Part shown: positions 1-64,000 of the stretch, one piece after another
How positions within the stretch are numbered: position 1 is the stretch's first letter
How the letters are laid out: every line of letters starts with the position of its first letter
DNA from: Fistulifera solaris
Lineage: Eukaryota
Length of the DNA stretch: 64,000 nt
Assembly (NCBI GenBank): GCA_030295235.1
Contig: AP026173.1
Location: 186,001-250,000, forward strand
Reading direction: 5' to 3'
Position numbers and translations under genes: made by a program
Notes under the pieces: model-generated
What the model saw: the letters and a program-made list of their open reading frames with translations, nothing else
Databases searched by the model: none
Told to the model about the DNA's origin: nothing

Positions 1-609
1 CTTGTCTTCTCCTGTATCTTGTGCCCTTTCCTTTCTCTTGAATTCCCAAATATCAAGCGGAGTATTAGGTTCTACATACAAAAGTATATCTCTAAAGAAT
101 ACATCCCTGCAAGAACAAAGGCGTCAGTAATGATTTGCGTCTGTTAAGTCCAATGTCCAATGTCATGAAACTTCGCCGTTTTCCGCTGGCTGGAACGCTT
201 GGGACTTGGGATCAATCCAAATACGCGTTTACCTTTTTGTGCTATATGGCAAAAAAAGTACGGAAGGCGAGACCCCCGAACCGACTTAAAGCTTAATTAA
301 AGCCGCGATCAAGTTAATAGCTAAAATTCTAATACTGTGTACGTTCTGAACCATAGTAACAATTAGAGGACATCACAGGCTTTATACCACCTGCATGGCG
401 GGATTACGACTCTTGCCAAACGCCAAACGTTCTTTCGTGCACTTTGTACGACCATTCGTTCCGTACAATTACACACACAGACAGTGTTTTTTCGGCAGAA
501 AAAGCGGAGGCCCAACAAAAAAATCGTTTGGCAGGTCAAATCAATCAATCGACGCAATCATCCTCTTTGTATTTATTACATCGCTACCCGTTCGAGATCT
601 TGCACGACT

Positions 610-2112
610 ATGGCACCACTATCATCAACTCGAAACGACAAACGCATCGTATTAAGCCACGAGAAGAGCTCTCATGCAACAGTCAACAAAAGGACGCCTT
701 CCCAGTTTCTGTCGAGGATATCCAGCAAACGATTCGATTGCGGTCTTACAAGTGAAGTTACTGACTCTCAGTGCACGTCTCTTGACATGGATGCTAAAGA
801 TCTCAGTCAACATCGGTTCTTTGTCGATCGTCTAATTTCACCGTCTCGGGATGGAAGCCGAAGACAAAGTGTTTCCTCTCCTCCCAGCAAGCCGGTTCGC
901 AGAAATAGTAACGAAAGCGGTGAAAGCCTCGGTGCGCATCAAGACGGTGATGATCGTTTAGACAGCCTCAGCTACGACAATGAAGAAAATTCGTTATTGT
1001 TTCTTTTCAAGGATGAAGAGGAAAGCGTTCCGAGCATGCCAGATCTCATTCGACGCTCAACCTATCCAGAAGTACCAACCCGGAAGCCTTGCAGTCCATC
1101 TGCGTACGAGACGCTTTCGTTTTCTCCCAAACAAAAGAAGAAGACTTTTCAAATTCAGAATGCTCCACCAAGAATCATTTATATTACACTACAAGATCAA
1201 GCTCCGCCCAGTGACGACGATACCTTGTCATCCGGAAACACAGGTACCGAAGAAGGCGTTTCGAATTCGATGCCTATTGTTATAAAAACCAAGTCTTATT
1301 CCATGATGAGTGAAAAGAGTTCAGCGCAGTCGCCTTCCAAACCAGTCCGAAGATGCTTTGAAGATGATCCAACTCCAAGAAATGCGTCCTTTGGATGCTT
1401 CCAAGGCTTTACTTCCCCTAAAATGCTTCCTGGAATTGCAACCACCGCTATCAAGCCTACTGTTTCGAATGCTGAGAATGATATCGCATGTATGCACCAT
1501 GTAACAGAGAAGATTAGCCTACTATCATCTTCCTCGAATTCACCAATCGTTAAAAAAGACGCAACGCCGTCGCCGAAAGCTGATCTTCGAGAACCCACTG
1601 CCAAACTCAACGGTTCAAATCGAGAAAACCCTTCAACACCTTCCGATGACGAACTGGGAAGTCCCCTCCTCGAAAAGCCTCGCTTGTCACGCAAGAACAT
1701 GTTCTTTCAAAATTTAAAATGGGACGATAGCAAGGCCAAGCAATCTAGCAAGGCCCGGCGAAAGCGAAATACGAAGAATCCAAGACTACCGAAAGAAGGA
1801 AAACCCGAGTGCTCGGCATTGCACATTCCAATGCGATCTGTCGATCCCGGTCGCGCAGATGTGCCATGTAATAAACAACGACACGACAGAAAGAAACAGA
1901 TTCCAAGGGATGAATTAGTACCCGCTGTTTCACTTGATCCGCCACCACAATCTCCGGCTCTTTCTGAGGTGACTGGCAACTCGCCCCTGGAACACTGCTG
2001 CCGTTGGCATTCATCTCCCAGTGTCGGGCAAAAAATGTTGTCAAAAGAGCGTATTCTTCTGAACGCATGCCGGGTAAACCGAAAAGAAGCTCCAGTAGTC
2101 GACAGAATCTAA
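610..2112 (+). CDS. Hypothetical Ser/Pro/Lys-rich low-complexity protein
   Basis: Long open frame (484-2112) with first ATG at 610. Disordered composition with repeated PSKPVRR motif. No recognisable domain. Confidence 0.6.
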   Translation: MAPLSSTRNDKRIVLSHEKSSHATVNKRTPSQFLSRISSKRFDCGLTSEVTDSQCTSLDMDAKDLSQHRFFVDRLISPSRDGSRRQSVSSPPSKPVRRNSNESGESLGAHQDGDDRLDSLSYDNEENSLLFLFKDEEESVPSMPDLIRRSTYPEVPTRKPCSPSAYETLSFSPKQKKKTFQIQNAPPRIIYITLQDQAPPSDDDTLSSGNTGTEEGVSNSMPIVIKTKSYSMMSEKSSAQSPSKPVRRCFEDDPTPRNASFGCFQGFTSPKMLPGIATTAIKPTVSNAENDIACMHHVTEKISLLSSSSNSPIVKKDATPSPKADLREPTAKLNGSNRENPSTPSDDELGSPLLEKPRLSRKNMFFQNLKWDDSKAKQSSKARRKRNTKNPRLPKEGKPECSALHIPMRSVDPGRADVPCNKQRHDRKKQIPRDELVPAVSLDPPPQSPALSEVTGNSPLEHCCRWHSSPSVGQKMLSKERILLNACRVNRKEAPVVDRI

Positions 2113-2662
2113 CGCGCAGGATTCGTCTCGACAGGACAGTTGGGTCAATAACATGCCGACAAATTCAGCCAGTTCGCAGTTTTGATGCAGATCTGATGCG
2201 TGACTGCGTGAAGGATATCTATTCAAGGAATCCACTACTCTTGGCACGTTCTTATCCAAAGGAATCAGCTCATCATCTCAACCTTTCTATTTCATCGTTA
2301 CTGGTCTCTAATGATGGATATCACAAAAGCCCGGCTGTGACATGATATTCCCTTCCCGGAAGCAATGCTTGGTTCGTTGAAAGACGTTCGACGATGTCAT
2401 CTGGCAGCTAATAAGCAACAAGGATGCTCTCCGCAGTGCACCTGCATGACAATCACGGAATGTAAGTTAAGGGGTATGACGACGAGGTCCTCGGCGGATA
2501 GACTCTCGGTCTTCAGCATTTTCTCGACTGTAGATGTTGAGCTTTGTGAACAAGGGTAGCGAAATACTTGAATGCTGGATTTGACCTACGCGTCGACACG
2601 CAGCAAAATTCAATTCACGCTTCTAAACGGTAATCTTCAAAGTTCAACTAGCTAAATATTGC

Positions 2663-5600
2663 TTAAGCGAAGAGAAAAGCACTTCCGCCTTCATTGATTG
2701 CATAGGAAAACTTCGTTCGCATTTCGTCTTCACTCTCGTAAACAGGTAGATCCAAGGAATTGAAACAAGTGTGCGCCGACATCAGAGCCCCTTTCGTCCC
2801 GCTCGCTTTGTGAATGCTGAACTTTTGAATTCCGCGCATACCTTGAAGCTCCGCAAAACCAGCCAGGGGGGACCTTAGAAGATCCTGTAACGAATTGCAA
2901 GAATGCAGCTTTTTCGTTACGCGAGAGCGAAAACATAATTTTCCAAAACCATTCGATTTGCTCGTCGGTAGCTTTCCAGCCTACATAGTCAGTGTTTGCT
3001 TTTAGATCATCGACGTCGATATCAGGCATGCCCGAAATCAGAAGCTCAAGCTCGCGAGGGGTAAATATAGAAATCAGTTCCGGGCTGACGAGCTCGTAAA
3101 AACCGTCTAGGTAGGCTTTGATTTGATTTTTGATTGCAGTTGTCATGCGGTGCTGGCATACAAGTTTGACGTACTTTTCCTTGTTCTCGTCCACTACAGG
3201 AGTTTTCCGTCCATTCGGAACAAGATCAATGACTTGGCTTCTGCCGAACGAATGATCCTCGATGCTGAAAGTAAGATCCAATCCAATGTCTTCGAGAGGA
3301 TATTCCAAAATAGTCTTCAAATTGCGGTAGTAGTCCGGGTCGATTGCTTCCATATCCTCGTGAGTCGGTTCTACGCCAAGCATATGCTTGTAGAGGCTAC
3401 GTGTAAAATGAGCGTCGAGAAGAAAGCCGTCTACAACTGCTTTGCCCACAATGCGCCCGACAAAGCGGAAGTAGCTAAGATGGTCAGGATTAATGCTGCT
3501 GTTTGGATTGGGCTGAAATGTGCATCCATCCTCTGTAGCAGTGAATAAGGCATAATTAGGGTTGAAGATCTCTTTCGCAAGAATAGCAAAAAATTCACGC
3601 GATAACCCTCCTGCATCAATGCCTTCTTCGTCCCTGAACGTAATGTGAAGGCGACCACGCATCTCCTCGGCATTTCGGAGTCGGAGCTGATGATAGGCGT
3701 CTTCAAATACGTACTTCCGTCTGATTCCAAGTCGTAGACTTTGGTGACCATGTCTTCTGCTCACTTGTTGCCGAAGCCGTCGCACTTGAGATCTAAACCA
3801 TTGACGCTTTACGTCAAAATCAAGAAACACTCGACAGCGAGGAACTTGAACCAAGCATCTTAGCGCCTTATCAAGAAGCCCGGGATTGTTTCGAACGAGT
3901 GCGTTGAGAAGCACTTTGTGCCTGGAAACAAACAACAAGACACTTTCCCCTTCAACCAGGTCTTTCAATTGAATTTCTTGTCTGGAATGTAGCCCTTCCG
4001 TGCCCTCGATGTCAACAGGGCGGGTCACGCTTGCATTGGCAACAAAGAATGCTTCAACGCTTGGAAGAAAGCGGGTGAGCAAGCCTGCTGCACTATTTCG
4101 TAGTTGCTTGGCTTTATTTCCGTTCTCGTCGTTGTGTTCGTTGTCTTCGCCTGCTTTATCAGCTAAATCTTCAAAAGATTTTACTCCTTCAAGCACTTGA
4201 ATATCCGTGAGACAGCCAGAGAGTTCCTCCCATAGTCCACCAAACTCCATTTGGCGCAACAGATGGACCAGCTCATCCGTAACAAACATCACGTTTTCTG
4301 TCTTTCGACTAATTTCATCCGCTCCGTCACTGCAAAGCGCTTGTAACGTCTGTAGGACCCGAAGCAGTTTCAGCTCATTGGTACTTGTCGACAAAGTAAT
4401 GGAATTGAACACTCCTGTATCTTGATTAGTTTCTTCCCTTTGAAAATCTGCAGAGGTACTTTCTTGTGGCTTCTTCTGTGTCAATGACGCTTCCATTCGT
4501 ATCTTCAGACTTCGTAAATCACGTAGTGCGTCAATCCCTAAACCGTGTGCAATAGAAGCAAGCTCGGATAGAACGTATCCTCTGTTACTTTCGACTCTGC
4601 ACAGCCTCCTCACTATAGTGTTGACTTTACCGAATGCAGAATCTCTGCAACTTTCCATTCTTAAAATAGAACAAAGAAGCTGTAGGTAAGAAGGGGGTAT
4701 TTCTACCCTTGGAATATCAACATAAACTTTTCCTGAGGTTTCGGCTGCATCAAGATCGCGTTGCGGGATGTTAGTCTCTTCATCCGGTAGCCGTGCGATG
4801 TGGGAAAAAGGCGAGACAGCACATTCCAAAATAGAAAGAAGAAGTTCGATATTAGTTGAGCTTTTGAGAATCGCTTGATTTCGTAGCAATCCGATGAACT
4901 GCTCAAGCGGAGTCTTCTCGACAAGTTCGTCCCATGGCAAAAGGGTTTGTAGACAGTATCTTGGCGAGTTCTTACAGAGCTGGGTGACCGTTTCCAGCAA
5001 TCTTGTTACCACGATTGGTGGCAAGGTGGTATCATTGAATTGTAAAACTGATGGAAGATTTGCAGCCACCGAGGTTGAGTTGTTAAAGCCGTGTCGATGC
5101 CTAAGCAGCGACGCGGCCATGCTACGTTGAAAGATTCACCTTCGAATGCATCCGGAGTCGCTCCTAATAGAGTTTCTGGTGGAATTTTCGACGAGTCACG
5201 AAACAAATCATCCATTGCCCTTCGCCATTGGTCCGAAGGCAAATATGTCGAACTGAACTGTTCCACTGCGGCGGATAATCTTGCCGGATTTGCGTTCAGT
5301 AAAGCCAGAAAAGCGGTAAGGAAAAACTCGCGTAAACTGGGGATGCTGCAAAAGTTTTGTATAACTTTCTGCATTAGTCGTTGCGGACGTATTGGGGAAA
5401 CCAGAAAAAATAGCTTGATGAAAAGCTTTACGTCGCTCTTACAAACAGGTGAAAAAAGCGAACTGGGTAAATAGACAGTATCGTCTAAATCCTTTTCGAC
5501 CTTGAATTTTCCCGTTCGCTGTCGTTTCTTCTGACTGGGCAATTCACTAACAGTTCCTCGTCCTGTTACAGCGAGTCTTGAGGAATCCGTTCCGTCACCG

Positions 5601-8600
5601 CCGACTGCATTCCCTTGCTGCGCACCGTCAACGTTCTCAGCGAATAGCCTACCATCCCTAAGGCCAGATGCTCTTTCACGCAAAACTTGTGCTTCTGCAA
5701 CTACATCCGGCGGTAGGCTACTAAGAACACTACTATCCGCAGTAAGGAGAACTTCTTCTCTAAGTCCTGGGGCAAGTGACGCAATGAAGCTTGCAGTGTC
5801 CATTTCTTCCGCGTGAGATGGGTCCGCAACCCCATCTCCTTCGATTTGCTGTCTTGCGCGCTCTCTCTCGATTCTATCTTGTTCAATGATATCTCTTCTA
5901 ATGTCCTCCGGCAGCTCTGCAAGTACAGACGGGTCAAGCGTCGACTCGCGGAGTTGCATTTCAAGCTCTTGGGTAGCATTGTATTGGGAAACACAATCAT
6001 GCTGCATTTCCACAGGGAGGCTATTGAATACTTCAGGATCAAAACCCGGAGGACAGACTAATCCATTGCTATTTTCTGCGTGGATTGGTATTGTTCGGTC
6101 AGTCTCTACATTGTCGGTGTCTGTTGTAGCAACGGTAACACGCAGCGAGCTTTCTTCAACGGCGGGAGCGTTGATCGTATCTCCTTCTGGTTCATGCTCC
6201 ATCGACTCTGCAAGCGCATGATCATCACTCTGTCTTTCAGCGGATTCGGGATCAGAAGATGGCCTTTCGACTGAAAGCGCGATTTGTTCGTCACTAGGCG
6301 ACAGTCGCAGACCAGCTTCCAGAGACGACGCCACATGATCCCCTTCACTGTTCACACTCTCATGTTCATTGGCACCATTACTATGTAATTCAGCTTCAAG
6401 GTGTGTATTTGCAGGAAGGGGGTCGGGCCCTAGAACTGGTTCGGTAGAATTTGTATCCATGTCGACTTCAGATGAGTTCATTGTAGCTGCCTGCTGTTGC
6501 AATGGCCTCGACTCGTCGCTCGCCTCTCTCAAAGCTCGCTCGAAGACAGAACTGAAATCCTGAGCACTTGCATCAAGTGGAAGACCATCGTCAGTCCATC
6601 CTATTGGGCGTGATGTATTTCCTTCGCCCATTCCAGCAAATGGATTGCCCAAATTCGTTCTACTTGACCTGACAATGTTTCCATTTGAAGTTGACACTAG
6701 GTAGCCACCTGATGGGAATGATGCATTAGACCAGTCACCAGCACGGCGAGTAGCCATTTGACCTCTTCGCGTTGCGCGAACACCATGAGGCAACAAATCT
6801 GACACAAGAGAATTCATTGGCGGAAGGTCTACTCCGCACAGAAGCGGGTGGAGAGAAAGCTGTGTGCGCGCATTAGTTGCCGACGCAGGCCCACCAGGAA
6901 AGAGCTGCAAATCAAGCTGAGTGAGATTAATCAGTGCATTCGCGTTGGCCTCATCATATGGCTCTTGACTTGGGACTAAATCGTAGTTTCTGCTCCCTGA
7001 CGTAACAGAAGGGCCGCCATAAATGTACTCCATCGAACTGGCTTCTCCCCAGTGTCCACCTCTGCCGAAGGCTGAGTATCCCACCTCCGGCCGACTTCGC
7101 TGGTGAACGTGAGGCAGCGTACCTGTGAGGTCGTTGCGACGTTCCAGGCTAATCGATTGGGCTTCGTCTACAACACGGATCCGAGCTCCATTCGCAATTG
7201 CCGTCCTCAAGCTACGATTGCCTGTCATTATGCGGATTCCCAAAGATCCCTCTATCTCGGCAAGCGCTTCAGCACTTATATCTGTATCTCTCAAAAGGGT
7301 TCCAATCATAGCTTCAGTGGCATCGATTGCACCGCCCTGGCGAGTATCTGAAGAGCGGCGGGCGACTCTGGATCCCATAAGCATGCCTCCAAAGCCCGTC
7401 GACTCGATACGAGTCCAACCGTCCTCTAACTCATGCTCGATACCTTCCGCGCCTCCTCCATCTACTTCATCGTAGGCCATACCGTCGCCGTCATTTTCGT
7501 TTCCTCCGTTGTAATTTTCGCCGTAATCCACAGCCCATTGCTCTTCATAGTCTAACGCGTTACTTTCATCCCTGCTTGACTCATCCATTTCAGAAAGTTC
7601 ATCGTCCTCCTCTTCATCATCATCCTCGTCGTCTTCTTCTTCCTCCTCCTCATCTTCGTCTTCTTCCATGCCAGAATCGTCCGATTCGTCAGAAGCACTA
7701 GAATTGCTCGACTCGATGCTACTCTCTTCCTCGACATCGTCGTCAACTGAAGGTTCTACATCTTCATCCATGTGGTCGGCCGTGTCATTCTCAATCAATT
7801 CGGAGGCATCGACCATCACGTCAAAGTGCCCGTCACCCCTTTCATTGATTTCGGGTATGTATTCACGTGTGCGGAGAACGTTGGCTTGCTGTTCGTCATT
7901 CAAATTTTCAGCGGTTGTGATTTTTACTTCTTCAGCCATTATCGACTCTTTTTTTACTAGCTCATACAAAGCGCTGGTTACAGTCGGGCGTGTCAAAATC
8001 TCAAAAGGATGCAACAACATGCTACAAGTGCTGGAAGCCATCGGATGCGACAGGTTTACCCGTTTCAGCGCATAGAGAAGAGCGTGGGCCATGCCATAAT
8101 CAAGCATCACTTTGATAGTCTCCATGCTAAGAGAAACCGAGCCCTCTAGATTTCTTCCATTGCTTCGAGGAGCAGCAAAGCCAAGACACAACTCTCCCCA
8201 TGCTTGCAAAGCGGACAGTTCGCTAGTAGCAAGCGTTGTCCTTCCTAATGATTGGGTCGGCGACATCGGACCGTGCCCTAGTTGCCCCCACTGAGGCAAA
8301 AGACTAGATCAGCTACTACACGTTTGCGACCTTCGCCAGGACGCGCCACAAGAGCGGCCAACACGCGCGAAGCCGTCTGGGAAACTTTTAGCACCCGGAA
8401 CGCTCGAGCTTTTTTCTCTTTGATTAAAAGTGGCTCAACTTTGTCGTCTTTCTTGCGATTCCATAAGTCGTGATCATTCCGAATAGCCCAACGGTCTTGA
8501 GGCAGCAAGTTATGAAAAATGAAAGAGATGAAGGATTTTGATGGGGCGGGACAACCATGGAGCGCGTGAGTGAGCTGGACCGCGACTTTCTTCGCACGGT

Positions 8601-11600
8601 TTAATCTGTAATTGTAAACAACTGAAGCGCATGTAGGAATGGCCAAAATCAAGTCAGCTAGTATTTGCAGAAGATCCGCCGCCCAGAGAAAAGTAGTATT
8701 TTCATTCTTTGATGATAGCGTCGCCTCGTTGGCTGCCATTTCGATTACCGAGTCGACAACAAGGCAGACAATGAATGAAGTAGGTGTGTCTTTTGAAACA
8801 TGAACTTGCTTGTGATCCGATTTTTCTCTTTGAGGAGTCTTTTTTGAGATGGAGTTACGCTTCGATGACTTGGCGGGAAGCATTCTAATTTTCGAGGGGG
8901 GTGATTCTTTGTTTGATTGAATATCATTTCCAACGACAATTTCTTCCTTGTCGGCCTTCTCCACGGCAGCAAAAAACTCCACTCTGCTTCGTCTGGTCTT
9001 TCCCTCTATCATTCTTATTCGCACCTGTCCGCTTTCTCCTTGATCATGATCGACCTCTACACAGAGAGCAAGAGCTTTCAAAAATGAATCGGGGTCTCTG
9101 TACAGGAGCGGAGTAACGCTGTCGAGCAACGATCTCAATGGAAACGATTTTTGGTCTGTATTGCTTTTTTTACTCAGTTTCGCAATAGCAGCCCTTATTT
9201 CATTTTCCATTGCCATTTGCAGAGAAGTCTCGTCTTCCATCAACCGCCGAAGAACCAACGTGACTAGTCCAGAATTTCCGGTAAAGCGGGCTTCTTGCGG
9301 CAGTTTCAGAATGGCTTCAACGATTCCACACCGAAGAAATTGAGCGGATATATCGGAGAAATGACAGAGCCGGAGCAATAAAAGTAAGGATGCTTGTGCT
9401 AATCCTGGAGATAGGGCGTTGTCCTGTGGAAAATCAACTAGAAGCCGTCTGCAAATAGCGACGCAAGATTGTAGCAGCGAGCTTGGAAGAAGTGGGAAAA
9501 ACGCAGGAAGGGATGCTAAAGAAGCATTCCTCGTCGCACTACGTCTCTTATCGGCGTTCTCAAGATCGGTATCGCTTTTCTCATGATTGTTGCTGCTCGT
9601 TGACTTTTGTGCGTCTAGAGAGCCATCGTGTCCATTAATCAAAGAAAAAACAGAATCCGCCGTATGTGAAAGTTCAGCGAGTCTGTCTTTATGATCCTTG
9701 TGGACACGATGAAAGTCGATTTCTACTTCTGCATTGCCAACTTCATGTTGGTCTCCTGACAATGCAGCGCTTGGCTGAGCCATAATATCAAGGAGCAGCA
9801 GAGATGGGGTCATCCACGCAGGAGTCGAACGTTCCCCCGGGTCCCTCGATTCGAGGTAAACCGATACGCAAGCAACAAGGTCGGACACAATGTTCAATTT
9901 CAGAACTGACAGCCGTGTCCTAGGAAGTGCGCGGATGAAAAGTACTGTGGCGTGGCACAAGGACGCTACGCAACTTTCGTCATCTTTGTCGATTCTGTGT
10001 GGACTCATATCAGCTCCTTCTTTTGGGCGAATCTTTCCGCATAAGTCCCCAAGAATAGAATTCAAAACAAGGTCACGTTTTTCAGGATACTTGTGGCAGA
10101 AGTCCAGCAAGAAAGAAGTGACTACAACAGTAATAGCTTCTCCCTCACCGTCTCCTGTAGTTTTCCCACGAATGTTGACTGAGTTCCTGCTGCTGTGGAG
10201 AAGTTTACACGCTACCTGAGGAATATCATCAGCCCACGACATCAACGCATCGTTTAATCGTTCCCATTCCACGTCCTTGAAAGGTGGCTTCGATAACTTT
10301 GATTCTAGCTCTGATTTTTCTATAGACTCAGGGTTCTCAACTTCGCTTGTCCTGTCTCCCCCCTCAGCTTCTACTCTATCAGTTCGGTGAGAATCCGGAA
10401 GTGCTTGAGCACGTTCTAGTCTCTCAGCACGACGTCGTTCGACTGTTCGTGGGCTAGGAGGAAAATTTGACAGCGCATATTCCATGGCTAAGTCGACTCT
10501 GTTCGACCTGATGCTCTCAATTGCATCGAGTGCATGATCACGTGTAAAACCCATTTCCATTAAACGATTTATTGCCTCTTCACTCGCCTCAAAAGTTTCC
10601 GCGTCTTCTGTTGCTGTTTCTTCGTCATTTTGCATGGGATCGATGTCAGAGCTAATACTTCTACGGCTGCTATGAGCTTGGCCTTGCTGATCAACAGGTG
10701 CCTTTTTCTTGACCGCATCTTCAAGGCAGATAAGAATATCTCCAACCAGTCCCGTTATGGGATGTGTAATGAATGATGGAGTCTGACATAATCGGTTGTC
10801 AAGCCAGCAGCCCTTAACGATATTCGATATGGACAACTGCAAAGATCTGGCAACGGATTCAGGGCGAAAGAAAGGACTTGAACCGCCACCTTCTGGTTGA
10901 AATCGATTGAGATCGCCGACATGAATAAGTGTCGCTGCATCTTTCCAATTCATACGACTCATGATAGAAGCAGCAGGAGAAGAAGACACAGGCGTGGATA
11001 TCAATTTGCGGAGCAAAGTCACGACAGGAGGGAAACTAGCCGCCACGCTGCGGCTTACCAGCCGTTGCTCTCCAGATGAATTTTCTTCGATTACCTTGCG
11101 CTTGCTCGCAAAATCACTGAAACCATGATCCAAAACGAGCCTAATTGCATCGAACATATTGAGTTGAGTATCGTCGCTGGTGGCCGAGCTGTCGCAAGAA
11201 GCAATCAGGTTTACAAGCAGTGGAAAATTTATTGCCCTCCGCTCTCTTCTGTCTTCAAAGAGGCAAGCGTAGATGTGGTTGACGATGCAGCTTAGGTACA
11301 TCGCTATCCCACCAGAACCGATTTCCAGTGTACCTTCCTTACCCCGTATACATTTCACAACTGGTGGTAAAGACAGCGCCGTTTTTACGTTTTCAGCAAG
11401 GATCCCAGTGGTCCACGCTATGTGGGCTCCAACTGTACCCTCATCAAAAGATACAGCTCTAACTTGCAAGGTGCGTATCCCTTGGGTCACCAAGCGTGAT
11501 AGAGAACTAAAAAGCTCAGCATACCCTGCTTGGCCCCTGGCAAGCACACCAACAGCTACTGTTTTGAGGTCCGGTACTCCAGCTTCAACGCGCTTTCGAG

Positions 11601-14600
11601 GCTCTGTCAAATCTTTTACATCGTCGTCGCATTCACCATGGGCGGAAGATTCGTCCCATATGCTCAATACCTCTGCTATTGGCTCACGCCCATGGCCACG
11701 GGTCATCTCTGACACCCAACCCCGATTTGTGCGGTACCTCATGATCCCAGATGAATTTATACACCGATCATCAGCAACTACAACTTCTCCCATTTCCATA
11801 TTACCGACATTTGCACAAGAATCTATCTCCATGCCATCCCGTAGAACAGCGCCCTCTGGACAAACTATTCGCAGCTTATACCGCCGTGCATTAACGCGTA
11901 GCGTCAAACGATTCACTTCGTTTGCCTCAAACCATTCTTCGGTCCTGACTCGACAAACATCGAAAAGTGTCAAACGGTGAAACTCGGCGATCCGTGAGAG
12001 AATGTTCTCAAAGTAAGAGGATGATATTTCCTTTTTCCACTCCCTTTCCGACCGACTCCATCCGGTCATATCTTGGCTCCTTTGCGATGCAGCCTTTATT
12101 GCCATTGCAACGATATTTGTAATCCACTGAATCTGTGCAACGTGGCGTAGATATTTCGAAAGATGTCTTGCTTGATCCAGTGGAAGAGGCTCTTTGCCAA
12201 CTAAATATGGTTCTTCGGGAAATGATTCTATTACAGAACACCCAACATCTGACAAAGGGTTTGTCGACATCGGTCGAAATCATCGAGATAAGACTTCGCT
12301 ACCGCGCCAATCTTTCGAACGAGTTTCAATGTATCGTAGCGGACGTACAAGCTTTTCAAGGTAACTGACAATGCTTCTTCGAGTTTAGAGTGATGCAAAG
12401 TTCCTAAAGACGGCGAACTCATACCAGATACGTGGGATAAAAATTGCAAGCCAGATGGCATCGACGCAGGAAATATCTTGAGTAAAGCGTCTAATCCACC
12501 GGCTTCGACAAAAGCTTCACAATGATCTTCGTTGTGTAGTATTTGCTCCAGCAATTGCGAAAAGTTCATGACATATTGAATAAGACAAGTTCGCATTTCT
12601 TCTACATCCTTCTCCTCATGACGATATCCATCTTCTAGAACTGTCAGCTCGTCTGCGAACAAAACAACTCGATTCATTGCTTCAGATATGGCCTGCAATA
12701 TTTGAGGGCGAAGACGATCTACATGCCGCATAACTTCGTCGAGACCAGTTCCAATCACAGCAGTCATTTCATTAAGAAGACACCGACTTCTAGGCATAGC
12801 ATACGCAGGATGATATAAAACGCGAAGCAGCGCTGGAAAAGGGTTTTTGCTCTTCACCGCCTTAGCACCATCTTCTGTTAGCGAAAACGCCGCAAGAACA
12901 TTTGGTATCGCCATGATCAGCTCAGACACAGCTGGTATTGAGGGGTCACCGCTCTCCGTCGTCCTCATGATCATGTTGATAAAAGCATCAGCGAGCCCCG
13001 ATTTATGAACGTGATTGACACAGTGAGGGTCACTGTTTAGTATTTCAGTGAGCATTGCTGAAACCAAAGCGACGAGGTTGCCGCCGAAAACTTCCACATT
13101 ATCCAGAATAGCAATAAGCGCCTTCTTCAAAACAGGTTTCCTTATTTCAGCACCGCCAGGGAGCGTAGTGCCCGACATGGCAGCAGACGTTGATTCTGGC
13201 TGAAACACAACGTTAAGGCAAGTCAATAAAGTGAACAACAAGACTTGCTGCGAAGAGCGGATCCGAACTGAATTTTCGACTAAAACCATCTCAGAATTTC
13301 CATCCGGGTCGACATATGATATGATTGGTACACCTGTGAACTCAATCTCTCGAGAAAGAACTTTCATCACAACGTCTAGACCACTCAGCTCATGAAACGT
13401 CAACAGAGCATTACCATGCGTGACGAATGCTCCTTCCAGAAGCTGCACAGCCTGGGAAATGACGTAACGCAGCATACACGAAATGCGGACGTCATTTTCC
13501 ACGCCAAGTTCCTTCAAAGTATGAACTGGATCCACCGATACTGTCGTAAGCAAGGTCGGAATAATACCACAGTCCACCAGCGCCGAAGTGCCAGCAGGGG
13601 TGGCAACTACTGCGGATGTCAAGGTAAGGATGCTGTCAATGAAGGCTAAGGCCTGCTCTACTTGGAATTTTCGTGGAACCCTGCTTGAAGTGAGAGCTGT
13701 TGCTTCCAGAAACGCCATGCCGATTTCCAATGACTCGTTTTCGGGCGGGCTTGTCGGTGGCACCTCCGTTGTATGTAGACAGGAGAGCGAATACCGAATC
13801 AACGTCGGTAATACACCAAGGTACTGTCCCTTCCCAACACCCAATTCAATCAAAACAGATGACAATCGAGTTGTCCCCGTCAACGCACCATTCGTTAAAC
13901 CGTCTCTTCGTAAAACGAGAGCGGCCAGCGCTTCGACCGCCAACAGTCGAACCTCATAGGGAATCACGTTCTGCAGCAAGTTCTCCACCGTTGGATGGGG
14001 AGCAACATGTGCTCCACTCACCGTAGGGCGTATCAGATCGACCACTTCCGCACATAATTCGGGTTGGGCAGAAAAGTAATTGGTAATGGCGTCTTGTGAC
14101 GGATGCGAGTGCAGCATGATGATCAAAGCTCGGAGACGGCGTTCAACAGCCTTGATTCGACTATCTCGACAATGAAATGACTTCGCCAAACGAATATCTG
14201 AAAGCAAGGCAAATTGACGCTCCTTCGGAACTTGCGGACACGAAAAGAATAGTTCCGCGGTTGATTTGACGCTGGTGACTTTCCGCCGTTTGTTACTATC
14301 GTCAAACTGTCGATCCACCAGTATATCCTTCCCCGTCAAAACAATCTCCTGCAGATCGGGATTATAATATTTGAAGTGCACTTCCCCAGCTTCCGCTGGC
14401 AAACTTTCCTGTTCGTCCGTGAGAACTGTCGTCTCCAAACCGAGTCCCAGCGCTCGTGTGCCCCAACCGCGCGCACACGCCACCACCCGATGGAGGGGGA
14501 AGTTGATGCAACGACGTGGCGTGCACCGAAGGTTCCGGTGCTTGCTGTTTGTGCAAGGCCGGGGGCAATGCGAGCGCTTGCAAGGCCGCCAATGCCACAT

Positions 14601-15125
14601 CGACAATGTCTTCCGAAGAGGCCGCCAACAACTCCAACAAAATCGAAGTCGACTGATAGATCGATTTGCCCGTCGCATTGCGGAGTATCGTTTCCGTGAA
14701 GGAGAGAAGCACCAGGAGGTACGACATCACTTCCTGGGGTACATCTAAAGTATCTTCCAAGTTTTTGACGTATTCACGCTTCGGATCCTCTGACGGAACT
14801 AGGAGAATCGATCGACTGTGTTTAACCAGAATTGATTCCAAAGCAGCATCGATGACATTCAATTGATGAATCCAGCAATGCAAATCAATCTATGACGTAA
14901 TAAATGAGTACCGAATTCGTTCCCAAAAGTATGACTTTGAAAAACGTACCTGCTGTTCGAGCGATCGCTGATGCACAGGTTGCAACAAATTCACCAATTT
15001 TTCCAAGGAACCCTCAACAAGAGGTAACTTGACAGCCTGCAACTCATCAAAGACATTTTGAAAGACATCATCGTCTAGATTTTTGAGGCTGGATAGCCAG
15101 TTCCACTGGCTAAGATAGTAGGCAT
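2663..15125 (-). CDS. HUWE1/Tom1/UPL1-type giant HECT E3 ubiquitin ligase (split by indels; one 5' intron near 14890-14950)
   Basis: C-terminal HECT domain: EEGIDAGGLSREFF, FRFVGRIVGKA, FLQFVTGSSKVP, then MSAHTCFNSLDLP with the catalytic Cys near 2767 and YAINEGGSAFLFA-stop at 2663-2665. UBM-like repeats (DPEVFNSLP, DPSVLAELPEDIRR) at 5700-6060. Acidic stretch at 7550-7790. UBA (INRLMEMGFTRDHALDA) near 10470-10580. N-terminal armadillo-like DUF908/913-type region. 5' end is approximate. Confidence 0.92.
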
Positions 15126-15286
15126 TTTGCAGGATAATCCGCAGCAGAAATGAGTAAAAAGAAAAAATACCCTTGAGGTTTGTCAAACGTTTCCGCTCGA
15201 ATTGTAAACAAGAAAGCGATGGGTACGTTAAGCAATCAAAAATATAGGCAAACAATCAAAGGGTTTTCACACTTTCATCGAATGAC

Positions 15287-15553
15287 ATGGATGATAATGA
15301 AACACAAAATCTCCATCGTCTCCTTTACGAACACTCCCTCCAAGGCGTCCTTCGTAGAATGTACGTCAAGTTTAGTACCGGCGGAGACATCGAAAGAGCG
15401 AACGACGACCAGGCATCGTATCCGTTGTTGTCATTGTGCACTGTAAGACAGGAAGTAGACAACGATTTTCTACGAGTATCTGTTTCAGTACCGGTACGAG
15501 CAAGAAGTATATTCAAGATCCAACATCGTCCGCTCAATGATCTCGATCCTTGA
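15287..15553 (+). CDS. Possible small hypothetical protein (may continue by frameshift to ~15690)
   Basis: ATG-initiated 88-aa ORF divergent from the HECT gene. No motif recognised. Confidence 0.25.
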   Translation: MDDNETQNLHRLLYEHSLQGVLRRMYVKFSTGGDIERANDDQASYPLLSLCTVRQEVDNDFLRVSVSVPVRARSIFKIQHRPLNDLDP

Positions 15554-15709
15554 TGCAGATGCAAAACGGATCGCGGAAAGATCCGCAAACGCAAAGACAG
15601 ATGGCCCTGATGAAATTCACTTCAACAATGCCTCAATGACATTTCACATCCCTTTCAGACCGCGTAATATCTATTATCACTTCATAGCAATTCATAAGTT
15701 CACAATACT

Positions 15710-16471
15710 ATGCCACGACGCGAAAAGAAGGAGAAAAGCAACGCCGAGAGTTTGCAACAACTCGAGAACTCTCTGTCGCAAGCGCAAGCCACCGTCGAAC
15801 GGAGTCAAGAAAGCATTGCCCGATTGCATTACGAATGGCGATCTCATTTACAACGACTCGGTATCATGATAATATTTATTTCATTCTATCAAATGTACAC
15901 TCCCGCGAAAACGTGCTACGAGGAATTGAACGAATGGGGTGGATTGTCAAACACGCCCGTCGCTTTGGTGATTTTGGCCGATTCGGTCGTATTTCTGTTG
16001 GGTACCGTTGTAGCGATCCTGCTGGTTCGATTCACACGGTCGCATCAGCACAGCTTGAAGGATCCCAATTATATGCTCGCTAGCGCGATCGTACCCGTCT
16101 TACTCGGACTTTGGTTCCTGCAGAAACAACAGCCTACGTATGAAGGAGTCCCCGATTGCCTCGCTACCAGTCTAATGTATCAGCCCAACGGGACCGCGAA
16201 AGGGACCGTCACACGCCATCTTCCGGTCGTATTAGTCTTTCATGTCATCGTGTCGGCGTCTTACTTCTTCATGTCCCATCAGCGTGCCAAACAATCACGG
16301 AATTTGGAAGCGATTGTGCAGCTTCGGCAAGAACTAGAATTGAGTAAAAAAGAAGCGATGAGTGCGACTATGAAAGAGATGCTTGTTAAACTGAAACTCA
16401 CGATCATAGAATATTATGCTTTAATAGAGACGACTTTAAACAAATTGTTACTTGCTGTATATCTAAATTGA
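15710..16471 (+). CDS. Hypothetical multi-pass membrane protein with N-terminal coiled coil
   Basis: 253-aa ORF with a coiled-coil-like N-terminus (LQQLENSLSQAQATVERSQES) and ~4 hydrophobic segments. The 3' end may be affected by an intron or indel. Confidence 0.65.
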   Translation: MPRREKKEKSNAESLQQLENSLSQAQATVERSQESIARLHYEWRSHLQRLGIMIIFISFYQMYTPAKTCYEELNEWGGLSNTPVALVILADSVVFLLGTVVAILLVRFTRSHQHSLKDPNYMLASAIVPVLLGLWFLQKQQPTYEGVPDCLATSLMYQPNGTAKGTVTRHLPVVLVFHVIVSASYFFMSHQRAKQSRNLEAIVQLRQELELSKKEAMSATMKEMLVKLKLTIIEYYALIETTLNKLLLAVYLN

Positions 16472-16700
16472 AATCAACTATAAAACGACTACGGAGTATA
16501 GGCTAATGTGTGAGCGTAATGTCGCCACGACTGCGTTTAGTCATGAACAGCCTTTCTAATAAAAGGGAAGTCTAGCGTCTAGCTAGACGCACTAGGAAAC
16601 TAGGAATGCATCATTCACTCTATTGGCGTGCTTTCTTTTCATATGGTAGCGTATTAGCAACACAAGGAGCCTGTGAAGGGTTCACTACTAATTATTCATT

Positions 16701-17659
16701 TTAAAAGGGCACACCCGCATGCTTCTCAATCACATAAGCACAGTTCTGCGAAACCTTGTCCCAGTTGACCAGATTCCAAAAGTTGGAAACGTATTCCGGT
16801 CGACGGTTTTGATATTTGAGGTAATAAGCGTGTTCCCACACATCCAAACCGAGAATGGGAAACATGATTTCATCCGCGGCACCCTTCATGAGAGGGTTGT
16901 CTTGGTTGGGCGTTCCTACCAACTTTAACGCATCACCGGCTTGATTGACACAGATCCACACCCAGCCACTGCCAAACAAGGCACCGGGCGCCGCGCGTGC
17001 TTCGAATTGCGCCTTCATCTCGTCCAAACTACCGAACGACTTGTTGATCAAAGAGAGCAATTGCTCACTGGGCTTGGTTTTCGCGGCCTGATCGGCCGGA
17101 GCCAGTTCTTCCCAGAAGAAGGCGTGATTGTAATGACCGCCACCGTTGTTGCGTACGGCGGGTCCGGCCGCAATGGCATCTTCCATAAGATCCAAAATGG
17201 GTTTGGCCTCTTTTCCTTCCGTGGCCTTGTTGAGGTTCGCAACGTAAGTAGCGTGGTGCTTGTCGTGATGAATTTTCATGGTAGGAGCATCAATGTACGG
17301 CTCCAGGGCTTCAAAGGCGTAAGGCAAATCCGGCAAATCGTACGCACGGGCGGATTGTGCGTTGGCGGCCGTGGCCAATCCAAAGACGGCGGCCGCTCCT
17401 TTTTGAAAAATTTCACGACGAGAAGTCGCCGCTGACGAGGGGATATCTGCTTATGGAAAGAAATGAATGGAGAAAAGGAGATTGTGAGTCTCAATAAAGA
17501 AGGATGACAGCGATTGCAGTTGCAGTGACTCCTCTTTGTGACCAAATCATCGGAAAAGTCCTCTCTCTTTCGTTCTCACGTACCCGATTTCATGCTCATG
17601 GACGACCATGCTGCCGCGGATCCGATAAGACCCGCCGAAACTGCGAAAGAAAGCTTCAT
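16701..17659 (-). CDS. Mn-type superoxide dismutase with signal peptide, transit peptide and Tat-like signal; 2 exons (17659-17584, 17449/17446-16701)
   Basis: LPDLPYAFEALEPYID, HHDKHHATYV, NNGGGHYNH (GGG, Mn-type), PNQDNP and DVWEHAYY motifs. Exon 1 reads MKLSFAVSAGLIGSAAA|WSSMSMKS. GT-AG intron at 17583-17450 keeps the frame. Confidence 0.93.
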
Positions 17660-18086
17660 TTTGATTTAACGCCGACGAATTGAAACTCAAATGCCTATTA
17701 TTTTTATGATTCAGTGTAGAAACGACTGAAAATAGCCATCAAGAAAGATCGCAACCGATCGAAGGAGATCTCCATCCTTTCTCAAACGGAAAGGGTTCTG
17801 TACGGCCTCCGTCGTCACACTACTTTCTGACTGATAGTCGAAAGGCTTTTTTCACACACGTCACTCATTGGCTCTGACCGACGTCCGGTCGGCACCCTTC
17901 ATCACCACTGCGACATTTGAAAGCGCACCTTCTCAGAAGTTCCTCGTTTGGATGCGGCTCGAGCAGCTTTTTTTCTTTTTTTCTTTTTTTCTGCCGATCA
18001 TCGAGAAGTTCGCTCTTTTTTTGTTATTTCACAACAACTCAAGTCTTCTTCAATCTCCAAAAAAGACTCGACATTCCCAGAGCAGG

Positions 18087-18866
18087 ATGATTCAATGGCA
18101 AGGCTTTCCTACTTGGGATCTCGAACACGGAATAGTTCGAGCTTGGTGGTTCGATCCGTTCACGGCGACGCTGTCGTTTGCCGTTTTTATCAACTGGTAT
18201 TGGTTTCATGAGCGGCAGTTGGGCTTATCGACGACGCGTCAGTTCTCGGATACACTTCGGCTCGAATTGGGACCATTGTGGAGTTCGGGCTTGGCATATT
18301 GGATCGGAATTTTGATATGGAAATGTTTGGTTCCCCCCGCGGCCGTGACGGACGGTATACCGAGCGATGCTCGAGAATTGCTGTATTTACTTTGCGAAAT
18401 TGGATCCGGTATTCTTCTGTACGATGCCATTTTCTTCGGATTGCATTGGGGTATGCACGCCATTCCGTGTTTCCGGAAATTTCATCATCGTCATCACGCC
18501 GGGACACCAATCGAAGCACGCGATGTACTGCGGCATTCGCTGCTGGATGGAGGCTTACAGGTTCTGGTCAATATTCTGGTGCAGAGGCACACGCCTTGGG
18601 GCATCGCGAAATCTCGATTGGCACGGTTGGGTCACAACGTGATAGTCATTTGGATGTTGACCGAGTCACATACCTCTTCGCCGTATCCGTATCTATGGCG
18701 TCGATGGTTCGTGGGGGTACGCGAACACATTCATCACCACGCAGCGAAAGGAGATGATGCAAAGACAATGAAAGGACGGTTTCATCGTTATCAGCAGTTC
18801 TTCGGGTATTTGGATGATCTGCGAATATGGCTAGGTCGGCGAGAGTGCAGGTCGTCGATCAAGTAG
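18087..18866 (+). CDS. Fatty acid hydroxylase / sterol desaturase superfamily protein
   Basis: His boxes (YDAIFFGLHWGMH, FHHRHH, ESHT, EHIHHH) plus the YQQFFGYLD tail and hydrophobic segments. Confidence 0.85.
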   Translation: MIQWQGFPTWDLEHGIVRAWWFDPFTATLSFAVFINWYWFHERQLGLSTTRQFSDTLRLELGPLWSSGLAYWIGILIWKCLVPPAAVTDGIPSDARELLYLLCEIGSGILLYDAIFFGLHWGMHAIPCFRKFHHRHHAGTPIEARDVLRHSLLDGGLQVLVNILVQRHTPWGIAKSRLARLGHNVIVIWMLTESHTSSPYPYLWRRWFVGVREHIHHHAAKGDDAKTMKGRFHRYQQFFGYLDDLRIWLGRRECRSSIK

Positions 18867-18912
18867 AGAAACATGTCATATTATGCTAGAAAATTAACGA
18901 TTATTCGTTATA
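18300..18912 (+). repeat. Copy 1 of a ~600-bp dispersed direct repeat (3' half of hydroxylase plus 3' UTR)
   Basis: Aligns to 33988-34586. The core 18367-18866 vs 34041-34540 is ungapped with ~27 mismatches in 500 nt by manual count. Confidence 0.95.
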
Positions 18913-19014
18913 ATTTGAAATATATATAACTGGGATTTACGAGTTGCCAGTCGGTAATTTTAAGGCCTGGGGTGTTTAAGTATATTGGACGAACTTTTGT
19001 CGCCGCTCTTCCGA

Positions 19015-22000
19015 TCAAACACATTCGGGGCACCGCGCACATATTGAAAGCCCCAACACGACATTGCTCAAACGCTTATCCGGAGGATCATTCTGGCCCA
19101 AACCGATGGCTGAATACTTTCCTTCACTGCATTGTCCGCATGACCAGCCACGATTGAGACGAAGTTGCGCAAAGAATGACGAAGTGCAAGTCGTCCGACA
19201 GGATCCAATTTTGGTTTTTTTGTGCAAGAAAAAGCGTTTAATCGTACCATTTCGCGTCGACAAGCAAACTTAATCGCACAGACCCCGTTATCGTCAATGT
19301 CAGGAAACTTTTCAGGAGCTTTGGTTGGTGGTGGCGATGGCTGGTCGGCTGGTTGCTCTGAGGGAGGCTGAGTGTCACCAACACCATCATCATCATCACC
19401 GTCGGAAGAGCTCGGTGCATACAAAAATCTGTACAGTTTGACTCTGGTAAACCATTGGCCGGGCCTTCATCGCATTCTTCACCAACGTCAACAATCGAAT
19501 TTCCACACTCAGAAGCAACGCCATTAGTGTTGCCTTTTACCTCAGCGCCAACCTTTTCGTGAGACGCCAAAATGACCAGCAAAGACTTTGATCGTATAAC
19601 TCGTACCAGCAGCCAATTGTCCGATCGTGCATGAGTTGATTTGGACGTACTTTTGGCAATCTTGTAGTAGAGGTCTGTGGCGCCGGAAGGCTTGATGATG
19701 ACATATGCAGCTCCTGTGCCTGTGCCCTCGCCCCCTTCCAACATACGAGATCTGTATGCATTCGTTGCCTGGAGCGTCGTTCCACGCCACCGAAAGCGAA
19801 TTATTCGTACTGGCGGTGATTCGAAGATTTGTCACAGGCAGCTGCATCACGCATCGTAAGTAGGTAAGTTGGCGCAACACCAAAATCAAAAAGGTGAACG
19901 TAGTTCTGCTTTTCAATCACACCACCCAGCAAATATTCCGTCCACGCTGTTTGCCACGCATTTGACTGCGGGATGAGAATGTAATCCACGTCTGTCCGCG
20001 TCACTGACAGAAGCAAATAATCTGTTCCCACCATCGGATCATCAAAACGTATATAGACCCAATCTTGGAGCAAATCTTGCTCTTCAATTGTGAGATTGTG
20101 GTGGACAAGTACGGTAACACGACCCGAATCTTCGGGCGTACTGTGGCTTGTCCGACCAAGCTCTACCAATCACGGATGATACCGGGTAGGTCCTTTCCCT
20201 TGTATCAGACATGAACACAGTATCCGGGTTATAAAAAGCATCTGCATTCTTGTTCACTAAGAAGTCATCAAGGCCATCGTCAGTGTAGCCCAAGCCACCT
20301 GGTATTGCCGGGTGGTTTCCAACTACACGAACAAGATGCGCGTCAACTCGTAGACGCTGACGTTCTCGATCAAGGATAGTCGGGCGTCGTCAATCGGCCC
20401 TTGGTACTGAAATGACGCCGAGAAATTAAAGAAATTACCCCTTAATGACGAGACAAGATCCCAGACTCCAACAACATTACTTTGGGCAGGAATCGTGCCG
20501 AAATCTATCTTCAGAGAATTTGACATGGGCTTGTTACCCAACCTGCTCCCAATAATTGTGAAGTCAACAAACAAACCTAAAAATAACGAGATCAGCGAGG
20601 GAAGCAATTGGCTCAAAGAAACAAAAGCGCAAACACTGACCTTTCTTATCCTCGATGATTTCCGGCTGGGGCGGAAACAATTTCAACTTCGCGTGCATCT
20701 CCATATCCGCGGTTTTCTATCAGAAGACCAAGTTGATATGGGATAACAGGTTCGACAGCAGTTGTGAAAGGATCGTCCGCATAAACAGGTCTGGAATGAA
20801 AGTATGTCAGGTGCAATTGTGGGTCAGGTCGCACCGTGATTGTGTCTGGAGCCAAGTTCTGGATGTATTCAACTCCGTCAATAGAATACAAAAGAATACC
20901 ACTTATGTCGTACTTGGTATCAAAAAATCGGCGCGGCCTCGGTTAGTGGGAGCATTAGCCATGTTGCCTTGGCATTACTGTTGGGCTCAATTTTCCCGTG
21001 CCGTCGACAGCAGTAACACCGTCGAGTTCTGGCTGCCCTCACGACAAAAAGATCTGTCGACTCTGCAGTTGCATTTCCAAAGAGAGTCACTTTCAATGTC
21101 ACCGATACGTTGACAAGCGGGAATGCTCCCCCATTCGCCATTTCAAGCCGCTTCAAACCCAGTTCTAGTTAAAGTCAATTCTTTCTCGATTCGAACGCGA
21201 ACCGTTGCACAAACTCCAGCCCGCTGTTTCGCTTCCTCAAACTGTTGGGCCTCAACGGCAGTCAGCCAAGCATCACTGAATCCACTGAAGCTTTCTTGTT
21301 GGACCTTGGAACGCGCTTGGTTAAACTTTTGCATCAGATTTGACGCCCGAGGTCAAGTCAAAGAAACCTGAAGTATAGTTCTGGGAGAGATCTTCTTTGC
21401 TGAAAATTTTGTTGTCCCAAAGCACAGAACTTCGGTTCCAGGTATCGGCGAACAGCGTTAAATCCAAATTGTTTGGAACGGCAATTCCAATAGACTGAAG
21501 CAACTCAAGCTCTCTCGGCGAAATGGCCTTGCCTCCCTCGCTGTCATCCGCAATCGCATTCACAAGAATGGTCGAAAAGTCCTTTATCTGCGTCACATTA
21601 GCCGAAGTGCCATTGACCAGGGCAATGGGATCGTCTGAAAGCGTCCCGCCCGAATGGTAGCAACGCAAGATCGACAAAAGCTGCCAATCGGTCAGCTTGG
21701 ATCAATAGGTTCTGCAAACCAGGGCTCCTCGCCAGATCATCACTAGTATAACAAGGTTCCTGGTCGAGCTGACATGCAACTACATCAGACGCCAAAAGCA
21801 TGAATCGAAGTGACTCCAAGCCACGCCCGGAGAGCCGCATGGGAAAAAACTCTTGATTCCGCCCAGACCCCAACGCGCTGTCAACGCACGTCTGTAGTGC
21901 AGACTTCGGTTGCAAGTAAAGTCGTCTCGGCATTGTCGAGTGCCTGGAACATGACCTTCAAGTCACTGTCCGAGCATCTTGGGCAACCAGCCAATAAAGC

Positions 22001-25000
22001 GCGATGGGAAGGAACCATGAAGGGAGGCAAGTCAGTACTGGATGATCTAAGGCGGCGGCGACTTCCGGGACTGGGACCGCATCCACTCGCAATACTCCGA
22101 CCATCAATGTCGCCATAACCACAACGGCTACAGCGTCGAGATCCTCCACCACGGACGGCCCCACAGAACTCGTTGGCCCCACAGAACTCGTCGGACTAGA
22201 ACCCCCAGTGCCAGTGTCAAGAGCAAGTAGGCAGTCGCCCTAAATTTGGAACTGGAAATGACGTGCAGAGCTTGATTGTTTCAATTCCACACTGGTATTC
22301 TGTACAGCTCCCTAGGTCTGAAGACCGGAAAATCTTGTTAGGTTGAGAAGGAGAACAAGTCTGGATCGTTAAAAGGCACTTACCTATGTCTGGCTTGCAA
22401 ATTAGGTTGCAGGGTCTGTATACCGCACACATCCTTCACGGACTTGCACGAAGCATATCCTGCCTTCAAAATTTTCGCAATTAAGGTACTCCATATTTTT
22501 GCATGTTTTTCCGATAACATTGTACGGAATTTTCCCCAACACCTGCCTGCAAATCTCACATGCAGTCGCTTGAGTACAGTCGAGAGCAGCGTTCAAATTT
22601 CTGGACTCTTTGATTCGTTCCAACGGCAAAAGCTCCTCTCCATAAAGCCGGCGCCCCGGTAGACTAGCGTTCGCCGTTTCCATGACATCCAAAACGTCTG
22701 TACTGTTCGGTCCTGCATATAAATATGTGTACAGAATGGAAGTGCTGAACTGGAACACACTCTCAATTCGACCAAAATCATCCAGCGAGACTAGGCTCTG
22801 CCCCATCACGGGGTCAGATTCTTCCGCGAACGATCATTTGCTGCCTTCCTTCATCTTCTGGAACAAAAGAACGTTATTTCCGTGCCGGAGCTCCCCGAAT
22901 CCCACCGGTATATCGAATCGAACAATCTGTTCGATACGGACAGGGAAAACGACACTAGAATTAGCTGGCACTGACCCAATATTTCGAACCCGTGTTGGAT
23001 CTTCCTCTTCGTTTGGAAGAATGAATCGGGCATTCTGAAAATATCGGTGGCCAGCGATAAGTCAGGTCATGTGCCGCAATCAGACCATAGTTAGTTGCAG
23101 TCACCTGGATCTCATCGACCAATCCTGAACGGATTCCCTCCCAGTCCAATAAGACTGGGTCCCATACTATGACAGGCCGGGGGGACGAATGTTTCGAATG
23201 TAACCTCAACCTGGGTAACATACTTGTCCAAAACGTCAACCTCAACAACGCTAAAAGTGTAGGACACGGGATCGGCTTGAAGAAAACGCCTCAACAAGTT
23301 GACCCGGTGCTTCTAGGAAGATCTCTTTCCGAAAGGAGCTGTGACCGAGCTTCTGCGCATAAATTTCATAGAAATCTTCAACAAGATCCGGGAATGTAAG
23401 CGTACCATTGGGCCCTGAGTTTTCCGTGTAGGAAGTACCGACTGTGAGACTCCGTATGCGAACTGACACGTTTATGAAGATTTGGAGTATTTGCCGCAAA
23501 GTAGGTGGCTTCATCTTGAGTGACAATTGTAAGCGCAGCCAGACTCTCAGAGACCACTGTAACGCGATAGGACAATTCAGCAAAAGTTAAATTTTCTTGA
23601 AAGCCAATGACACCTGAGAAGGTTGTTCCAACATCCATGTCTTCTGATGCCACAAAGGCCAATGATACAGTAGTGTTCTCGTCTCACGGCAAGACTTGGA
23701 ATTGTCTCGTCTGAGACCAACCGCAGAATGGTCTGATTAGGCATGACCATGCTAATCGGACTACTTGCATTGCTTCCAATGTTCTTGAGCGTGACATCTC
23801 TGTACACCACATTGCCTCCTTTCGCGGCGTGAATATCAATCCAACTTGGCGAAACTTGAAGTCTAGGTCTCCGGTCTCTTATGTCGAGATAGATGAATGC
23901 CGATTCGGTGATGCCTTCACTCGTTTGCACAGTAAAGTATAGCCGTCCTTGAAGCGCTTTGTCTGCAGTTGCTTCAAAAGAGAGGTCGACTGACGACGAC
24001 AAATTGTTTGTGCTATTAACACCCAAAGAACTTGTCAAAGACAAACGTTCGACCTTGTCGAATGCAACAGATATTCCAGAGAATGAACCGCCATAGAAAG
24101 AAATACGAACGCATTTTCAGCCAGCACAGTCTCCCCCCGTGAAAGCGGAAACAAGGTATGATGAAGGCGAGATGTCGACTCCCATTATAAACAATTCTCC
24201 TTGCACAGTCGAAGTTTTCGTAGCCAGAGTGCTCACCACCATAAACAAACATTCCAACTTCAAAGCTGTACGGTTGGTAAAGAATTGAAAGTGTGCCGTA
24301 CGGGCTGGTTTTCAGACTAATTTTCCGACGAGACCCATTGGGAGCTTCTCTGATCCACAGCGTGGCAAGCTTACCACCGACCAAGGCATTCGAAGCAATC
24401 GCTCGTGTTTCAACATCGAAACTCAATCGAGGGAGCAGGGGCGCATCATACTCACAGCATCGGTCGGAGACCTTGACGTAGTAGGAAGGACTCACTTCGA
24501 AGTAGACATAGATGTAGTCGCTCGTTAGCTCATTGCGGGCTTGGACACGGACAGACTGAGTCCGCAGTTTAGCTTCCGGGCTCTGCCACGACAGCTTTCC
24601 AGTGGAGCTATCGATCACCATGCCTAGGGGTGGAACTCCAATAATTGTCCACTCAACAGGCTCAGAACCCTTATCCAAAGAGAGAATCACATTAAAGGGC
24701 TCGCCTTCAACCAACGTGAACGGGCATTAATATCTCTGATAACTGGAGCCACAAGTTGTTCATCGCATGCTTCGCCCTCGAAAGCCATAGTAACACTGAC
24801 ACCGACCGAAACTACAAAAACCATTTTGACACTGTTCCTCAGGGCAGTTGCTGTAGAAAGTGAAGGGAATGGTATTGTAAGAGTACTCATCATCCACAAT
24901 CAGTCGCAAAGAAGAACGAAGCAACCCAGAAGATGAGACCTGCACGCCGGACTGATGCACCTGAGCGGCGCCGTCCAAAATGGCGTCTACTGTCCCAGCG

Positions 25001-28000
25001 CCATAGAAGTAACATTTCTTTGTGCTGTTGGTGTCACCAAAGTTAAAACCCTCTATTTGGATTGTAATTCCACCTTCGTCAATAGCGTCGTTTGGTGCAA
25101 CCAATTCGATGTAGGGCAACGAGAGACATGCCGGTCCGAAGTACCCCGGTGAGCACTGGCGACACATGTCCCCTGCAAAGTTGTGAGGGCACTCACAGCA
25201 AGCTTTGCTGCCGCGACGCACTGCAGCTGCCACCGTTGTAACAGATAGGGCATTCAACACATTTCTCTCCAATCTGCTTGTAGTTTGGAACACATTCATC
25301 GCAGCACTCTCCTGTATACCCAACAGTACAAGAGCAAACATTTGGCAAAGCGCAGAAACCATTGCCGTTGCACGAGTTGCACACGTTGCATTTAGCCACC
25401 GAGCATGATTCCCCAAGCCAATCGTCATCGCAACTGCATACATCAAAATCTAAACACTGACCATGACCGTTGCAGAATCCAAGACTCTGGCATGTTGGTG
25501 TTCCACAAGCCGGTCCACCCCATCCTTCCTCACAGATGCAGTAGTCAGGAAAAACACAAAACGCCTTGATTCGAACAATTAAGATCACATATAGGAGTAT
25601 AGTTCGAAGGGAGAAATGGAACTATAGTGATTTGCGGGAGACTTGGGTCTTCATCATCGCCGTGGATGCGATTGTCAATTACAGCCTCTGAGAGATCGGT
25701 TGGCAAAGTAAAGCGATTGTTGGTTGCATTGACCACCATGTCTGCAGGAAAGGCTCCACTGAAACCAAAAGTTGTTATTTCCAATCGTGACGACGGATAG
25801 TCATCAAAGTCATTGCCTTCGATATTCCATGTCGACAGTCCATTCGAGGCCAAAGAAAGGACAGCCCTTTCACCTGACGTTGAAAGCTTGGCTTGATTCT
25901 TTCTGAAAATGTTACCATGAATTCTAGCATACGGTTGGTGATTCCTATATAAGGCCAAATGAATGATATTGTCCCCTTCATTGCTCTCAACAAGGTTACC
26001 TTCAAAAGCAATTGATCTGAAAGAATGTAGGGTTACAATGTTACAACTGGGGCAGGAGTTTGACAGGAACCGGCTGGGCAAAAAAGAGGCAGCGAACATT
26101 AGAAGCAGCCAAGGATGGGAACAGAGTCAGCCGAAGTACACGCACCATAATGATACTGATATTTTTTCATTTTGAGATGAACTGGTAACAAACAAAGCCG
26201 AACGTAGATCAATAAAATTAACTCCAGCAATGTAGATACCAAGGTTCGACCCCCATCAATTCTCAATCCGTTGTTATTGGAGTTGGAAATTGAGCTGCAG
26301 AGCAAGAGACGAGACAGACCACGTGAGTTGGTACATGGACTGTCCATACAGTTTAGTCCCACTTTAAAAGCACGAGTGCATTTACCTGTCAGAGATATTG
26401 AAAAAATTGCTTCCGCCCTTGGAGTAAATCTGTGTCCCGGTTGGATCTTTTTCAAAATTCGCCACAAAATGCGAACCTGAAATCTTTACGCTTTTCGCCT
26501 TTGTTTACCAAAAGTCCTTCTTGTGCTGAGAAGGTGATGTTTGTGTCTTGGATTACCACAGACTGCGCATTGAAAGAGGAGTCAACATAGACTCCACGGC
26601 GTTTACTCCTCTCAATTACTGAATCCCGAATGAGAAAATCACCGGGAGCATCGTAAGCGTAGACACCGTCGGAGCCCGATCCCTCGATCAACCCACTATT
26701 AATCATCACTCCCACACGTTCAAGGTAAACAGCAGCTGGCATAGAAGCATATCCTCCATTGACAAGGATGAAGTGCCTCAGAACAGACCCATCGGTGTAT
26801 TCGGCTTCCTGCGATGTCACTGCCTTCCGCACCAGGACCGAACCAGATCCCACCCCATTCGCTCGATGATGGAATTTCGGAATCACCGTGCAGCATTCAA
26901 AAGTCGATCTGTAGAAGACAGGAGTACTGGATGGGTAGTATTGCCCAGAACACGAAACTCTCCTTCAGTGATACTGAATGATCACTGACGGACCGAAGAG
27001 AATCCTGACTCCAGCTTCAAAATAAGGACAGCATCCGGATGCTGAAGAACGATTGAGCGAGGTGCGTAGTACAAGCCAGCTTCTACCAAAATGGTGACTG
27101 CTTCGAAGACCGTCCCACTGATCGTTCGTCCCACCGTATCCACGATTGAACCCATGGGAGGCGAATTAATTTTGGCGCTCAAGGTTTCATCCACATAAAT
27201 CCCTGAATAAAAAACAGAAGCAAGTGTAGCTTGACTCAAGCTGTCAAATGTCTTTTCTTTTAACTCCTCAAAGCTTGTTGTGCCCCAGTAGTTGGAACCT
27301 ATCGTATATATACCACCATCAACATCTTGGAACTTCGTCGACACACTGACAAAAAAACTTCAAGGCCGCTCCGTTTGTAAGGATGTTCTCCGTTAATGCA
27401 AGAGAAGTATCTGTATTTCCTCGGAGGAAAATCGCACTGTATCCAGAGCAGTTATCAAAACGATTGAATGACGCTTGGGAAGTCTGGGAGTCGACGCTCA
27501 ATAAGCCGTAGGGCGACTCCACATTAACACTCGAAATTAGGTTTCCAGTCACATTTAAAGTGGATACTCGAAGTCTGAGGCAATCTAGACGGCAAGAAAA
27601 AGAATCAAAGGTGTTGTTGCGAAGTACAAGCGAGCGACTGGTGACATCGAGCGCAAAATTGGTAGTGGCACCACTCTCGCCCACGATGCGGTTACCAATC
27701 ATTTTGAAACTACCGGTACCTCCTTGATTCACATAGATAAGGGAGTTCGGGTTTCCCTTGAAGTTGATCAAGTTGTCGTGCCATTCAACCAAAAGAGAGC
27801 CTCTATAGTGGCCATGCGCATAGAATACGTGATAATAAAGATTCGGGACCTCAAATCTGCAACCTTTCATCGCCAAAGGACCCACATTATAACCAGCGTG
27901 CAGCGGATACCCGTAATAAATCCCCGGTAGCAGAGTCGCATCGAACACCACTGCTTCCACAAGAGACGTTCCCCGAATTATCGAGGTCAAGCCCTCTCAT

Positions 28001-31000
28001 ATATTGATACTTCGGTCGCATTTCGACATTCGTGACAACTAGATTCACAGCGTCTTGACTGTAGACAAACGATCTCCCTTCGCTCGACATAAAGCCATTC
28101 TTAACAGTGACGTTCCCACTCCCCTGCATACGGATAATTGCTGGACCATTAGATTTTGATGTGTCAACGAAATTAAAGCCATCAAGAGAGAAACTTTTAT
28201 CCGCCGCAAGGAATAGATGGAGCCCACCTCCGCTGCAATCAAGCATAGTGATATTGCGGAAAAACGCAGCCTGTTTGATCAATATTGGGCTCGCTGTACC
28301 TGATAAGTTAACATGTTCTAGAAAAACACTGCCTGCCATAGAAGCCACTTCAATACCGCCCCATCGGGTCCCAGATGCCTTGAAGAACACAGGTTTTTCC
28401 GGTTTCCGACATTCGTGACAACTAGATTCACAGCGTCTTGACTGTAGACAAACGATCTCCCCTTCGCTCGACATAAAGCCATTCTTAACAGTGACGTTCC
28501 CACTCCCCTGCATACGGATAATTGCTGGACCATTAGATTTTGATGTGTCAACGAAATTAAAGCCATCAAGAGAGAAACTTTTATCCGCTTCGCAAGGAAT
28601 AGATGGAGCCCACCTCCGCTGCAATCAAGCATAGTGATATTGCGGAAAAACGCAGCCTGTTTGATCAATATTGGGCTCGCTGTACCTGATAAGTTAACAT
28701 GTTCTAGAAAAACACTGCCTGCCATAGAAGCCACTTCAATACCGCCCCATCGGGTCCCAGATGCCTTGAAGAACACAGGTTTTTCCGGTAACCCTTTGCT
28801 ATGAGCGAACCCTTATCCACCAACAGACTTGATCCCGGATCCATCCAGATCAACACACCTGGTTCTAACACAAGTTTTCCATCAATCAGAAGCGACCCTT
28901 GTGACGTGTAATTACCCTCAGACAGAGTTAAGTTCATATTGTGTTCCAGGCGACCGCTCAAAACGTTTCCGTTCGGAAGAAATGGGATCGTTCGCGTTTA
29001 CTGCTTCTCCCGATGCATTGGGTGTCAGCAAGTATGGACTGAAGATAAGTTCGGAGTACCGAGTTTCGTCAAGCCCATCAAAAATACGCTCAATCACCTC
29101 CAAAGGATCAGGAGAGCCCCAGTAAGACATGGAAGCATCAATCTTAGGGCGTTTCTGATGCGGACTCCAACACTTGAACATAGTATTGCGCCGTATCATT
29201 TCGGAAGGGCGTTGTAAAGATGTTACCGGATAAAGTTGTTTCTCGTGATGGCCACTGCCGAATCACAATCAGGGCAGGGTTTGCCGTGGATGTTGCTCTA
29301 AGGTTCTCCGCGAAGACGCCTTGAATATTGGTAGCACTATAGTCAGTTCTGTACGAAACATCCATCACGATTTGGGCAGAAATGTTGCTGAAAACATTTC
29401 CGATGCTTCAAGACCGAAGGGACTTTTAGCATCATAGGAAAGGCGCATCGCAGCCCCATAGAGAATATCCCAGTTGTGAAGTTGGTTGTTTTGGACATAT
29501 ATTTGGTTACAGTTCTCACAATCCAAATTGAGAGCGTAGGAACTAGTGCGAACCACGTTATCTCCGTTAAAAACGTTGCCCTTCACCGAGGCAGAGCAGC
29601 CGTTGGTGCAATCCAGGTTCAAGCCACCATTCGTCCCTCTGAAGCTGTTGTTTAAAATCTCGTAGTAGATGGACTGGTGCAAGCCGTTGAGGTGGATGGC
29701 GTGAATTTGTTGTTCCCTCAAAATGAGAATCAACCACGTTCACACTTTTGACGTATTGACCCGTGTATACCCCCTTGCCGCCTGAAACAGCAATTGTCGA
29801 AAGCGATACAACTGAACGCCCTATCAATTCGGATGGCTTGACCCCCACAGGCTTCAAAATTGCTCAAATAGACACTGAAATCGTTGCCCTCAATGTTCCA
29901 GGAGCTCAATCCCCGGGAAACGATGCAATCGCCTTGAGTGCCGTTGACTCGGATCGAATTTAACTCCAACGCGCCTGAACCAGTATGCTCAATGCCAACA
30001 ATAGCGCCATCAATATTAAAATGCGAACAATTCATTGGAATTGCCGACTTGAACAGCAAACCCCTCCACCAAGTGCCATCCAGGGGCCGGAGGAAGATAG
30101 GAGAATTCTCCATGCCCGAGGCAACGAGGCTGCCGTGTACCACAATACCACGTGAGGGAGCAAAATTTATTATGGTGTCTGGACTCAACTCTAGAGTGGC
30201 ATTGTCGAGCACAATGAGCGACAAGCTGCAATTGTACTCTGAAGACGGCAAAACAAAGGTACCGTTCCAAACTACACCGCCAAGCGAACCGTCTGGAAGG
30301 ATCGGACCTGGTAGCTGCACATCAATAAGCGGGCCGTTGACAAGGGGATCTAATAGAATCGTCTTGAGCATGAAGACAGCGTGAATTGGCGTTTTCAGGC
30401 CGTCCTTCACTGTGGTGCGGACACCCTGCAAATCATCCTGGAATACACCCCAGTAGTTTGCTGGAAGGTCGACCATGTTGCTCGTCGTGAAACCACTCTG
30501 AAGAGTTTGGAGATTGACGGAAACCGAAGCAGTCGTGTTGATAAACAGATTCTGTTTGATAGGCGAGAATGGGTAGGTATGCAATTGCAGCAGCTCGACA
30601 GCAACACTGTTAATAACTGCATTCTTTTCAAACACGGTTGACCCAGTCAAATAGTTGCTACTACCTTGAAGATAAATCAAGACGTTACCAGCAGTACACT
30701 GTCTGACAATATTTCCAGCGAGCCTCCAAGAATTGTCCGTATCGCACCGACAAGTGCAGAATTGCGTAGCCTGTCGAGGACGACGGCGAATCTTCAACGG
30801 TATTGTTGTAGACGACTAGGTCGCCGGGCGTGACACCCGGTGCCTTGAACCCAGATCCCACCGGATAAACTTTTGATAACCGTGTTGTCGGAAACAGAGA
30901 TATTCATGCATTGCCACTGGAGATCAAGATGCAACCGACCGTTGTAAAGGTGTTACGATCGATGGCGCTCCCTCGTAGCCGTCTTTGGACCATCGTATTG

Positions 31001-32131
31001 AAAGGCGATTGAACTGGACGACGGCCGGGCAATCACTACATTGTCAGTAAACGAGAGCGGCTGATGGTTCACTCCAGATGAGCCAATGTATTGAGTATAA
31101 ACCGCAGTTGCTTGGCCATTATTCGGTATTTCGACATTGTTGCGAGTAAAAAAAACTTCGGAAATATAGTAAAGATACACTTGACCAAGAACGCGACAGT
31201 CTTGGACGGTCAGGCGGAACAGCCCTCGAACTTGAACCGCATCAGATACTGTCGGCATAATATCAACGTTATCCATCAAGACAATGCCACTGTTCTGGTT
31301 TTCGCCCGGACATAAATACCTGCCCTTAAAACGAAAGTACTGTTGACTGATTCTTTCATGATCTTCAAGTACTTTGCCACAAAGAACCCGCTAAGCTTTT
31401 CAACCTTAACAACATGGCGTCCGGTGTTTGAGGAATAGCACTCAATCAAGTTGACTGCGTTGATGAATGGAGTCTTTCCGTGCGTAAAGTCCATAGCATA
31501 CTTGGAACTCGATCCTGCTCTTACAATATCCACGCATTCGCATGATGCTTCCAGGAGACGAAGTTTAAGTCGCTGCCTCCTACCTCTGAGAATACCGCAG
31601 CATTTGCAGAGGACCAAAACTCAATACCTTGCCAATTGAAGGACGGATTTGCAGGCTTGAGCACTACAGCGGTTGTTGAAATCTCCGGAGATGAGGAGCG
31701 TACCACCAGAGTTGATGATTCCAGAACTCGAGTCCTGAAAAATAACGTGAGTCCCAGGTTGAATCACAAGTGTCCCACTACTTTGAATGTCGACAACTCC
31801 AGTGATATTAACGGGGCTGTCATCAGCTTTCCAGGTTACAGGACTGTCTACCACATAAGGACCTTGGATCTCGAGAGCACCGGCCGTAAGAGTCGTCAAC
31901 AAAAGTACATAGGTCGTTAGCGACCGACGGCGATTTCGTTCGCGACTCTTTGCCTGCTTCTTCCACGAAAGATTTTTCTCATGTTTTTTTGGCTTCCGGA
32001 GGTAAAGAGAGCGCAAGGCAGAGCGCCACCAAGACGCAAAAGACGATTTTTGTTTCAGTTTTTTCATGACGGAGGATTTCAACAAGTTTCTTCTTTTGCG
32101 GTGCGGCTGTTTTTAAGTTTTGAATTTCCAT
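19015..32131 (-). CDS. Giant (~4,000+ aa) secreted or surface mosaic protein: repeated parallel beta-helix modules, EGF-like repeats, IPT/Ig-like domains, FN3, Cys-rich repeat; heavily broken by indels
   Basis: Continuous chain of same-strand ORF fragments. N-terminal hydrophobic segment (IVFCVLVALCLALSL). Beta-helix modules (SPVNITGVVDIQSSGTLVIQPG ... NYWG). EGF repeats (CICEEGWGGPAC, CNGHGQC, CSCTVGYTGECC) at 24760-25600. PPLGMVIDSSTGKLSW Ig-like segment. CATVRVRIEKELTLTRTGFEA and ADDPFTTAVEP segments. FN3 (PVTNLRITASTNNSLSVAW). CGNSIVDVGEECDEG. GT-AG introns, e.g. 20577-20640 and ~26183-26240. Confidence 0.8.
28024..28789. repeat. Near-perfect tandem duplication, unit ~383-386 bp, inside the giant gene
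   Basis: cgacattcgtgacaactagattcacagcg starts at 28024 and again at 28407. The copies end at caggtttttccggt (28403 and 28789) and differ almost only by small indels. Confidence 0.95.
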
Positions 32132-33987
32132 ATCACAGCGGTATTCATATCCCTTAGGTGTCTTAATAAATTTTTTTCGTGTGGCCGTGCCCCTGCTTCT
32201 TGGGACAGCAGTCAGCAACGAGGGGTGGATCAAGAGAAACGACTGATGAATAAAAGCAAAGACGTAAATGAGTTTCGAGTGAAAAACTAAGGTTACCGAA
32301 AAACTAAACCCATCCGAGTAGATGGCCTCGGGCGCTGACCTTCTTGAGTGAGTGAGCGTCGAAGACAATCGCATTTTGAACGGTAGAAACACAGAAGACG
32401 ACTTCCAACGCAACCAACCTACAGCCAATGGTTATCGACGGAACTTACACTGCTTTTTGTCTTTAAAGTCAGCGCCTCTTTCCAGTGCAACCAACCTCAC
32501 CAAGCCGATCCTCTTCTGAGATCTGAAGAAAGCGGCGATAACGTAAAGGAAGCCGACCACGAGGCACGCAGGGAAGGAGAAGAAAGAATTATTTTGAGAG
32601 CAGAGGCAGTGGCATTAGTCAAGGGTTTGTCGTTCATATGCTGCCAGCTGCAAGCTATTTGGCGGTGGTCGTTACCATTATATAGAGAAACAACAGCTGA
32701 AAGGGCCGTTACTCATATATAAACAAACAACAGCAAAAACGTGCACCGTGTTTTCTTCGACATGTGAGGGACGTAAAAAGATTGCTTTACCAGTTCGATG
32801 GGGGCCACAAGCTCCTTTTTGAACTCGACGACGGGCGACATTGAGACAGACTGCACAAACATGATGCCAACGAGTAAAATAAAGGCCTCTTTCATCCTTG
32901 TCGTTGTTTCCGGTTTTGTTGTTTCTATCCTTCTTCTTTTTCTTTTTCTTCGTCTTCTGAACGTTTACGAGCAGATTACAGCTGGTTGCGGATAGTAATG
33001 GTTTGCAGGCTTTTAAATACGAAGCTCTGCCAATCCTCCTTTACGTGGTAATCTTTCATCGCAAAAACAAAACCGTTTGTGCATAGAGTGGGTCGGCCGG
33101 AGGACAAGGAACGGTGATGCTTATTCGTACTGTTTACTTGTACTGTACAAGGTTTGCACCATTTTATTCGTTTTTTACGATGTCGTATTCCGAATTTCTA
33201 AAAGTCATAGTGCCGATTTGAATGATTCATTTCACCTGTTCATCATGCCACAAATAAGTCCAAACCATAGCTTTGTACCTTCTGACTTCTGACCTTCTGC
33301 CTATATTGCCTCTCTCTCGTTCTCTCACCGGCTCACCGGTTACTACTATTGGACACTCTGGTTCAGGCTAAATTTATAATTATTGCAACATTGCTTACTT
33401 TTTTATGTGGAAAAGGAGAAGCCCTCTCGAGAGACTACAGTATAGAGTAGTCTAAGCAAATGAAGCGCAAATCTCACTTGATGCTTTATGGACAGAAAAC
33501 ATGAGTAAATAGTAAATAATGGTAAAGACTGATGAAGACTAAAGACTAAAGACACCAAAAATTGCGCCGGCCAGACGCCAGATCTCGCAGATCTCCCCTC
33601 TCCACCATTTCGATGGAACAACCAACCAACCCATTGAAATGCAACAAAACGAGTACAAACACCCCTTACAAACCTATAATGTTTTGCTTTTCATAAAACG
33701 TACATGGTCTAAAAGCTGTAATTGACCCGTCACAACGGTGCAAAAACTGCTAATGGCTGCAAATCCGTAGATACACGACCGGCAGAATGTGAAATCACAA
33801 TATGAGGCCAGAAATAGATCTTTGAACTCAATTTGCAACGAGTTCCTCGCTGATTTTTACCTGTTAGTCTTTCTGAGTTCCGTCCCTTTTGCTCGCTTGG
33901 TTTACTTTGGACCATAAGCAGCTATGGCAAGGCGTGTTGCCCATCCAATCGATACACATTTAAAAACTGAACCGTCGAGAATGGCTA

Positions 33988-34586
33988 GGATCGGAAATGG
34001 TTTGTTCCTTCCGCGACGGTGGAAGATGGTATTCTGAGCGATGCTCAAGAATTACTGTATTTACTTTGCGAAATTGGATCCGGTATTCTTCTGTACGATG
34101 CCATTTTCTTCGGATTGCATTGGGGTATGCATGCCATTCCGTGTTTCCGGAAGTTTCATCATCGTCATCATGCCGAGACACATATTGAAGCGCGCGATGT
34201 ACTGCGGCATTCGCTTCTGGATGGAGGTTTACAGGTTCTGGTCAACATTCTGGTGCAGAGGCACACACCTTGGGGCGTGGCGAAATCCCGATTGGCACGG
34301 TTGGGTCACAACGTGATAGTCATTTGGATGTTGACCGAGTCGCATACATCTTCGCCGTATCCGTATCTATGGCGTCGATGGTTCGTGGGGGTACGCGAAC
34401 ATGTTCATCACCACGCAGCGAAAGGAGATGATGCAAAGACAATGAATGGACGGTGTCATCGTTATCAGCAGTTCTTCGGGTATTTGGATGATCTTCGAAT
34501 GTGGCTAGGTCGGCGAGAGTGCAGGTCGACGATCAAGTAAAGAAACATGTCATAATGATAGAAAATGTACGATTATTTCGTTATAA
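33988..34586 (+). pseudogene. 5'-truncated copy of the fatty acid hydroxylase-family gene
   Basis: ORF 34019-34540 matches the C-terminal ~170 aa of 18087-18866. No ATG, and the N-terminal ~70 codons are absent upstream. Confidence 0.85.
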
Positions 34587-34729
34587 GATATACGAAGAAG
34601 CTGTTTGAAAATCATTACAAACGAGTACGCACGAAGCGAACTCCGTTCAATCGACGCTTCGCAGAATGTACAAGAGTTGAAAAGGTGCCATGAGGTTACA
34701 AGGGGTCCTTTTCGTTGAAACAAAAATCA

Positions 34730-35227
34730 TCAAACGGAGTCGATGCATATGTTGGACAAAAACTCATCGAGACTCCGATTCGAGACTTTCAACTCGTCAA
34801 TTTTCCGTCTAAATGCAGGGTCGCTTTGATGGAAATGACTCGATTGCATGAATGATCTTTCCAGAGTTAAAGAAGCCGACGGCAAAGATCGATGCGTATC
34901 GGACAAATCTTTGAATATGGATCGACACCGTACCAGCCGGCGCTGATTTTGCATTTGCTGGTGAGACTGAAAGAGAGCAGACTTCAAGTCGATGCAAGGA
35001 GCTCCACTGGTGACAGAAGAATCGTCGGAACTAAAACTCCATTCGATACTAGGGAAGTCTATCGCGTCTTGTACGTTGCTTTCATCATGTTTTCCAAATG
35101 CGAGTGAAGATCCAGATCGCCGACGCTTCCTGTCCGATGTGGGCTGATCCCAAAGTAATAAAGCCGCCTCTAAAGCCAACGTTGCTGGTTGGTTACTCGT
35201 GCTCCCTATATTGCTATCTCCTCTCAT
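34730..35227 (-). CDS. Small hypothetical protein (FPxIxW / VRxxS..DLS motif family)
   Basis: 165-aa ATG ORF with a basic NLS-like RKRRR. Shares motifs with 36279-36644. Confidence 0.6.
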   Translation of the reverse strand: MRGDSNIGSTSNQPATLALEAALLLWDQPTSDRKRRRSGSSLAFGKHDESNVQDAIDFPSIEWSFSSDDSSVTSGAPCIDLKSALFQSHQQMQNQRRLVRCRSIFKDLSDTHRSLPSASLTLERSFMQSSHFHQSDPAFRRKIDELKVSNRSLDEFLSNICIDSV

Positions 35228-36278
35228 GACAGCTTGTTGTTTGCTAAAAGAAAAGAGAATTCCCGGTCGCCCGAACGCTTTATTGCAGCAATCCGATGCG
35301 ATAAACGCGGTAGTTCCACTCTTTCGTCTCTCATCTGTCTCTCATTGCCTTCCCATGCCACATCGATCTTGATGGATGAAAAAGTGCGGCTTTCACCTCA
35401 ATCCGAATGGTAACCTGACGTGTTGCGCATCGAATCGATTCTTTTAAGAAACTGCACCGTCAAGAACGAGTTCGGTACTACACTCCAGATGACCACGCAT
35501 GTCGAAGAATGTCGGTCGAACACGAAGAAGAAATAGCTGGCAGCTGCAGGACTTGCGTTTGTTGCCAACTCAGTTTCCCAGAGGTGAAACGGCGTTAAAA
35601 TTCTGCGTCTTCGTAGCCCGTACGTAGAATTTTATACCGGAGGCAGAATTTTAACGTCCTTATGTATCTGATAAACACAAAGTACCAGGTAGACTACGGT
35701 AAATAAATAAACGAAGAACAGTGGTGTCCAATAAGAAGTAGGGAAGAGATGTGCCTCCGATCTCCGATTTTTCTACTCTCGCACGACGGACGTGGGACGT
35801 GGCGCATGGCGCGAAACCGAGTTATGGTAGCTACAATAAGGTTAGAACTTGTTCCATTCGTATTCGTGCTAGGTCGCTCTACGGCGACAAAAACAAAATC
35901 GACAGCCGCACAACCCAAGAGCGACCCAAGAAGAAAATCCTTTAAATCAACCTGAAACACAGATATTGGTAAACATCGCTGAGGCTCTGTTTTTATTGCT
36001 TCCCATCTGCATTCCGCTTTACTCGCGACAATTTACGTCGCTCTCCAACTTTGGTTGCATTTCCTGTTGTCGTTTATAGCCACATCATTGAGGCACCTGG
36101 TTTCGCAGAAGGCTTTAATAAAATCAAGGCTTTACTTTATGAGTGTTGAGGCTAAATTCTATTAACAATATTTACAAGGTCGTCCGCCAATTGTGTACAA
36201 AGGTCCTCTGTATTAACAAGAGAACCACAACGGCGAAGTGGTCCACAGCCTCTCCTTTGTTCAATAATTAATAATAAT

Positions 36279-36644
36279 TTACATGACCGACGTGATAGGA
36301 ACAATAGAGTAGTGATGGGTCAATTGAGAAAGGTCTCTGTACATGGACTTCGAGCGTACCATTCCAGTGCGAGTCGTTTTCCTCCGCTTGGAAGGAGACA
36401 TAATACGTTTTATCGAAGACAAATCCGATGTGTAATCAGATTCGTCATTATCCCAAGAGATCTCGGGAAAGTTCCAAGCGTGCTTTTTGGGTTTTTGCAT
36501 CAGATCTATCGAATCCGATGACATGAAAGCCTGGAACAAGGTGAAGCTATTGCCGCTGTTCTGCCTGTATCTCTGCAAGCGCTTTGCTGGCCTCCTGGAC
36601 AGGTGCGTCGCACCATGATGTCCAAATGCTGTGGCATGATCCAT
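36279..36644 (-). CDS. Small hypothetical protein (FPxIxW / VRxxS..DLS motif family)
   Basis: ORF from MDHATAFG with WNFPEISW, SKRRK and GMVRSKSMYRDLS. Confidence 0.6.
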   Translation of the reverse strand: MDHATAFGHHGATHLSRRPAKRLQRYRQNSGNSFTLFQAFMSSDSIDLMQKPKKHAWNFPEISWDNDESDYTSDLSSIKRIMSPSKRRKTTRTGMVRSKSMYRDLSQLTHHYSIVPITSVM

Positions 36645-37731
36645 AATGAAATGCAAGGTGAAAGTTGGTAGAAGCTTAGATTTGTGTCTAGTGAGAAACA
36701 AAACCAATCTTGGATTAGACCAAAAGAGAGATGTTCTCTCTCGTTCTTTCCCTTGCTAAGCTCGATGGATTCGTCGAAATGTGCGAGTAAGAAGGTGAGC
36801 AAGGAGCATGAAGTGAAATGCGAATGAGAAGCTTCTTTCCTGATTTTTTGAAACGTCAGCTCCAATTTCACGAAACCGAATAGGGGCGTATTGAAAGAAG
36901 ATGAAGACGTGTTCCACGTTCTACCGATAAAAGTTCTTCAGCCTTTTTTACGAGAAATGACTAGCTTTTTCTTGTTCTGCGTTTTCCGTAAAAAGTCAAA
37001 TTTCTGTTTTTGTATTAGTTACTACTTTTAGGCTACTTCAAGCTTCAAGCTGCACAAGAAGGCGTAGAATGAAAATTTGACTAATGTAAAGAGTAGAGAA
37101 TAGGGAATGTAAATGTAGAAAGTAGAAAGCCGAAAGCAGAAAGCAACCGGAACCCGAAATCGGAACTTAGGAACACAAAAGTCTTGTTGTTTGTTCGCGC
37201 CCTGCGCCTTGCGCCCCATCTACTTTTCGTTTGGTACTCCTTAACTGTATCTTGAACTTCAAAGTAGATACTCAATAGTGATTAGCGCAATAACAATATT
37301 AAGTAATAAGCAACGGCTCGTGACTTTGTGACACGTTGTTGGTTTCTACTTTCTACGTGGTCGTCGTTCTCGTTGAAGCGTCGATAGTCGATACTGGTAC
37401 CTGGTAGCGCGAGAGAAAACGTCGAAAAAATGGTTGAAGCTTTCAAGGTCGCTTTGCAGTTCGCCAGGCACTTTAGGCTTTAGCGTTAAATCAGCGAACG
37501 AACGAACGATCGATCACTGCCGAAACCAATCGAGACGAACTACCGTACGGGAGCATAAGCGTACAAGCTTTTAACCAGCTAATTTGTTCTAAAAGAAGCA
37601 CGAAAGCTAGAATAATCAATAATCTGTCAAATGGAGCTACAGGTACTCCACAGAGCAGCATGTAAACTAGAGAAATAATAGTATAACAAATCACCGGGTC
37701 TCAAACTAATGATTCATTATTCCACACTATT

Positions 37732-39007
37732 TCATTGAGACGCCGGCGTCGGCGGTCGACGTAGCGCTGTGACTGCTATCGATATGTCATCGCGATAGCG
37801 CCCTGCTTGGCTTGCTGCCAGGCTTGAGCGGCGGCAAATACTAAATGTTCACAAGCGGATATAGGATGCACACCCGTGGCCTCAAAAGAGAGTGAGCCAG
37901 TATTTTGGCGATATCTCCTTCGTCTAAATAATCCATCATTCCATCTGTAGCACTTATAGCAAAGATGTAAACATCGTCATCTTCTTCGTGCGATCTCACC
38001 GAGCCGTCATTTTCGACTTGATATCCTTCCATTTCCGTTGCCACAATCGTGGGAATATCCAATACATGCACAATCGGATCCGGTATGACCCCCATCTTCC
38101 CCGCCGCCCAATCCCCAATCGAACGACTCATGGCCAGACCCGTCGGCGCCATCGTTTCGGGATCTTGATACACCACCCGACTGGTCCCCCGGATCGGAAT
38201 GTACACTTGCCCTCCCGCCGCTTCGACACGGGCTTTTTCTTCCGGCAAATTGGGTTTGTCTTCCCGGGTCATGTACACAATTTCACACCGCATCGTCGAA
38301 GGACGGTACGCTACGATAAAACTCCGTGAATCGCCCGCATTGGCCACGTAGATTTTGGATCCCTGCCGCAGAACCACCGTGGCAGTGCAACCCCCGATGG
38401 ATCGGCGGGGACGCGTTGATCCAGTTCAATGAATGTTTCGGACAACATGTTGGCCGTCTGTTTCATAATATCCTCAGGGGAGGAACAGTGTTCCAGTGCG
38501 TTCCGCAATTTGGCCGCGAGTAAGGGCGGCAGCTCGGTCGCGGCAAATTCCGACACTTGTTCTCCCCGCGGCGCATGACCATCAAAGACTCCCATCAGTA
38601 TTCGTTCTTGTTGAATGGCTGCATTCGATGATGATGATGATTCTGTCGTGATATAATACGGAGACACAATGACGGCCCGATCTTGATTGATTTGATCGGT
38701 GAGTTGACCTCCTTTGTACCCAATCAAGGTCAAAGTCACGGCATCCGTCGCGATGGATTCTTGCAAAACACCCACCGAATGTCGATCCGCATGAATTCGT
38801 TTTGTATCACGAATTTTTGGAAAGCTACTTTGACGGCATCGTAATTGTAATGCACATCGTGCGGCTTTTGGGGCAACCATAGTACGGACAGCGCGGATCG
38901 CGTTTGTGCGGAGAAGCTTCCATCGCGGCGGTCGATGACGACGACATGGGCCGCGAACTCCATGCGGCCGCCGTTGTGAGTACAATGAGAGGTGATAGAA
39001 GATGCAT
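37732..39007 (-). CDS. PP2C (PPM) protein phosphatase with N-terminal signal/plastid-type leader (indel-split)
   Basis: QINQDR, MGVFDGH, YVANAGDSR, GLAMSRSIGD, SATDGMMD and YRDDISI motifs. Leader MHLLSPLIVLTTAAA|W. Confidence 0.88.
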
Positions 39008-39528
39008 ATTGTTGGTATTGCTAGTGTTGTGACTCTGTTGGTGCGGAGAATTCGCGATTCGCACGGCAAAGGCCGATCGGACCGAGCGTCGAGAATGATT
39101 ATATGGAAAATGTGATACTGCGGAGCGACACTGTCGTAACATTGCGACAAAACTCGCTTTTTTTCCTGGACGAGAAGCAACAGCTGGAGCAGTAATGGAA
39201 AAAGTGGCTCTCCGTCTTATTTGCAGGACGCCGTCATGGTCGAAACGAAAAAAAAAACAGCCGTTCCAAGCCACCGAAAAAAAAAGCGAAGTTGCTGACA
39301 CGTCGACACGTCACCCTTTCTTCTTTATGGCTTATACTCACGAGCAGTGACTCTGCAAATGGAGTAGATGTCACTCTCTCTGTGACATTCGTCCAGTCAA
39401 ATATTATTGTCGCCAAACGTGGTTTGCTTCAGTCACGAGTTGCCTCATTCTTGTTGATGGTTGATGTCTGATGTCTGATGTCGTTTCATCTGAATCCACA
39501 AAATTATTCACAATAGTAGACTACAATC

Positions 39529-40699
39529 ATGTCCCCTTCTACTTTCTTGGCGTTCTTCTTTCTCCTCGTCGGTGTATCAAGTCGCAACGACGACTCGTAT
39601 TTACTGCTTCCCCGCGATTTGGCGTTTGATTCAACGACACGTCTCGCGCTCCAAAGTCTCCGCCAGTCGCCCGACACGCCCTTTCTCTACTTGCAATCGT
39701 TATTTCCGCATCATTCTTTGGGGGAGCCATACTGGAATCATACCGATTACGGAACATTGGCATTGGTGGGAAGTAAGGGAGGACATGTGTTGGAACAAAT
39801 CAATCAAGATCGGTCCTTTGTTTGGCTTTCTTCCAAAGGAGTATTGTCGGGTGTCATGGATGGACACGGAACGGCCGGTCATTTTGTGGCGGAATACGCG
39901 CGACACGATTTGTTGCAACGCTTCCTGAATGCTACTTCAAACGATATCGAAGCGTGGTTGCACGAGGCGTTTCTACAAACCGATCATGCGATACCGGATG
40001 ATTTGGCACAGCAAGGTGGATGTACCTGTTCTTTGGTCTACCAAAACGGTGAACGAATCTATTTTGCCAATACCGGTGACTCGCAATCCTTTTGGCGGCC
40101 GCCTTGTCGACGGGAATTGACGAAATGCAGGTGCAAATCATGTACGAAACGCGTTTGGACAAACCCGGTCATCCCGACGAGGCGCGGCGGTTGCAACACG
40201 CTGGGGCCCAGGTCACGCCAGAAACCGCAGAGGATGATGCTCGTGTGTGGGCGACCGATCCGACCACGGGACACACCAGTGGTTTGGCCATGAGTCGCGT
40301 CCTGGGCGATCGACAGCATACGGCCGTGATTGCGGATCCTATCATCCAAGTCATTGATTTGAAGGCAATGAAAGAAAAGGTGTTACAAGAATACGATGCT
40401 TATCGTACACAACAATGCCAACAAGTAACGATCCACGCAGATGGTTCCATTGAACCTTGTCCTCTGGCGGAGACACCGGAGGCGGTGCACTTTTTGTGGT
40501 TTCGGCCACCGATGGTGTCATGGATTTTTTGAAACCTATCGAAATAGCACAAACTATGGCTGGTTATTTGTATGGAAACCAAGGGCATCCTTATTTGGGA
40601 ATGGAAGATCTTTTGTGGCAATCGACACAACTGTGGCAACAACACGGACAGTACCGCGATGACATGGCCATTGCGTATGCGAAAACAGTGCAAGTATAG
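39529..40699 (+). CDS. PP2C (PPM) protein phosphatase with signal peptide (indel-split)
   Basis: QINQDR, GVMDGHG, GGCTCS, FANTGDS, GLAMSRVLGD, SATDGVMD and YRDDMAI motifs. Leader MSPSTFLAFFFLLVGVSS. Confidence 0.88.
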
Positions 40700-41294
40700 T
40701 TAATATTTTTTTGTGAAGTCGATGGATGCTTTCCGTTCTAACTACAAAACTAAAGCTGGTATGCATCGATATTGTTAATAAATTTATTGTAACCTTAGGA
40801 ATGAATGGCGCCACTTTTCTCCTAAACTTGAAATGACTATCGCGCGATTAGTATGTGACCTTTTCGCGCGACTCAACTCATTTTCAGTCCCGGTTAACGT
40901 TGAGACAATCATTCACTTCAACGTAAGCGATGAGAATCCATTTCAACCCATGGATGCCCGAGCTCTCCCATTATGGTAGGTGGCGTTGATAGGTTTGTGT
41001 TATAGATGATTTGAGAGGATTGGTTTGCTTCATTGGCAGACGAGAATACGAATATTTACAGTGTTACAAATAGTAGGCGAAGCTCGACCCCGAGACGACT
41101 CCTCCTCAACTGACTTTCAGTCCCATAGCCATTCTTGTGCGTTGTTTTACTACGTTGCTCATCGTCCGTAATATTATACACACGGCACACCGCGTGGAGC
41201 TTCGCAATTGTTGCATGTCAAGAAGCCGTATTCTCATTCATTTCTTAGTGCACTTTCTTTTCTTATACTGTTTAAAGAACAAACTTATATTACA

Positions 41295-42042
41295 ATGGGC
41301 GGAGACGGTGGAGTGATTGCCTCCAATCGACGGTACATGCGCGGGGCCGGAACCGCCGAACCTGCCAAACACCGCGACGAAGCGCTCGAACGCGACGAAA
41401 TGGCACGAACGATGCAAGTGTGTGCGGCCTCCAGCCAGTTGCTGCAATTTTCGCGACAAACCATTGTGACGTGTCCGTATGGCAATTTGTATCACAAGGA
41501 AGCGGCTTTGGAGGCCTTGTTGCGTCGAAAACAAGACGACGACGCGGTTTTGGGAGATCACATTCGTGGTTTGAAGGATTTGCACGAAGTGCGGTTTCAT
41601 CTCACAACCGATAATATTCCGACATGCCCGATTACGGGACGAGAATTGAATGGGAACATACCCGCTGTAGCGTTGATTCCGGGAAAGCCGGGACTGTGCA
41701 ATGTTGTCAGTGAACGGGGGATGCAAGAAATGGGGGACGATTTTGTCATCGAATACGGACCAGTGGAAGAGAAAATACGATTGGCTCCGTCCTTGGATGT
41801 CCTCGCCGAAATGAAGGCGAAATTAGAAGAGAAAAGGGCCAAGAAGTCCAAGAAAAAGCGGAAAGAACCAAGCCAAGAGCCAGACCGCCCTTCCAAAAAA
41901 AGCAGCCACGAATGTGACGGCTGTGGCTCGTGATAAAGTGACTGATGCTATCCGTGAAAATACTGTTTTCTCGAGTCTCTTTTCTCGTGATGGCGTGTCA
42001 GTCTCAGAGAAAGACAAGAAGGATAATTTGTTTGCCCGATGA
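41295..42042 (+). CDS. RTF2: Replication termination factor 2 (Rtf2)-like RING protein
   Basis: N-terminal MGGDGG, CPYGNLYHKEA, HIRGLKDL and CPITG motifs. Lys-rich tail with FSSLF after one indel. Confidence 0.8.
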
Positions 42043-42441
42043 AGGGAGTTGTTTTTATTCGCGCGATGCGTGGAATCAACCGTATTAAGAGTCCGTTAAG
42101 TTCATTTGTCGAGACAGGTAGTAGGAACTATCCCCATGGTCAATGATGAAGTTTTGGGTTGAGCTAACAATTTTCGAAACTGCCTGGGAGAACTACACTT
42201 ATAATGTTGTGGATGTTCTAGATGTTGTGACATTCACTAAGGTTACAAGTTACGGATGCGTTGCAGATAATGGTGAATGAATTTATTCCCGAGTTGGGTT
42301 TTCGCCGGACGAGATTCGTGCGTGCAGAGTGCAGAACGAGGAAGAATCTTCGAGAGGAAAACGTCTTTGGCACAATCGCACGCCGACATTGCCCCTCGAT
42401 ACATCACTCTTACGTAATTATGGATGAAGAAAACACCAAAA

Positions 42442-44213
42442 ATGAATCTCCTCCGTCGTGTCGTTGCCAAAGATTCTTTTGCGACAGATTCATTGCAACA
42501 TTGTAGGACCGTGCCATCGAACGCAAATTGGTTGCTATTTTGCTTTCTCTCCTTTGACAATATTGATTTTTTTTTGAAACGATGGTCCTTTCAACCAATC
42601 ATCGTCGTGCCGATCGCATTGCGTTTGGTTCCTGCAATCGCCAAGATCGACAGAACAATTTTTGGCCCATTATTGAAGCCAGAAGGCCTGTGGCGTTTAT
42701 CTGGGGCGGAGATGCCATCTATGCCGGTAAGTGAGACGATATTTCATTGTGAGCAATCAGCAAGGATCTGTTATACTGATACATGAACGACTTGCTATAA
42801 ACAGATTACAAAGCACCCACCGATTGGTCGACTTTCCCACCAACTAAAGAACATATATGCGGGACTCCTGCTCGTCTCGAAGAACTGTATCAAAAGCAGC
42901 TATCCAATCCTGGTTATCAGCATCTCATAGAAAGTAACGTGACTATATTTGGAGCATTCGATGATCACGATTACGGATGTGACAATGGTGACGCGACGTA
43001 CGCCTACCGCAGAGAGAGCGCCGTGGCGTTTGTCAACTTTTTGGGGGAGCCCTACGAATCGGCCATGTCCCGTCGCGCCCGGGCGGGAGCTGGCGTGTAT
43101 GGAGTCAAGCTGTTTGATTTTGCGCGACCCGCGGGGAAAACACAAGTCCACGAGATTGAAGCGGGAATTGATCCAGATGTATCGTATTTGGCGGACGAAA
43201 CTTCTTTTCACGCCTATTCGAACCAATCGGTAGCAGTGTTCGTGTTAGACATTCGATCGCACAAAACTCCTTGGAAGACCGGATCCGCTGCGTACCTTCC
43301 TGACTATGAAGGGGACTTTCTGGGTGAACAACAATGGCAATGGCTGGAAGCGGCGCTTCGACGATCACAAGCATCGGTCAACGTGATTCTCAGTGGTGTA
43401 CAAGTCCATTCCAACAAGTTTCCCGACGGAAATATCGCCGAGGCCTGGGGGAAATATCCGAAAGCACAGCAGCGCTTGTTTCATGCTATATTACAGGAGG
43501 GAGTTCAGTCTCCTGTCCTTATCAGTGGCGATGTGCATATGACACAACTTTCCAGAAAGGATTGCGTGCGAAGGGACAGTGTCGATCGTCACATTTCGTT
43601 ACGACCTTTGATTGAAATGACGACGAGTGGGATGACACATTCGTGGGGTACAGTCCCAAGTCGTCCTTTGGATGAACCAGACTACCAGTCGAGTCTGTTT
43701 CTTCGTTACAAAGCCCAAGTAGGCAGTCTTTTGATGCACGCTTTGCACAACCTTTGTTCTTGGAAGGATGTAATGACGTTTCCCAATTCAAAAGGAAAGG
43801 ATGAACTGCAATATAGCTTGGAAAAGAATGTTGGGGAATTGGAGTTTGATTGGAGCGATAGAACAATCATCCTGCGGACACTGGGAGAAGACAATGTTCC
43901 GCTCGTCCAAGCCAAATTTGAAATGGACACATTGTCGGGCCACACATCGACGCGAAATACGTTTTTATCCAAACGAGATTTCATGAAAGAGATAAAAGCC
44001 ATGCACCCATCTGTCAATAGCGATTGGGTCTGCATCAATTACCGAGGCCGCGAGAACAACCTAGCGAATATGGCTGGACATGTCGCGACGGGCGTTGTGT
44101 TGGTGACCCTGACTCCCCTTCCATGCATTGTCCCCTTCTTTTGTATTCTATTTGTGTTGTTCTATCGGGGACCCTCCCGGTATAGAAAGCAATCGAAAGT
44201 ACTGATTCAGTGA
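42442..44213 (+). CDS. PhoD-family alkaline phosphatase/phosphodiesterase with C-terminal membrane anchor; intron ~42727-42804
   Basis: RIAFGSCN, FIWGGDAIYAD, DDHDYG, LGEQQWQWLE, LISGDVH and TTSGMTHSW motifs plus a C-terminal hydrophobic segment. Start is approximate. Confidence 0.85.
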
Positions 44214-44332
44214 TGGCTCTAGTGAAAGAACCATGATCTTTCACGTGGTTGCTAGTTCTAGCAGCCGCATCCCAATTTTTATTATTATTGAAAAGACTGT
44301 ATAACTTCCACTGATTTTATCTCTTCTACCAT

Positions 44333-45437
44333 TTAGAAACCTTGCCAAATCTCATCGTACTCGGGCAACCCCATGGCACGATTCCAGGGACGATTATCTT
44401 CGACCGATTCGTAGACACCTTTCACGACAATGGGGGCCGTCGCGCGTAGTTCCTTGGTTGGATCGGGTGCTGGCACTTGTTGCAGAAGCGTCTGGGCCCA
44501 GGATGCCTCCCAAGGAAAGGGACGCGCGGCGGCTCCCGTGTCGCGGACGCGAATGTGTTTCCAAAACGCCACCATGAGTGTGACGCGACGTCCCACCGCC
44601 GTGCCCTTTCCGGGGACGACACCGTGTAACACCTTTCCATCCATGACCACCAATTGATTCGATTTTGCGGGACACAACCACGCCGTGTCGGCCAACGCGC
44701 GACTCGAAACACGTTGTTGTGTTACCACGGACGGTCCTCCACACGGAGCATCGAGATACAATATACAGGTAACGATGGGGTGCTGGACGACACCACCACA
44801 ACCTTCATTGTCGGTATCAAAATGGAACTGATGTCCACTCGCGTGCGGCCGATTGTGTGCCCACAATTCGACCGCTGTCGCTTGTTGAATCGATGATGAC
44901 TTGAGTCGGGCACTCGTCGACTGCAAGGAACGCAAGAGATTCCCGAGACAGGAGGTGGTGTCGATCGACTCCAGGGGGACGACAAAACTATAGTACGGAC
45001 TGGGTGGTTCGACGCTGTAGCTGTGATGCACCCAGTAGTCTGCCCCGGGATCTAGAAACGCGTCTCGGAGAATGTTCAGTGTCAACGGATCTAAATAATC
45101 GTTGTAAATCTGACAGGGTGGATTCGGGGGGCTTTCGAGCGGCGATGATGTTGGGTAGTCGAGAATGCCGTGCGCCAGACGACACTTGTATCCCAGTACT
45201 TTTAAGATGACATCCGCCTGTTGGGTTCTACCCGATTGAATATACAGCAATGCCAAGCGTTCGCCAGCCGTTATGACAGTATCATTCGAAAGATCCGGCA
45301 CGACGTTGGCTTCCCAAATTCCCTCGATACGAATCTTCCACTTCTTCTAAATTACAGTTTTCGCTCAACCATCTCAAACGAGCCTCACGGCAGACTTCTT
45401 TTTGTTTCGTGAAAGAATTGCTTTCAACCTGTTGCAT
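44333..45437 (-). CDS. 2OG-Fe(II) oxygenase-like hypothetical protein
   Basis: HxD motif (HQFHFDTD), CILYL, distal His (VLHGV) and RRVTLMVAFW. 5' end is uncertain. Confidence 0.65.
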
Positions 45438-45875
45438 GGATTTGTTTCGAACTAGGTAAATAGGAAGGTTCATCCACCGCAAACAAAAAAGAACGGGCGA
45501 ATAATAATGCGATTGTGGCGCGCTCCTCGCGATTCGCGATCTTGGCGATTGGTGACTGAATCCAGTCGTGACGAAATCCGCCTACATTTTTGTGACTATA
45601 GTAGGGAATGACGAAATCGGCTCCTTACTACGTAGATTGAGCGGAACGAAGTTCCTCTTGTACATAAAGGGATAGAGTAAATCACCGCTACGACACTCTG
45701 TGCGCGGTGGAACCCAGCAGATGTTCTCGCCGTCGGCACGAGCTTTTTCTATTTATTTTCGATCAAACACAAATGCCATGATAAAGAGAGTAATGCAATC
45801 CCATTTCTGTGACCTCTTTCATCCCCAAGTACTTTCTTTCTTTGCTTTGATCCCCTTAATACCTGATTCTTCTGT

Positions 45876-48800
45876 ATGGGTCGTTTTCGGCACCCAATTT
45901 CTCTCATGATTCTGACATTTCTCGCACGGAGTCGATCGCTCGTATGGGTTAACGCGTGGAGTGCATCCTTGCGTACAACAAAGAGAGGGCGAGCACTCTT
46001 CGAACCATTTTATTTCGTGAATAATCGATCCGGTCGTAGCTTGTCGGTATCGGCGGTGGATCTTGCCGATGTCGACACTGAAAGCGCAGACGGATCGTTT
46101 GCATCGGATGCCTTTCAAGTTCAGGCGCCCTTTCCACCGGCGGGAGATCAACCAGCAGCGATACAGGCGTTGATTGAGCGGGTGCAGCAAGGTGATCGGT
46201 TTGCCTTATTGCGGGGTTGCACTGGCACAGGAAAGACGTTGGTCATGAGTCACGTGATTGCCGGCACGCAAAAGCCGACCCTCGTCTTGTGTCACAACAA
46301 GACGTTGGCGGCGCAATTGGCGCGGGAATTGCGGGCCTTTCTCGGACCCGTCGTCGAACTGTTTGTCAGTTATTACAATCATTACCGTCCCGAGTTTTAT
46401 CGCGAAACGACGGGAACGTATATGGCGAAAAAATCGTCAGTCAATCCGGATTTGGACGTGTTGCGGCACCGAGCGACGCGTGCCCTCGCGTCGCGAAGAA
46501 ATGTGGTGGTAGTCGCGTCGGTGAGTTGCTTGTTTGGTTTGGGGCTGCCCAAGGAATATTTGGATGCCTGTGTACACTACAAGACCCATGACCCTTTGGA
46601 TTGGGATGAGTTCGTAGAGAAGTTGACTCGATTGCAGTACCGAATGGCGGTAGACGATGACAGTTTTGAAAGAGGGAAATACCAGGTTTTACACGATGAC
46701 AGCTCGGACTCGAAAGTGATAACCTTATGGCCTCCTTACGAAAAATTCCCCATGCAGCTGGTTGTCGCTCCAATGGCGGCGAATTCGACGCAATTTTCGG
46801 TTCGAAGGATTCTACAAGGAAATCAAGACGGATTTCATCCAATCAACGGATGCAAACTTTTCCCCGCTAGTCATCATGTTACACATGATATGGAAGCGGC
46901 GTGTCTCTCCATTGAGGAAGAATTACAGGAAAGGATTAAATACTTCAATGACATGGGGAACAAAGACGCGTGCAATCGCTTGCAAGTTTCTGTATTAAGA
47001 GACTTGGATCAACTTCGTACTTGGCACAGTTGCAAGGGCATTGAGAACTACAGTCGCCATTTAGCGGGTCGACCTGCTGGCTTACCTCCCGACACTTTAT
47101 TGGATTACATGAGACTACTTAATGGGGATGATTGGCTACTCATGATGGATGAAAGCCACGTGACGCTGCCTCAACTGAGCAGTATGTTTCGAGGCGATCA
47201 GTCTCGAAAGCGTCAATTAGTCAAACACGGTTTTCGGTTGCCATCTGCATTGGACAACCGCCCACTCAATGAACACGAATTCTGGGACCGTGCCAGTCAA
47301 ACAATTTTTGTTTCGGCGACTCCGTCACCCCGTGAACTTGCACTAACAAACAGCGACCCCATAGATATGATCATCCGACCCACCCATGTTTGTGACCCGA
47401 AGATCGAGGTTCGGCCGGCTGATGGAAAGCACATCAATGATTTGATCGAGGAGGTAAAAACTCGCGCAAAGAAAAAGCAAGGAAGTCTCGTTATCACCCT
47501 GACTAAGCGAGATGCAGAAGATCTGGCTAGCCATTTGGAAGGATGTGGTGTGAAGAGTGCGTATTTGCATTCCGGTTTGAAAACGCTCGAGCGCTCGAAT
47601 GCTTTGCGAGCTTTGCAACTGCGAGAAATCGACTGTATAGTTGGCATCAACTGTTTGCGTGAGGGACTCGACTTGCCGCAAGTATCTCTAGTGGCGGTTC
47701 TTAATGCCGACTGTGAAGGATTCCTGCGGTCCGAATCGGCATTGCTTCAAGTGGTCGGTCGTGCGGCTCGAAACGTTCATGGAATGGCAATCTTTTATGC
47801 GAACCGAGTGACAGATAGCATGAAACGGTGCATGGATTTGACAGCGCATCGACGACAATTACAGCTTGACTACAATAAGAAGAATGGGTGTTCTACGAGA
47901 TCAACAACAGGATCTTCGGCGCTATCCTTTTTGATTTACTCAAGGAACAGATTGAGTTGGAAAAGGGCTGATGGCAGAAGAGTCCAAAGCAGTCCAACTT
48001 GCTAGTTTTACTTCGGAGCCTTTACAAATTATTTCTGCTCAGAAAGGAAAAAGTCAGATTGTGACTGACCACATACCGAATACACCCGGCGTTTACTTCT
48101 GGAAAGACGACGAAGGATCGATACTGTATATTGGGAAGGGTGTCAATCTTCGTAGTCGTGTTAAATCATATATTTCGCCAAGTGCCAAACACGGCCCTCG
48201 TATCAAGGAAATGGTTCGGCGAGCCAAGTCGGTTGACGTTGTCTTGACAGCCAGCGAACGCGACGCATTACTTCTCGAATCAAATTACATTAAGCATCAC
48301 CAGCCCCCTTTTAATGTTCTTTTGAAAGATGATGAACATTATCCTTACATTTGTGCCAGTGTGGGAGACTCGATTCCGAGTCTCACTGTTGTGCCATACC
48401 GGAAGCCAGAACATGTCAGTGGATCGTCGCGTTACCGATACTTTGGCCCGTATACGAGCTTCCAAGAAATCAATGCCATTCTTGATGACATAGAGCGAAT
48501 GTATGACTTGAGAGTTAAATCATTCATGACTCGCCAAGGATCTTTGTCGAAAGAAGCATACAATGAGCTCTTTGACAAAGCATTAGAGGAGATTTTCGGC
48601 GACTCCAGAGGGCTTTCTCACAATTTGCGCATACGGCGCCGCCAATACGAAGAGGCGGGGCTGCTATTTGATTCAGAGAGTAATGCATGCAGGGATGTTG
48701 TAACCGTCCAGCTTTTACAAGATGATAAAGCCATCGTGAGTGTGATGCAACTTCGAAGTGGGATCATGGCTGGAAGGTATAAATATACCTGTCAAGTCTC

Positions 48801-49697
48801 CGCTGGTCTTGGGGATGAGGATCTAGGATCGGTCCTTCAGACTGTTCTGACCGAAAGACATTATCCGTCAGGAGGCGAACACTCAACAAGCTGGTTTCCC
48901 GACAATGTGTTACTCTCTCTTCCTGCGTTAGACGTAAAAGTTTTGAAAGAGAGTATTCGAGAAAGTCGTTCACGGATCGAACCGAATAGAAAAGGAAGGA
49001 TTCAAGTTAGGACAGCTGCAACACGTGGTGCGCAGAAGGAAATTGATGAAAGAACTTTAGAGTTTGCAACAAAAACATGTTTCAGGACTTACTTACCCAT
49101 GCCAACCAATACAGCATTTCTTTGAATGGAGATTTGGCGTCCACGGAGTTGGCTGATCTATTGGCTTTAGAAAATCCTCCGTCGCGCATCGAGTGCTACG
49201 ATATCAGCCATACGCAGGGAGAGAATGCCGTTGCATCGAGGGTCGTGTTTGAGAATGGCGAGCCGCAGCCTCACTTATACCGACAATTTGTAATCCGATC
49301 TGTCGTTGGTATCGATGATTATGCTAGTATAGAGGAAGTTTTGGAGCGGCGTTTTCGGCGGGCGTTTAAATCCAATACGGATCTGGATGGAGACGACCCA
49401 TGGGCAGTTCCAGATCTAGTAGTGATTGATGGAGGTAAAGGACAGTTAAACGCAGCTGTAAAAGGAATTTCGAAAGCAGCTGAATCACCGGAAGGCCAAT
49501 TCGATATTCGATCACTAGTCGCCGTATGCGCTTTGGCGAAAGACAAGGAGGAAGTTTTTGTGCCTGGTCGAGGTGATCCAGTTAATGATCACCCCGACTC
49601 GCGCGCTTTGCTTTTGTTGAGAGCCCTCCGTGACGAAAGCCATCGTTTTGCATTGAAGGCACATCGAAAGAGGCGGTCGGTTTTGAAACATGTATAG
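45876..49697 (+). CDS. Apparent UvrB-UvrC fusion protein (bacterial-type excinuclease) with N-terminal targeting leader; indel-split near 47930-47970 and ~49075
   Basis: UvrB: PAGDQPAAI, GCTGTGKT, HNKTLAAQL, FVSYY, GIENYSRHL, DESHVT, GFRLPSALDNRPL, VSATP, LREGLDLP, GRAARN. UvrC: GVYFW...LYIGKGVNLRSRV (GIY-YIG), ALLLESNYIK, RIECYDISH, DDYA, PDLVVIDGGKGQL, LRDESHRFA. Confidence 0.88.
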
Positions 49698-49764
49698 TAC
49701 AAGTCCCAAACAACTTATAGAACCTAGACTTCCCCTTTGTTGGAAATTTTCGATTATTTTATGA

Positions 49765-51201
49765 TCATTCGTAAAGTGACGACCCTTCCGCCTCCAACTT
49801 CTTTCCAATATTTACAAAATCCACAATTTGATCCGGATCCGACGCCCCCACAATGATTTTATCAATGCCCTTTTCTTTCCACACATGCCGTAAGGCAAAC
49901 TCTTGTAATCGCATGTCGTCTGGCACAGGATACTTGGGAGAATCCCCACCACCATCTTCTCCATGGATCAACAGATGTCGCACATTTTTGGCGATTGAAT
50001 ACTTGACCGCCAAATTGAACGCCCCAAAGAATGCCTCCAAAACTTTGGCCGTATCTTCGTCGTAGGACTCGAACGTGTCATGGATCAAAGGAATGACTTG
50101 TTGCAGCAAAAATTCTTCGTGCGCCGCATAGGATCGCACTCGATCGAGACCCGCATCCACATCGTGCAACAAGCTCTGCATGAGCTTACATCCATCCAAC
50201 GTTTCTCGTTGATCGGTATCCAATTCAATCCCTTGTGACTTGAGTTCCAAAATTTCTTCAGCATCAAAATGTGCCATGGCGGCCTTCAATGCGACTTGAT
50301 AGGCTTCCGGAAGTCCTGTCATTTGATGAGTCCATTGCAGTGGATCGTTCTTGTTCATAGTGGCGGGTAGTAAATAATCGCGCAACACAAACGGATGTGA
50401 GGTGGAAGTTCCTCGATCCGGATAACACGACAACGGCCGCATGGCATAATATTGAATGTGTGCGGGTGCATCTTTCTTGCTCTTTAGAAAATCAGAATGT
50501 TCCAACAGGTTGTAAGGGAATTGTACGACACAAAAATCGGGCGTATCTTGTTGCAACGCGGGCGCCACGTGGTGCAGCCAGGACAAATGCAAGGGATGCG
50601 TCGGAGGCAAACTGAATCCATTGCTAACAATCCCGTACGAATGCAAAGGACTCTCACGAACGAGCCTTTGAAGTTCTCTACAAGATTCTGACAATTGATG
50701 AGCCAGTGTTTCATCCTTCTGATCTTGTAGATTGTGATTCTTTTGGACTTCAGGATTGTGCAGCAAAACGACCAATTCAAGATGATCCGGATATTGTTCC
50801 GCCAATTTCATCAACGGCGACTGTGTCAAAGCGTAATCCAAGTAATTGGGTCCTATATTGTGCAATACTCGATTTTTTTCAACGACGACATCGCCCGGAA
50901 AGAAGTTACCGTGAATTTCTTCGGTCCCCGTTTCGGCTTCCGCGACGGATCGATATCCGACTCGTAAGAGACATTGAATTTTGCGGGGCATTTCCTTTTC
51001 TAAAATTTGTGCCAACGCCGCATCCCCTCCTTCCGTTCCCGCTTCGATACACGAGATACCTTGTTGTACAGCGGTTTGCACGAGGAGTGGATACTGCGAC
51101 GAACGCCATTTCGAGCCGCCCAAGCCGAGGCGATCGATTGCCACTGTCGATAGACATCGTTTACTGATTGTTATTCTTCTTAATAGCGTTGAGGGAATCA
51201 T
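49765..51201 (-). CDS. Aldo-keto reductase-like (NADP-dependent oxidoreductase fold) protein, probably mitochondrion-targeted
   Basis: RLGLGG, VLLHNPE, YGIVSN, VQFPYNLLE and IIVGAS resemble AKR segments. Arg/Ser-rich leader (MIPSTLLRRITISKRCLS). Confidence 0.6.
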   Translation of the reverse strand: MIPSTLLRRITISKRCLSTVAIDRLGLGGSKWRSSQYPLLVQTAVQQGISCIEAGTEGGDAALAQILEKEMPRKIQCLLRVGYRSVAEAETGTEEIHGNFFPGDVVVEKNRVLHNIGPNYLDYALTQSPLMKLAEQYPDHLELVVLLHNPEVQKNHNLQDQKDETLAHQLSESCRELQRLVRESPLHSYGIVSNGFSLPPTHPLHLSWLHHVAPALQQDTPDFCVVQFPYNLLEHSDFLKSKKDAPAHIQYYAMRPLSCYPDRGTSTSHPFVLRDYLLPATMNKNDPLQWTHQMTGLPEAYQVALKAAMAHFDAEEILELKSQGIELDTDQRETLDGCKLMQSLLHDVDAGLDRVRSYAAHEEFLLQQVIPLIHDTFESYDEDTAKVLEAFFGAFNLAVKYSIAKNVRHLLIHGEDGGGDSPKYPVPDDMRLQEFALRHVWKEKGIDKIIVGASDPDQIVDFVNIGKKLEAEGSSLYE

Positions 51202-51763
51202 TGTCTTGCTTGATGGTTATTCAATATGAATAGTAAGAAAGGTTCGTGAAGCGGCAATGCCTTGTAGAATGATGATAGACATCATCATTCATTTCATGGT
51301 CGATGCTTTTTTCGCAAGATCTTCGCTCGATCTTCCTTGATCTTCCGTTCGAAATGCTTCCACGAGCGAAGGACAGAACGCAACGGAAATGTGACCTGGT
51401 GTGACGTGACCACGAACTCTAAGTATCCGAATTTTGAACGGACGAACGGACGACGAAACGTTTCCTGTCTAGAGCTATAGTGTACAAACCTTCTTTTTGT
51501 CAGGTACTTTCTGGTAAATACTCCAGCACAGAACTTCCACCTATGGCCCTTTACTACTGTTTTTGGTTAGAATGATGTCAGCGCAGAACTGCTTGGTATC
51601 TTCGCAAAGCTGACGTATTCAATGTTGTTTCTCCCCCTCGCACGGCGCGCCACCGCAAAACACAAACTTTCTCGCAAACGGAGCCGGCTGCTTTTGAAGT
51701 CAAACGCCCTCTGTTGCAACAAAACGAAACGGCCTTGTTCTGAAGAAGACACGTTCATCAACG

Positions 51764-53271
51764 ATGATTCGAACAATCCTCAATCTCTTGCTCTTCTTGC
51801 ATCTCTTGGTGCAAGGAGACGCTTACGCGTACGGCTATGGCGGCACCTCCATGTGGGACAAAATGCCGGTCATGACGTCGGACGCCTCGGAGCCCGCCCA
51901 CCGGTCGTACAATTTGGCTCGAAATGGTGGATACGGGTACATGGGATACGATGGATGGGGCGGATACGGAATGAATCGTTATTCGCCCTACATGAGTTAC
52001 GGGTAAGTGGAGGAAGCGCCCGGGCGTGTTGCAAAATTCCGAGGCCTCACTGACTGGGGCGTGCTTTCTTCTTTCTTTTGCAGAGGTTACAACGATTATT
52101 ACGGCGGATATGGTCGTGGTTATTCGTCGTACGGGTACGGAGGATATTCGCCGTATTACAATAGGTAAGAAATGAGAGCCTTAGTGCTGTCTCTGAAAGA
52201 GAAAGGTTCCTGTCATGAAGTTCTTGCGGAGGTTTCCTGATTCTCACTTGTTCCCTTCCTTTAGGGGATACAACGATTATTACGGAGGATACGGACGTGG
52301 CTACGGATACGGAGGTTATTCTCCTTATTACAACAGGTAAGTTTATGTTATTGTTGTACGTAGAGGAGCCCGTTCGGTTGTCTGTGAATGAGGCAGCCTT
52401 CACTTCACGTGTACAAGTCATGTTGTATTGCATCCGTTTATCAAATGTCTCACGCTGTCCTCTTCTTTTTTGTCCTTCTTCAGTGGGTACTCTTCGTACG
52501 GATACGGAGGTTACTCCCCATACTACAGGTAAGAGCTTTGGAGTTGCTATTATTGCCAAGTTGACTTGAACATTTTTCTGCTGGCCTGTCTTGATGATTC
52601 GATTTGCAGATAAAAATGTCTTCTGTGTGACTGTTTCGTCTCATGCTTTCGTCTCATTCTTTTCTTTTAGCTCGTACGGCTATGGATCTGGGTAAGAACG
52701 TCGTTCGCTCATTTCGTAAAAATGCCTGCTCGAGCTGGTGTCTCATTCTTCTTTTAATTTCTTATTCATTCAGCAGATACGGCGGATACGGTGGATACGG
52801 TGGATACGGAGGCTATGGAGGTTATGGCGGATACGGTGGATACGGCCTCAGCTCGTACTACCGCCCCTACGAGTCGGACAAAATTGCTCGCGTGAGTCGC
52901 TGGACTGGCTCGGATGCTCGATACGGATACGACAGCTACTACCCTCGTTCGTACGGATATGGCTACGGTGGTGGCTACGGCGGTGGCTACGGCGGTGGCT
53001 ATTACAATAAGTAAGAAGATAAAGTTGGTGTTGGGATGATTTTGCCATCGTTTGCCTCATTGTTGTATTTGTCTCTTCCAGCTATTATGGCGGCCGCTAT
53101 GGTTCTGGCTATTACAATAACGGATACTACAATCCTTACAACAGTTACTACAACCGTGACCCCTACGCGATGAACCGAGGATACGGCATGAACTGGGGCT
53201 CGTCGTGGAGATCTCCTTTGTCTCCGGACGATATCACGTCGCGCAAGTCCTACTTTGACTGGCAGGCGTAA
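51764..53271 (+). CDS. Secreted Gly/Tyr-rich protein, 7 exons: 51764-52002, 52084-52164, 52265-52336, 52484-52528, 52671-52691, 52774/52777-53010, 53082-53271 (~294 aa)
   Basis: Signal peptide MIRTILNLLLFLHLLVQG. Six GTAAG...YAG introns with pyrimidine tracts join the exons into one frame of YGG/GYG repeats ending WRSPLSPDDITSRKSYFDWQA-stop. Confidence 0.88.
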
Positions 53272-54021
53272 ACTTCCATACCAGATACTATATTCTTGAA
53301 TGTTTTCCAATACTATTTTAAAACGATTAACCATGTGTTGTAATGTTAAGTTAGGTCTCTAGATTAGGTCTGGGATCTTACGTAGGTTTCGGTTTGTGTT
53401 CGTGGGGAACTTTAGTTGGTTCCGCAGCCGAGCGCCAACGCTTTCCATGGAGTTGGGCGTTAGACCCAAAGATATCGAAGCTCACACGATAGGAAAGAAG
53501 AACGCTGATGATAGGTGGATCCAAGCAAAGAGAAACTAATCGAGTTAGGAGCATTGGCGATGAAGGCAGATGGTCATCCGTTTGGGTGGGTCTCGTTATC
53601 TCTTCACGCTCGCTCATTCGTCCATTGTTGTTCGACAGTTTTTCGCCCGAAGACGGTCAGTACTGCCAACGTCATACATGTTGATTGACGACAGCTGACC
53701 ACTTTTCATCTCTGATAGAGTAGTGTACGATTTCTGGATGACGTGGGTTTGCGCGCCCGTCGAGCACACAAACTGCAACCTTCGACGACCACGTCGTGGC
53801 AAAAAAAGTCTTGGGGGGTGGAGAAAACCCAAGTTTTTGCGCGCGCAAGGGTACGCACTTTCTTCGTTCCATTCTTTTGACACCCATCGCATTGTCGTGT
53901 CCTTCATTCTCTTTCTTCTGATTCTTCCAGTTCTCTCTCTTTTCGAACCAGCATTCCTCTGTCTTCCTTTTTCCCATTGTTGACGCTTCCTCTTTCTATA
54001 AAGCAGCAAACAAACAAAACA

Positions 54022-55110
54022 ATGATGCTTCAAAAGACACTCTTACTACTTCTCGTAGCGAACGTCTCGGCTTACACCGCGAGCAGCTACGCTTCTTCGG
54101 GCCGTGAATGGACGACCGAAACCGGTTTTCAGCCCAATTATTACGCCGGACATTACGGCGGTAACTACGCCCCGGGACCCTGGCAGGGTTCGTTCTCTCG
54201 CTCGCTCGACACCGCCGACGGCTTTCAGCAAGGAAAATCGTCGCGCTGGACGGGCTCGTCGCCGACCGCCTCGTATTCGCCGTACGTGCAGCCAATGTGG
54301 AACAACAACGGCTACTATCCGTCGAGCGAATACGGCTATGACAATATGTATCAAGGTCAAGGGTATCAAAGATCGAACAACAACAACTATCGTTTCTATG
54401 ATGACAACAGTTACTCGTCACGGTCCCCATACAGCCAGTCCTACCGCAATGGCAACTATGGGTACGGCGTTTCGAGTCAGTATTCAGGCTATCGCAACAA
54501 TGGGTATGCGAATGGGTATGCGAATCAGGCGTACGGCTTCGACAATCGTCGTTCCGATCAAATGAACGGCAAGAAAGTCGACCGCTGGACCGGGTCGTCC
54601 CCCACCACCAGCAACAGCCGTTATCTGTATGATTATGGAGGCCGCTATTACAACATCGATAACTCCTACGAAGATTCGTACTACAATGGTGCAGAAATGC
54701 CCTATTATTCTCAAGACGGATACGGTCGTCGGGCCGACAACTATCGCTACGGAAACTACCAGAATTACAAGCCATCGTCTATGGACGGACGAGAACCCTA
54801 CAACCAGTGGACTTCTGGATCTTCAAGAAATTATGGTAACCGCAACTACGATCGATACCAGACATCTTACAATGATCGAGGTTACTACCGAAACGGAGCC
54901 TACGACAACCGTGATGCCTACTACGACAATAACTATGGACGCTACGGCTTTGATCGCAGTGCCTATCGCGCCAATGAACAGATGAACTCGTACCAGAACT
55001 CGATTTATGGTTCGGGGCGTCAACAAGGACAGTCATGGAAGTCGCCCTTGTCTCCCGATGACATGGCTTCGCGAAAATCATCTGACGATTGGTCTTCGGC
55101 GTCACGTTAA
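54022..55110 (+). CDS. Secreted Tyr/Asn/Gly/Ser-rich protein, intronless, related to the upstream gene
   Basis: Signal peptide MMLQKTLLLLLVANVSA. Two RWTGSSPT motifs. C-terminus WKSPLSPDDMASRKSSDDW. Confidence 0.88.
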   Translation: MMLQKTLLLLLVANVSAYTASSYASSGREWTTETGFQPNYYAGHYGGNYAPGPWQGSFSRSLDTADGFQQGKSSRWTGSSPTASYSPYVQPMWNNNGYYPSSEYGYDNMYQGQGYQRSNNNNYRFYDDNSYSSRSPYSQSYRNGNYGYGVSSQYSGYRNNGYANGYANQAYGFDNRRSDQMNGKKVDRWTGSSPTTSNSRYLYDYGGRYYNIDNSYEDSYYNGAEMPYYSQDGYGRRADNYRYGNYQNYKPSSMDGREPYNQWTSGSSRNYGNRNYDRYQTSYNDRGYYRNGAYDNRDAYYDNNYGRYGFDRSAYRANEQMNSYQNSIYGSGRQQGQSWKSPLSPDDMASRKSSDDWSSASR

Positions 55111-55469
55111 GAAAATATTACGTTTTCATGACCAGCTTTTTTGTGCACTCTGCAAGGCAATCAAGATATTATCATGATATTGTGTGTAAATCTAACTAAA
55201 TAAGACTCCTTGATATAATAGTCTATCGGCTGCTCACAAAACATTGCTCTGAGTCGATACAAAATGCATACGGAGTAGCAGATAGCGTTATTCACGTCGG
55301 CCAAGAACTCTTTCAAGTTCTGTAGGCTTAAACAACAAACCTATGCTTTAGTTGACGTTGCTCTATCAACTTCAGTTTAAAAACGAAAATTCAACGAACC
55401 TAGCTAAACCTTCAAACAGAATCCCTTTTGTTCTTTGGATGACCCCAAATGCCCTCCCACCGAGTCGGA

Positions 55470-55533
55470 TGACGTCGTTGATGCAAAAGTATGACGTGGT
55501 CGATGCAAAAATTGCTGACGTTGTCGATGCAGA
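55470..55533 (+). repeat. Three imperfect direct repeats of TGACGTnGTyGATGCA
   Basis: Copies start at 55470, 55492 and 55516. Confidence 0.75.
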
Positions 55534-55836
55534 TTTGAAGTTCTGGATGACGCGACACCCAAACACTTGGACGGACGGACAAGACTTCAGTCCTCGATCA
55601 TGTCGTTAGTCACGAATCAATATTGAAAAAACTACGGAGTAATACGATGTTCGCCATTTGGCTACTATAATAAGTTCTAATCGAGCAAGCACAAAATTTT
55701 ATTCTTGGCGATCAAAAAAATTTATGATGATCATACAAGTTTACGCAAGTCTCACTTATGCTGATACAAGTAATTTTACACATTATTCATGAGGCGCGCT
55801 AGGCAAACGTTGCAGGAGGGCCTCATCGCAAAACAC

Positions 55837-58800
55837 TTAGAAGCCCTCAAAAGAGCCATATGTTTATCGCTGAGAGGAGGTCCTTTGTCCAACGTCTTGT
55901 CGGTCACACCACTCCAATCATCAAAGTTTGAAGTGTCGAACAGACTCTTGATCGTGGGAATCCATGGAGCTTGTATTGCTCGCTCTCTCATTCTGACCGT
56001 GCTGAGATCACCGAACCACCTATGACTTAAAATGTCTTTTTCTCCGCGAGCCAAGGAACCAAGACGGTTTGATGGAGACTTTTCCAGTAACCTTGAAATG
56101 AAGTCAACCGCCTCCGGAGATCGTCCTTCCAATTCGGGAAAGTCTTCTTCAACGATCAGCCGATAAAGTTCGAACTGCTCAATACCGTCCTCATAAAAGG
56201 ACTAAAGCCCATGACCATTTCATAGCTCAAAACCCCCAGTGCCCAGTGGTCGACAGGCCAACTATGGCCTTGCGATATCACAATTTCAGGTGCAAGGTAG
56301 GCCGGGGTGCCACAAAGGGTGAATGTTTGATCCAAGACTTTCTTTGTGAAGCCGAAGTCGATCAGCTTAGGAAAACCAAACCTGTCGAGCATAACGTTTT
56401 CAGGTTTGAGATCGCGGTATACATATTTCTTTTGATGCAAATGAGCCAGGGCATCTGCAATTCCCAGCAAGTAAAAGCGAGCTCTATCCTCGTGTATCTT
56501 GATCCGACCGTCATCATTGTTGAGAATTGAAAATAGCTCTCCGCCTGGCACAAAATCCAGTAGCATATAAACAAATGCAGCGTCTTGAAAGGTTTGGAAA
56601 AGATCGATGATGAAGGGATGGTTCACATTCAGAAGAACATCTTTCTCGCGCTTACAAACCTCTACCTCTCCTTCGGTAATAAGGTGGTACTTCGATTGGA
56701 TCTTCAAAACGTAGGGTTGCTGCTTCTTAGCCTCCTTGTCGACGACCAACCAAACCTGACCAAATTCTCCTTCACCCAAACAAACCCGTCTTTCCAGGTT
56801 TTCAAGCTTGATATTCAGATTGAGGCTTGCCTTCGGCGAGTATAAGTGAAGATTATCATTGTCAAGGGCATCGGAAGATGATTTTGCTTTCTTGGCCTTT
56901 TTCTCATCTTTCAATGTACGTGGTTTCGAACTTCTAGTGCTTTCAGCTGTCACTTCAACATTTGCCTTTGTCGACTTCGGAGAAGCTAGTGGACTCTCCA
57001 TAGCGTTAGTATCGTTTGTAACAACGACTTGATCACCAAAGAACGCATAATAATCTTTCACGGACAGAACACCGCACGTGCAGTCGGATTCTGCAGTTAC
57101 TTTGGACAACGACCTCCCCTTCAGCGACTTATTATCTCTGGCCGACTGAAATAAGTTCTCCCCAAAATGTGCCCCTTCGGAAATCAGAAGTAAGTTTCGC
57201 CCCTCCGTTTCATAGACCTTCCCAGATCGAACGAAATAAATTGCAGCATCTACGTCTTGATCGGCTTCAATGATCGTGTCGCCTTTTGAATATTCGACGT
57301 TCTTAATCAACCGAGTTAGACCCACAATTTCGTAGTGTTTCAAAGGTCTTCCAGGTTTTCGTTCAAAAGATCTTACGGAATGAAGAGTTCTGGAATGAAT
57401 CGGAACCAAACTGGAACCCATAGCTTGGTCTTTGAGTTCTCTCGATACAACGTAGGCCTTTCCGTGAGTCAAAGCAACCACATTTGCTTTCATGATTGGT
57501 TCTTCGGCGAGTATTGCATGTTTTCCAAAGTAATCACCAGGGCCCATAATTTTGTTGTCTTTACTTAAACGGCCAACCTTTACGTCTCGGCACTCCACAC
57601 TACCTTCTGCTATCAAGAAAAACTTGTCGCCAATGTTGTCTTGCTTCGCTAAGGTTTCGCCTTTTTGAACTTGACGAGGGTGAGCAGATTGGAAAGCTTG
57701 TGGAGCTGTTCTGTCGACGCATTCTCTAAAAAGTCGAGCTTTTCTAATAAAGCTCGCTTGTGTACAGTGCTCCTAGTCGCCTCGTCCTGAAGCAAGTGCC
57801 TGAAGGTCGTCTGGTCGAATCGGTACAAAACTGAATCGGTAGTAGCCGTTGCAGATGCAAGACGACGTGAGTTGTGCAGCAATGCTTCCTCACCGAAGGA
57901 ATCACCATTCGTTGCCACATCATGCCTTTCACCATCAATGATAATGTCACACTGTCCGTCAGCGACGACATAGAAGTACTTATCCTCGTCGCCTTGCGCA
58001 AACAACTGGGTCCCCGCTGGAACATTGACCTTTTCGAATGCAGCTGTGAGTGACTTAATGGTCTTGTCAGGTAAATTTTCAAAGACGAATCGCTTTTTGA
58101 TTGCATTCTTCAGAAGTCGTTCCTCTTGATCCGTTTTTGGGTGTCGAGGAGCTTTAAAATTTGTAGGCAGCTTGGTTGGGACCTGATAGACATTACCAGC
58201 CTGACGTATAACAGGTACACCGTCTTTTCCTCCTTGGTCCTCGAAACGAGCTATTCTGGCAATAAACGAAGCTTTTTTCTTTTCTCTTTCGCGGAGAAAG
58301 TAGCGGGCCTGACAACTTCTTGGGTTGAATAGGGCTTAAGTCAGGTTCGACTATCTTTGTTTCTGCGCGCTTCTTCTTTTCCTTTTTCTCTTTCTTGTCC
58401 TTCTCTTTCTTACTGCTTTTCGACTTTTTTGGCGACGACTTAGGAGACTCAAACTCAGCGAGTGGTGGCACTGGAATCGGTGCAGCGTTTGAGGGGTCTT
58501 TTATTTCTTCAGTCGCATCGTGACGCATCGAAGATTCGCCGTCGTCCTCGTAGAGCTCTTCATCCGCTTCATGAATTACTTCCGGATGCTTATCGGCATT
58601 GAACACCTCGCGTATAGGACCGTCTTCATTGGAGAAGCTTTCGGATCCATCTTGCCATGTTTCGACGAATAGGCCTCTATTGCACTGTACAGGCAGAGAG
58701 AATCGATGTCGCTCCTTGGTGGGTGAAGTGGGCTCGGAAGAAGCAGAATCTGAATGATTACTGTTGTCGAGAGGACGTATAACTGCCGGGCCATTCTGCT

Positions 58801-60466
58801 TTATTTGATTTTCATAAGTGTTGCGGGCTATTCTCACAGGGCTTATGAGATCTTTGTTTCGAGGAGGAGTGAGAGATTGCTCGCGTTTTATTTGATTCTC
58901 AAATACGCCCCGAGCCATCATGACAGGGCTGGCAATTTCTTTGGGAGGAGGCGGTGGTGGCGGAGGTTGTTGTTCCTCTGAGGGTTCACTATCAATCTCG
59001 GATACTTCAATGCGCTCTGTTCGCAAAACTTCAGATTCTGCCTCTTCGTTTGCAACAGGCGTCACATTGTGCGTTGATGTGTCGTCTAATTCTAGTCCTG
59101 TCATGTCTTGTCGGATGTCATCGTGCATCATGGGTGGTTTTGGGAGTTCTTGCTTCGCCGCATTATTGGCAACTTTGCTCAAGAAGCGCTCGGCGACCGT
59201 ACCGCGTTTTGCACTGATAGGGCCACGATAATGTCCAGGTTCAACCACAACTGGCCTCTGAGCTTTATTTTCAGTAGCGTTGGTAGCATCACCTTCGGCA
59301 TCCGTCGTCTCAATAATGGCAGGAAACGCTGGCTGCCTAACGGATGCAGCGGGTTGCACTGAAGCAGCTGCATCTTTTCCCCATCGCCGTGTCGTCCCTG
59401 CAAAGCTGACGGGTGGGGTCGCTTTCTGGGTAGCATCGCTAACCGAAGACGGAAAAAGTTCCCTGAGGCCGTCCACCCGAACGATTTCCCAAGAATTTGT
59501 TCCTCAATTCGGAAAAAGACGTTGCCGAGTTGTCTAAAGAGTTTTTCGATTTTTCATTTTCCTGTAGCGAAACTTCTGAAGGGTCAAATCCGTCCATTGA
59601 AATCGAAGTATTCGAAGATTGCAATCCTCCTTTGTCTGTTTTCAAATCCATTGAAGGAACATCATTCACCTCGGCGGAAACGAATTCATTCTCTATACTA
59701 TGGGAGCTTGTTAGTGCTAGCAGAGGCGTTTCGACCTCGTCAATCACTTCAGTCACTTCATCGTCTTCCGATTTCCTTTCGGTCACTTCATCGCTCGCTT
59801 CGATCCTATTTTCCCCGTCAACGACATCGTCGGTTAGTTCAACGGTCGCTTCAATTTTCTTTTCTTTGACTTTGTCCTTGGATCTCTTTTTCTCCTTTTT
59901 CACTTTCGCCGATTTGTTGGATTTTGACGATCGAGGTACATCGTCATCCCTCTTTTGGGTGATTTTTGGTGCTTGGTGAGTTTCTTCGGAGATATTATTA
60001 CTGGCGAAGAAGTTATTGACGGATAAGGGTTCAGAAGCATATTCAGGTTGGCATCATTCTGTTTCTTCGCATTATCAATATCAAAGACTTCTCGACAGGC
60101 TTCCATCGTCAAAACCGCGCATACGCAGGCATCGTCGGCCGCTGTGACCGAGTAGGGTGAAATCACAATGGCAGAATCGTTGCCTTCGGAAGCTTTCAAT
60201 AATTCTTCACCAAAATTGCACCCACTCGGCAGTTTGATCGGCGCCATACCATCACGTCCCAACCATACGCTTCCCGTAATGACCAAGTAAAGGGCTGCCT
60301 TGGTTTCTTCATGAAGCTCGGTTATAATTTCGTCTTTATTGTAGGGTCGCACATCAATCTTACTGACCAACTCTTTGTATTGCGTATTCGTCAGTTTGCT
60401 TTCACGAAAGACATTTATACATTTGAGATCGTAATAAAGTGAATTGTAGTCGTCGAGTGCTGGCAT
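55837..60466 (-). CDS. cNMP-regulated AGC kinase (PKG-like) with several cyclic-nucleotide-binding domains and a long disordered linker; indel-split
   Basis: Kinase motifs LGEGEFGQV, YRDLKPEN, DFG, CGTPAYLAPE and an AGC tail (PWIP...FDTSNFDDW). CNB domains: QGDEDKYFYVV...FGEEAL, IAEGSV...GDYFG, IYFVRSG...HFGE, LYLVITG...NFGE. Confidence 0.85.
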
Positions 60467-61131
60467 GTTGCTATTGAACTATAGCTTTTAATGATGCAAA
60501 AGATAGATGAAGCTCATCAATAGCTTTCACTGGAAACAAAAAAAGAGAAAACAAGACGGCGGAGTAATTTAGGGGGACTTCTTTGGCTTCTCCTGACCAC
60601 GACAGACCAACGCGGTATCACTTGTGCTTGTACAGTTTCATGCGATAGACTTCGCGCAAGATTTCTCTACAGTTTTGAGGACACTCGTGAAAGACGGGAC
60701 TGTTCACAAGTCACAATGACCGTCACATGCCGAAGCAGAAAGTGTCACTCCAGTCAGTCACAATATTTATTTCGAGAAACACGTCGTAACACGCAATACG
60801 CGTTTCTTCGGGAATCATCTAAGGTTATGCTTACAAAATTAAGGTAAACAAACAAACTTACCAGCATAGTTTCCCTTTTCATCCGTCGATCACTAACGCG
60901 TATTTGAATCCGTTATCAGAATAAAGCGGAAAAACATACTATGTGAAAGGTCGCCTCCTCCTTGTTTACACACGAAAGAATTGCTTTCCCTTTAGCTCAT
61001 TTGGTATATCAATAAGATCTAGATTAAATTTTGATAATGTAAGCGCGCAACGCATTTCAAAAAGTCTTAATATTTATTGATACTACCAGCCCCTTCACTT
61101 AACTTCCGCTTCCACCGATAGATTGCTATAT

Positions 61132-62361
61132 CTATAACATTTCGTGTCGCCGCCCTTGAGATTTCGAGCGCTCACTTCCTCGTGGTTCCTCATCGGCACT
61201 CGTTTTTCGCGATCTCGATGGTCTCCGAGGCGATTCGGCCGGCAGTCGCTCCGTCGTCTGTGCGGGAGCGCTCTTGACGGAACGATTCTCGTTCGATCTT
61301 TGGTGAACTTTTTGTGCGTCCAAGACATTCGCCAGCGACTTGGGTTTCTTTTTGGCCACTCGAATCATAATTTTGCCCGCCGCGTTGGTTTCCACCATTC
61401 CGCTTTCGATGGCTTTCCGAAGATCGGCACTGGCGGCGACTTTCTTTACCACTCTTCGTCGCGGAGACTTTTTCGGGGTATCCTCGACGAGAGTCGCTTT
61501 GGTCTCACTGGATGTAGTAGCAGTGTCGTCGGAAGTAGTCAAATTGTCTTTTTCGGTCGACGCATGTAGCATGTGCGCCAAAACAGCATCCAAATTTTGG
61601 GTATCGCTTTCCTGATGCGACTTTTCACCGACTTTCTTTCTTCGGCTTAGAGACCGCGTTTTCTCTCGTGGCTTCTGACTCGGAGAAGTCCTAGTTGCAG
61701 ACGACTCAAGATCAGCAATTCTCTTTTTATGAGCACTGGATGTTCGACGCCGTGGAGTTGTGGATCCCTCCGTCTTAAGATTTTCGTTCGGTGTTTCTCT
61801 CCTAGGTTGCGTTTTCGATGCATCCTCGCCTCTTGATTTGCGACGAGTGCTACTCAACGGATCAAACGATGAATCGAAGGGTTCCCAGACGGCACTTGAC
61901 AACACATCTTCTGCTGTAGTTTTGCTGCTTGGCTTATTTCGAGTATTCCGACTCCGCCCACGCACGTTCGGTCCATTCTCCCCACGATCGCGGCTGGGTC
62001 GATGCGACTGTTCGGAGTGAAAGACTGCCTCATCATTCGCTACAAAGTCGTCCGGAAACGGATGTTCCGATTCTTCGGGCCACTCGGTGGCCTCGAAGTG
62101 TCCTGCCTCGTCGTCCTGACTTTTACTACTATCTTCTACGGTAGCAAAGTCTCCAAAGTCGGCCGCCGCAAAGATATCCGATAGGTGACTGTCGTGAAAT
62201 GCGGCCATTGTGTTTGCTTCGCGTTGCTGATTGAGTTCGGCGACCAAGGTATTCAAATCCTCCAAAGGAACGTCCCCATTTTGAATTAAACCTTGCAAGG
62301 TTTGAAAGAGCGTTTCCCGTTCGTCCGGTGCCAATCTTCTCGAGGTAGCCGTTTGCATCAT
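61132..62361 (-). CDS. Hypothetical low-complexity (Ser/Arg/Glu/Lys-rich) protein
   Basis: 409-aa ATG ORF with disordered composition. Confidence 0.6.
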   Translation of the reverse strand: MMQTATSRRLAPDERETLFQTLQGLIQNGDVPLEDLNTLVAELNQQREANTMAAFHDSHLSDIFAAADFGDFATVEDSSKSQDDEAGHFEATEWPEESEHPFPDDFVANDEAVFHSEQSHRPSRDRGENGPNVRGRSRNTRNKPSSKTTAEDVLSSAVWEPFDSSFDPLSSTRRKSRGEDASKTQPRRETPNENLKTEGSTTPRRRTSSAHKKRIADLESSATRTSPSQKPREKTRSLSRRKKVGEKSHQESDTQNLDAVLAHMLHASTEKDNLTTSDDTATTSSETKATLVEDTPKKSPRRRVVKKVAASADLRKAIESGMVETNAAGKIMIRVAKKKPKSLANVLDAQKVHQRSNENRSVKSAPAQTTERLPAESPRRPSRSRKTSADEEPRGSERSKSQGRRHEML

Positions 62362-63173
62362 TCTGGGTTTCGAAAATCAATGGATGTGAACTTTTGAAGT
62401 GAATGATGGACGAAAGATTGTGCTATGCTTCCCCAGTTAGAGTGTGAAGTGTGAAGAAGGATGAGAATGATGACATGGCGCCGCGACGAAAGCGTGAGGT
62501 TGTTTGGATCAAGCGGGGCGGGGATCGGGAAAGCGCTCGGAAAAAGTCGGAACAGTCACTAACTGTACTAATTGCGACTACAAGATTCCGTGAACGGTAC
62601 TCGATAGTTAAGCCATTGATTCGGACGCTTCCTTATTTCATAATAGGGTATGAACAAAACAGTAGATGCTTGGTATAATTGCATCATTACATAGTATATT
62701 TCCAATCCGCTGTTGTTCACGTTGCCGGGCAATCTTCAATGATGGCAAAATGACTCTATTTCCCAATAGTAGACCTATCTGATCGTAATGTCGAAGCGGC
62801 TTTATGGCTTCGTGCTTCGTTGTCTTTTATAGTATTGCCCGTTGTTGTTTGGCGCCAGAATGGATAGTGTTGAGTGTTGAGGAAGAAAATTAACGGTGCG
62901 CTTAACGCTCGAGGCCCAATGAAACGCGAAGCTTGAGGTCGTCCGAGATCAATAAAAGGTCGTACAGGTACTCAAAGGACATCTTCCACGTTTCATTCCC
63001 CAGACACGATCCGGAAATAATTTATTGCATCGAAGAAACGAATGAATCCAAGCAGTTTGCTTCACATCGTAAAGCCATTTTTTTGAGGTGCAACACCGAC
63101 ATAACGTACCTTAAAGCTCGAACGTACGGGGCGGCGACTCTATTGTAAACAAAGAAGAAACGAAGCACTCAAC

Positions 63174-64000
63174 ATGACACGCTGCATCTCACGATCGATC
63201 CATCTGTTCTATTTGTTGGTGGCATGTTCCCACGCTTACATGACTCTGCCATGGCGTCCCGAACAATATCCTCATCCCGATCTGGATGCTCGGGTTTGTC
63301 GGACGGAATATCATCGTTTTTGTGATCCAGATCAAATATTGATGGAATCGGAAATTCAAAGTGTCGAAGCGTATTTACGAAAGGATCGGCGTCTCGAATG
63401 TCAGGAAAACATGTATGAAGTCCAATTTGGCGTTGCGATTGTGAAACAAGTGAGTTCGACAGATATGAGTCGGTTGTGACGATGAAATTTCCGGGCTCAC
63501 TTCATCTTTGTGTTTGTACAGATGGAATTGAATGGTTCTTTGGCACTGAACGCCGCCGAAGCCTTTGCTCGTACCATTCATGACAGTTGGGGCGTTGGGC
63601 AACAAACATCCTGTGGGGACACGGGAGCCTTGTTGTTTTTGAGTGAACACGATCGGACTCTGTATATTTCACGGGGCAGTGCCCTGGAGACGTACTTGAC
63701 GAATGCGCGCATCGACAAGATTGTCGCAGCGATGCGTCCCTATTTGCGAAAACAGCAATACGGACGCGCCATTTTGGAAGGATTACGACAAATGGATCAC
63801 TGGATGGAACAAGGACCCGCCACCGAAGATGAGAATAGCCCCGGTTGGGCTCCCGTCGTGATTGTCGTAATCTTTGTGGCCGTCTTTGTCGGCGTGGTCG
63901 TGTATGCCGCTCAGGAACAGAAACGAGAACGCGAACAATATGCCCGAATACAATATCATTTGAGTGAACTGGATCAACAACAAGCACAAGCGAAGCAGGG
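63174..64000 (+). CDS. TPM-domain (MOLO-1/TLP18.3-like) membrane protein, truncated by the window end; intron 63450-63521
   Basis: Signal peptide, YPHP..C..FCDPDQIL, then AEAFARTIHDSWGVG..GALLFLS..DRTLYISRG..MRPYLRKQQYGRAILEG, followed by a TM helix. Confidence 0.8.

What the first reader, a model, noticed from the sequence alone, without database searches (positions are those of the whole stretch)
45876..49697. Nuclear-encoded single-chain UvrB-UvrC excinuclease with an organelle-type leader
Seen: a complete UvrB helicase-like core runs straight into the UvrC GIY-YIG and RNase H-like nuclease domains with no intergenic space. The ORFs overlap at 47971-48005, and the UvrC part has no leader of its own. 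Restoring one base in each of two homopolymers (ttttt near 47930, and aaaaggg near 47961-47967) gives a continuous ...SFFDLLKEQIELEKGLMAEE... linker. An N-terminal extension (MILTFLARSRSLVWVNA|WSAS...) resembles a signal+transit peptide. Established: UvrABC is the prokaryotic nucleotide-excision-repair system, with B and C normally separate polypeptides. Inference: this is a fused damage-verification plus dual-incision enzyme for plastid (or mitochondrial) DNA repair in an alga. Homologues may already be in databases, but I know of no functional description.
Basis: partly seen in the sequence, partly recalled or inferred. Interest (0 to 1): 0.78.

Follow-up and report, generated by a model that had tools for sequence, protein, structure and literature searches.

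The report
Fused UvrB–UvrC repair enzyme, diatom
A diatom nuclear gene joins the bacterial DNA-repair proteins UvrB and UvrC into one chain behind a plastid-type import signal; its apparent breaks are sequencing errors, and the fusion is widespread in algae but apparently unstudied.

Summary
Window 45876-49697 (+) carries a UvrB core followed by the UvrC GIY-YIG and RNase H-like nuclease domains. Each is a one-base deficit in a homopolymer: T5 47928-47932, A4 47961-47964, A5 49071-49075.

Every bridging read-derived contig in four public runs from two studies has one extra base at each site. The four frame segments match GenBank GAX28303.1 (Fistulifera solaris, 1264 aa) exactly and together cover all 1264 residues. 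So the breaks are assembly errors and the gene is one intronless ORF.

The fusion is conserved. 77 of the 120 listed long relatives carry it, from diatoms, Triparma, Chromera and Bathycoccus, and it occurs in complete transcripts. All nuclease and ATPase catalytic residues are kept. Both UVR tether domains, the UvrC Cys-rich segment and the (HhH)2 domain are lost or truncated, and UvrB domain 2 has diverged.

The leader fits the diatom signal-peptide-plus-aromatic plastid motif: 44 of 56 relatives against about 12 in controls.

Whether UvrA is present could not be tested. Ten literature searches found no description of the fusion. Verdict: real, already deposited, a new variant of a known system.

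The parts
45876..45956 (+). Signal-peptide-like N-terminus, MGRFRHPISLMILTFLARSRSLVWVNA. The first ATG is at 45876. The second ATG, at 45906, is the start of the GenBank model. The predicted cleavage is after Ala27 (45954-45956), before Trp28.
   Evidence: The homeolog model P0123 starts at the upstream ATG. pLDDT is below 50 for residues 1-7 and 9-76.
45957..46103 (+). Transit-peptide-like stretch that begins with Trp (+1 aromatic) and runs up to the UvrB core.
   Evidence: motif. (ASAFind requires F/W/Y/L at +1). (low-confidence, unstructured). (the UvrB model starts at ORF1 residue 80).
46104..47906 (+). UvrB core, covering domains 1a, 1b, 2 and 3. Landmarks: Walker A 46215-46238, beta-hairpin base 46362-46400, DESH 47148-47159.
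   Evidence: aligns to B. caldotenax UvrB 2fdc positions 4-587 of 658. (ATPase motifs invariant in 76 of 76). (model pLDDT 86; TM-score on target 0.92 to 6o8e).
46548..46913 (+). UvrB domain 2. In bacteria this is the UvrA/Mfd-binding domain. Here the fold is kept but the sequence has diverged.
   Evidence: identity to bacteria 0.23, against 0.52-0.55 in the other three regions; length 114-193 in 76 eukaryotes against 112-113 in 97 bacteria; the bacterial FRVR arginines are replaced. PF17757 is not detected at E <= 1; pLDDT 92-97.
47907..48087 (+). Linker that replaces the UvrB C-terminal tail and UVR domain and runs into UvrC. It holds two of the three frame breaks.
   Evidence: The motif S-x-F-D-[LI] is conserved in the six representative fusions shown, from diatoms, Triparma, Chromera and Bathycoccus.
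47928..47932 (+). Assembly error 1: T5 should be T6.
   Evidence: table 4. A T is inserted behind 47927 in all bridging contigs: X1 32.8 of 32.8, X3 27.1 of 27.1, X4 6.7 of 6.7, and one X2 contig.
47961..47964 (+). Assembly error 2: A4 should be A5.
   Evidence: table 4. The identical allele has +A behind 47960 and the divergent allele has +T behind 47956. Together these account for all the depth in X1, X3, X4 and X2.
48088..48306 (+). UvrC GIY-YIG nuclease domain, the 3' incision site.
   Evidence: PF01541, E 5.9e-07; catalytic Y, Y, R, E and N are conserved in 77 of 77 fusions.
48307..48693 (+). Inter-domain region in which the bacterial Cys-rich segment is deleted and the UVR (UvrB-binding) domain is truncated.
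   Evidence: Cys-rich segment: 10 residues against 29, and 0 Cys against 4. UVR domain: 19 residues against 40 (medians; 77 eukaryotic against 60 bacterial sequences). TIGR00194 positions 147-238 are unmatched.
48694..49041 (+). UvrC RNase H1-like (non-catalytic) domain. The match is weak.
   Evidence: PF22920, E 5.4e-04, 20.3 bits, below the 24.3-bit cut-off.
49071..49075 (+). Assembly error 3: A5 should be A6.
   Evidence: table 4. +A behind 49070 or +G behind 49073 accounts for all the depth: X1 11.2 + 17.9 of 29.1, X2 9.06 of 9.06, X3 25.8 of 25.8, X4 136.1 of 136.1.
49155..49652 (+). UvrC RNase H-like endonuclease domain, the 5' incision site.
   Evidence: PF08459, E 5.4e-45. D 77 of 77, D 76 of 77, H 76 of 77.
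49653..49697 (+). Short C-terminal tail and stop codon (49695-49697). There is no (HhH)2 domain.
   Evidence: (HhH)2 region median 2 residues against 56; no HhH family at E <= 1.

Best explanation
The region is one intact, intronless nuclear gene of a raphid diatom. It is identical in protein to Fistulifera solaris GAX28303.1 and encodes a chain of about 1264-1274 aa.

Architecture, from N to C terminus:
- a bipartite plastid-type presequence (ER signal peptide, then a transit peptide starting with Trp);
- a UvrB ATPase/helicase core with its beta-hairpin;
- a linker of about 60 residues;
- the UvrC GIY-YIG nuclease;
- a shortened middle region;
- the UvrC RNase H-like nuclease.

The three frame breaks in the window are homopolymer under-calls of the assembly, not biology.

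Proposed mechanism (inferred). After import into the plastid, the UvrB module binds and verifies a bulky lesion with its hairpin and ATPase. The two covalently tethered nucleases then cut 3' (GIY-YIG) and 5' (RNase H-like) of the lesion. The covalent link replaces the UVR-UVR coiled-coil that recruits UvrC to UvrB in bacteria, which would explain why both UVR domains were lost or truncated.

Whether a UvrA loads the enzyme is open. Domain 2 has lost residues that are invariant in bacteria, so I put about even-to-lower odds on a canonical UvrA hand-off.

Shown here: the gene is continuous, it is conserved, the domains and catalytic residues are present, and the leader motif is present. Inferred: plastid location, NER activity, and fusion as a replacement for the tether.
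For: Continuity of the gene:
- Every bridging contig of runs X1-X4 (two studies) carries +1 base at each of the three homopolymers. The contigs of the identical allele otherwise show 0 other letters (tables 4 and 8).
- The four frame segments match P0122/GAX28303.1 exactly over residues 1-675, 676-688, 687-1057 and 1057-1264 of 1264. That protein was called on a 294-kb genomic contig.
- Purifying selection: 31 of the 40 listed differences between the two alleles fall on third codon positions (table 3; 217 more are not shown).

Conservation of the fusion:
- 77 of the 120 listed long relatives have UvrB followed by UvrC in one chain. Named sources are 11 diatom taxa, 2 Triparma and Chromera, plus Bathycoccus.
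- Complete MMETSP transcripts carry the fused ORF in Thalassionema nitzschioides and Extubocellulus spinifer.
- In a tree, 19 fused sequences sit on one side of a branch against 36 bacterial UvrBs, with SH-aLRT 100.

Active sites: ATPase motifs are kept in 76 of 76. The GIY-YIG residues Y, Y, R, E and N are kept in 77 of 77. The RNase H-like D, D, H are kept in 77, 76 and 76 of 77.

Tether loss: none of the 77 fusions lists Pfam UVR (PF02151) or UvrB_inter (PF17757), while the 42 other listed proteins (bacterial-type UvrBs) list them in 41 and 42 cases. P0122 shows no UVR or HhH at E <= 1. The UvrC UVR region has a median of 19 residues against 40, and the (HhH)2 region 2 against 56.

Leader: the h-region plus [AGSC]|[FWY] test is met by 44 of 56, against 12.3 +/- 3.0 for shuffles (maximum 24 in 200), 12 for reversed sequences and 9.7 +/- 2.8 for internal segments. 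ASAFind requires F, W, Y or L at +1 (passages). The leader is unstructured in the model.

Nuclear context: the neighbours are eukaryotic genes.

Plausibility: UvrBC complexes find lesions without UvrA in E. coli (abstract only).
Against: - No localisation, expression or activity data exist for this protein.
- My leader test is a home-made heuristic, not SignalP or ASAFind. 12 of 56 relatives fail it. In the window's leader the hydrophobic stretch is interrupted by R-S-R-S.
- The whole protein scores 678.5 bits on TIGR00631, below the 750.1 cut-off.
- Runs X1, X3 and X4 may come from the same organism or data source as the assembly, so only X2 and the GenBank record are clearly independent.
- Domain 2 is confidently folded, so it may still bind a partner such as a co-evolved UvrA.
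- Webster et al. 2012 (passages) report that R194E double mutants still form UvrA2B2 with wild-type affinity. The loss of that arginine therefore does not by itself show loss of UvrA binding.
- The (HhH)2 domain is missing. From memory, it is needed for 5' incision in E. coli. Dual incision is therefore not assured.
Confidence: 0.8

Rival explanations
1. The gene is a real pseudogene in this strain: three genuine frameshifts have inactivated a formerly fused gene.
For: The window as given has three frame breaks.
Against: All three breaks are one-base deficits in homopolymers. The read-derived contigs of the identical allele differ from the window only at those sites. All 1264 residues match GAX28303.1 exactly. 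A second large gene in the window, the HECT E3 at 2730-14678, is also cut into overlapping ORFs, which fits a systematic assembly problem.
Confidence: 0.03
2. The frame is restored at the RNA or translation level, by transcriptional slippage or programmed frameshifting at the homopolymers, and the DNA truly has the shorter runs.
For: Runs X1, X3 and X4 are labelled 'RNA? (a guess)', so their extra bases could in principle be RNA-level.
Against: Run X2 (labelled 'DNA?', a metagenome from another study) has the same extra bases. The GenBank protein is a conceptual translation of a 294-kb genomic contig and is continuous. None of the other fused relatives shown at these junctions needs any such event.
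Confidence: 0.01
3. The region is bacterial contamination, or an operon of separate uvrB and uvrC genes.
For: Both halves are of bacterial type.
Against: The flanks hold eukaryotic genes and GC content is uniform. There is a 66-76-residue leader (from the second or the first ATG) that bacterial UvrB lacks. The nearest bacterial UvrB is only 46-48% identical and the nearest UvrC 32-36%. Eukaryotic transcriptomes contain the fusion.
Confidence: 0.005
4. The fused enzyme is real but works in another compartment, such as the mitochondrion, the periplastidial space or the ER, or is dually targeted.
For: No localisation data exist. The h-region of the window's leader is weak. 12 of 56 relatives fail the motif test.
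Against: The signal-peptide-like stretch followed by an aromatic +1 residue is strongly enriched. It is the defining feature of diatom plastid import. Chromera shows SYA|F.
Confidence: 0.15
5. The enzyme uses the canonical pathway: a plastid-targeted UvrA still finds lesions and loads the UvrB module, and the fusion only speeds up the incision step.
For: Domain 2 keeps its fold with high confidence. R194 mutants of bacterial UvrB still bind UvrA (passages). From memory, UvrB loads poorly without UvrA.
Against: Domain 2 is the least conserved part: identity 0.23 against 0.52-0.55 elsewhere, with lineage-specific insertions up to 193 residues. The bacterially invariant basic residues of FRVR (97 of 97 R; 97 of 97 R or K) survive in only 5 and 12 of 76 fusions. 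PF17757 is undetectable.
Confidence: 0.5

Closest known systems
GenBank GAX28303.1 (and homeolog GAX13544.1), 'excinuclease ABC subunit B [Fistulifera solaris]'
   Same: The window's four frame segments match GAX28303.1 exactly and together cover all 1264 residues. The homeolog is about 87-92% identical.
   Different: The deposited name covers only the UvrB half. The window's assembly lacks three bases.
Bacterial UvrB (TIGR00631; for example B. caldotenax 2fdc, 6o8e)
   Same: The helicase core, beta-hairpin and ATPase motifs are shared, with 42-48% identity. The model superposes with TM-score 0.92.
   Different: There is no C-terminal UVR domain. Domain 2 has diverged and varies in length. The hairpin Tyr at the position I recall as B. 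caldotenax Y95 is mostly His. The chain is fused to UvrC and carries an N-terminal leader. The score is below the equivalog cut-off.
Bacterial UvrC (TIGR00194)
   Same: The GIY-YIG and RNase H-like catalytic residues are all kept, and the whole-protein score of 320.7 is above the 285.45 cut-off.
   Different: The Cys-rich segment is deleted, the UVR domain is truncated and the (HhH)2 domain is absent. The nearest standalone UvrCs, from Chloroflexota/Anaerolineales, are only 32-36% identical.
Non-covalent UvrBC complex of E. coli and B. caldotenax (Springall et al. 2018, PMC5814901, abstract; Seck et al. 2023, PMC10085695, passages)
   Same: The same two activities act together. The bacterial complex can find lesions without UvrA.
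   Different: In bacteria the complex is held together by UVR-UVR contacts. Here the link is a peptide bond and the UVR domains are lost or truncated.
Land-plant 'uvrB/C' (AT2G03390-type UVR-motif protein; PMC4824065, passages)
   Same: It is plastid-targeted and carries a UvrB/UvrC-derived name.
   Different: The plant protein has only the short UVR motif plus a YccV domain. It has no helicase and no nuclease. The algal protein has the helicase and both nucleases but lacks an intact UVR motif.
Reverse-order fusion family (P0099, P0139, P0143, P0147; unnamed metagenome and Logan sources)
   Same: UvrB and the UvrC RNase H domain are in one chain behind a leader-like N-terminus.
   Different: The order is UvrC(RNase H + HhH) then UvrB. 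No GIY-YIG domain is detected, and the HhH domain is kept.

Membership tests
UvrB (TIGR00631 / NF003673) | SF2 ATPase/helicase motifs (Walker A, DESH, motif III, motif VI) | tested here: met
   the invariant residues are kept in 76 of 76 fusions, including the window's protein.
UvrB (TIGR00631 / NF003673) | Beta-hairpin with aromatic residues at its base | tested here: met
   the window has FVSYYNHYRPEFY. The position I recall as B. caldotenax Y95 is His in 46 of 76 fusions and Tyr in 96 of 97 bacteria; the other aromatic positions are kept.
UvrB (TIGR00631 / NF003673) | Domain 2 (Pfam UvrB_inter PF17757), the UvrA/Mfd-binding surface | tested here: inconclusive
   The fold is predicted with pLDDT 92-97. 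PF17757 is not detected at E <= 1. Identity to bacteria is 0.23. The bacterially invariant arginines are replaced.
UvrB (TIGR00631 / NF003673) | C-terminal UVR domain (PF02151) that recruits UvrC | tested here: not met
   the match ends at model position 585-589 of 658 (TIGR00631) or 653 (NF003673). No PF02151 is found at E <= 1.
UvrB (TIGR00631 / NF003673) | Score above the curated equivalog cut-off | tested here: not met
   678.5 bits against a cut-off of 750.1.
UvrC (TIGR00194) | GIY-YIG catalytic residues | tested here: met
   Y, Y, R, E and N are kept in 77 of 77.
UvrC (TIGR00194) | RNase H-like (EndoV-like) endonuclease D-D-H triad | tested here: met
   77, 76 and 76 of 77. PF08459 matches at E 5.4e-45.
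UvrC (TIGR00194) | Cys-rich (four-Cys) segment | tested here: not met
   10 residues against 29, and a median of 0 Cys against 4.
UvrC (TIGR00194) | UVR (UvrB-binding) domain | tested here: not met
   a median of 19 residues against 40, and no PF02151.
UvrC (TIGR00194) | C-terminal (HhH)2 DNA-binding domain | tested here: not met
   the protein ends 15 residues after RDESHRF. The region has a median of 2 residues against 56.
UvrC (TIGR00194) | Score above the curated cut-off | tested here: met
   320.7 bits against a cut-off of 285.45, for the continuous protein P0122.
UvrABC nucleotide excision repair system | A UvrA partner encoded in the same genome | not testable with these tools
   No genome is held for the window. 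The atlas look-up with a bacterial UvrA gave rows recorded as bacterial (nine; one only 74%) or with no taxa recorded.
Diatom nuclear-encoded plastid proteins (ASAFAP-type bipartite presequence) | Signal peptide followed by F, W, Y or L at +1 of the transit peptide | tested here: met
   (the window has ...SLVWVNA|WSAS; 44 of 56 relatives against about 12 in controls). This was my own heuristic; SignalP and ASAFind were not run.
Diatom nuclear-encoded plastid proteins (ASAFAP-type bipartite presequence) | Experimentally shown plastid localisation | not testable with these tools
   No occurrence of Uvr or excinuclease terms in the 8 supplementary files of the ASAFind paper.

The most novel reading that the evidence does not exclude
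The algal UvrB-UvrC chain is a self-sufficient, UvrA-independent excision-repair enzyme of plastids. One polypeptide finds, verifies and cuts out bulky lesions. The peptide link made the UVR tether, the Cys-rich segment and the (HhH)2 domain dispensable, and freed domain 2 from its UvrA/Mfd contacts. The fused proteins group together, apart from the sampled bacterial UvrBs, across green (Bathycoccus) and red-derived (diatom, Triparma, Chromera) plastid lineages. It would therefore be an old, overlooked organellar NER system that land plants lack.
Probability: 0.35. Interest if true: 0.8.

Novelty: new variant of a known kind. Interest (0 to 1): 0.6.

Why it matters
First, bacterial NER is a textbook three-protein system. 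The architecture of the UvrB-UvrC incision complex is still unknown (Seck et al. 2023, passages). A natural single-chain UvrBC that has shed its tether domains is a ready-made object for structural and single-molecule work.

Second, it points to nucleotide excision repair in the plastids of diatoms and other major marine algae. The searches run here found no description of that.

Third, there are practical consequences for annotation. The assembly behind this window has homopolymer deletions that split genes. The public name 'excinuclease ABC subunit B' hides the UvrC half of the protein.

Tried and rejected
- Whole-genome search for UvrA: no genome is held for the window.
- Earlier findings of this scan: nothing by place, words or sequence.
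- RNA evidence: no RNA holder is listed for the stretch, so expression of this copy was not assessed.
- Donor phylogeny:
  - The search for related loci in genome contigs returned only 2 loci, a planctomycete MAG and a Tepidibacter MAG.
  - By E-value the UvrB half is nearest to cyanobacteria and the UvrC half to Chloroflexota.
  - In the tree of 19 of the 77 fusions plus 36 of the 97 bacterial UvrBs (13 named, one unnamed partner of a named cluster, 22 drawn at random), the eukaryotic group is not nested in cyanobacteria, and long-branch warnings apply.
  - The donor is left unresolved.
- UvrA in algae through the ESM Atlas with a planctomycete UvrA (L021): nine of the ten rows shown are recorded as bacterial (one only 74%) and one has no taxa recorded, so this was uninformative.
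- Literature: ten searches found no paper describing an algal or eukaryotic UvrB-UvrC fusion.
  - The 2006 GIY-YIG survey lists UvrC in 310 bacteria, 8 archaea and no eukaryotes (passages).
  - The library lacks most subscription journals, so absence from print is not proven.
- Papers not held: the EMBO J 2004 paper on UvrB domain 2 was not available by DOI or by a recalled PMC id. The role of R183, R194, R196, R213 and E215 in UvrA binding is therefore recalled, not verified. partly speaks against it for R194.
- Supplements:
  - The ASAFind paper's 8 files hold no Uvr or excinuclease terms.
Those tables might list this protein or a UvrA.
- Complex prediction was not used. No claim here depends on it.
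- Introns as the cause of the frame changes: rejected. The deposited protein is collinear with the window apart from the three single bases.


Full report
**What is in the window.**
Three ORFs on the + strand overlap head to tail: 45876-48005 (709 aa), 47971-49125 (384 aa) and 49077-49697 (206 aa).
- ORF1 is a UvrB (TIGR00631 positions 2-585 of 658, E 2.8e-204).
- ORF2 is the N-terminal part of UvrC (GIY-YIG; TIGR00194 positions 7-146).
- ORF3 is the UvrC RNase H-like endonuclease (PF08459, E 5.4e-45; TIGR00194 positions 367-535 of 574).

The reading frame steps back by one base three times, at T5 47928-47932, A4 47961-47964 and A5 49071-49075. The third break, inside UvrC, was missed.

**The breaks are assembly errors.**
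I laid Logan contigs of four public runs (coded X1-X4, two studies) on 45700-49800.
- At each of the three sites every bridging contig has one extra base.
- Site 1: +T behind 47927.
- Site 2: +A behind 47960 in the allele identical to the window, or +T behind 47956 in a second allele about 7% divergent.
- Site 3: +A behind 49070, or +G behind 49073 in the divergent allele.
- The depths with the insertion add up to the full depth in each run. The one exception is X2 at 47927, where two other contigs simply end.

Contigs of the identical allele otherwise show 0 other letters (table 8, records 1-4, 6, 7).

Independently, the cluster of the best database hit contains GenBank GAX28303.1, 'excinuclease ABC subunit B [Fistulifera solaris]', 1264 aa, called on a 294-kb contig. 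The window's four frame segments match it exactly over residues 1-675, 676-688, 687-1057 and 1057-1264, which is all 1264 residues. Its junctions read ...SALSFFDLLKEQIELEKGLMAEESKAVQL... and ...LEFATKNMFQDLLTHANQ....

There are no introns. Of the 40 allele differences listed (217 more are not shown), 31 lie on third codon positions, so both copies are under purifying selection.

A second large gene in the window is likewise chopped into four overlapping ORFs. It is a HUWE1-like HECT E3 ligase at 2730-14678 on the minus strand. This fits systematic homopolymer under-calling, but I did not check it with reads.

**Context.**
The neighbours are eukaryotic: the HECT/UBA/UBM/DUF908/DUF913 ligase, a cNMP-binding protein kinase and a PhoD-like phosphatase. 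GC content is even at 0.43-0.50. This is nuclear DNA of a diatom, not a contaminant.

**The fusion is a conserved family.**
A search restricted to long proteins listed 120 hits.
- 77 have UvrB followed by UvrC in one chain of 1243-1774 aa.
- Named sources are Seminavis, Cyclotella, Cylindrotheca, Nitzschia (two), Pseudo-nitzschia, Mayamaea, Epithemia, Thalassiosira profunda, Bacillariaceae MAGs, Triparma (two) and Chromera velia.
- A further cluster of 559 members includes Bathycoccus prasinos.
- One hit (P0099) has the reverse order.
- The remaining 42 are UvrBs of bacterial type. Those that carry a name are bacterial. Most carry inteins.

Complete transcriptome ORFs of the fusion exist for Thalassionema nitzschioides and Extubocellulus spinifer, so in relatives it is one mRNA.

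I built a quick maximum-likelihood tree of the UvrB part. It used 19 of the 77 fusions and 36 of 97 bacterial UvrBs: 13 named, one unnamed partner of a named cluster, and 22 drawn at random. All fusions lie on one side of a branch with SH-aLRT 100. The tool warns of long branches, and the bacterial sample is biased to the best hits.

The donor is unresolved. The UvrB half is nearest by E-value to cyanobacteria (46-48% identity). The UvrC half is nearest to Chloroflexota/Anaerolineales (32-36%). In the tree the eukaryotic group is not nested inside cyanobacteria.

**What was kept and what was lost.**
I aligned 76 fusions with 97 bacterial UvrBs, and 77 fusions with 60 bacterial UvrCs.

Kept:
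- Walker A, DESH, motif III and motif VI invariants in 76 of 76.
- GIY-YIG residues Y, Y, R, E and N in 77 of 77.
- RNase H-like D, D, H in 77, 76 and 76 of 77.

Lost or reduced:
- The UvrB match stops at model position about 587 of 658, so the C-terminal UVR domain is gone.
- The UvrC Cys-rich segment is deleted: 10 residues against 29, and a median of 0 Cys against 4.
- The UvrC UVR domain is cut to a median of 19 residues from 40.
- The (HhH)2 domain is absent: 2 residues against 56. The protein ends 15 residues after RDESHRF.
- Pfam finds no UVR, UvrB_inter or HhH in P0122 even at E <= 1.
- None of the 77 fusions lists PF02151 or PF17757. The 42 other listed proteins list them in 41 and 42 cases.

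UvrB domain 2 is the least conserved part.
- Its identity to bacteria is 0.23, against 0.52-0.55 in the other three regions.
- Its length is 114-193 residues, against a fixed 112-113 in bacteria.
- The bacterial F-R-V-R/K motif is basic at both positions in 97 of 97. It keeps Arg in only 5 and 12 of 76 fusions.
- Its fold is nevertheless predicted with pLDDT 92-97. The whole core model superposes on solved UvrB structures with TM-score 0.92.

**The leader.**
Before the UvrB core lie 76 residues from the first ATG, or 66 from the second. They are unstructured in the model, with pLDDT 29-43. They read MGRFRHPISL-MILTFLARSRSLVWVNA|WSAS...

I applied a simple test of my own: an 8-residue hydrophobic window followed within 12 residues by [AGSC][FWY].
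- 44 of the 56 N-terminally complete stramenopile/chromerid relatives pass. The Bathycoccus group was left out of this test.
- Shuffled leaders give 12.3 +/- 3.0 (maximum 24 in 200 shuffles).
- Reversed leaders give 12.
- Internal segments give 9.7 +/- 2.8.

ASAFind defines diatom plastid proteins by a signal peptide followed by F, W, Y or L at +1 (passages). Plastid targeting is therefore the best-supported reading, but it remains a prediction.

**How it most likely works.**
*Shown:* one chain carries an intact UvrB motor and both UvrC active sites behind a plastid-type leader.

*Inferred:* after import, the UvrB module verifies lesions, and the tethered GIY-YIG and RNase H-like domains cut 3' and 5' of them. 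In bacteria UvrC is recruited through the homologous UVR domains of UvrB and UvrC (passages). Here a peptide bond does that job, which explains why both UVR domains decayed.

*Open:* how the enzyme is loaded.
- The divergence of domain 2 suggests a changed or lost UvrA/Mfd contact.
- E. coli UvrBC can find lesions without UvrA (abstract).
- Against this, domain 2 is still folded.
- R194E double mutants of bacterial UvrB still form UvrA2B2 (passages).
- I could not test whether these algae encode UvrA.
- The missing (HhH)2 domain may also limit 5' incision (recalled, not checked).

**Novelty.**
The protein is deposited and auto-named after its UvrB half only. Ten full-text searches found no description of a eukaryotic UvrB-UvrC fusion.
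- The 2006 GIY-YIG survey lists no eukaryotic UvrC.
- The plant 'uvrB/C' gene is only a UVR-motif protein.

I rate it a new variant of a known kind: a real, conserved, streamlined single-chain form of the UvrBC incision machinery.

Noticed in passing
window 2730-14678 (-): Four overlapping ORFs (2730-5120, 5006-8299, 8278-12270, 12231-14678) together carry DUF908, DUF913, UBA, UBM and HECT domains. This looks like one HUWE1/TOM1-like giant E3 ligase gene, apparently split by the same kind of frame errors. The junction at 8278-8299 contains C5 and A4 runs.
   Followed up: partly
window 45700-49800 (reads): The runs hold two versions of the gene. One is identical to the window. The other is about 7% divergent in DNA and corresponds to the second deposited protein, GAX13544.1, at about 87-92% amino-acid identity. 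Differences fall mostly on third codon positions, so both copies look functional.
   Followed up: partly
proteins P0099, P0139, P0143, P0147 (unnamed ENA/Logan sources): A separate family has the opposite order: the UvrC RNase H endonuclease plus HhH comes first and a full UvrB follows. No GIY-YIG domain is detected, and the N-terminus looks like a leader. This may be an independent second fusion of the same two proteins.
   Followed up: partly
proteins P0074-P0120: Many UvrBs of bacterial type (those that carry a name are bacterial) are over 1240 aa because they carry inteins (PF14528/PF14890). One, P0077, is a UvrB-UvrA fusion. Another, P0079, is UvrB joined to UvrD-like helicase domains.
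   Followed up: no
window 49765-51201 (-) and 44333-45301 (-): The two flanking ORFs (478 aa and 322 aa) have no Pfam match at E <= 1e-4. The 478-aa ORF ends only 68 bases from the stop of the UvrBC gene, in convergent orientation.
   Followed up: no
The two halves point to different nearest bacteria by E-value: cyanobacteria for the UvrB half and Chloroflexota/Anaerolineales for the UvrC half. This could mean a chimeric origin, or only unequal divergence.
   Followed up: partly
protein P0073 (Chromera velia), domain 2: An acidic insertion of about 60 residues, rich in Glu and Asp, sits inside UvrB domain 2. It is the most extreme case of the length variation of this domain among the fusions.
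   Followed up: no

Follow-up and report, generated by a model that had tools for sequence, protein, structure and literature searches.

A seven-exon gene for a predicted secreted tyrosine- and glycine-rich protein in Fistulifera solaris

A genuine, transcribed gene of seven exons occupies positions 51764-53271 on the forward strand of the window, that is, of the whole 64,000-nt stretch of Fistulifera solaris DNA analysed here. Its coding sequence reads as 882 nt, corresponding to a protein of 293 amino acids in which Gly and Tyr together account for 49.5% of the residues (73 Tyr and 72 Gly). Taken as a whole, the locus seems on balance to be best explained as the gene of a secreted structural protein that is restricted to its lineage and rendered insoluble or sticky by its tyrosines.

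The coding sequence starts in a stop-to-stop frame that opens at 51698, and position 51764 is the first ATG within it. The six introns are 71-147 nt long, and each ends in YAG behind a pyrimidine tract. As the first-pass annotation had stated, all six are in phase 2 and have the donor GTAAG. The five internal exons are all multiples of 3 (81, 72, 45, 21, and 234 nt) and symmetric, with phase 2 on both sides. Contigs matching the locus were present in three RNA-like runs from two studies (X2, X3, and X5, of which X5 is from a separate study). In X2 and X3, 18 of 30 bins were covered, exons only, and the depth was 0 in bins lying wholly inside introns; in the DNA-like run X1, all 30 bins were covered. 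The exons and introns, with the support for each in these contigs, are as follows.

Exon 1, 51764-52002 (+): 239 nt; begins with the ATG and a hydrophobic leader (residues 1-18 or 1-22), followed by the N-terminal island and the first Gly/Tyr stretch.
3' end of exon 1, 52002 (+): X2 and X3 contigs leave the genomic sequence there and go on into the start of exon 2.
Intron 1, 52003-52083 (+): 81 nt, phase 2, GTAAG..CAG; at either side, loose ends of X2 and X3 contigs match the adjacent exon.
Exon 2, 52084-52164 (+): 81 nt; codes for the Gly/Tyr module GYNDYYGGYGRGYSSYGYGGYSPYYN; X2 and X3 contigs extend over it.
Intron 2, 52165-52264 (+): 100 nt, phase 2, GTAAG..TAG; 100-nt GT..AG joint in X2 and X3.
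Exon 3, 52265-52336 (+): 72 nt; duplicate of exon 2 without SSY.
Intron 3, 52337-52483 (+): 147 nt, phase 2, GTAAG..CAG; 147-nt GT..AG joint in X2 and X3.
Exon 4, 52484-52528 (+): 45 nt; duplicate of part of exon 2 (GYSSYGYGGYSPYY); X2 and X3 contigs extend over it.
Intron 4, 52529-52670 (+): 142 nt, phase 2, GTAAG..TAG; 142-nt joint in X2 and X3.
Intron 4, support from X5, 52529-52670 (+): 17-letter loose end that matches the last letters of exon 4, placed before exon 5.
Exon 5, 52671-52691 (+): 21-nt micro-exon; present in X2, X3, and X5 contigs.
Intron 5, 52692-52776 (+): 85 nt, phase 2, GTAAG..CAGCAG; NAGNAG acceptor at 52771-52776; 85-nt joint in X5.
Intron 5, support from X2 and X3, 52692-52776 (+): loose ends on one or both sides, which read ATACGGCGG, that is, the distal acceptor.
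Exon 6, 52777-53010 (+): 234 nt; (YGG)7 run, central invariant island, and (GGGY)3.
Intron 6, 53011-53081 (+): 71 nt, phase 2, GTAAG..CAG; GT..AG joint in X2 only, with 143 letters on the shorter side.
Exon 7, 53082-53271 (+): 190 nt including TAA; Tyr/Asn-rich stretch and conserved C-terminus.

Spliced joints were found for introns 2, 3, and 4 in X2 and X3, for intron 5 in X5, and for intron 6 in X2. The first-pass annotation had proposed the model of seven exons and six introns, with its 21-nt micro-exon, and had named transcripts that do not use the predicted junctions as what would refute it: the RNA-like contigs contain all six. The X5 contig carries the chain of exons 4, 5, and 6 with 0 differing letters over 240 nt. 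On the 3' side, the RNA-like contigs extend to 53308. Five more contigs from X5 matched only 33-41 nt of GGY-coding repeat with 1-4 differences, and these were set aside as repeats of other organisms.

The acceptor of intron 5 bears on the length of exon 6. The motif cagcag is present at 52771-52776 as had been claimed. Cutting at the proximal AG, between 52773 and 52774, gives an exon 6 of 237 nt, and cutting at the distal AG, between 52776 and 52777, gives 234 nt. Only the distal AG was seen to be used. The internal exon lengths given earlier therefore hold for 81, 72, 45, and 21 nt, but the value of 237 nt for exon 6 is replaced by 234 nt, the length given by the acceptor used in RNA.

Exons 2, 3, and 4 are evidently old, paralogous duplicates, in agreement with the earlier proposal that the gene expanded by exon duplication. 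The peptides of exons 2 and 3 are identical except for one indel of three residues, and the peptide of exon 4 corresponds to that of exon 2 minus an internal stretch of 11 residues. At the nucleotide level, exons 2 and 3 differ at 10 of 69 aligned positions and exons 2 and 4, whose aligned peptides are identical, at 8 of 42; all of these are synonymous third positions. The duplicate in exon 3 was also found as a repeat family (D5) with 85% identity over 41 nt. This pattern points to strong purifying selection on the module peptide since the duplication. The introns were probably duplicated along with the exons, as suggested by the common phase and the junction context; when the sequences next to exons 2, 3, and 4 were aligned, no intron similarity beyond the splice signals was seen.

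A second version of the gene is found in the RNA-like runs: X2 and X3 each contain two versions. Thirty-six differing letters were listed, and leaving out two in the 3' UTR gives 34 coding differences. All 34 fall on the third base of a codon, and 33 are silent. The coding indels are multiples of 3 in all four cases.

The protein begins with a hydrophobic leader (residues 2-16; Kyte-Doolittle 11-residue means up to 2.47), which is followed by small residues. After residue 25, the highest 19-residue mean is -0.45, and there is no further hydrophobic stretch. Judging from the leader, the protein is quite probably secreted, and the earlier description of a secreted Gly/Tyr-rich product fits these features. 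The composition is 24.9% Tyr, 4% Pro, 2% Trp, and 1% Lys, with 17 Arg, 3 Lys, and no Cys, and no N-x-S/T sequon in the 293 residues. Overlapping motifs number 23 for GYG, 18 for GGY, and 18 for YGG. The mature chain is computed to be about 30 kDa and basic, with a pI of about 8.7. The translations of the three long exons matched 0 Pfam families, and there were 0 matches among PDB sequences, each at E values up to 1. An AlphaFold2 model of the relative P0001 had a mean pLDDT of 41.2 and no residue at or above 70; as the alignment had only five rows, this is weak evidence for disorder. In having many [G/S]-Y-[G/S] motifs (33) in a seemingly disordered chain, the protein resembles FUS-like proteins. 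The intracellular RNA-binding context of the latter (RRM, RGG, nuclear) was not found here: a leader is present, and the three long exons contain no Pfam domain.

Relatives are few, and all are short ORF calls. The searched collections hold the family as single-exon pieces (ORFs of 81, 87, 58, and 63 aa), a read-through of 236 aa, and a 3' half of 192 aa. Three non-repeat islands are common to the relatives. They are invariant or nearly so, and it is the intervening Gly/Tyr runs that differ in length.

N-terminal island, 51857-51910 (+): residues 32-49, DKMPVMTSDASEPAHRSY; invariant in all five aligned sequences (window, P0004, P0006, P0005, and P0007).
Central island, 52847-52939 (+): LSSYYRPYESDKIARVSRWTGSDARYGYDSY; aligned with P0001 and P0003.
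C-terminal island, 53152-53268 (+): NRDPYA ... SPLSPDDITSRKSYFDWQA; 43 invariant columns among exon 7 of the window, P0002, and P0001.

In the core of the central island, SSYYRPYESDKxARVSRWTGSDARYG, 25 of the 26 residues are identical in the window, P0001, and P0003. Two island peptide strings were absent from the papers searched. A metagenome scan with the C-terminal alignment gave 592 pattern matches, two of which passed tblastn. These two were rejected as relatives: they are long uninterrupted ORFs that match only the Tyr/Asn-rich stretch, with 48% and 44% identity, and they look like bacterial outer-membrane proteins.

The closest descriptions of comparable proteins come from another diatom. 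AC1077, AC714, AC4076, and AC3362 of Amphora coffeaeformis are alike in having a signal peptide, modular repeats, and more than 10 mol-% Tyr (PMC4220933). The set has neither transmembrane helices nor BLAST homologues, and AC1077 contains 23.4 mol-% Gly (PMC4220933). The present protein, with 25% Tyr, clearly exceeds the 10 mol-% that served as the threshold for screening in that work. Compared by description only, the Amphora set is Lys- and/or Pro-rich, whereas the present protein has 1% Lys and 4% Pro. The Amphora proteins are secreted Tyr-rich modular proteins, and AC3362 was located in the insoluble, biosilica-associated matrix (PMC4220933). Introns are not mentioned in that paper (0 occurrences). 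Cingulins (CinY/CinW) and silaffins of Thalassiosira pseudonana are also secreted, with low-complexity Tyr-/Trp-rich regions, and belong to the insoluble girdle-band matrix (PMC4220933, PMC9650480). A leader followed by low-complexity sequence rich in Tyr, with some Trp, is found in the present protein as well. It should be mentioned, as a counter-point to a wall role, that the protein has no Lys-rich clusters, unlike known diatom wall proteins: targeting of cingulins and silaffins is described as needing Lys-enriched regions or pentalysine clusters (PMC9650480), and only 3 Lys, not clustered, occur here.

Likeness to more distant systems seems to be one of composition. Tyr-based insolubilisation has been proposed for the glycine-rich proteins of plant walls, whose genes usually have about one intron; the present gene differs in having six phase-2 introns and in coding for three unique islands that are conserved. 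The plant proteins (GGX/GXGX) are alike in having a signal peptide and Gly-X repeats with Tyr, and a structural role in the wall is proposed in the description of the class (PMC5298957). In the present protein too, Gly-X/Gly-Tyr repeats following the predicted signal peptide form the bulk of the chain. The plant proteins are grouped by composition and do not form a homologous family; none was found to be similar in sequence to the present protein. By language-model features, the nearest Atlas clusters are Prisilkin-39-like proteins, arthropod Gly/Tyr proteins, and a schistosome antigen, with scores of 0.75-0.78, below the 0.9 from which a score counts as more than a lead. The animal Gly/Tyr matrix proteins are similar in composition only, with no alignment and no shared islands; this likeness is convergence of composition. 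Among stramenopiles, the PoStr oospore-wall proteins of Pythium oligandrum are small and Tyr-rich, and a resistant wall requires them (cited in PMC5298957). On diatom Gly-rich or Tyr-rich wall proteins with a signal peptide, nothing pertinent beyond PMC4220933 and PMC5298957 was seen among the papers listed, and a literature search on GY-rich proteins in diatoms led only to a pearl oyster.

These features can be arranged in the following model. The locus is a gene of a compact, intron-poor eukaryotic genome, and its repeat part probably grew by duplication of a module exon together with a phase-2 intron. The N-terminal leader would direct the product to the ER and out of the cell, where it may become a building block of insoluble extracellular material: the organic matrix of the cell wall, a casing, or an adhesive. 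The Gly/Tyr runs might associate via aromatic stacking and Arg-Tyr contacts. Oxidation with peroxidase/H2O2, or comparable Tyr chemistry, might then fix them covalently by linking Tyr to Tyr or in a similar way. The conserved islands may serve as assembly, docking, or sorting sites. For insoluble organic matrices of diatoms, H2O2-mediated cross-linking of Tyr-bearing proteins has been proposed (10.1101/2021.09.18.460806). One study of Amphora, as cited in PMC4220933, found no Dopa, which speaks against a Dopa adhesive of the mussel type in this species at least. For the structural or adhesive role through Tyr taken by itself, composition and analogy leave the balance about even.

Other fates of the product have to be considered. 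The protein might be secreted and yet act without covalent cross-links, with Tyr and Arg as stickers and Gly and Ser as spacers, forming a coacervate or gel that serves as an adhesive, a mucilage component, or a transient template. The 33 [G/S]-Y-[G/S] motifs, the 17 Arg against 3 Lys, and the lack of Cys, sequon, and predicted fold would all suit such a protein, and Dopa-independent coacervation is discussed as an adhesion mechanism for Amphora (PMC4220933). However, the adhesive-trail proteins known so far from one raphid diatom are rich in Pro, Thr, Ser, and Gly and glycosylated, not Tyr-rich (10.1101/2023.03.06.531300). The present data do not separate this non-covalent version from the cross-linking one, and we regard it as unlikely. 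The leader could also be the front part of a bipartite signal for the plastid or periplastid space, or the protein could be retained internally. A cut after the Ala-x-Ala of residues 20-22 (AYA) would leave Tyr at +1; an aromatic +1 residue marks import in the bipartite leaders of algae with complex plastids, and Tyr is among the residues accepted there. Against this, the 25 residues past the candidate cleavage site include three acidic residues (2 Asp, 1 Glu) versus 1 Lys and 1 Arg, and an acidic-leaning stretch of such charge is not transit-peptide-like. The relatives P0005 and P0007 read AYT-M at the site, and we know of no plastid role for a chain of 25% Tyr and 25% Gly. A location inside the cell therefore seems very unlikely. 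Processing of the product into short Tyr-rich peptides, in the manner of silaffin precursors, is very unlikely too. The modular build and the single Arg or Ser at exon-exon joints might recall such a precursor, but no repeated dibasic or RXL-like sites occur between the modules, the modules differ in length, and the most conserved parts are the unique islands rather than the module borders.

A further question is whether the symmetric exons are cassettes, so that regulated skipping and the choice of NAGNAG acceptor yield isoforms differing in the number of Gly/Tyr modules. The sequence would permit this. Joining any donor to any later acceptor keeps the frame, and the junction codon is Gly, Arg, Ser, or Asn but never a stop; the earlier statement that any subset of internal exons could be skipped in frame is thus correct. 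The alternative cagcag acceptor exists at intron 5, and more than a thousand genes of Phaeodactylum tricornutum are reported to undergo exon skipping (PMC5859163). Contigs of 246 nt, two each in X2 and X3, lead from exon 1 to exon 6, with each of exons 2-5 present; the X5 contig joins exons 4, 5, and 6 with none left out; and the bridging contigs show the distal NAGNAG acceptor only. Neither exon-skipping joints nor joints at the proximal AG are among those listed for X2, X3, and X5, in contigs that drop rare forms. The cassette splicing suggested in the first-pass annotation thus gained no support: every bridging contig holds all exons. As contigs cannot show rare isoforms, this is a lack of support for skipping and not a disproof. 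Moreover, duplication of an exon with its intron gives symmetry automatically, so that the symmetry needs no splicing function. Regulated cassette splicing is, in our opinion, improbable.

The analogy to the micro-exon genes of schistosomes (MEGs), also drawn earlier, did not hold up beyond the symmetric exons. MEGs comprise 10-20 exons measuring 6-81 bp, 15 bp in most cases; their introns are 0.1-5 kb long, and many of their isoforms are verified (10.1101/2023.06.21.545858). In the present gene, four of the seven exons do not exceed 81 nt, making up 219 of the 882 coding nucleotides (25%), and the introns are 71-147 nt, so that exon number, exon size, and intron length all deviate. The two are alike in secreted products (predicted here), in symmetric internal exons in multiples of 3, and in the tendency of automatic annotation to miss them. 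As for kinship in sequence, there was no Pfam family, and the Atlas cluster of miracidial antigen 8I' reached 0.75, below the level of a lead. A literature search on micro-exons in diatoms, judged by titles and the beginnings of abstracts, gave nothing pertinent.

The surroundings of the gene are ordinary. A Pfam scan of 48 neighbouring ORFs found ordinary eukaryotic genes, none of them peculiar to diatoms, and no other Gly+Tyr-rich frame lies within the 64-kb window. Other genes here had been said to contain 0-2 introns. Indeed, most neighbours read as one long ORF in a rough check, but the 12-kb HECT gene at 2730-14726 (minus strand) reads as four ORFs and must therefore have at least three introns.

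In silica-walled and related algae, the causes of insolubility in organic matrices and glues are little known, and Tyr cross-linking has been proposed there without a named substrate. A protein with 25% Tyr that is expressed and strongly constrained is a concrete candidate for such a substrate. Since the searched collections hold only single-exon pieces of the family, genes built in this way may be easily missed by automatic annotation of intron-poor protist genomes. More speculatively, and with little confidence on our part, the gene could be a protist counterpart of the elastin- or MEG-type matrix genes, in which the islands would dock a secreted Tyr/Arg condensate-former into the wall or adhesive and the number of module exons would tune the material. 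If this is true, the module number, set by duplication between species and perhaps by in-frame skipping under conditions other than those sampled, would tune the mechanics or adhesion of the material.

The seven-exon model of the gene under study (GY-gene; 293-aa Gly/Tyr-rich product) is well supported and correct. Its start at 51764 is the earliest ATG in the frame opening at 51698, and the CDS comprises 882 nt (293 codons). Of five matching sequencing runs, four (X1, X2, X3, and X5) had their contigs compared with this region. X1 covered all 30 of 30 bins evenly, including introns and flanks, and thus behaves like DNA. In both X2 and X3, 18 of the 30 bins were covered, all of them touching exons, and the bins wholly inside introns were at depth 0. 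X1, X2, and X3 are from one study, possibly the one behind the assembly itself; X5, from a second study, is a freshwater metatranscriptome and covered five bins. All six junctions were seen in the contigs.

Exons, introns, and junctions of the GY-gene (lengths from sequence reading; each intron length equals that skipped at its junction)
51764-53271, +: exons 1-7, of 239, 81, 72, 45, 21, 234, and 190 nt
within 51764-53271, +: introns 1-6, as follows
intron 1, 81 nt: two-sided loose ends spelling the adjacent exon, X2 and X3
intron 2, 100 nt: joint, X2 and X3
intron 3, 147 nt: joint, X2 and X3
intron 4, 142 nt: joint, X2 and X3; 17-letter loose end, X5
intron 5, 85 nt: joint, X5; loose ends in X2 and X3 (ATACGGCGG), distal acceptor
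intron 6, 71 nt: joint, X2 only

As the first-pass annotation had read them, all six introns are in phase 2 with GTAAG donors; all six acceptors are YAG after a pyrimidine tract. Six introns in 1.5 kb is, as also claimed, far above the neighbouring genes. The number also greatly exceeds the 0.7 introns per gene given for P. tricornutum in PMC5859163, a comparison that presumes a diatom host. The NAGNAG acceptor of exon 6 (cagcag, 52771-52776) is present. The length of 237 nt first assigned to this exon, however, holds for the proximal AG only; the loose ends of the RNA contigs correspond to the distal AG and 234 nt. Either length is in frame. The proposed 21-nt micro-exon 5 was present in X2, X3, and X5, which are RNA-like and come from two studies. 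Contigs of 246 nt from X2 and X3, which come in two sequence versions, connect the end of exon 1 to exon 6 and include each of exons 2-5. The GY-gene is spliced and expressed.

It had been suggested that any subset of internal exons can be skipped in frame, and that cassette splicing may produce isoforms. The arithmetic is correct; this property arises automatically when an exon is duplicated along with a phase-2 intron. The contigs gave cassette splicing no support: no exon-skipping joint was among those listed for X1, X2, X3, and X5, whose contigs are blind to rare isoforms and uninformative on transcript starts, transcript ends, and expression levels. Two rows reading "skips 151" do not represent skipping: they have extra letters between the sides and are the second gene version, imperfectly aligned.

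Between the window and the other contigs, 36 differing letters were listed, of which two in the 3' UTR were excluded. The remaining 34 are all at third codon positions and 33 of them are synonymous; the other changes residue 19 from Asp to Glu. Four indels fall within the CDS, of +3, -3, +18, and -3 nt. Compared with exon 2, exon 3 has mismatches at 10 of 69 aligned nt and a 9-nt indel, and exon 4 at 8 of 42 aligned nt with a 33-nt gap; the aligned peptides of the three are residue-for-residue identical. This means that the module duplications are old enough for many silent changes to have built up, and that selection held the exact module sequence, beyond its composition. The proposed growth by exon duplication is supported. 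Three exon ends have the common context TATTACAA(T/C)A(G/A)|GTAAG (repeat family D11), and alignment of the introns flanking the modules found no similarity beyond splice signals.

At least one further version of the GY-gene, an allele or a paralogue, is found in the X1-X3 contigs (window 51764-53308). Its exon 1 shows about 7% silent differences and its 5' flank is unalignable; it carries an extra GGT codon and an 18-nt insertion in exon 6 encoding six Gly/Tyr residues.

The search with exon 7 among longer proteins matched one of 32 candidates, P0001 (192 aa, 77% identity), and P0001 found only itself among 360 proteins of similar length. Neither search, both admitting 293 aa, returned a full-length model. 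A HMMER profile of P0001 with exons 6 and 7, run over 1.84 billion representatives, gave two proteins: P0002 (58 aa), matching the last exon, and P0003 (63 aa), matching the exon 6 core. Exon 1 matched P0004 (81 aa, 99%) and P0005 (87 aa, 72%), whose clusters contribute P0006 (236 aa) and P0007. The family is very small in the collections searched. These pieces resemble ORF calls made on single exons. P0004 and P0006 stop exactly at the exon 1/GTAA border, with Gly and then a stop; both represent additional versions of exon 1, located on other contigs. Residues 1-23 of P0001 probably represent a read-through intron, since they end in a translation like that of a pyrimidine tract plus CAG.

The family alignments contain three islands separated by Gly/Tyr runs of variable length. 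The N-terminal island, DKMPVMTSDASEPAHRSY, is unchanged in five of five sequences. The central one, SSYYRPYESDKxARVSRWTGSDARYG, is nearly invariant (3/3), and the C-terminal one, from NRDPYA to SPLSPDDITSRK(S/T)YFDWQA, is highly conserved (3/3).

The product contains 24.9% Tyr, 24.6% Gly, 10.9% Ser, 5.8% Arg, and 5.8% Asn, with no Cys, three Lys, no N-x-S/T sequons, and 33 [G/S]Y[G/S] motifs; the mature chain has a pI of about 8.7. Residues 2-16 are strongly hydrophobic, are followed by QGDAYA, and form the only hydrophobic part of the chain. This leader is read as a putative cleavable ER signal peptide. The three long exons had no Pfam match (E up to 1), and P0001 had none among PDB sequences. 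AlphaFold2 on P0001 (5-row alignment) gave a mean pLDDT of 41.2; the sole helix, in residues 1-19, is probably outside the real protein. The GY-gene codes a constrained, leader-bearing Gly/Tyr chain with unique islands and duplicated module exons, and no detectable fold.

Other features of the window
2730-14726, -: giant HUWE1-like HECT ubiquitin ligase (DUF908, DUF913, UBM, and HECT domains), read as four long ORFs and hence with three or more introns over 12 kb
17838-18866, +, and 33989-34537, +: fatty acid hydroxylase domains in two distinct ORFs, some 16 kb from each other, which may be paralogues
37844-38425, -, and 39520-40290, +: two PP2C phosphatase ORFs, one per strand, with about 1 kb between them
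45867-49694, +: a run of three long ORFs, consecutive and overlapping (ResIII/Helicase_C/UvrB, GIY-YIG, then UvrC RNase H endonuclease domain); resembles a UvrB and UvrC pair of bacterial type, which may be a single spliced or fused gene, among neighbours that are otherwise eukaryotic
49768-51216, -: divergent upstream neighbour of the GY-gene, no Pfam match at 1e-5; product grouped with bacterial aldo/keto reductases (ESM Atlas; features 0.92, TM 0.71-0.83)
56156-58335, -: cNMP-binding domains and then a protein kinase domain, spread over two ORFs; resembles a cyclic-nucleotide-dependent kinase

The analogy to schistosome micro-exon genes fails on the number of exons, the exon size share, and the intron length. 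Published diatom context is compatible with the proposed extracellular structural role. Secreted Tyr-rich modular proteins without homologues are described from Amphora, one of them located in the insoluble wall matrix (PMC4220933), and Tyr cross-linking driven by H2O2 has been put forward for insoluble matrices of diatoms (10.1101/2021.09.18.460806). Several points stand against a simple fit. The GY-gene product is without the Lys clusters that cingulins and silaffins own (PMC9650480), it is unlike the Pro/Thr/Ser-rich trail proteins (10.1101/2023.03.06.531300), and a Dopa glue is doubtful in diatoms (as cited in PMC4220933). The product would be exported and incorporated into extracellular material, such as wall matrix, casing, or adhesive. 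Its dense Tyr, with Arg, would provide cohesion via aromatic and cation-pi contacts, and oxidative Tyr coupling could then render the material insoluble. The islands would be used in assembly or docking.

The exon-duplication architecture of the GY-gene is unusual for its genome and known in principle. Judged from its sequence, the product is an orphan, lineage-restricted, predicted secreted Gly/Tyr-rich protein, a new case of a type of structural protein already known by its composition.
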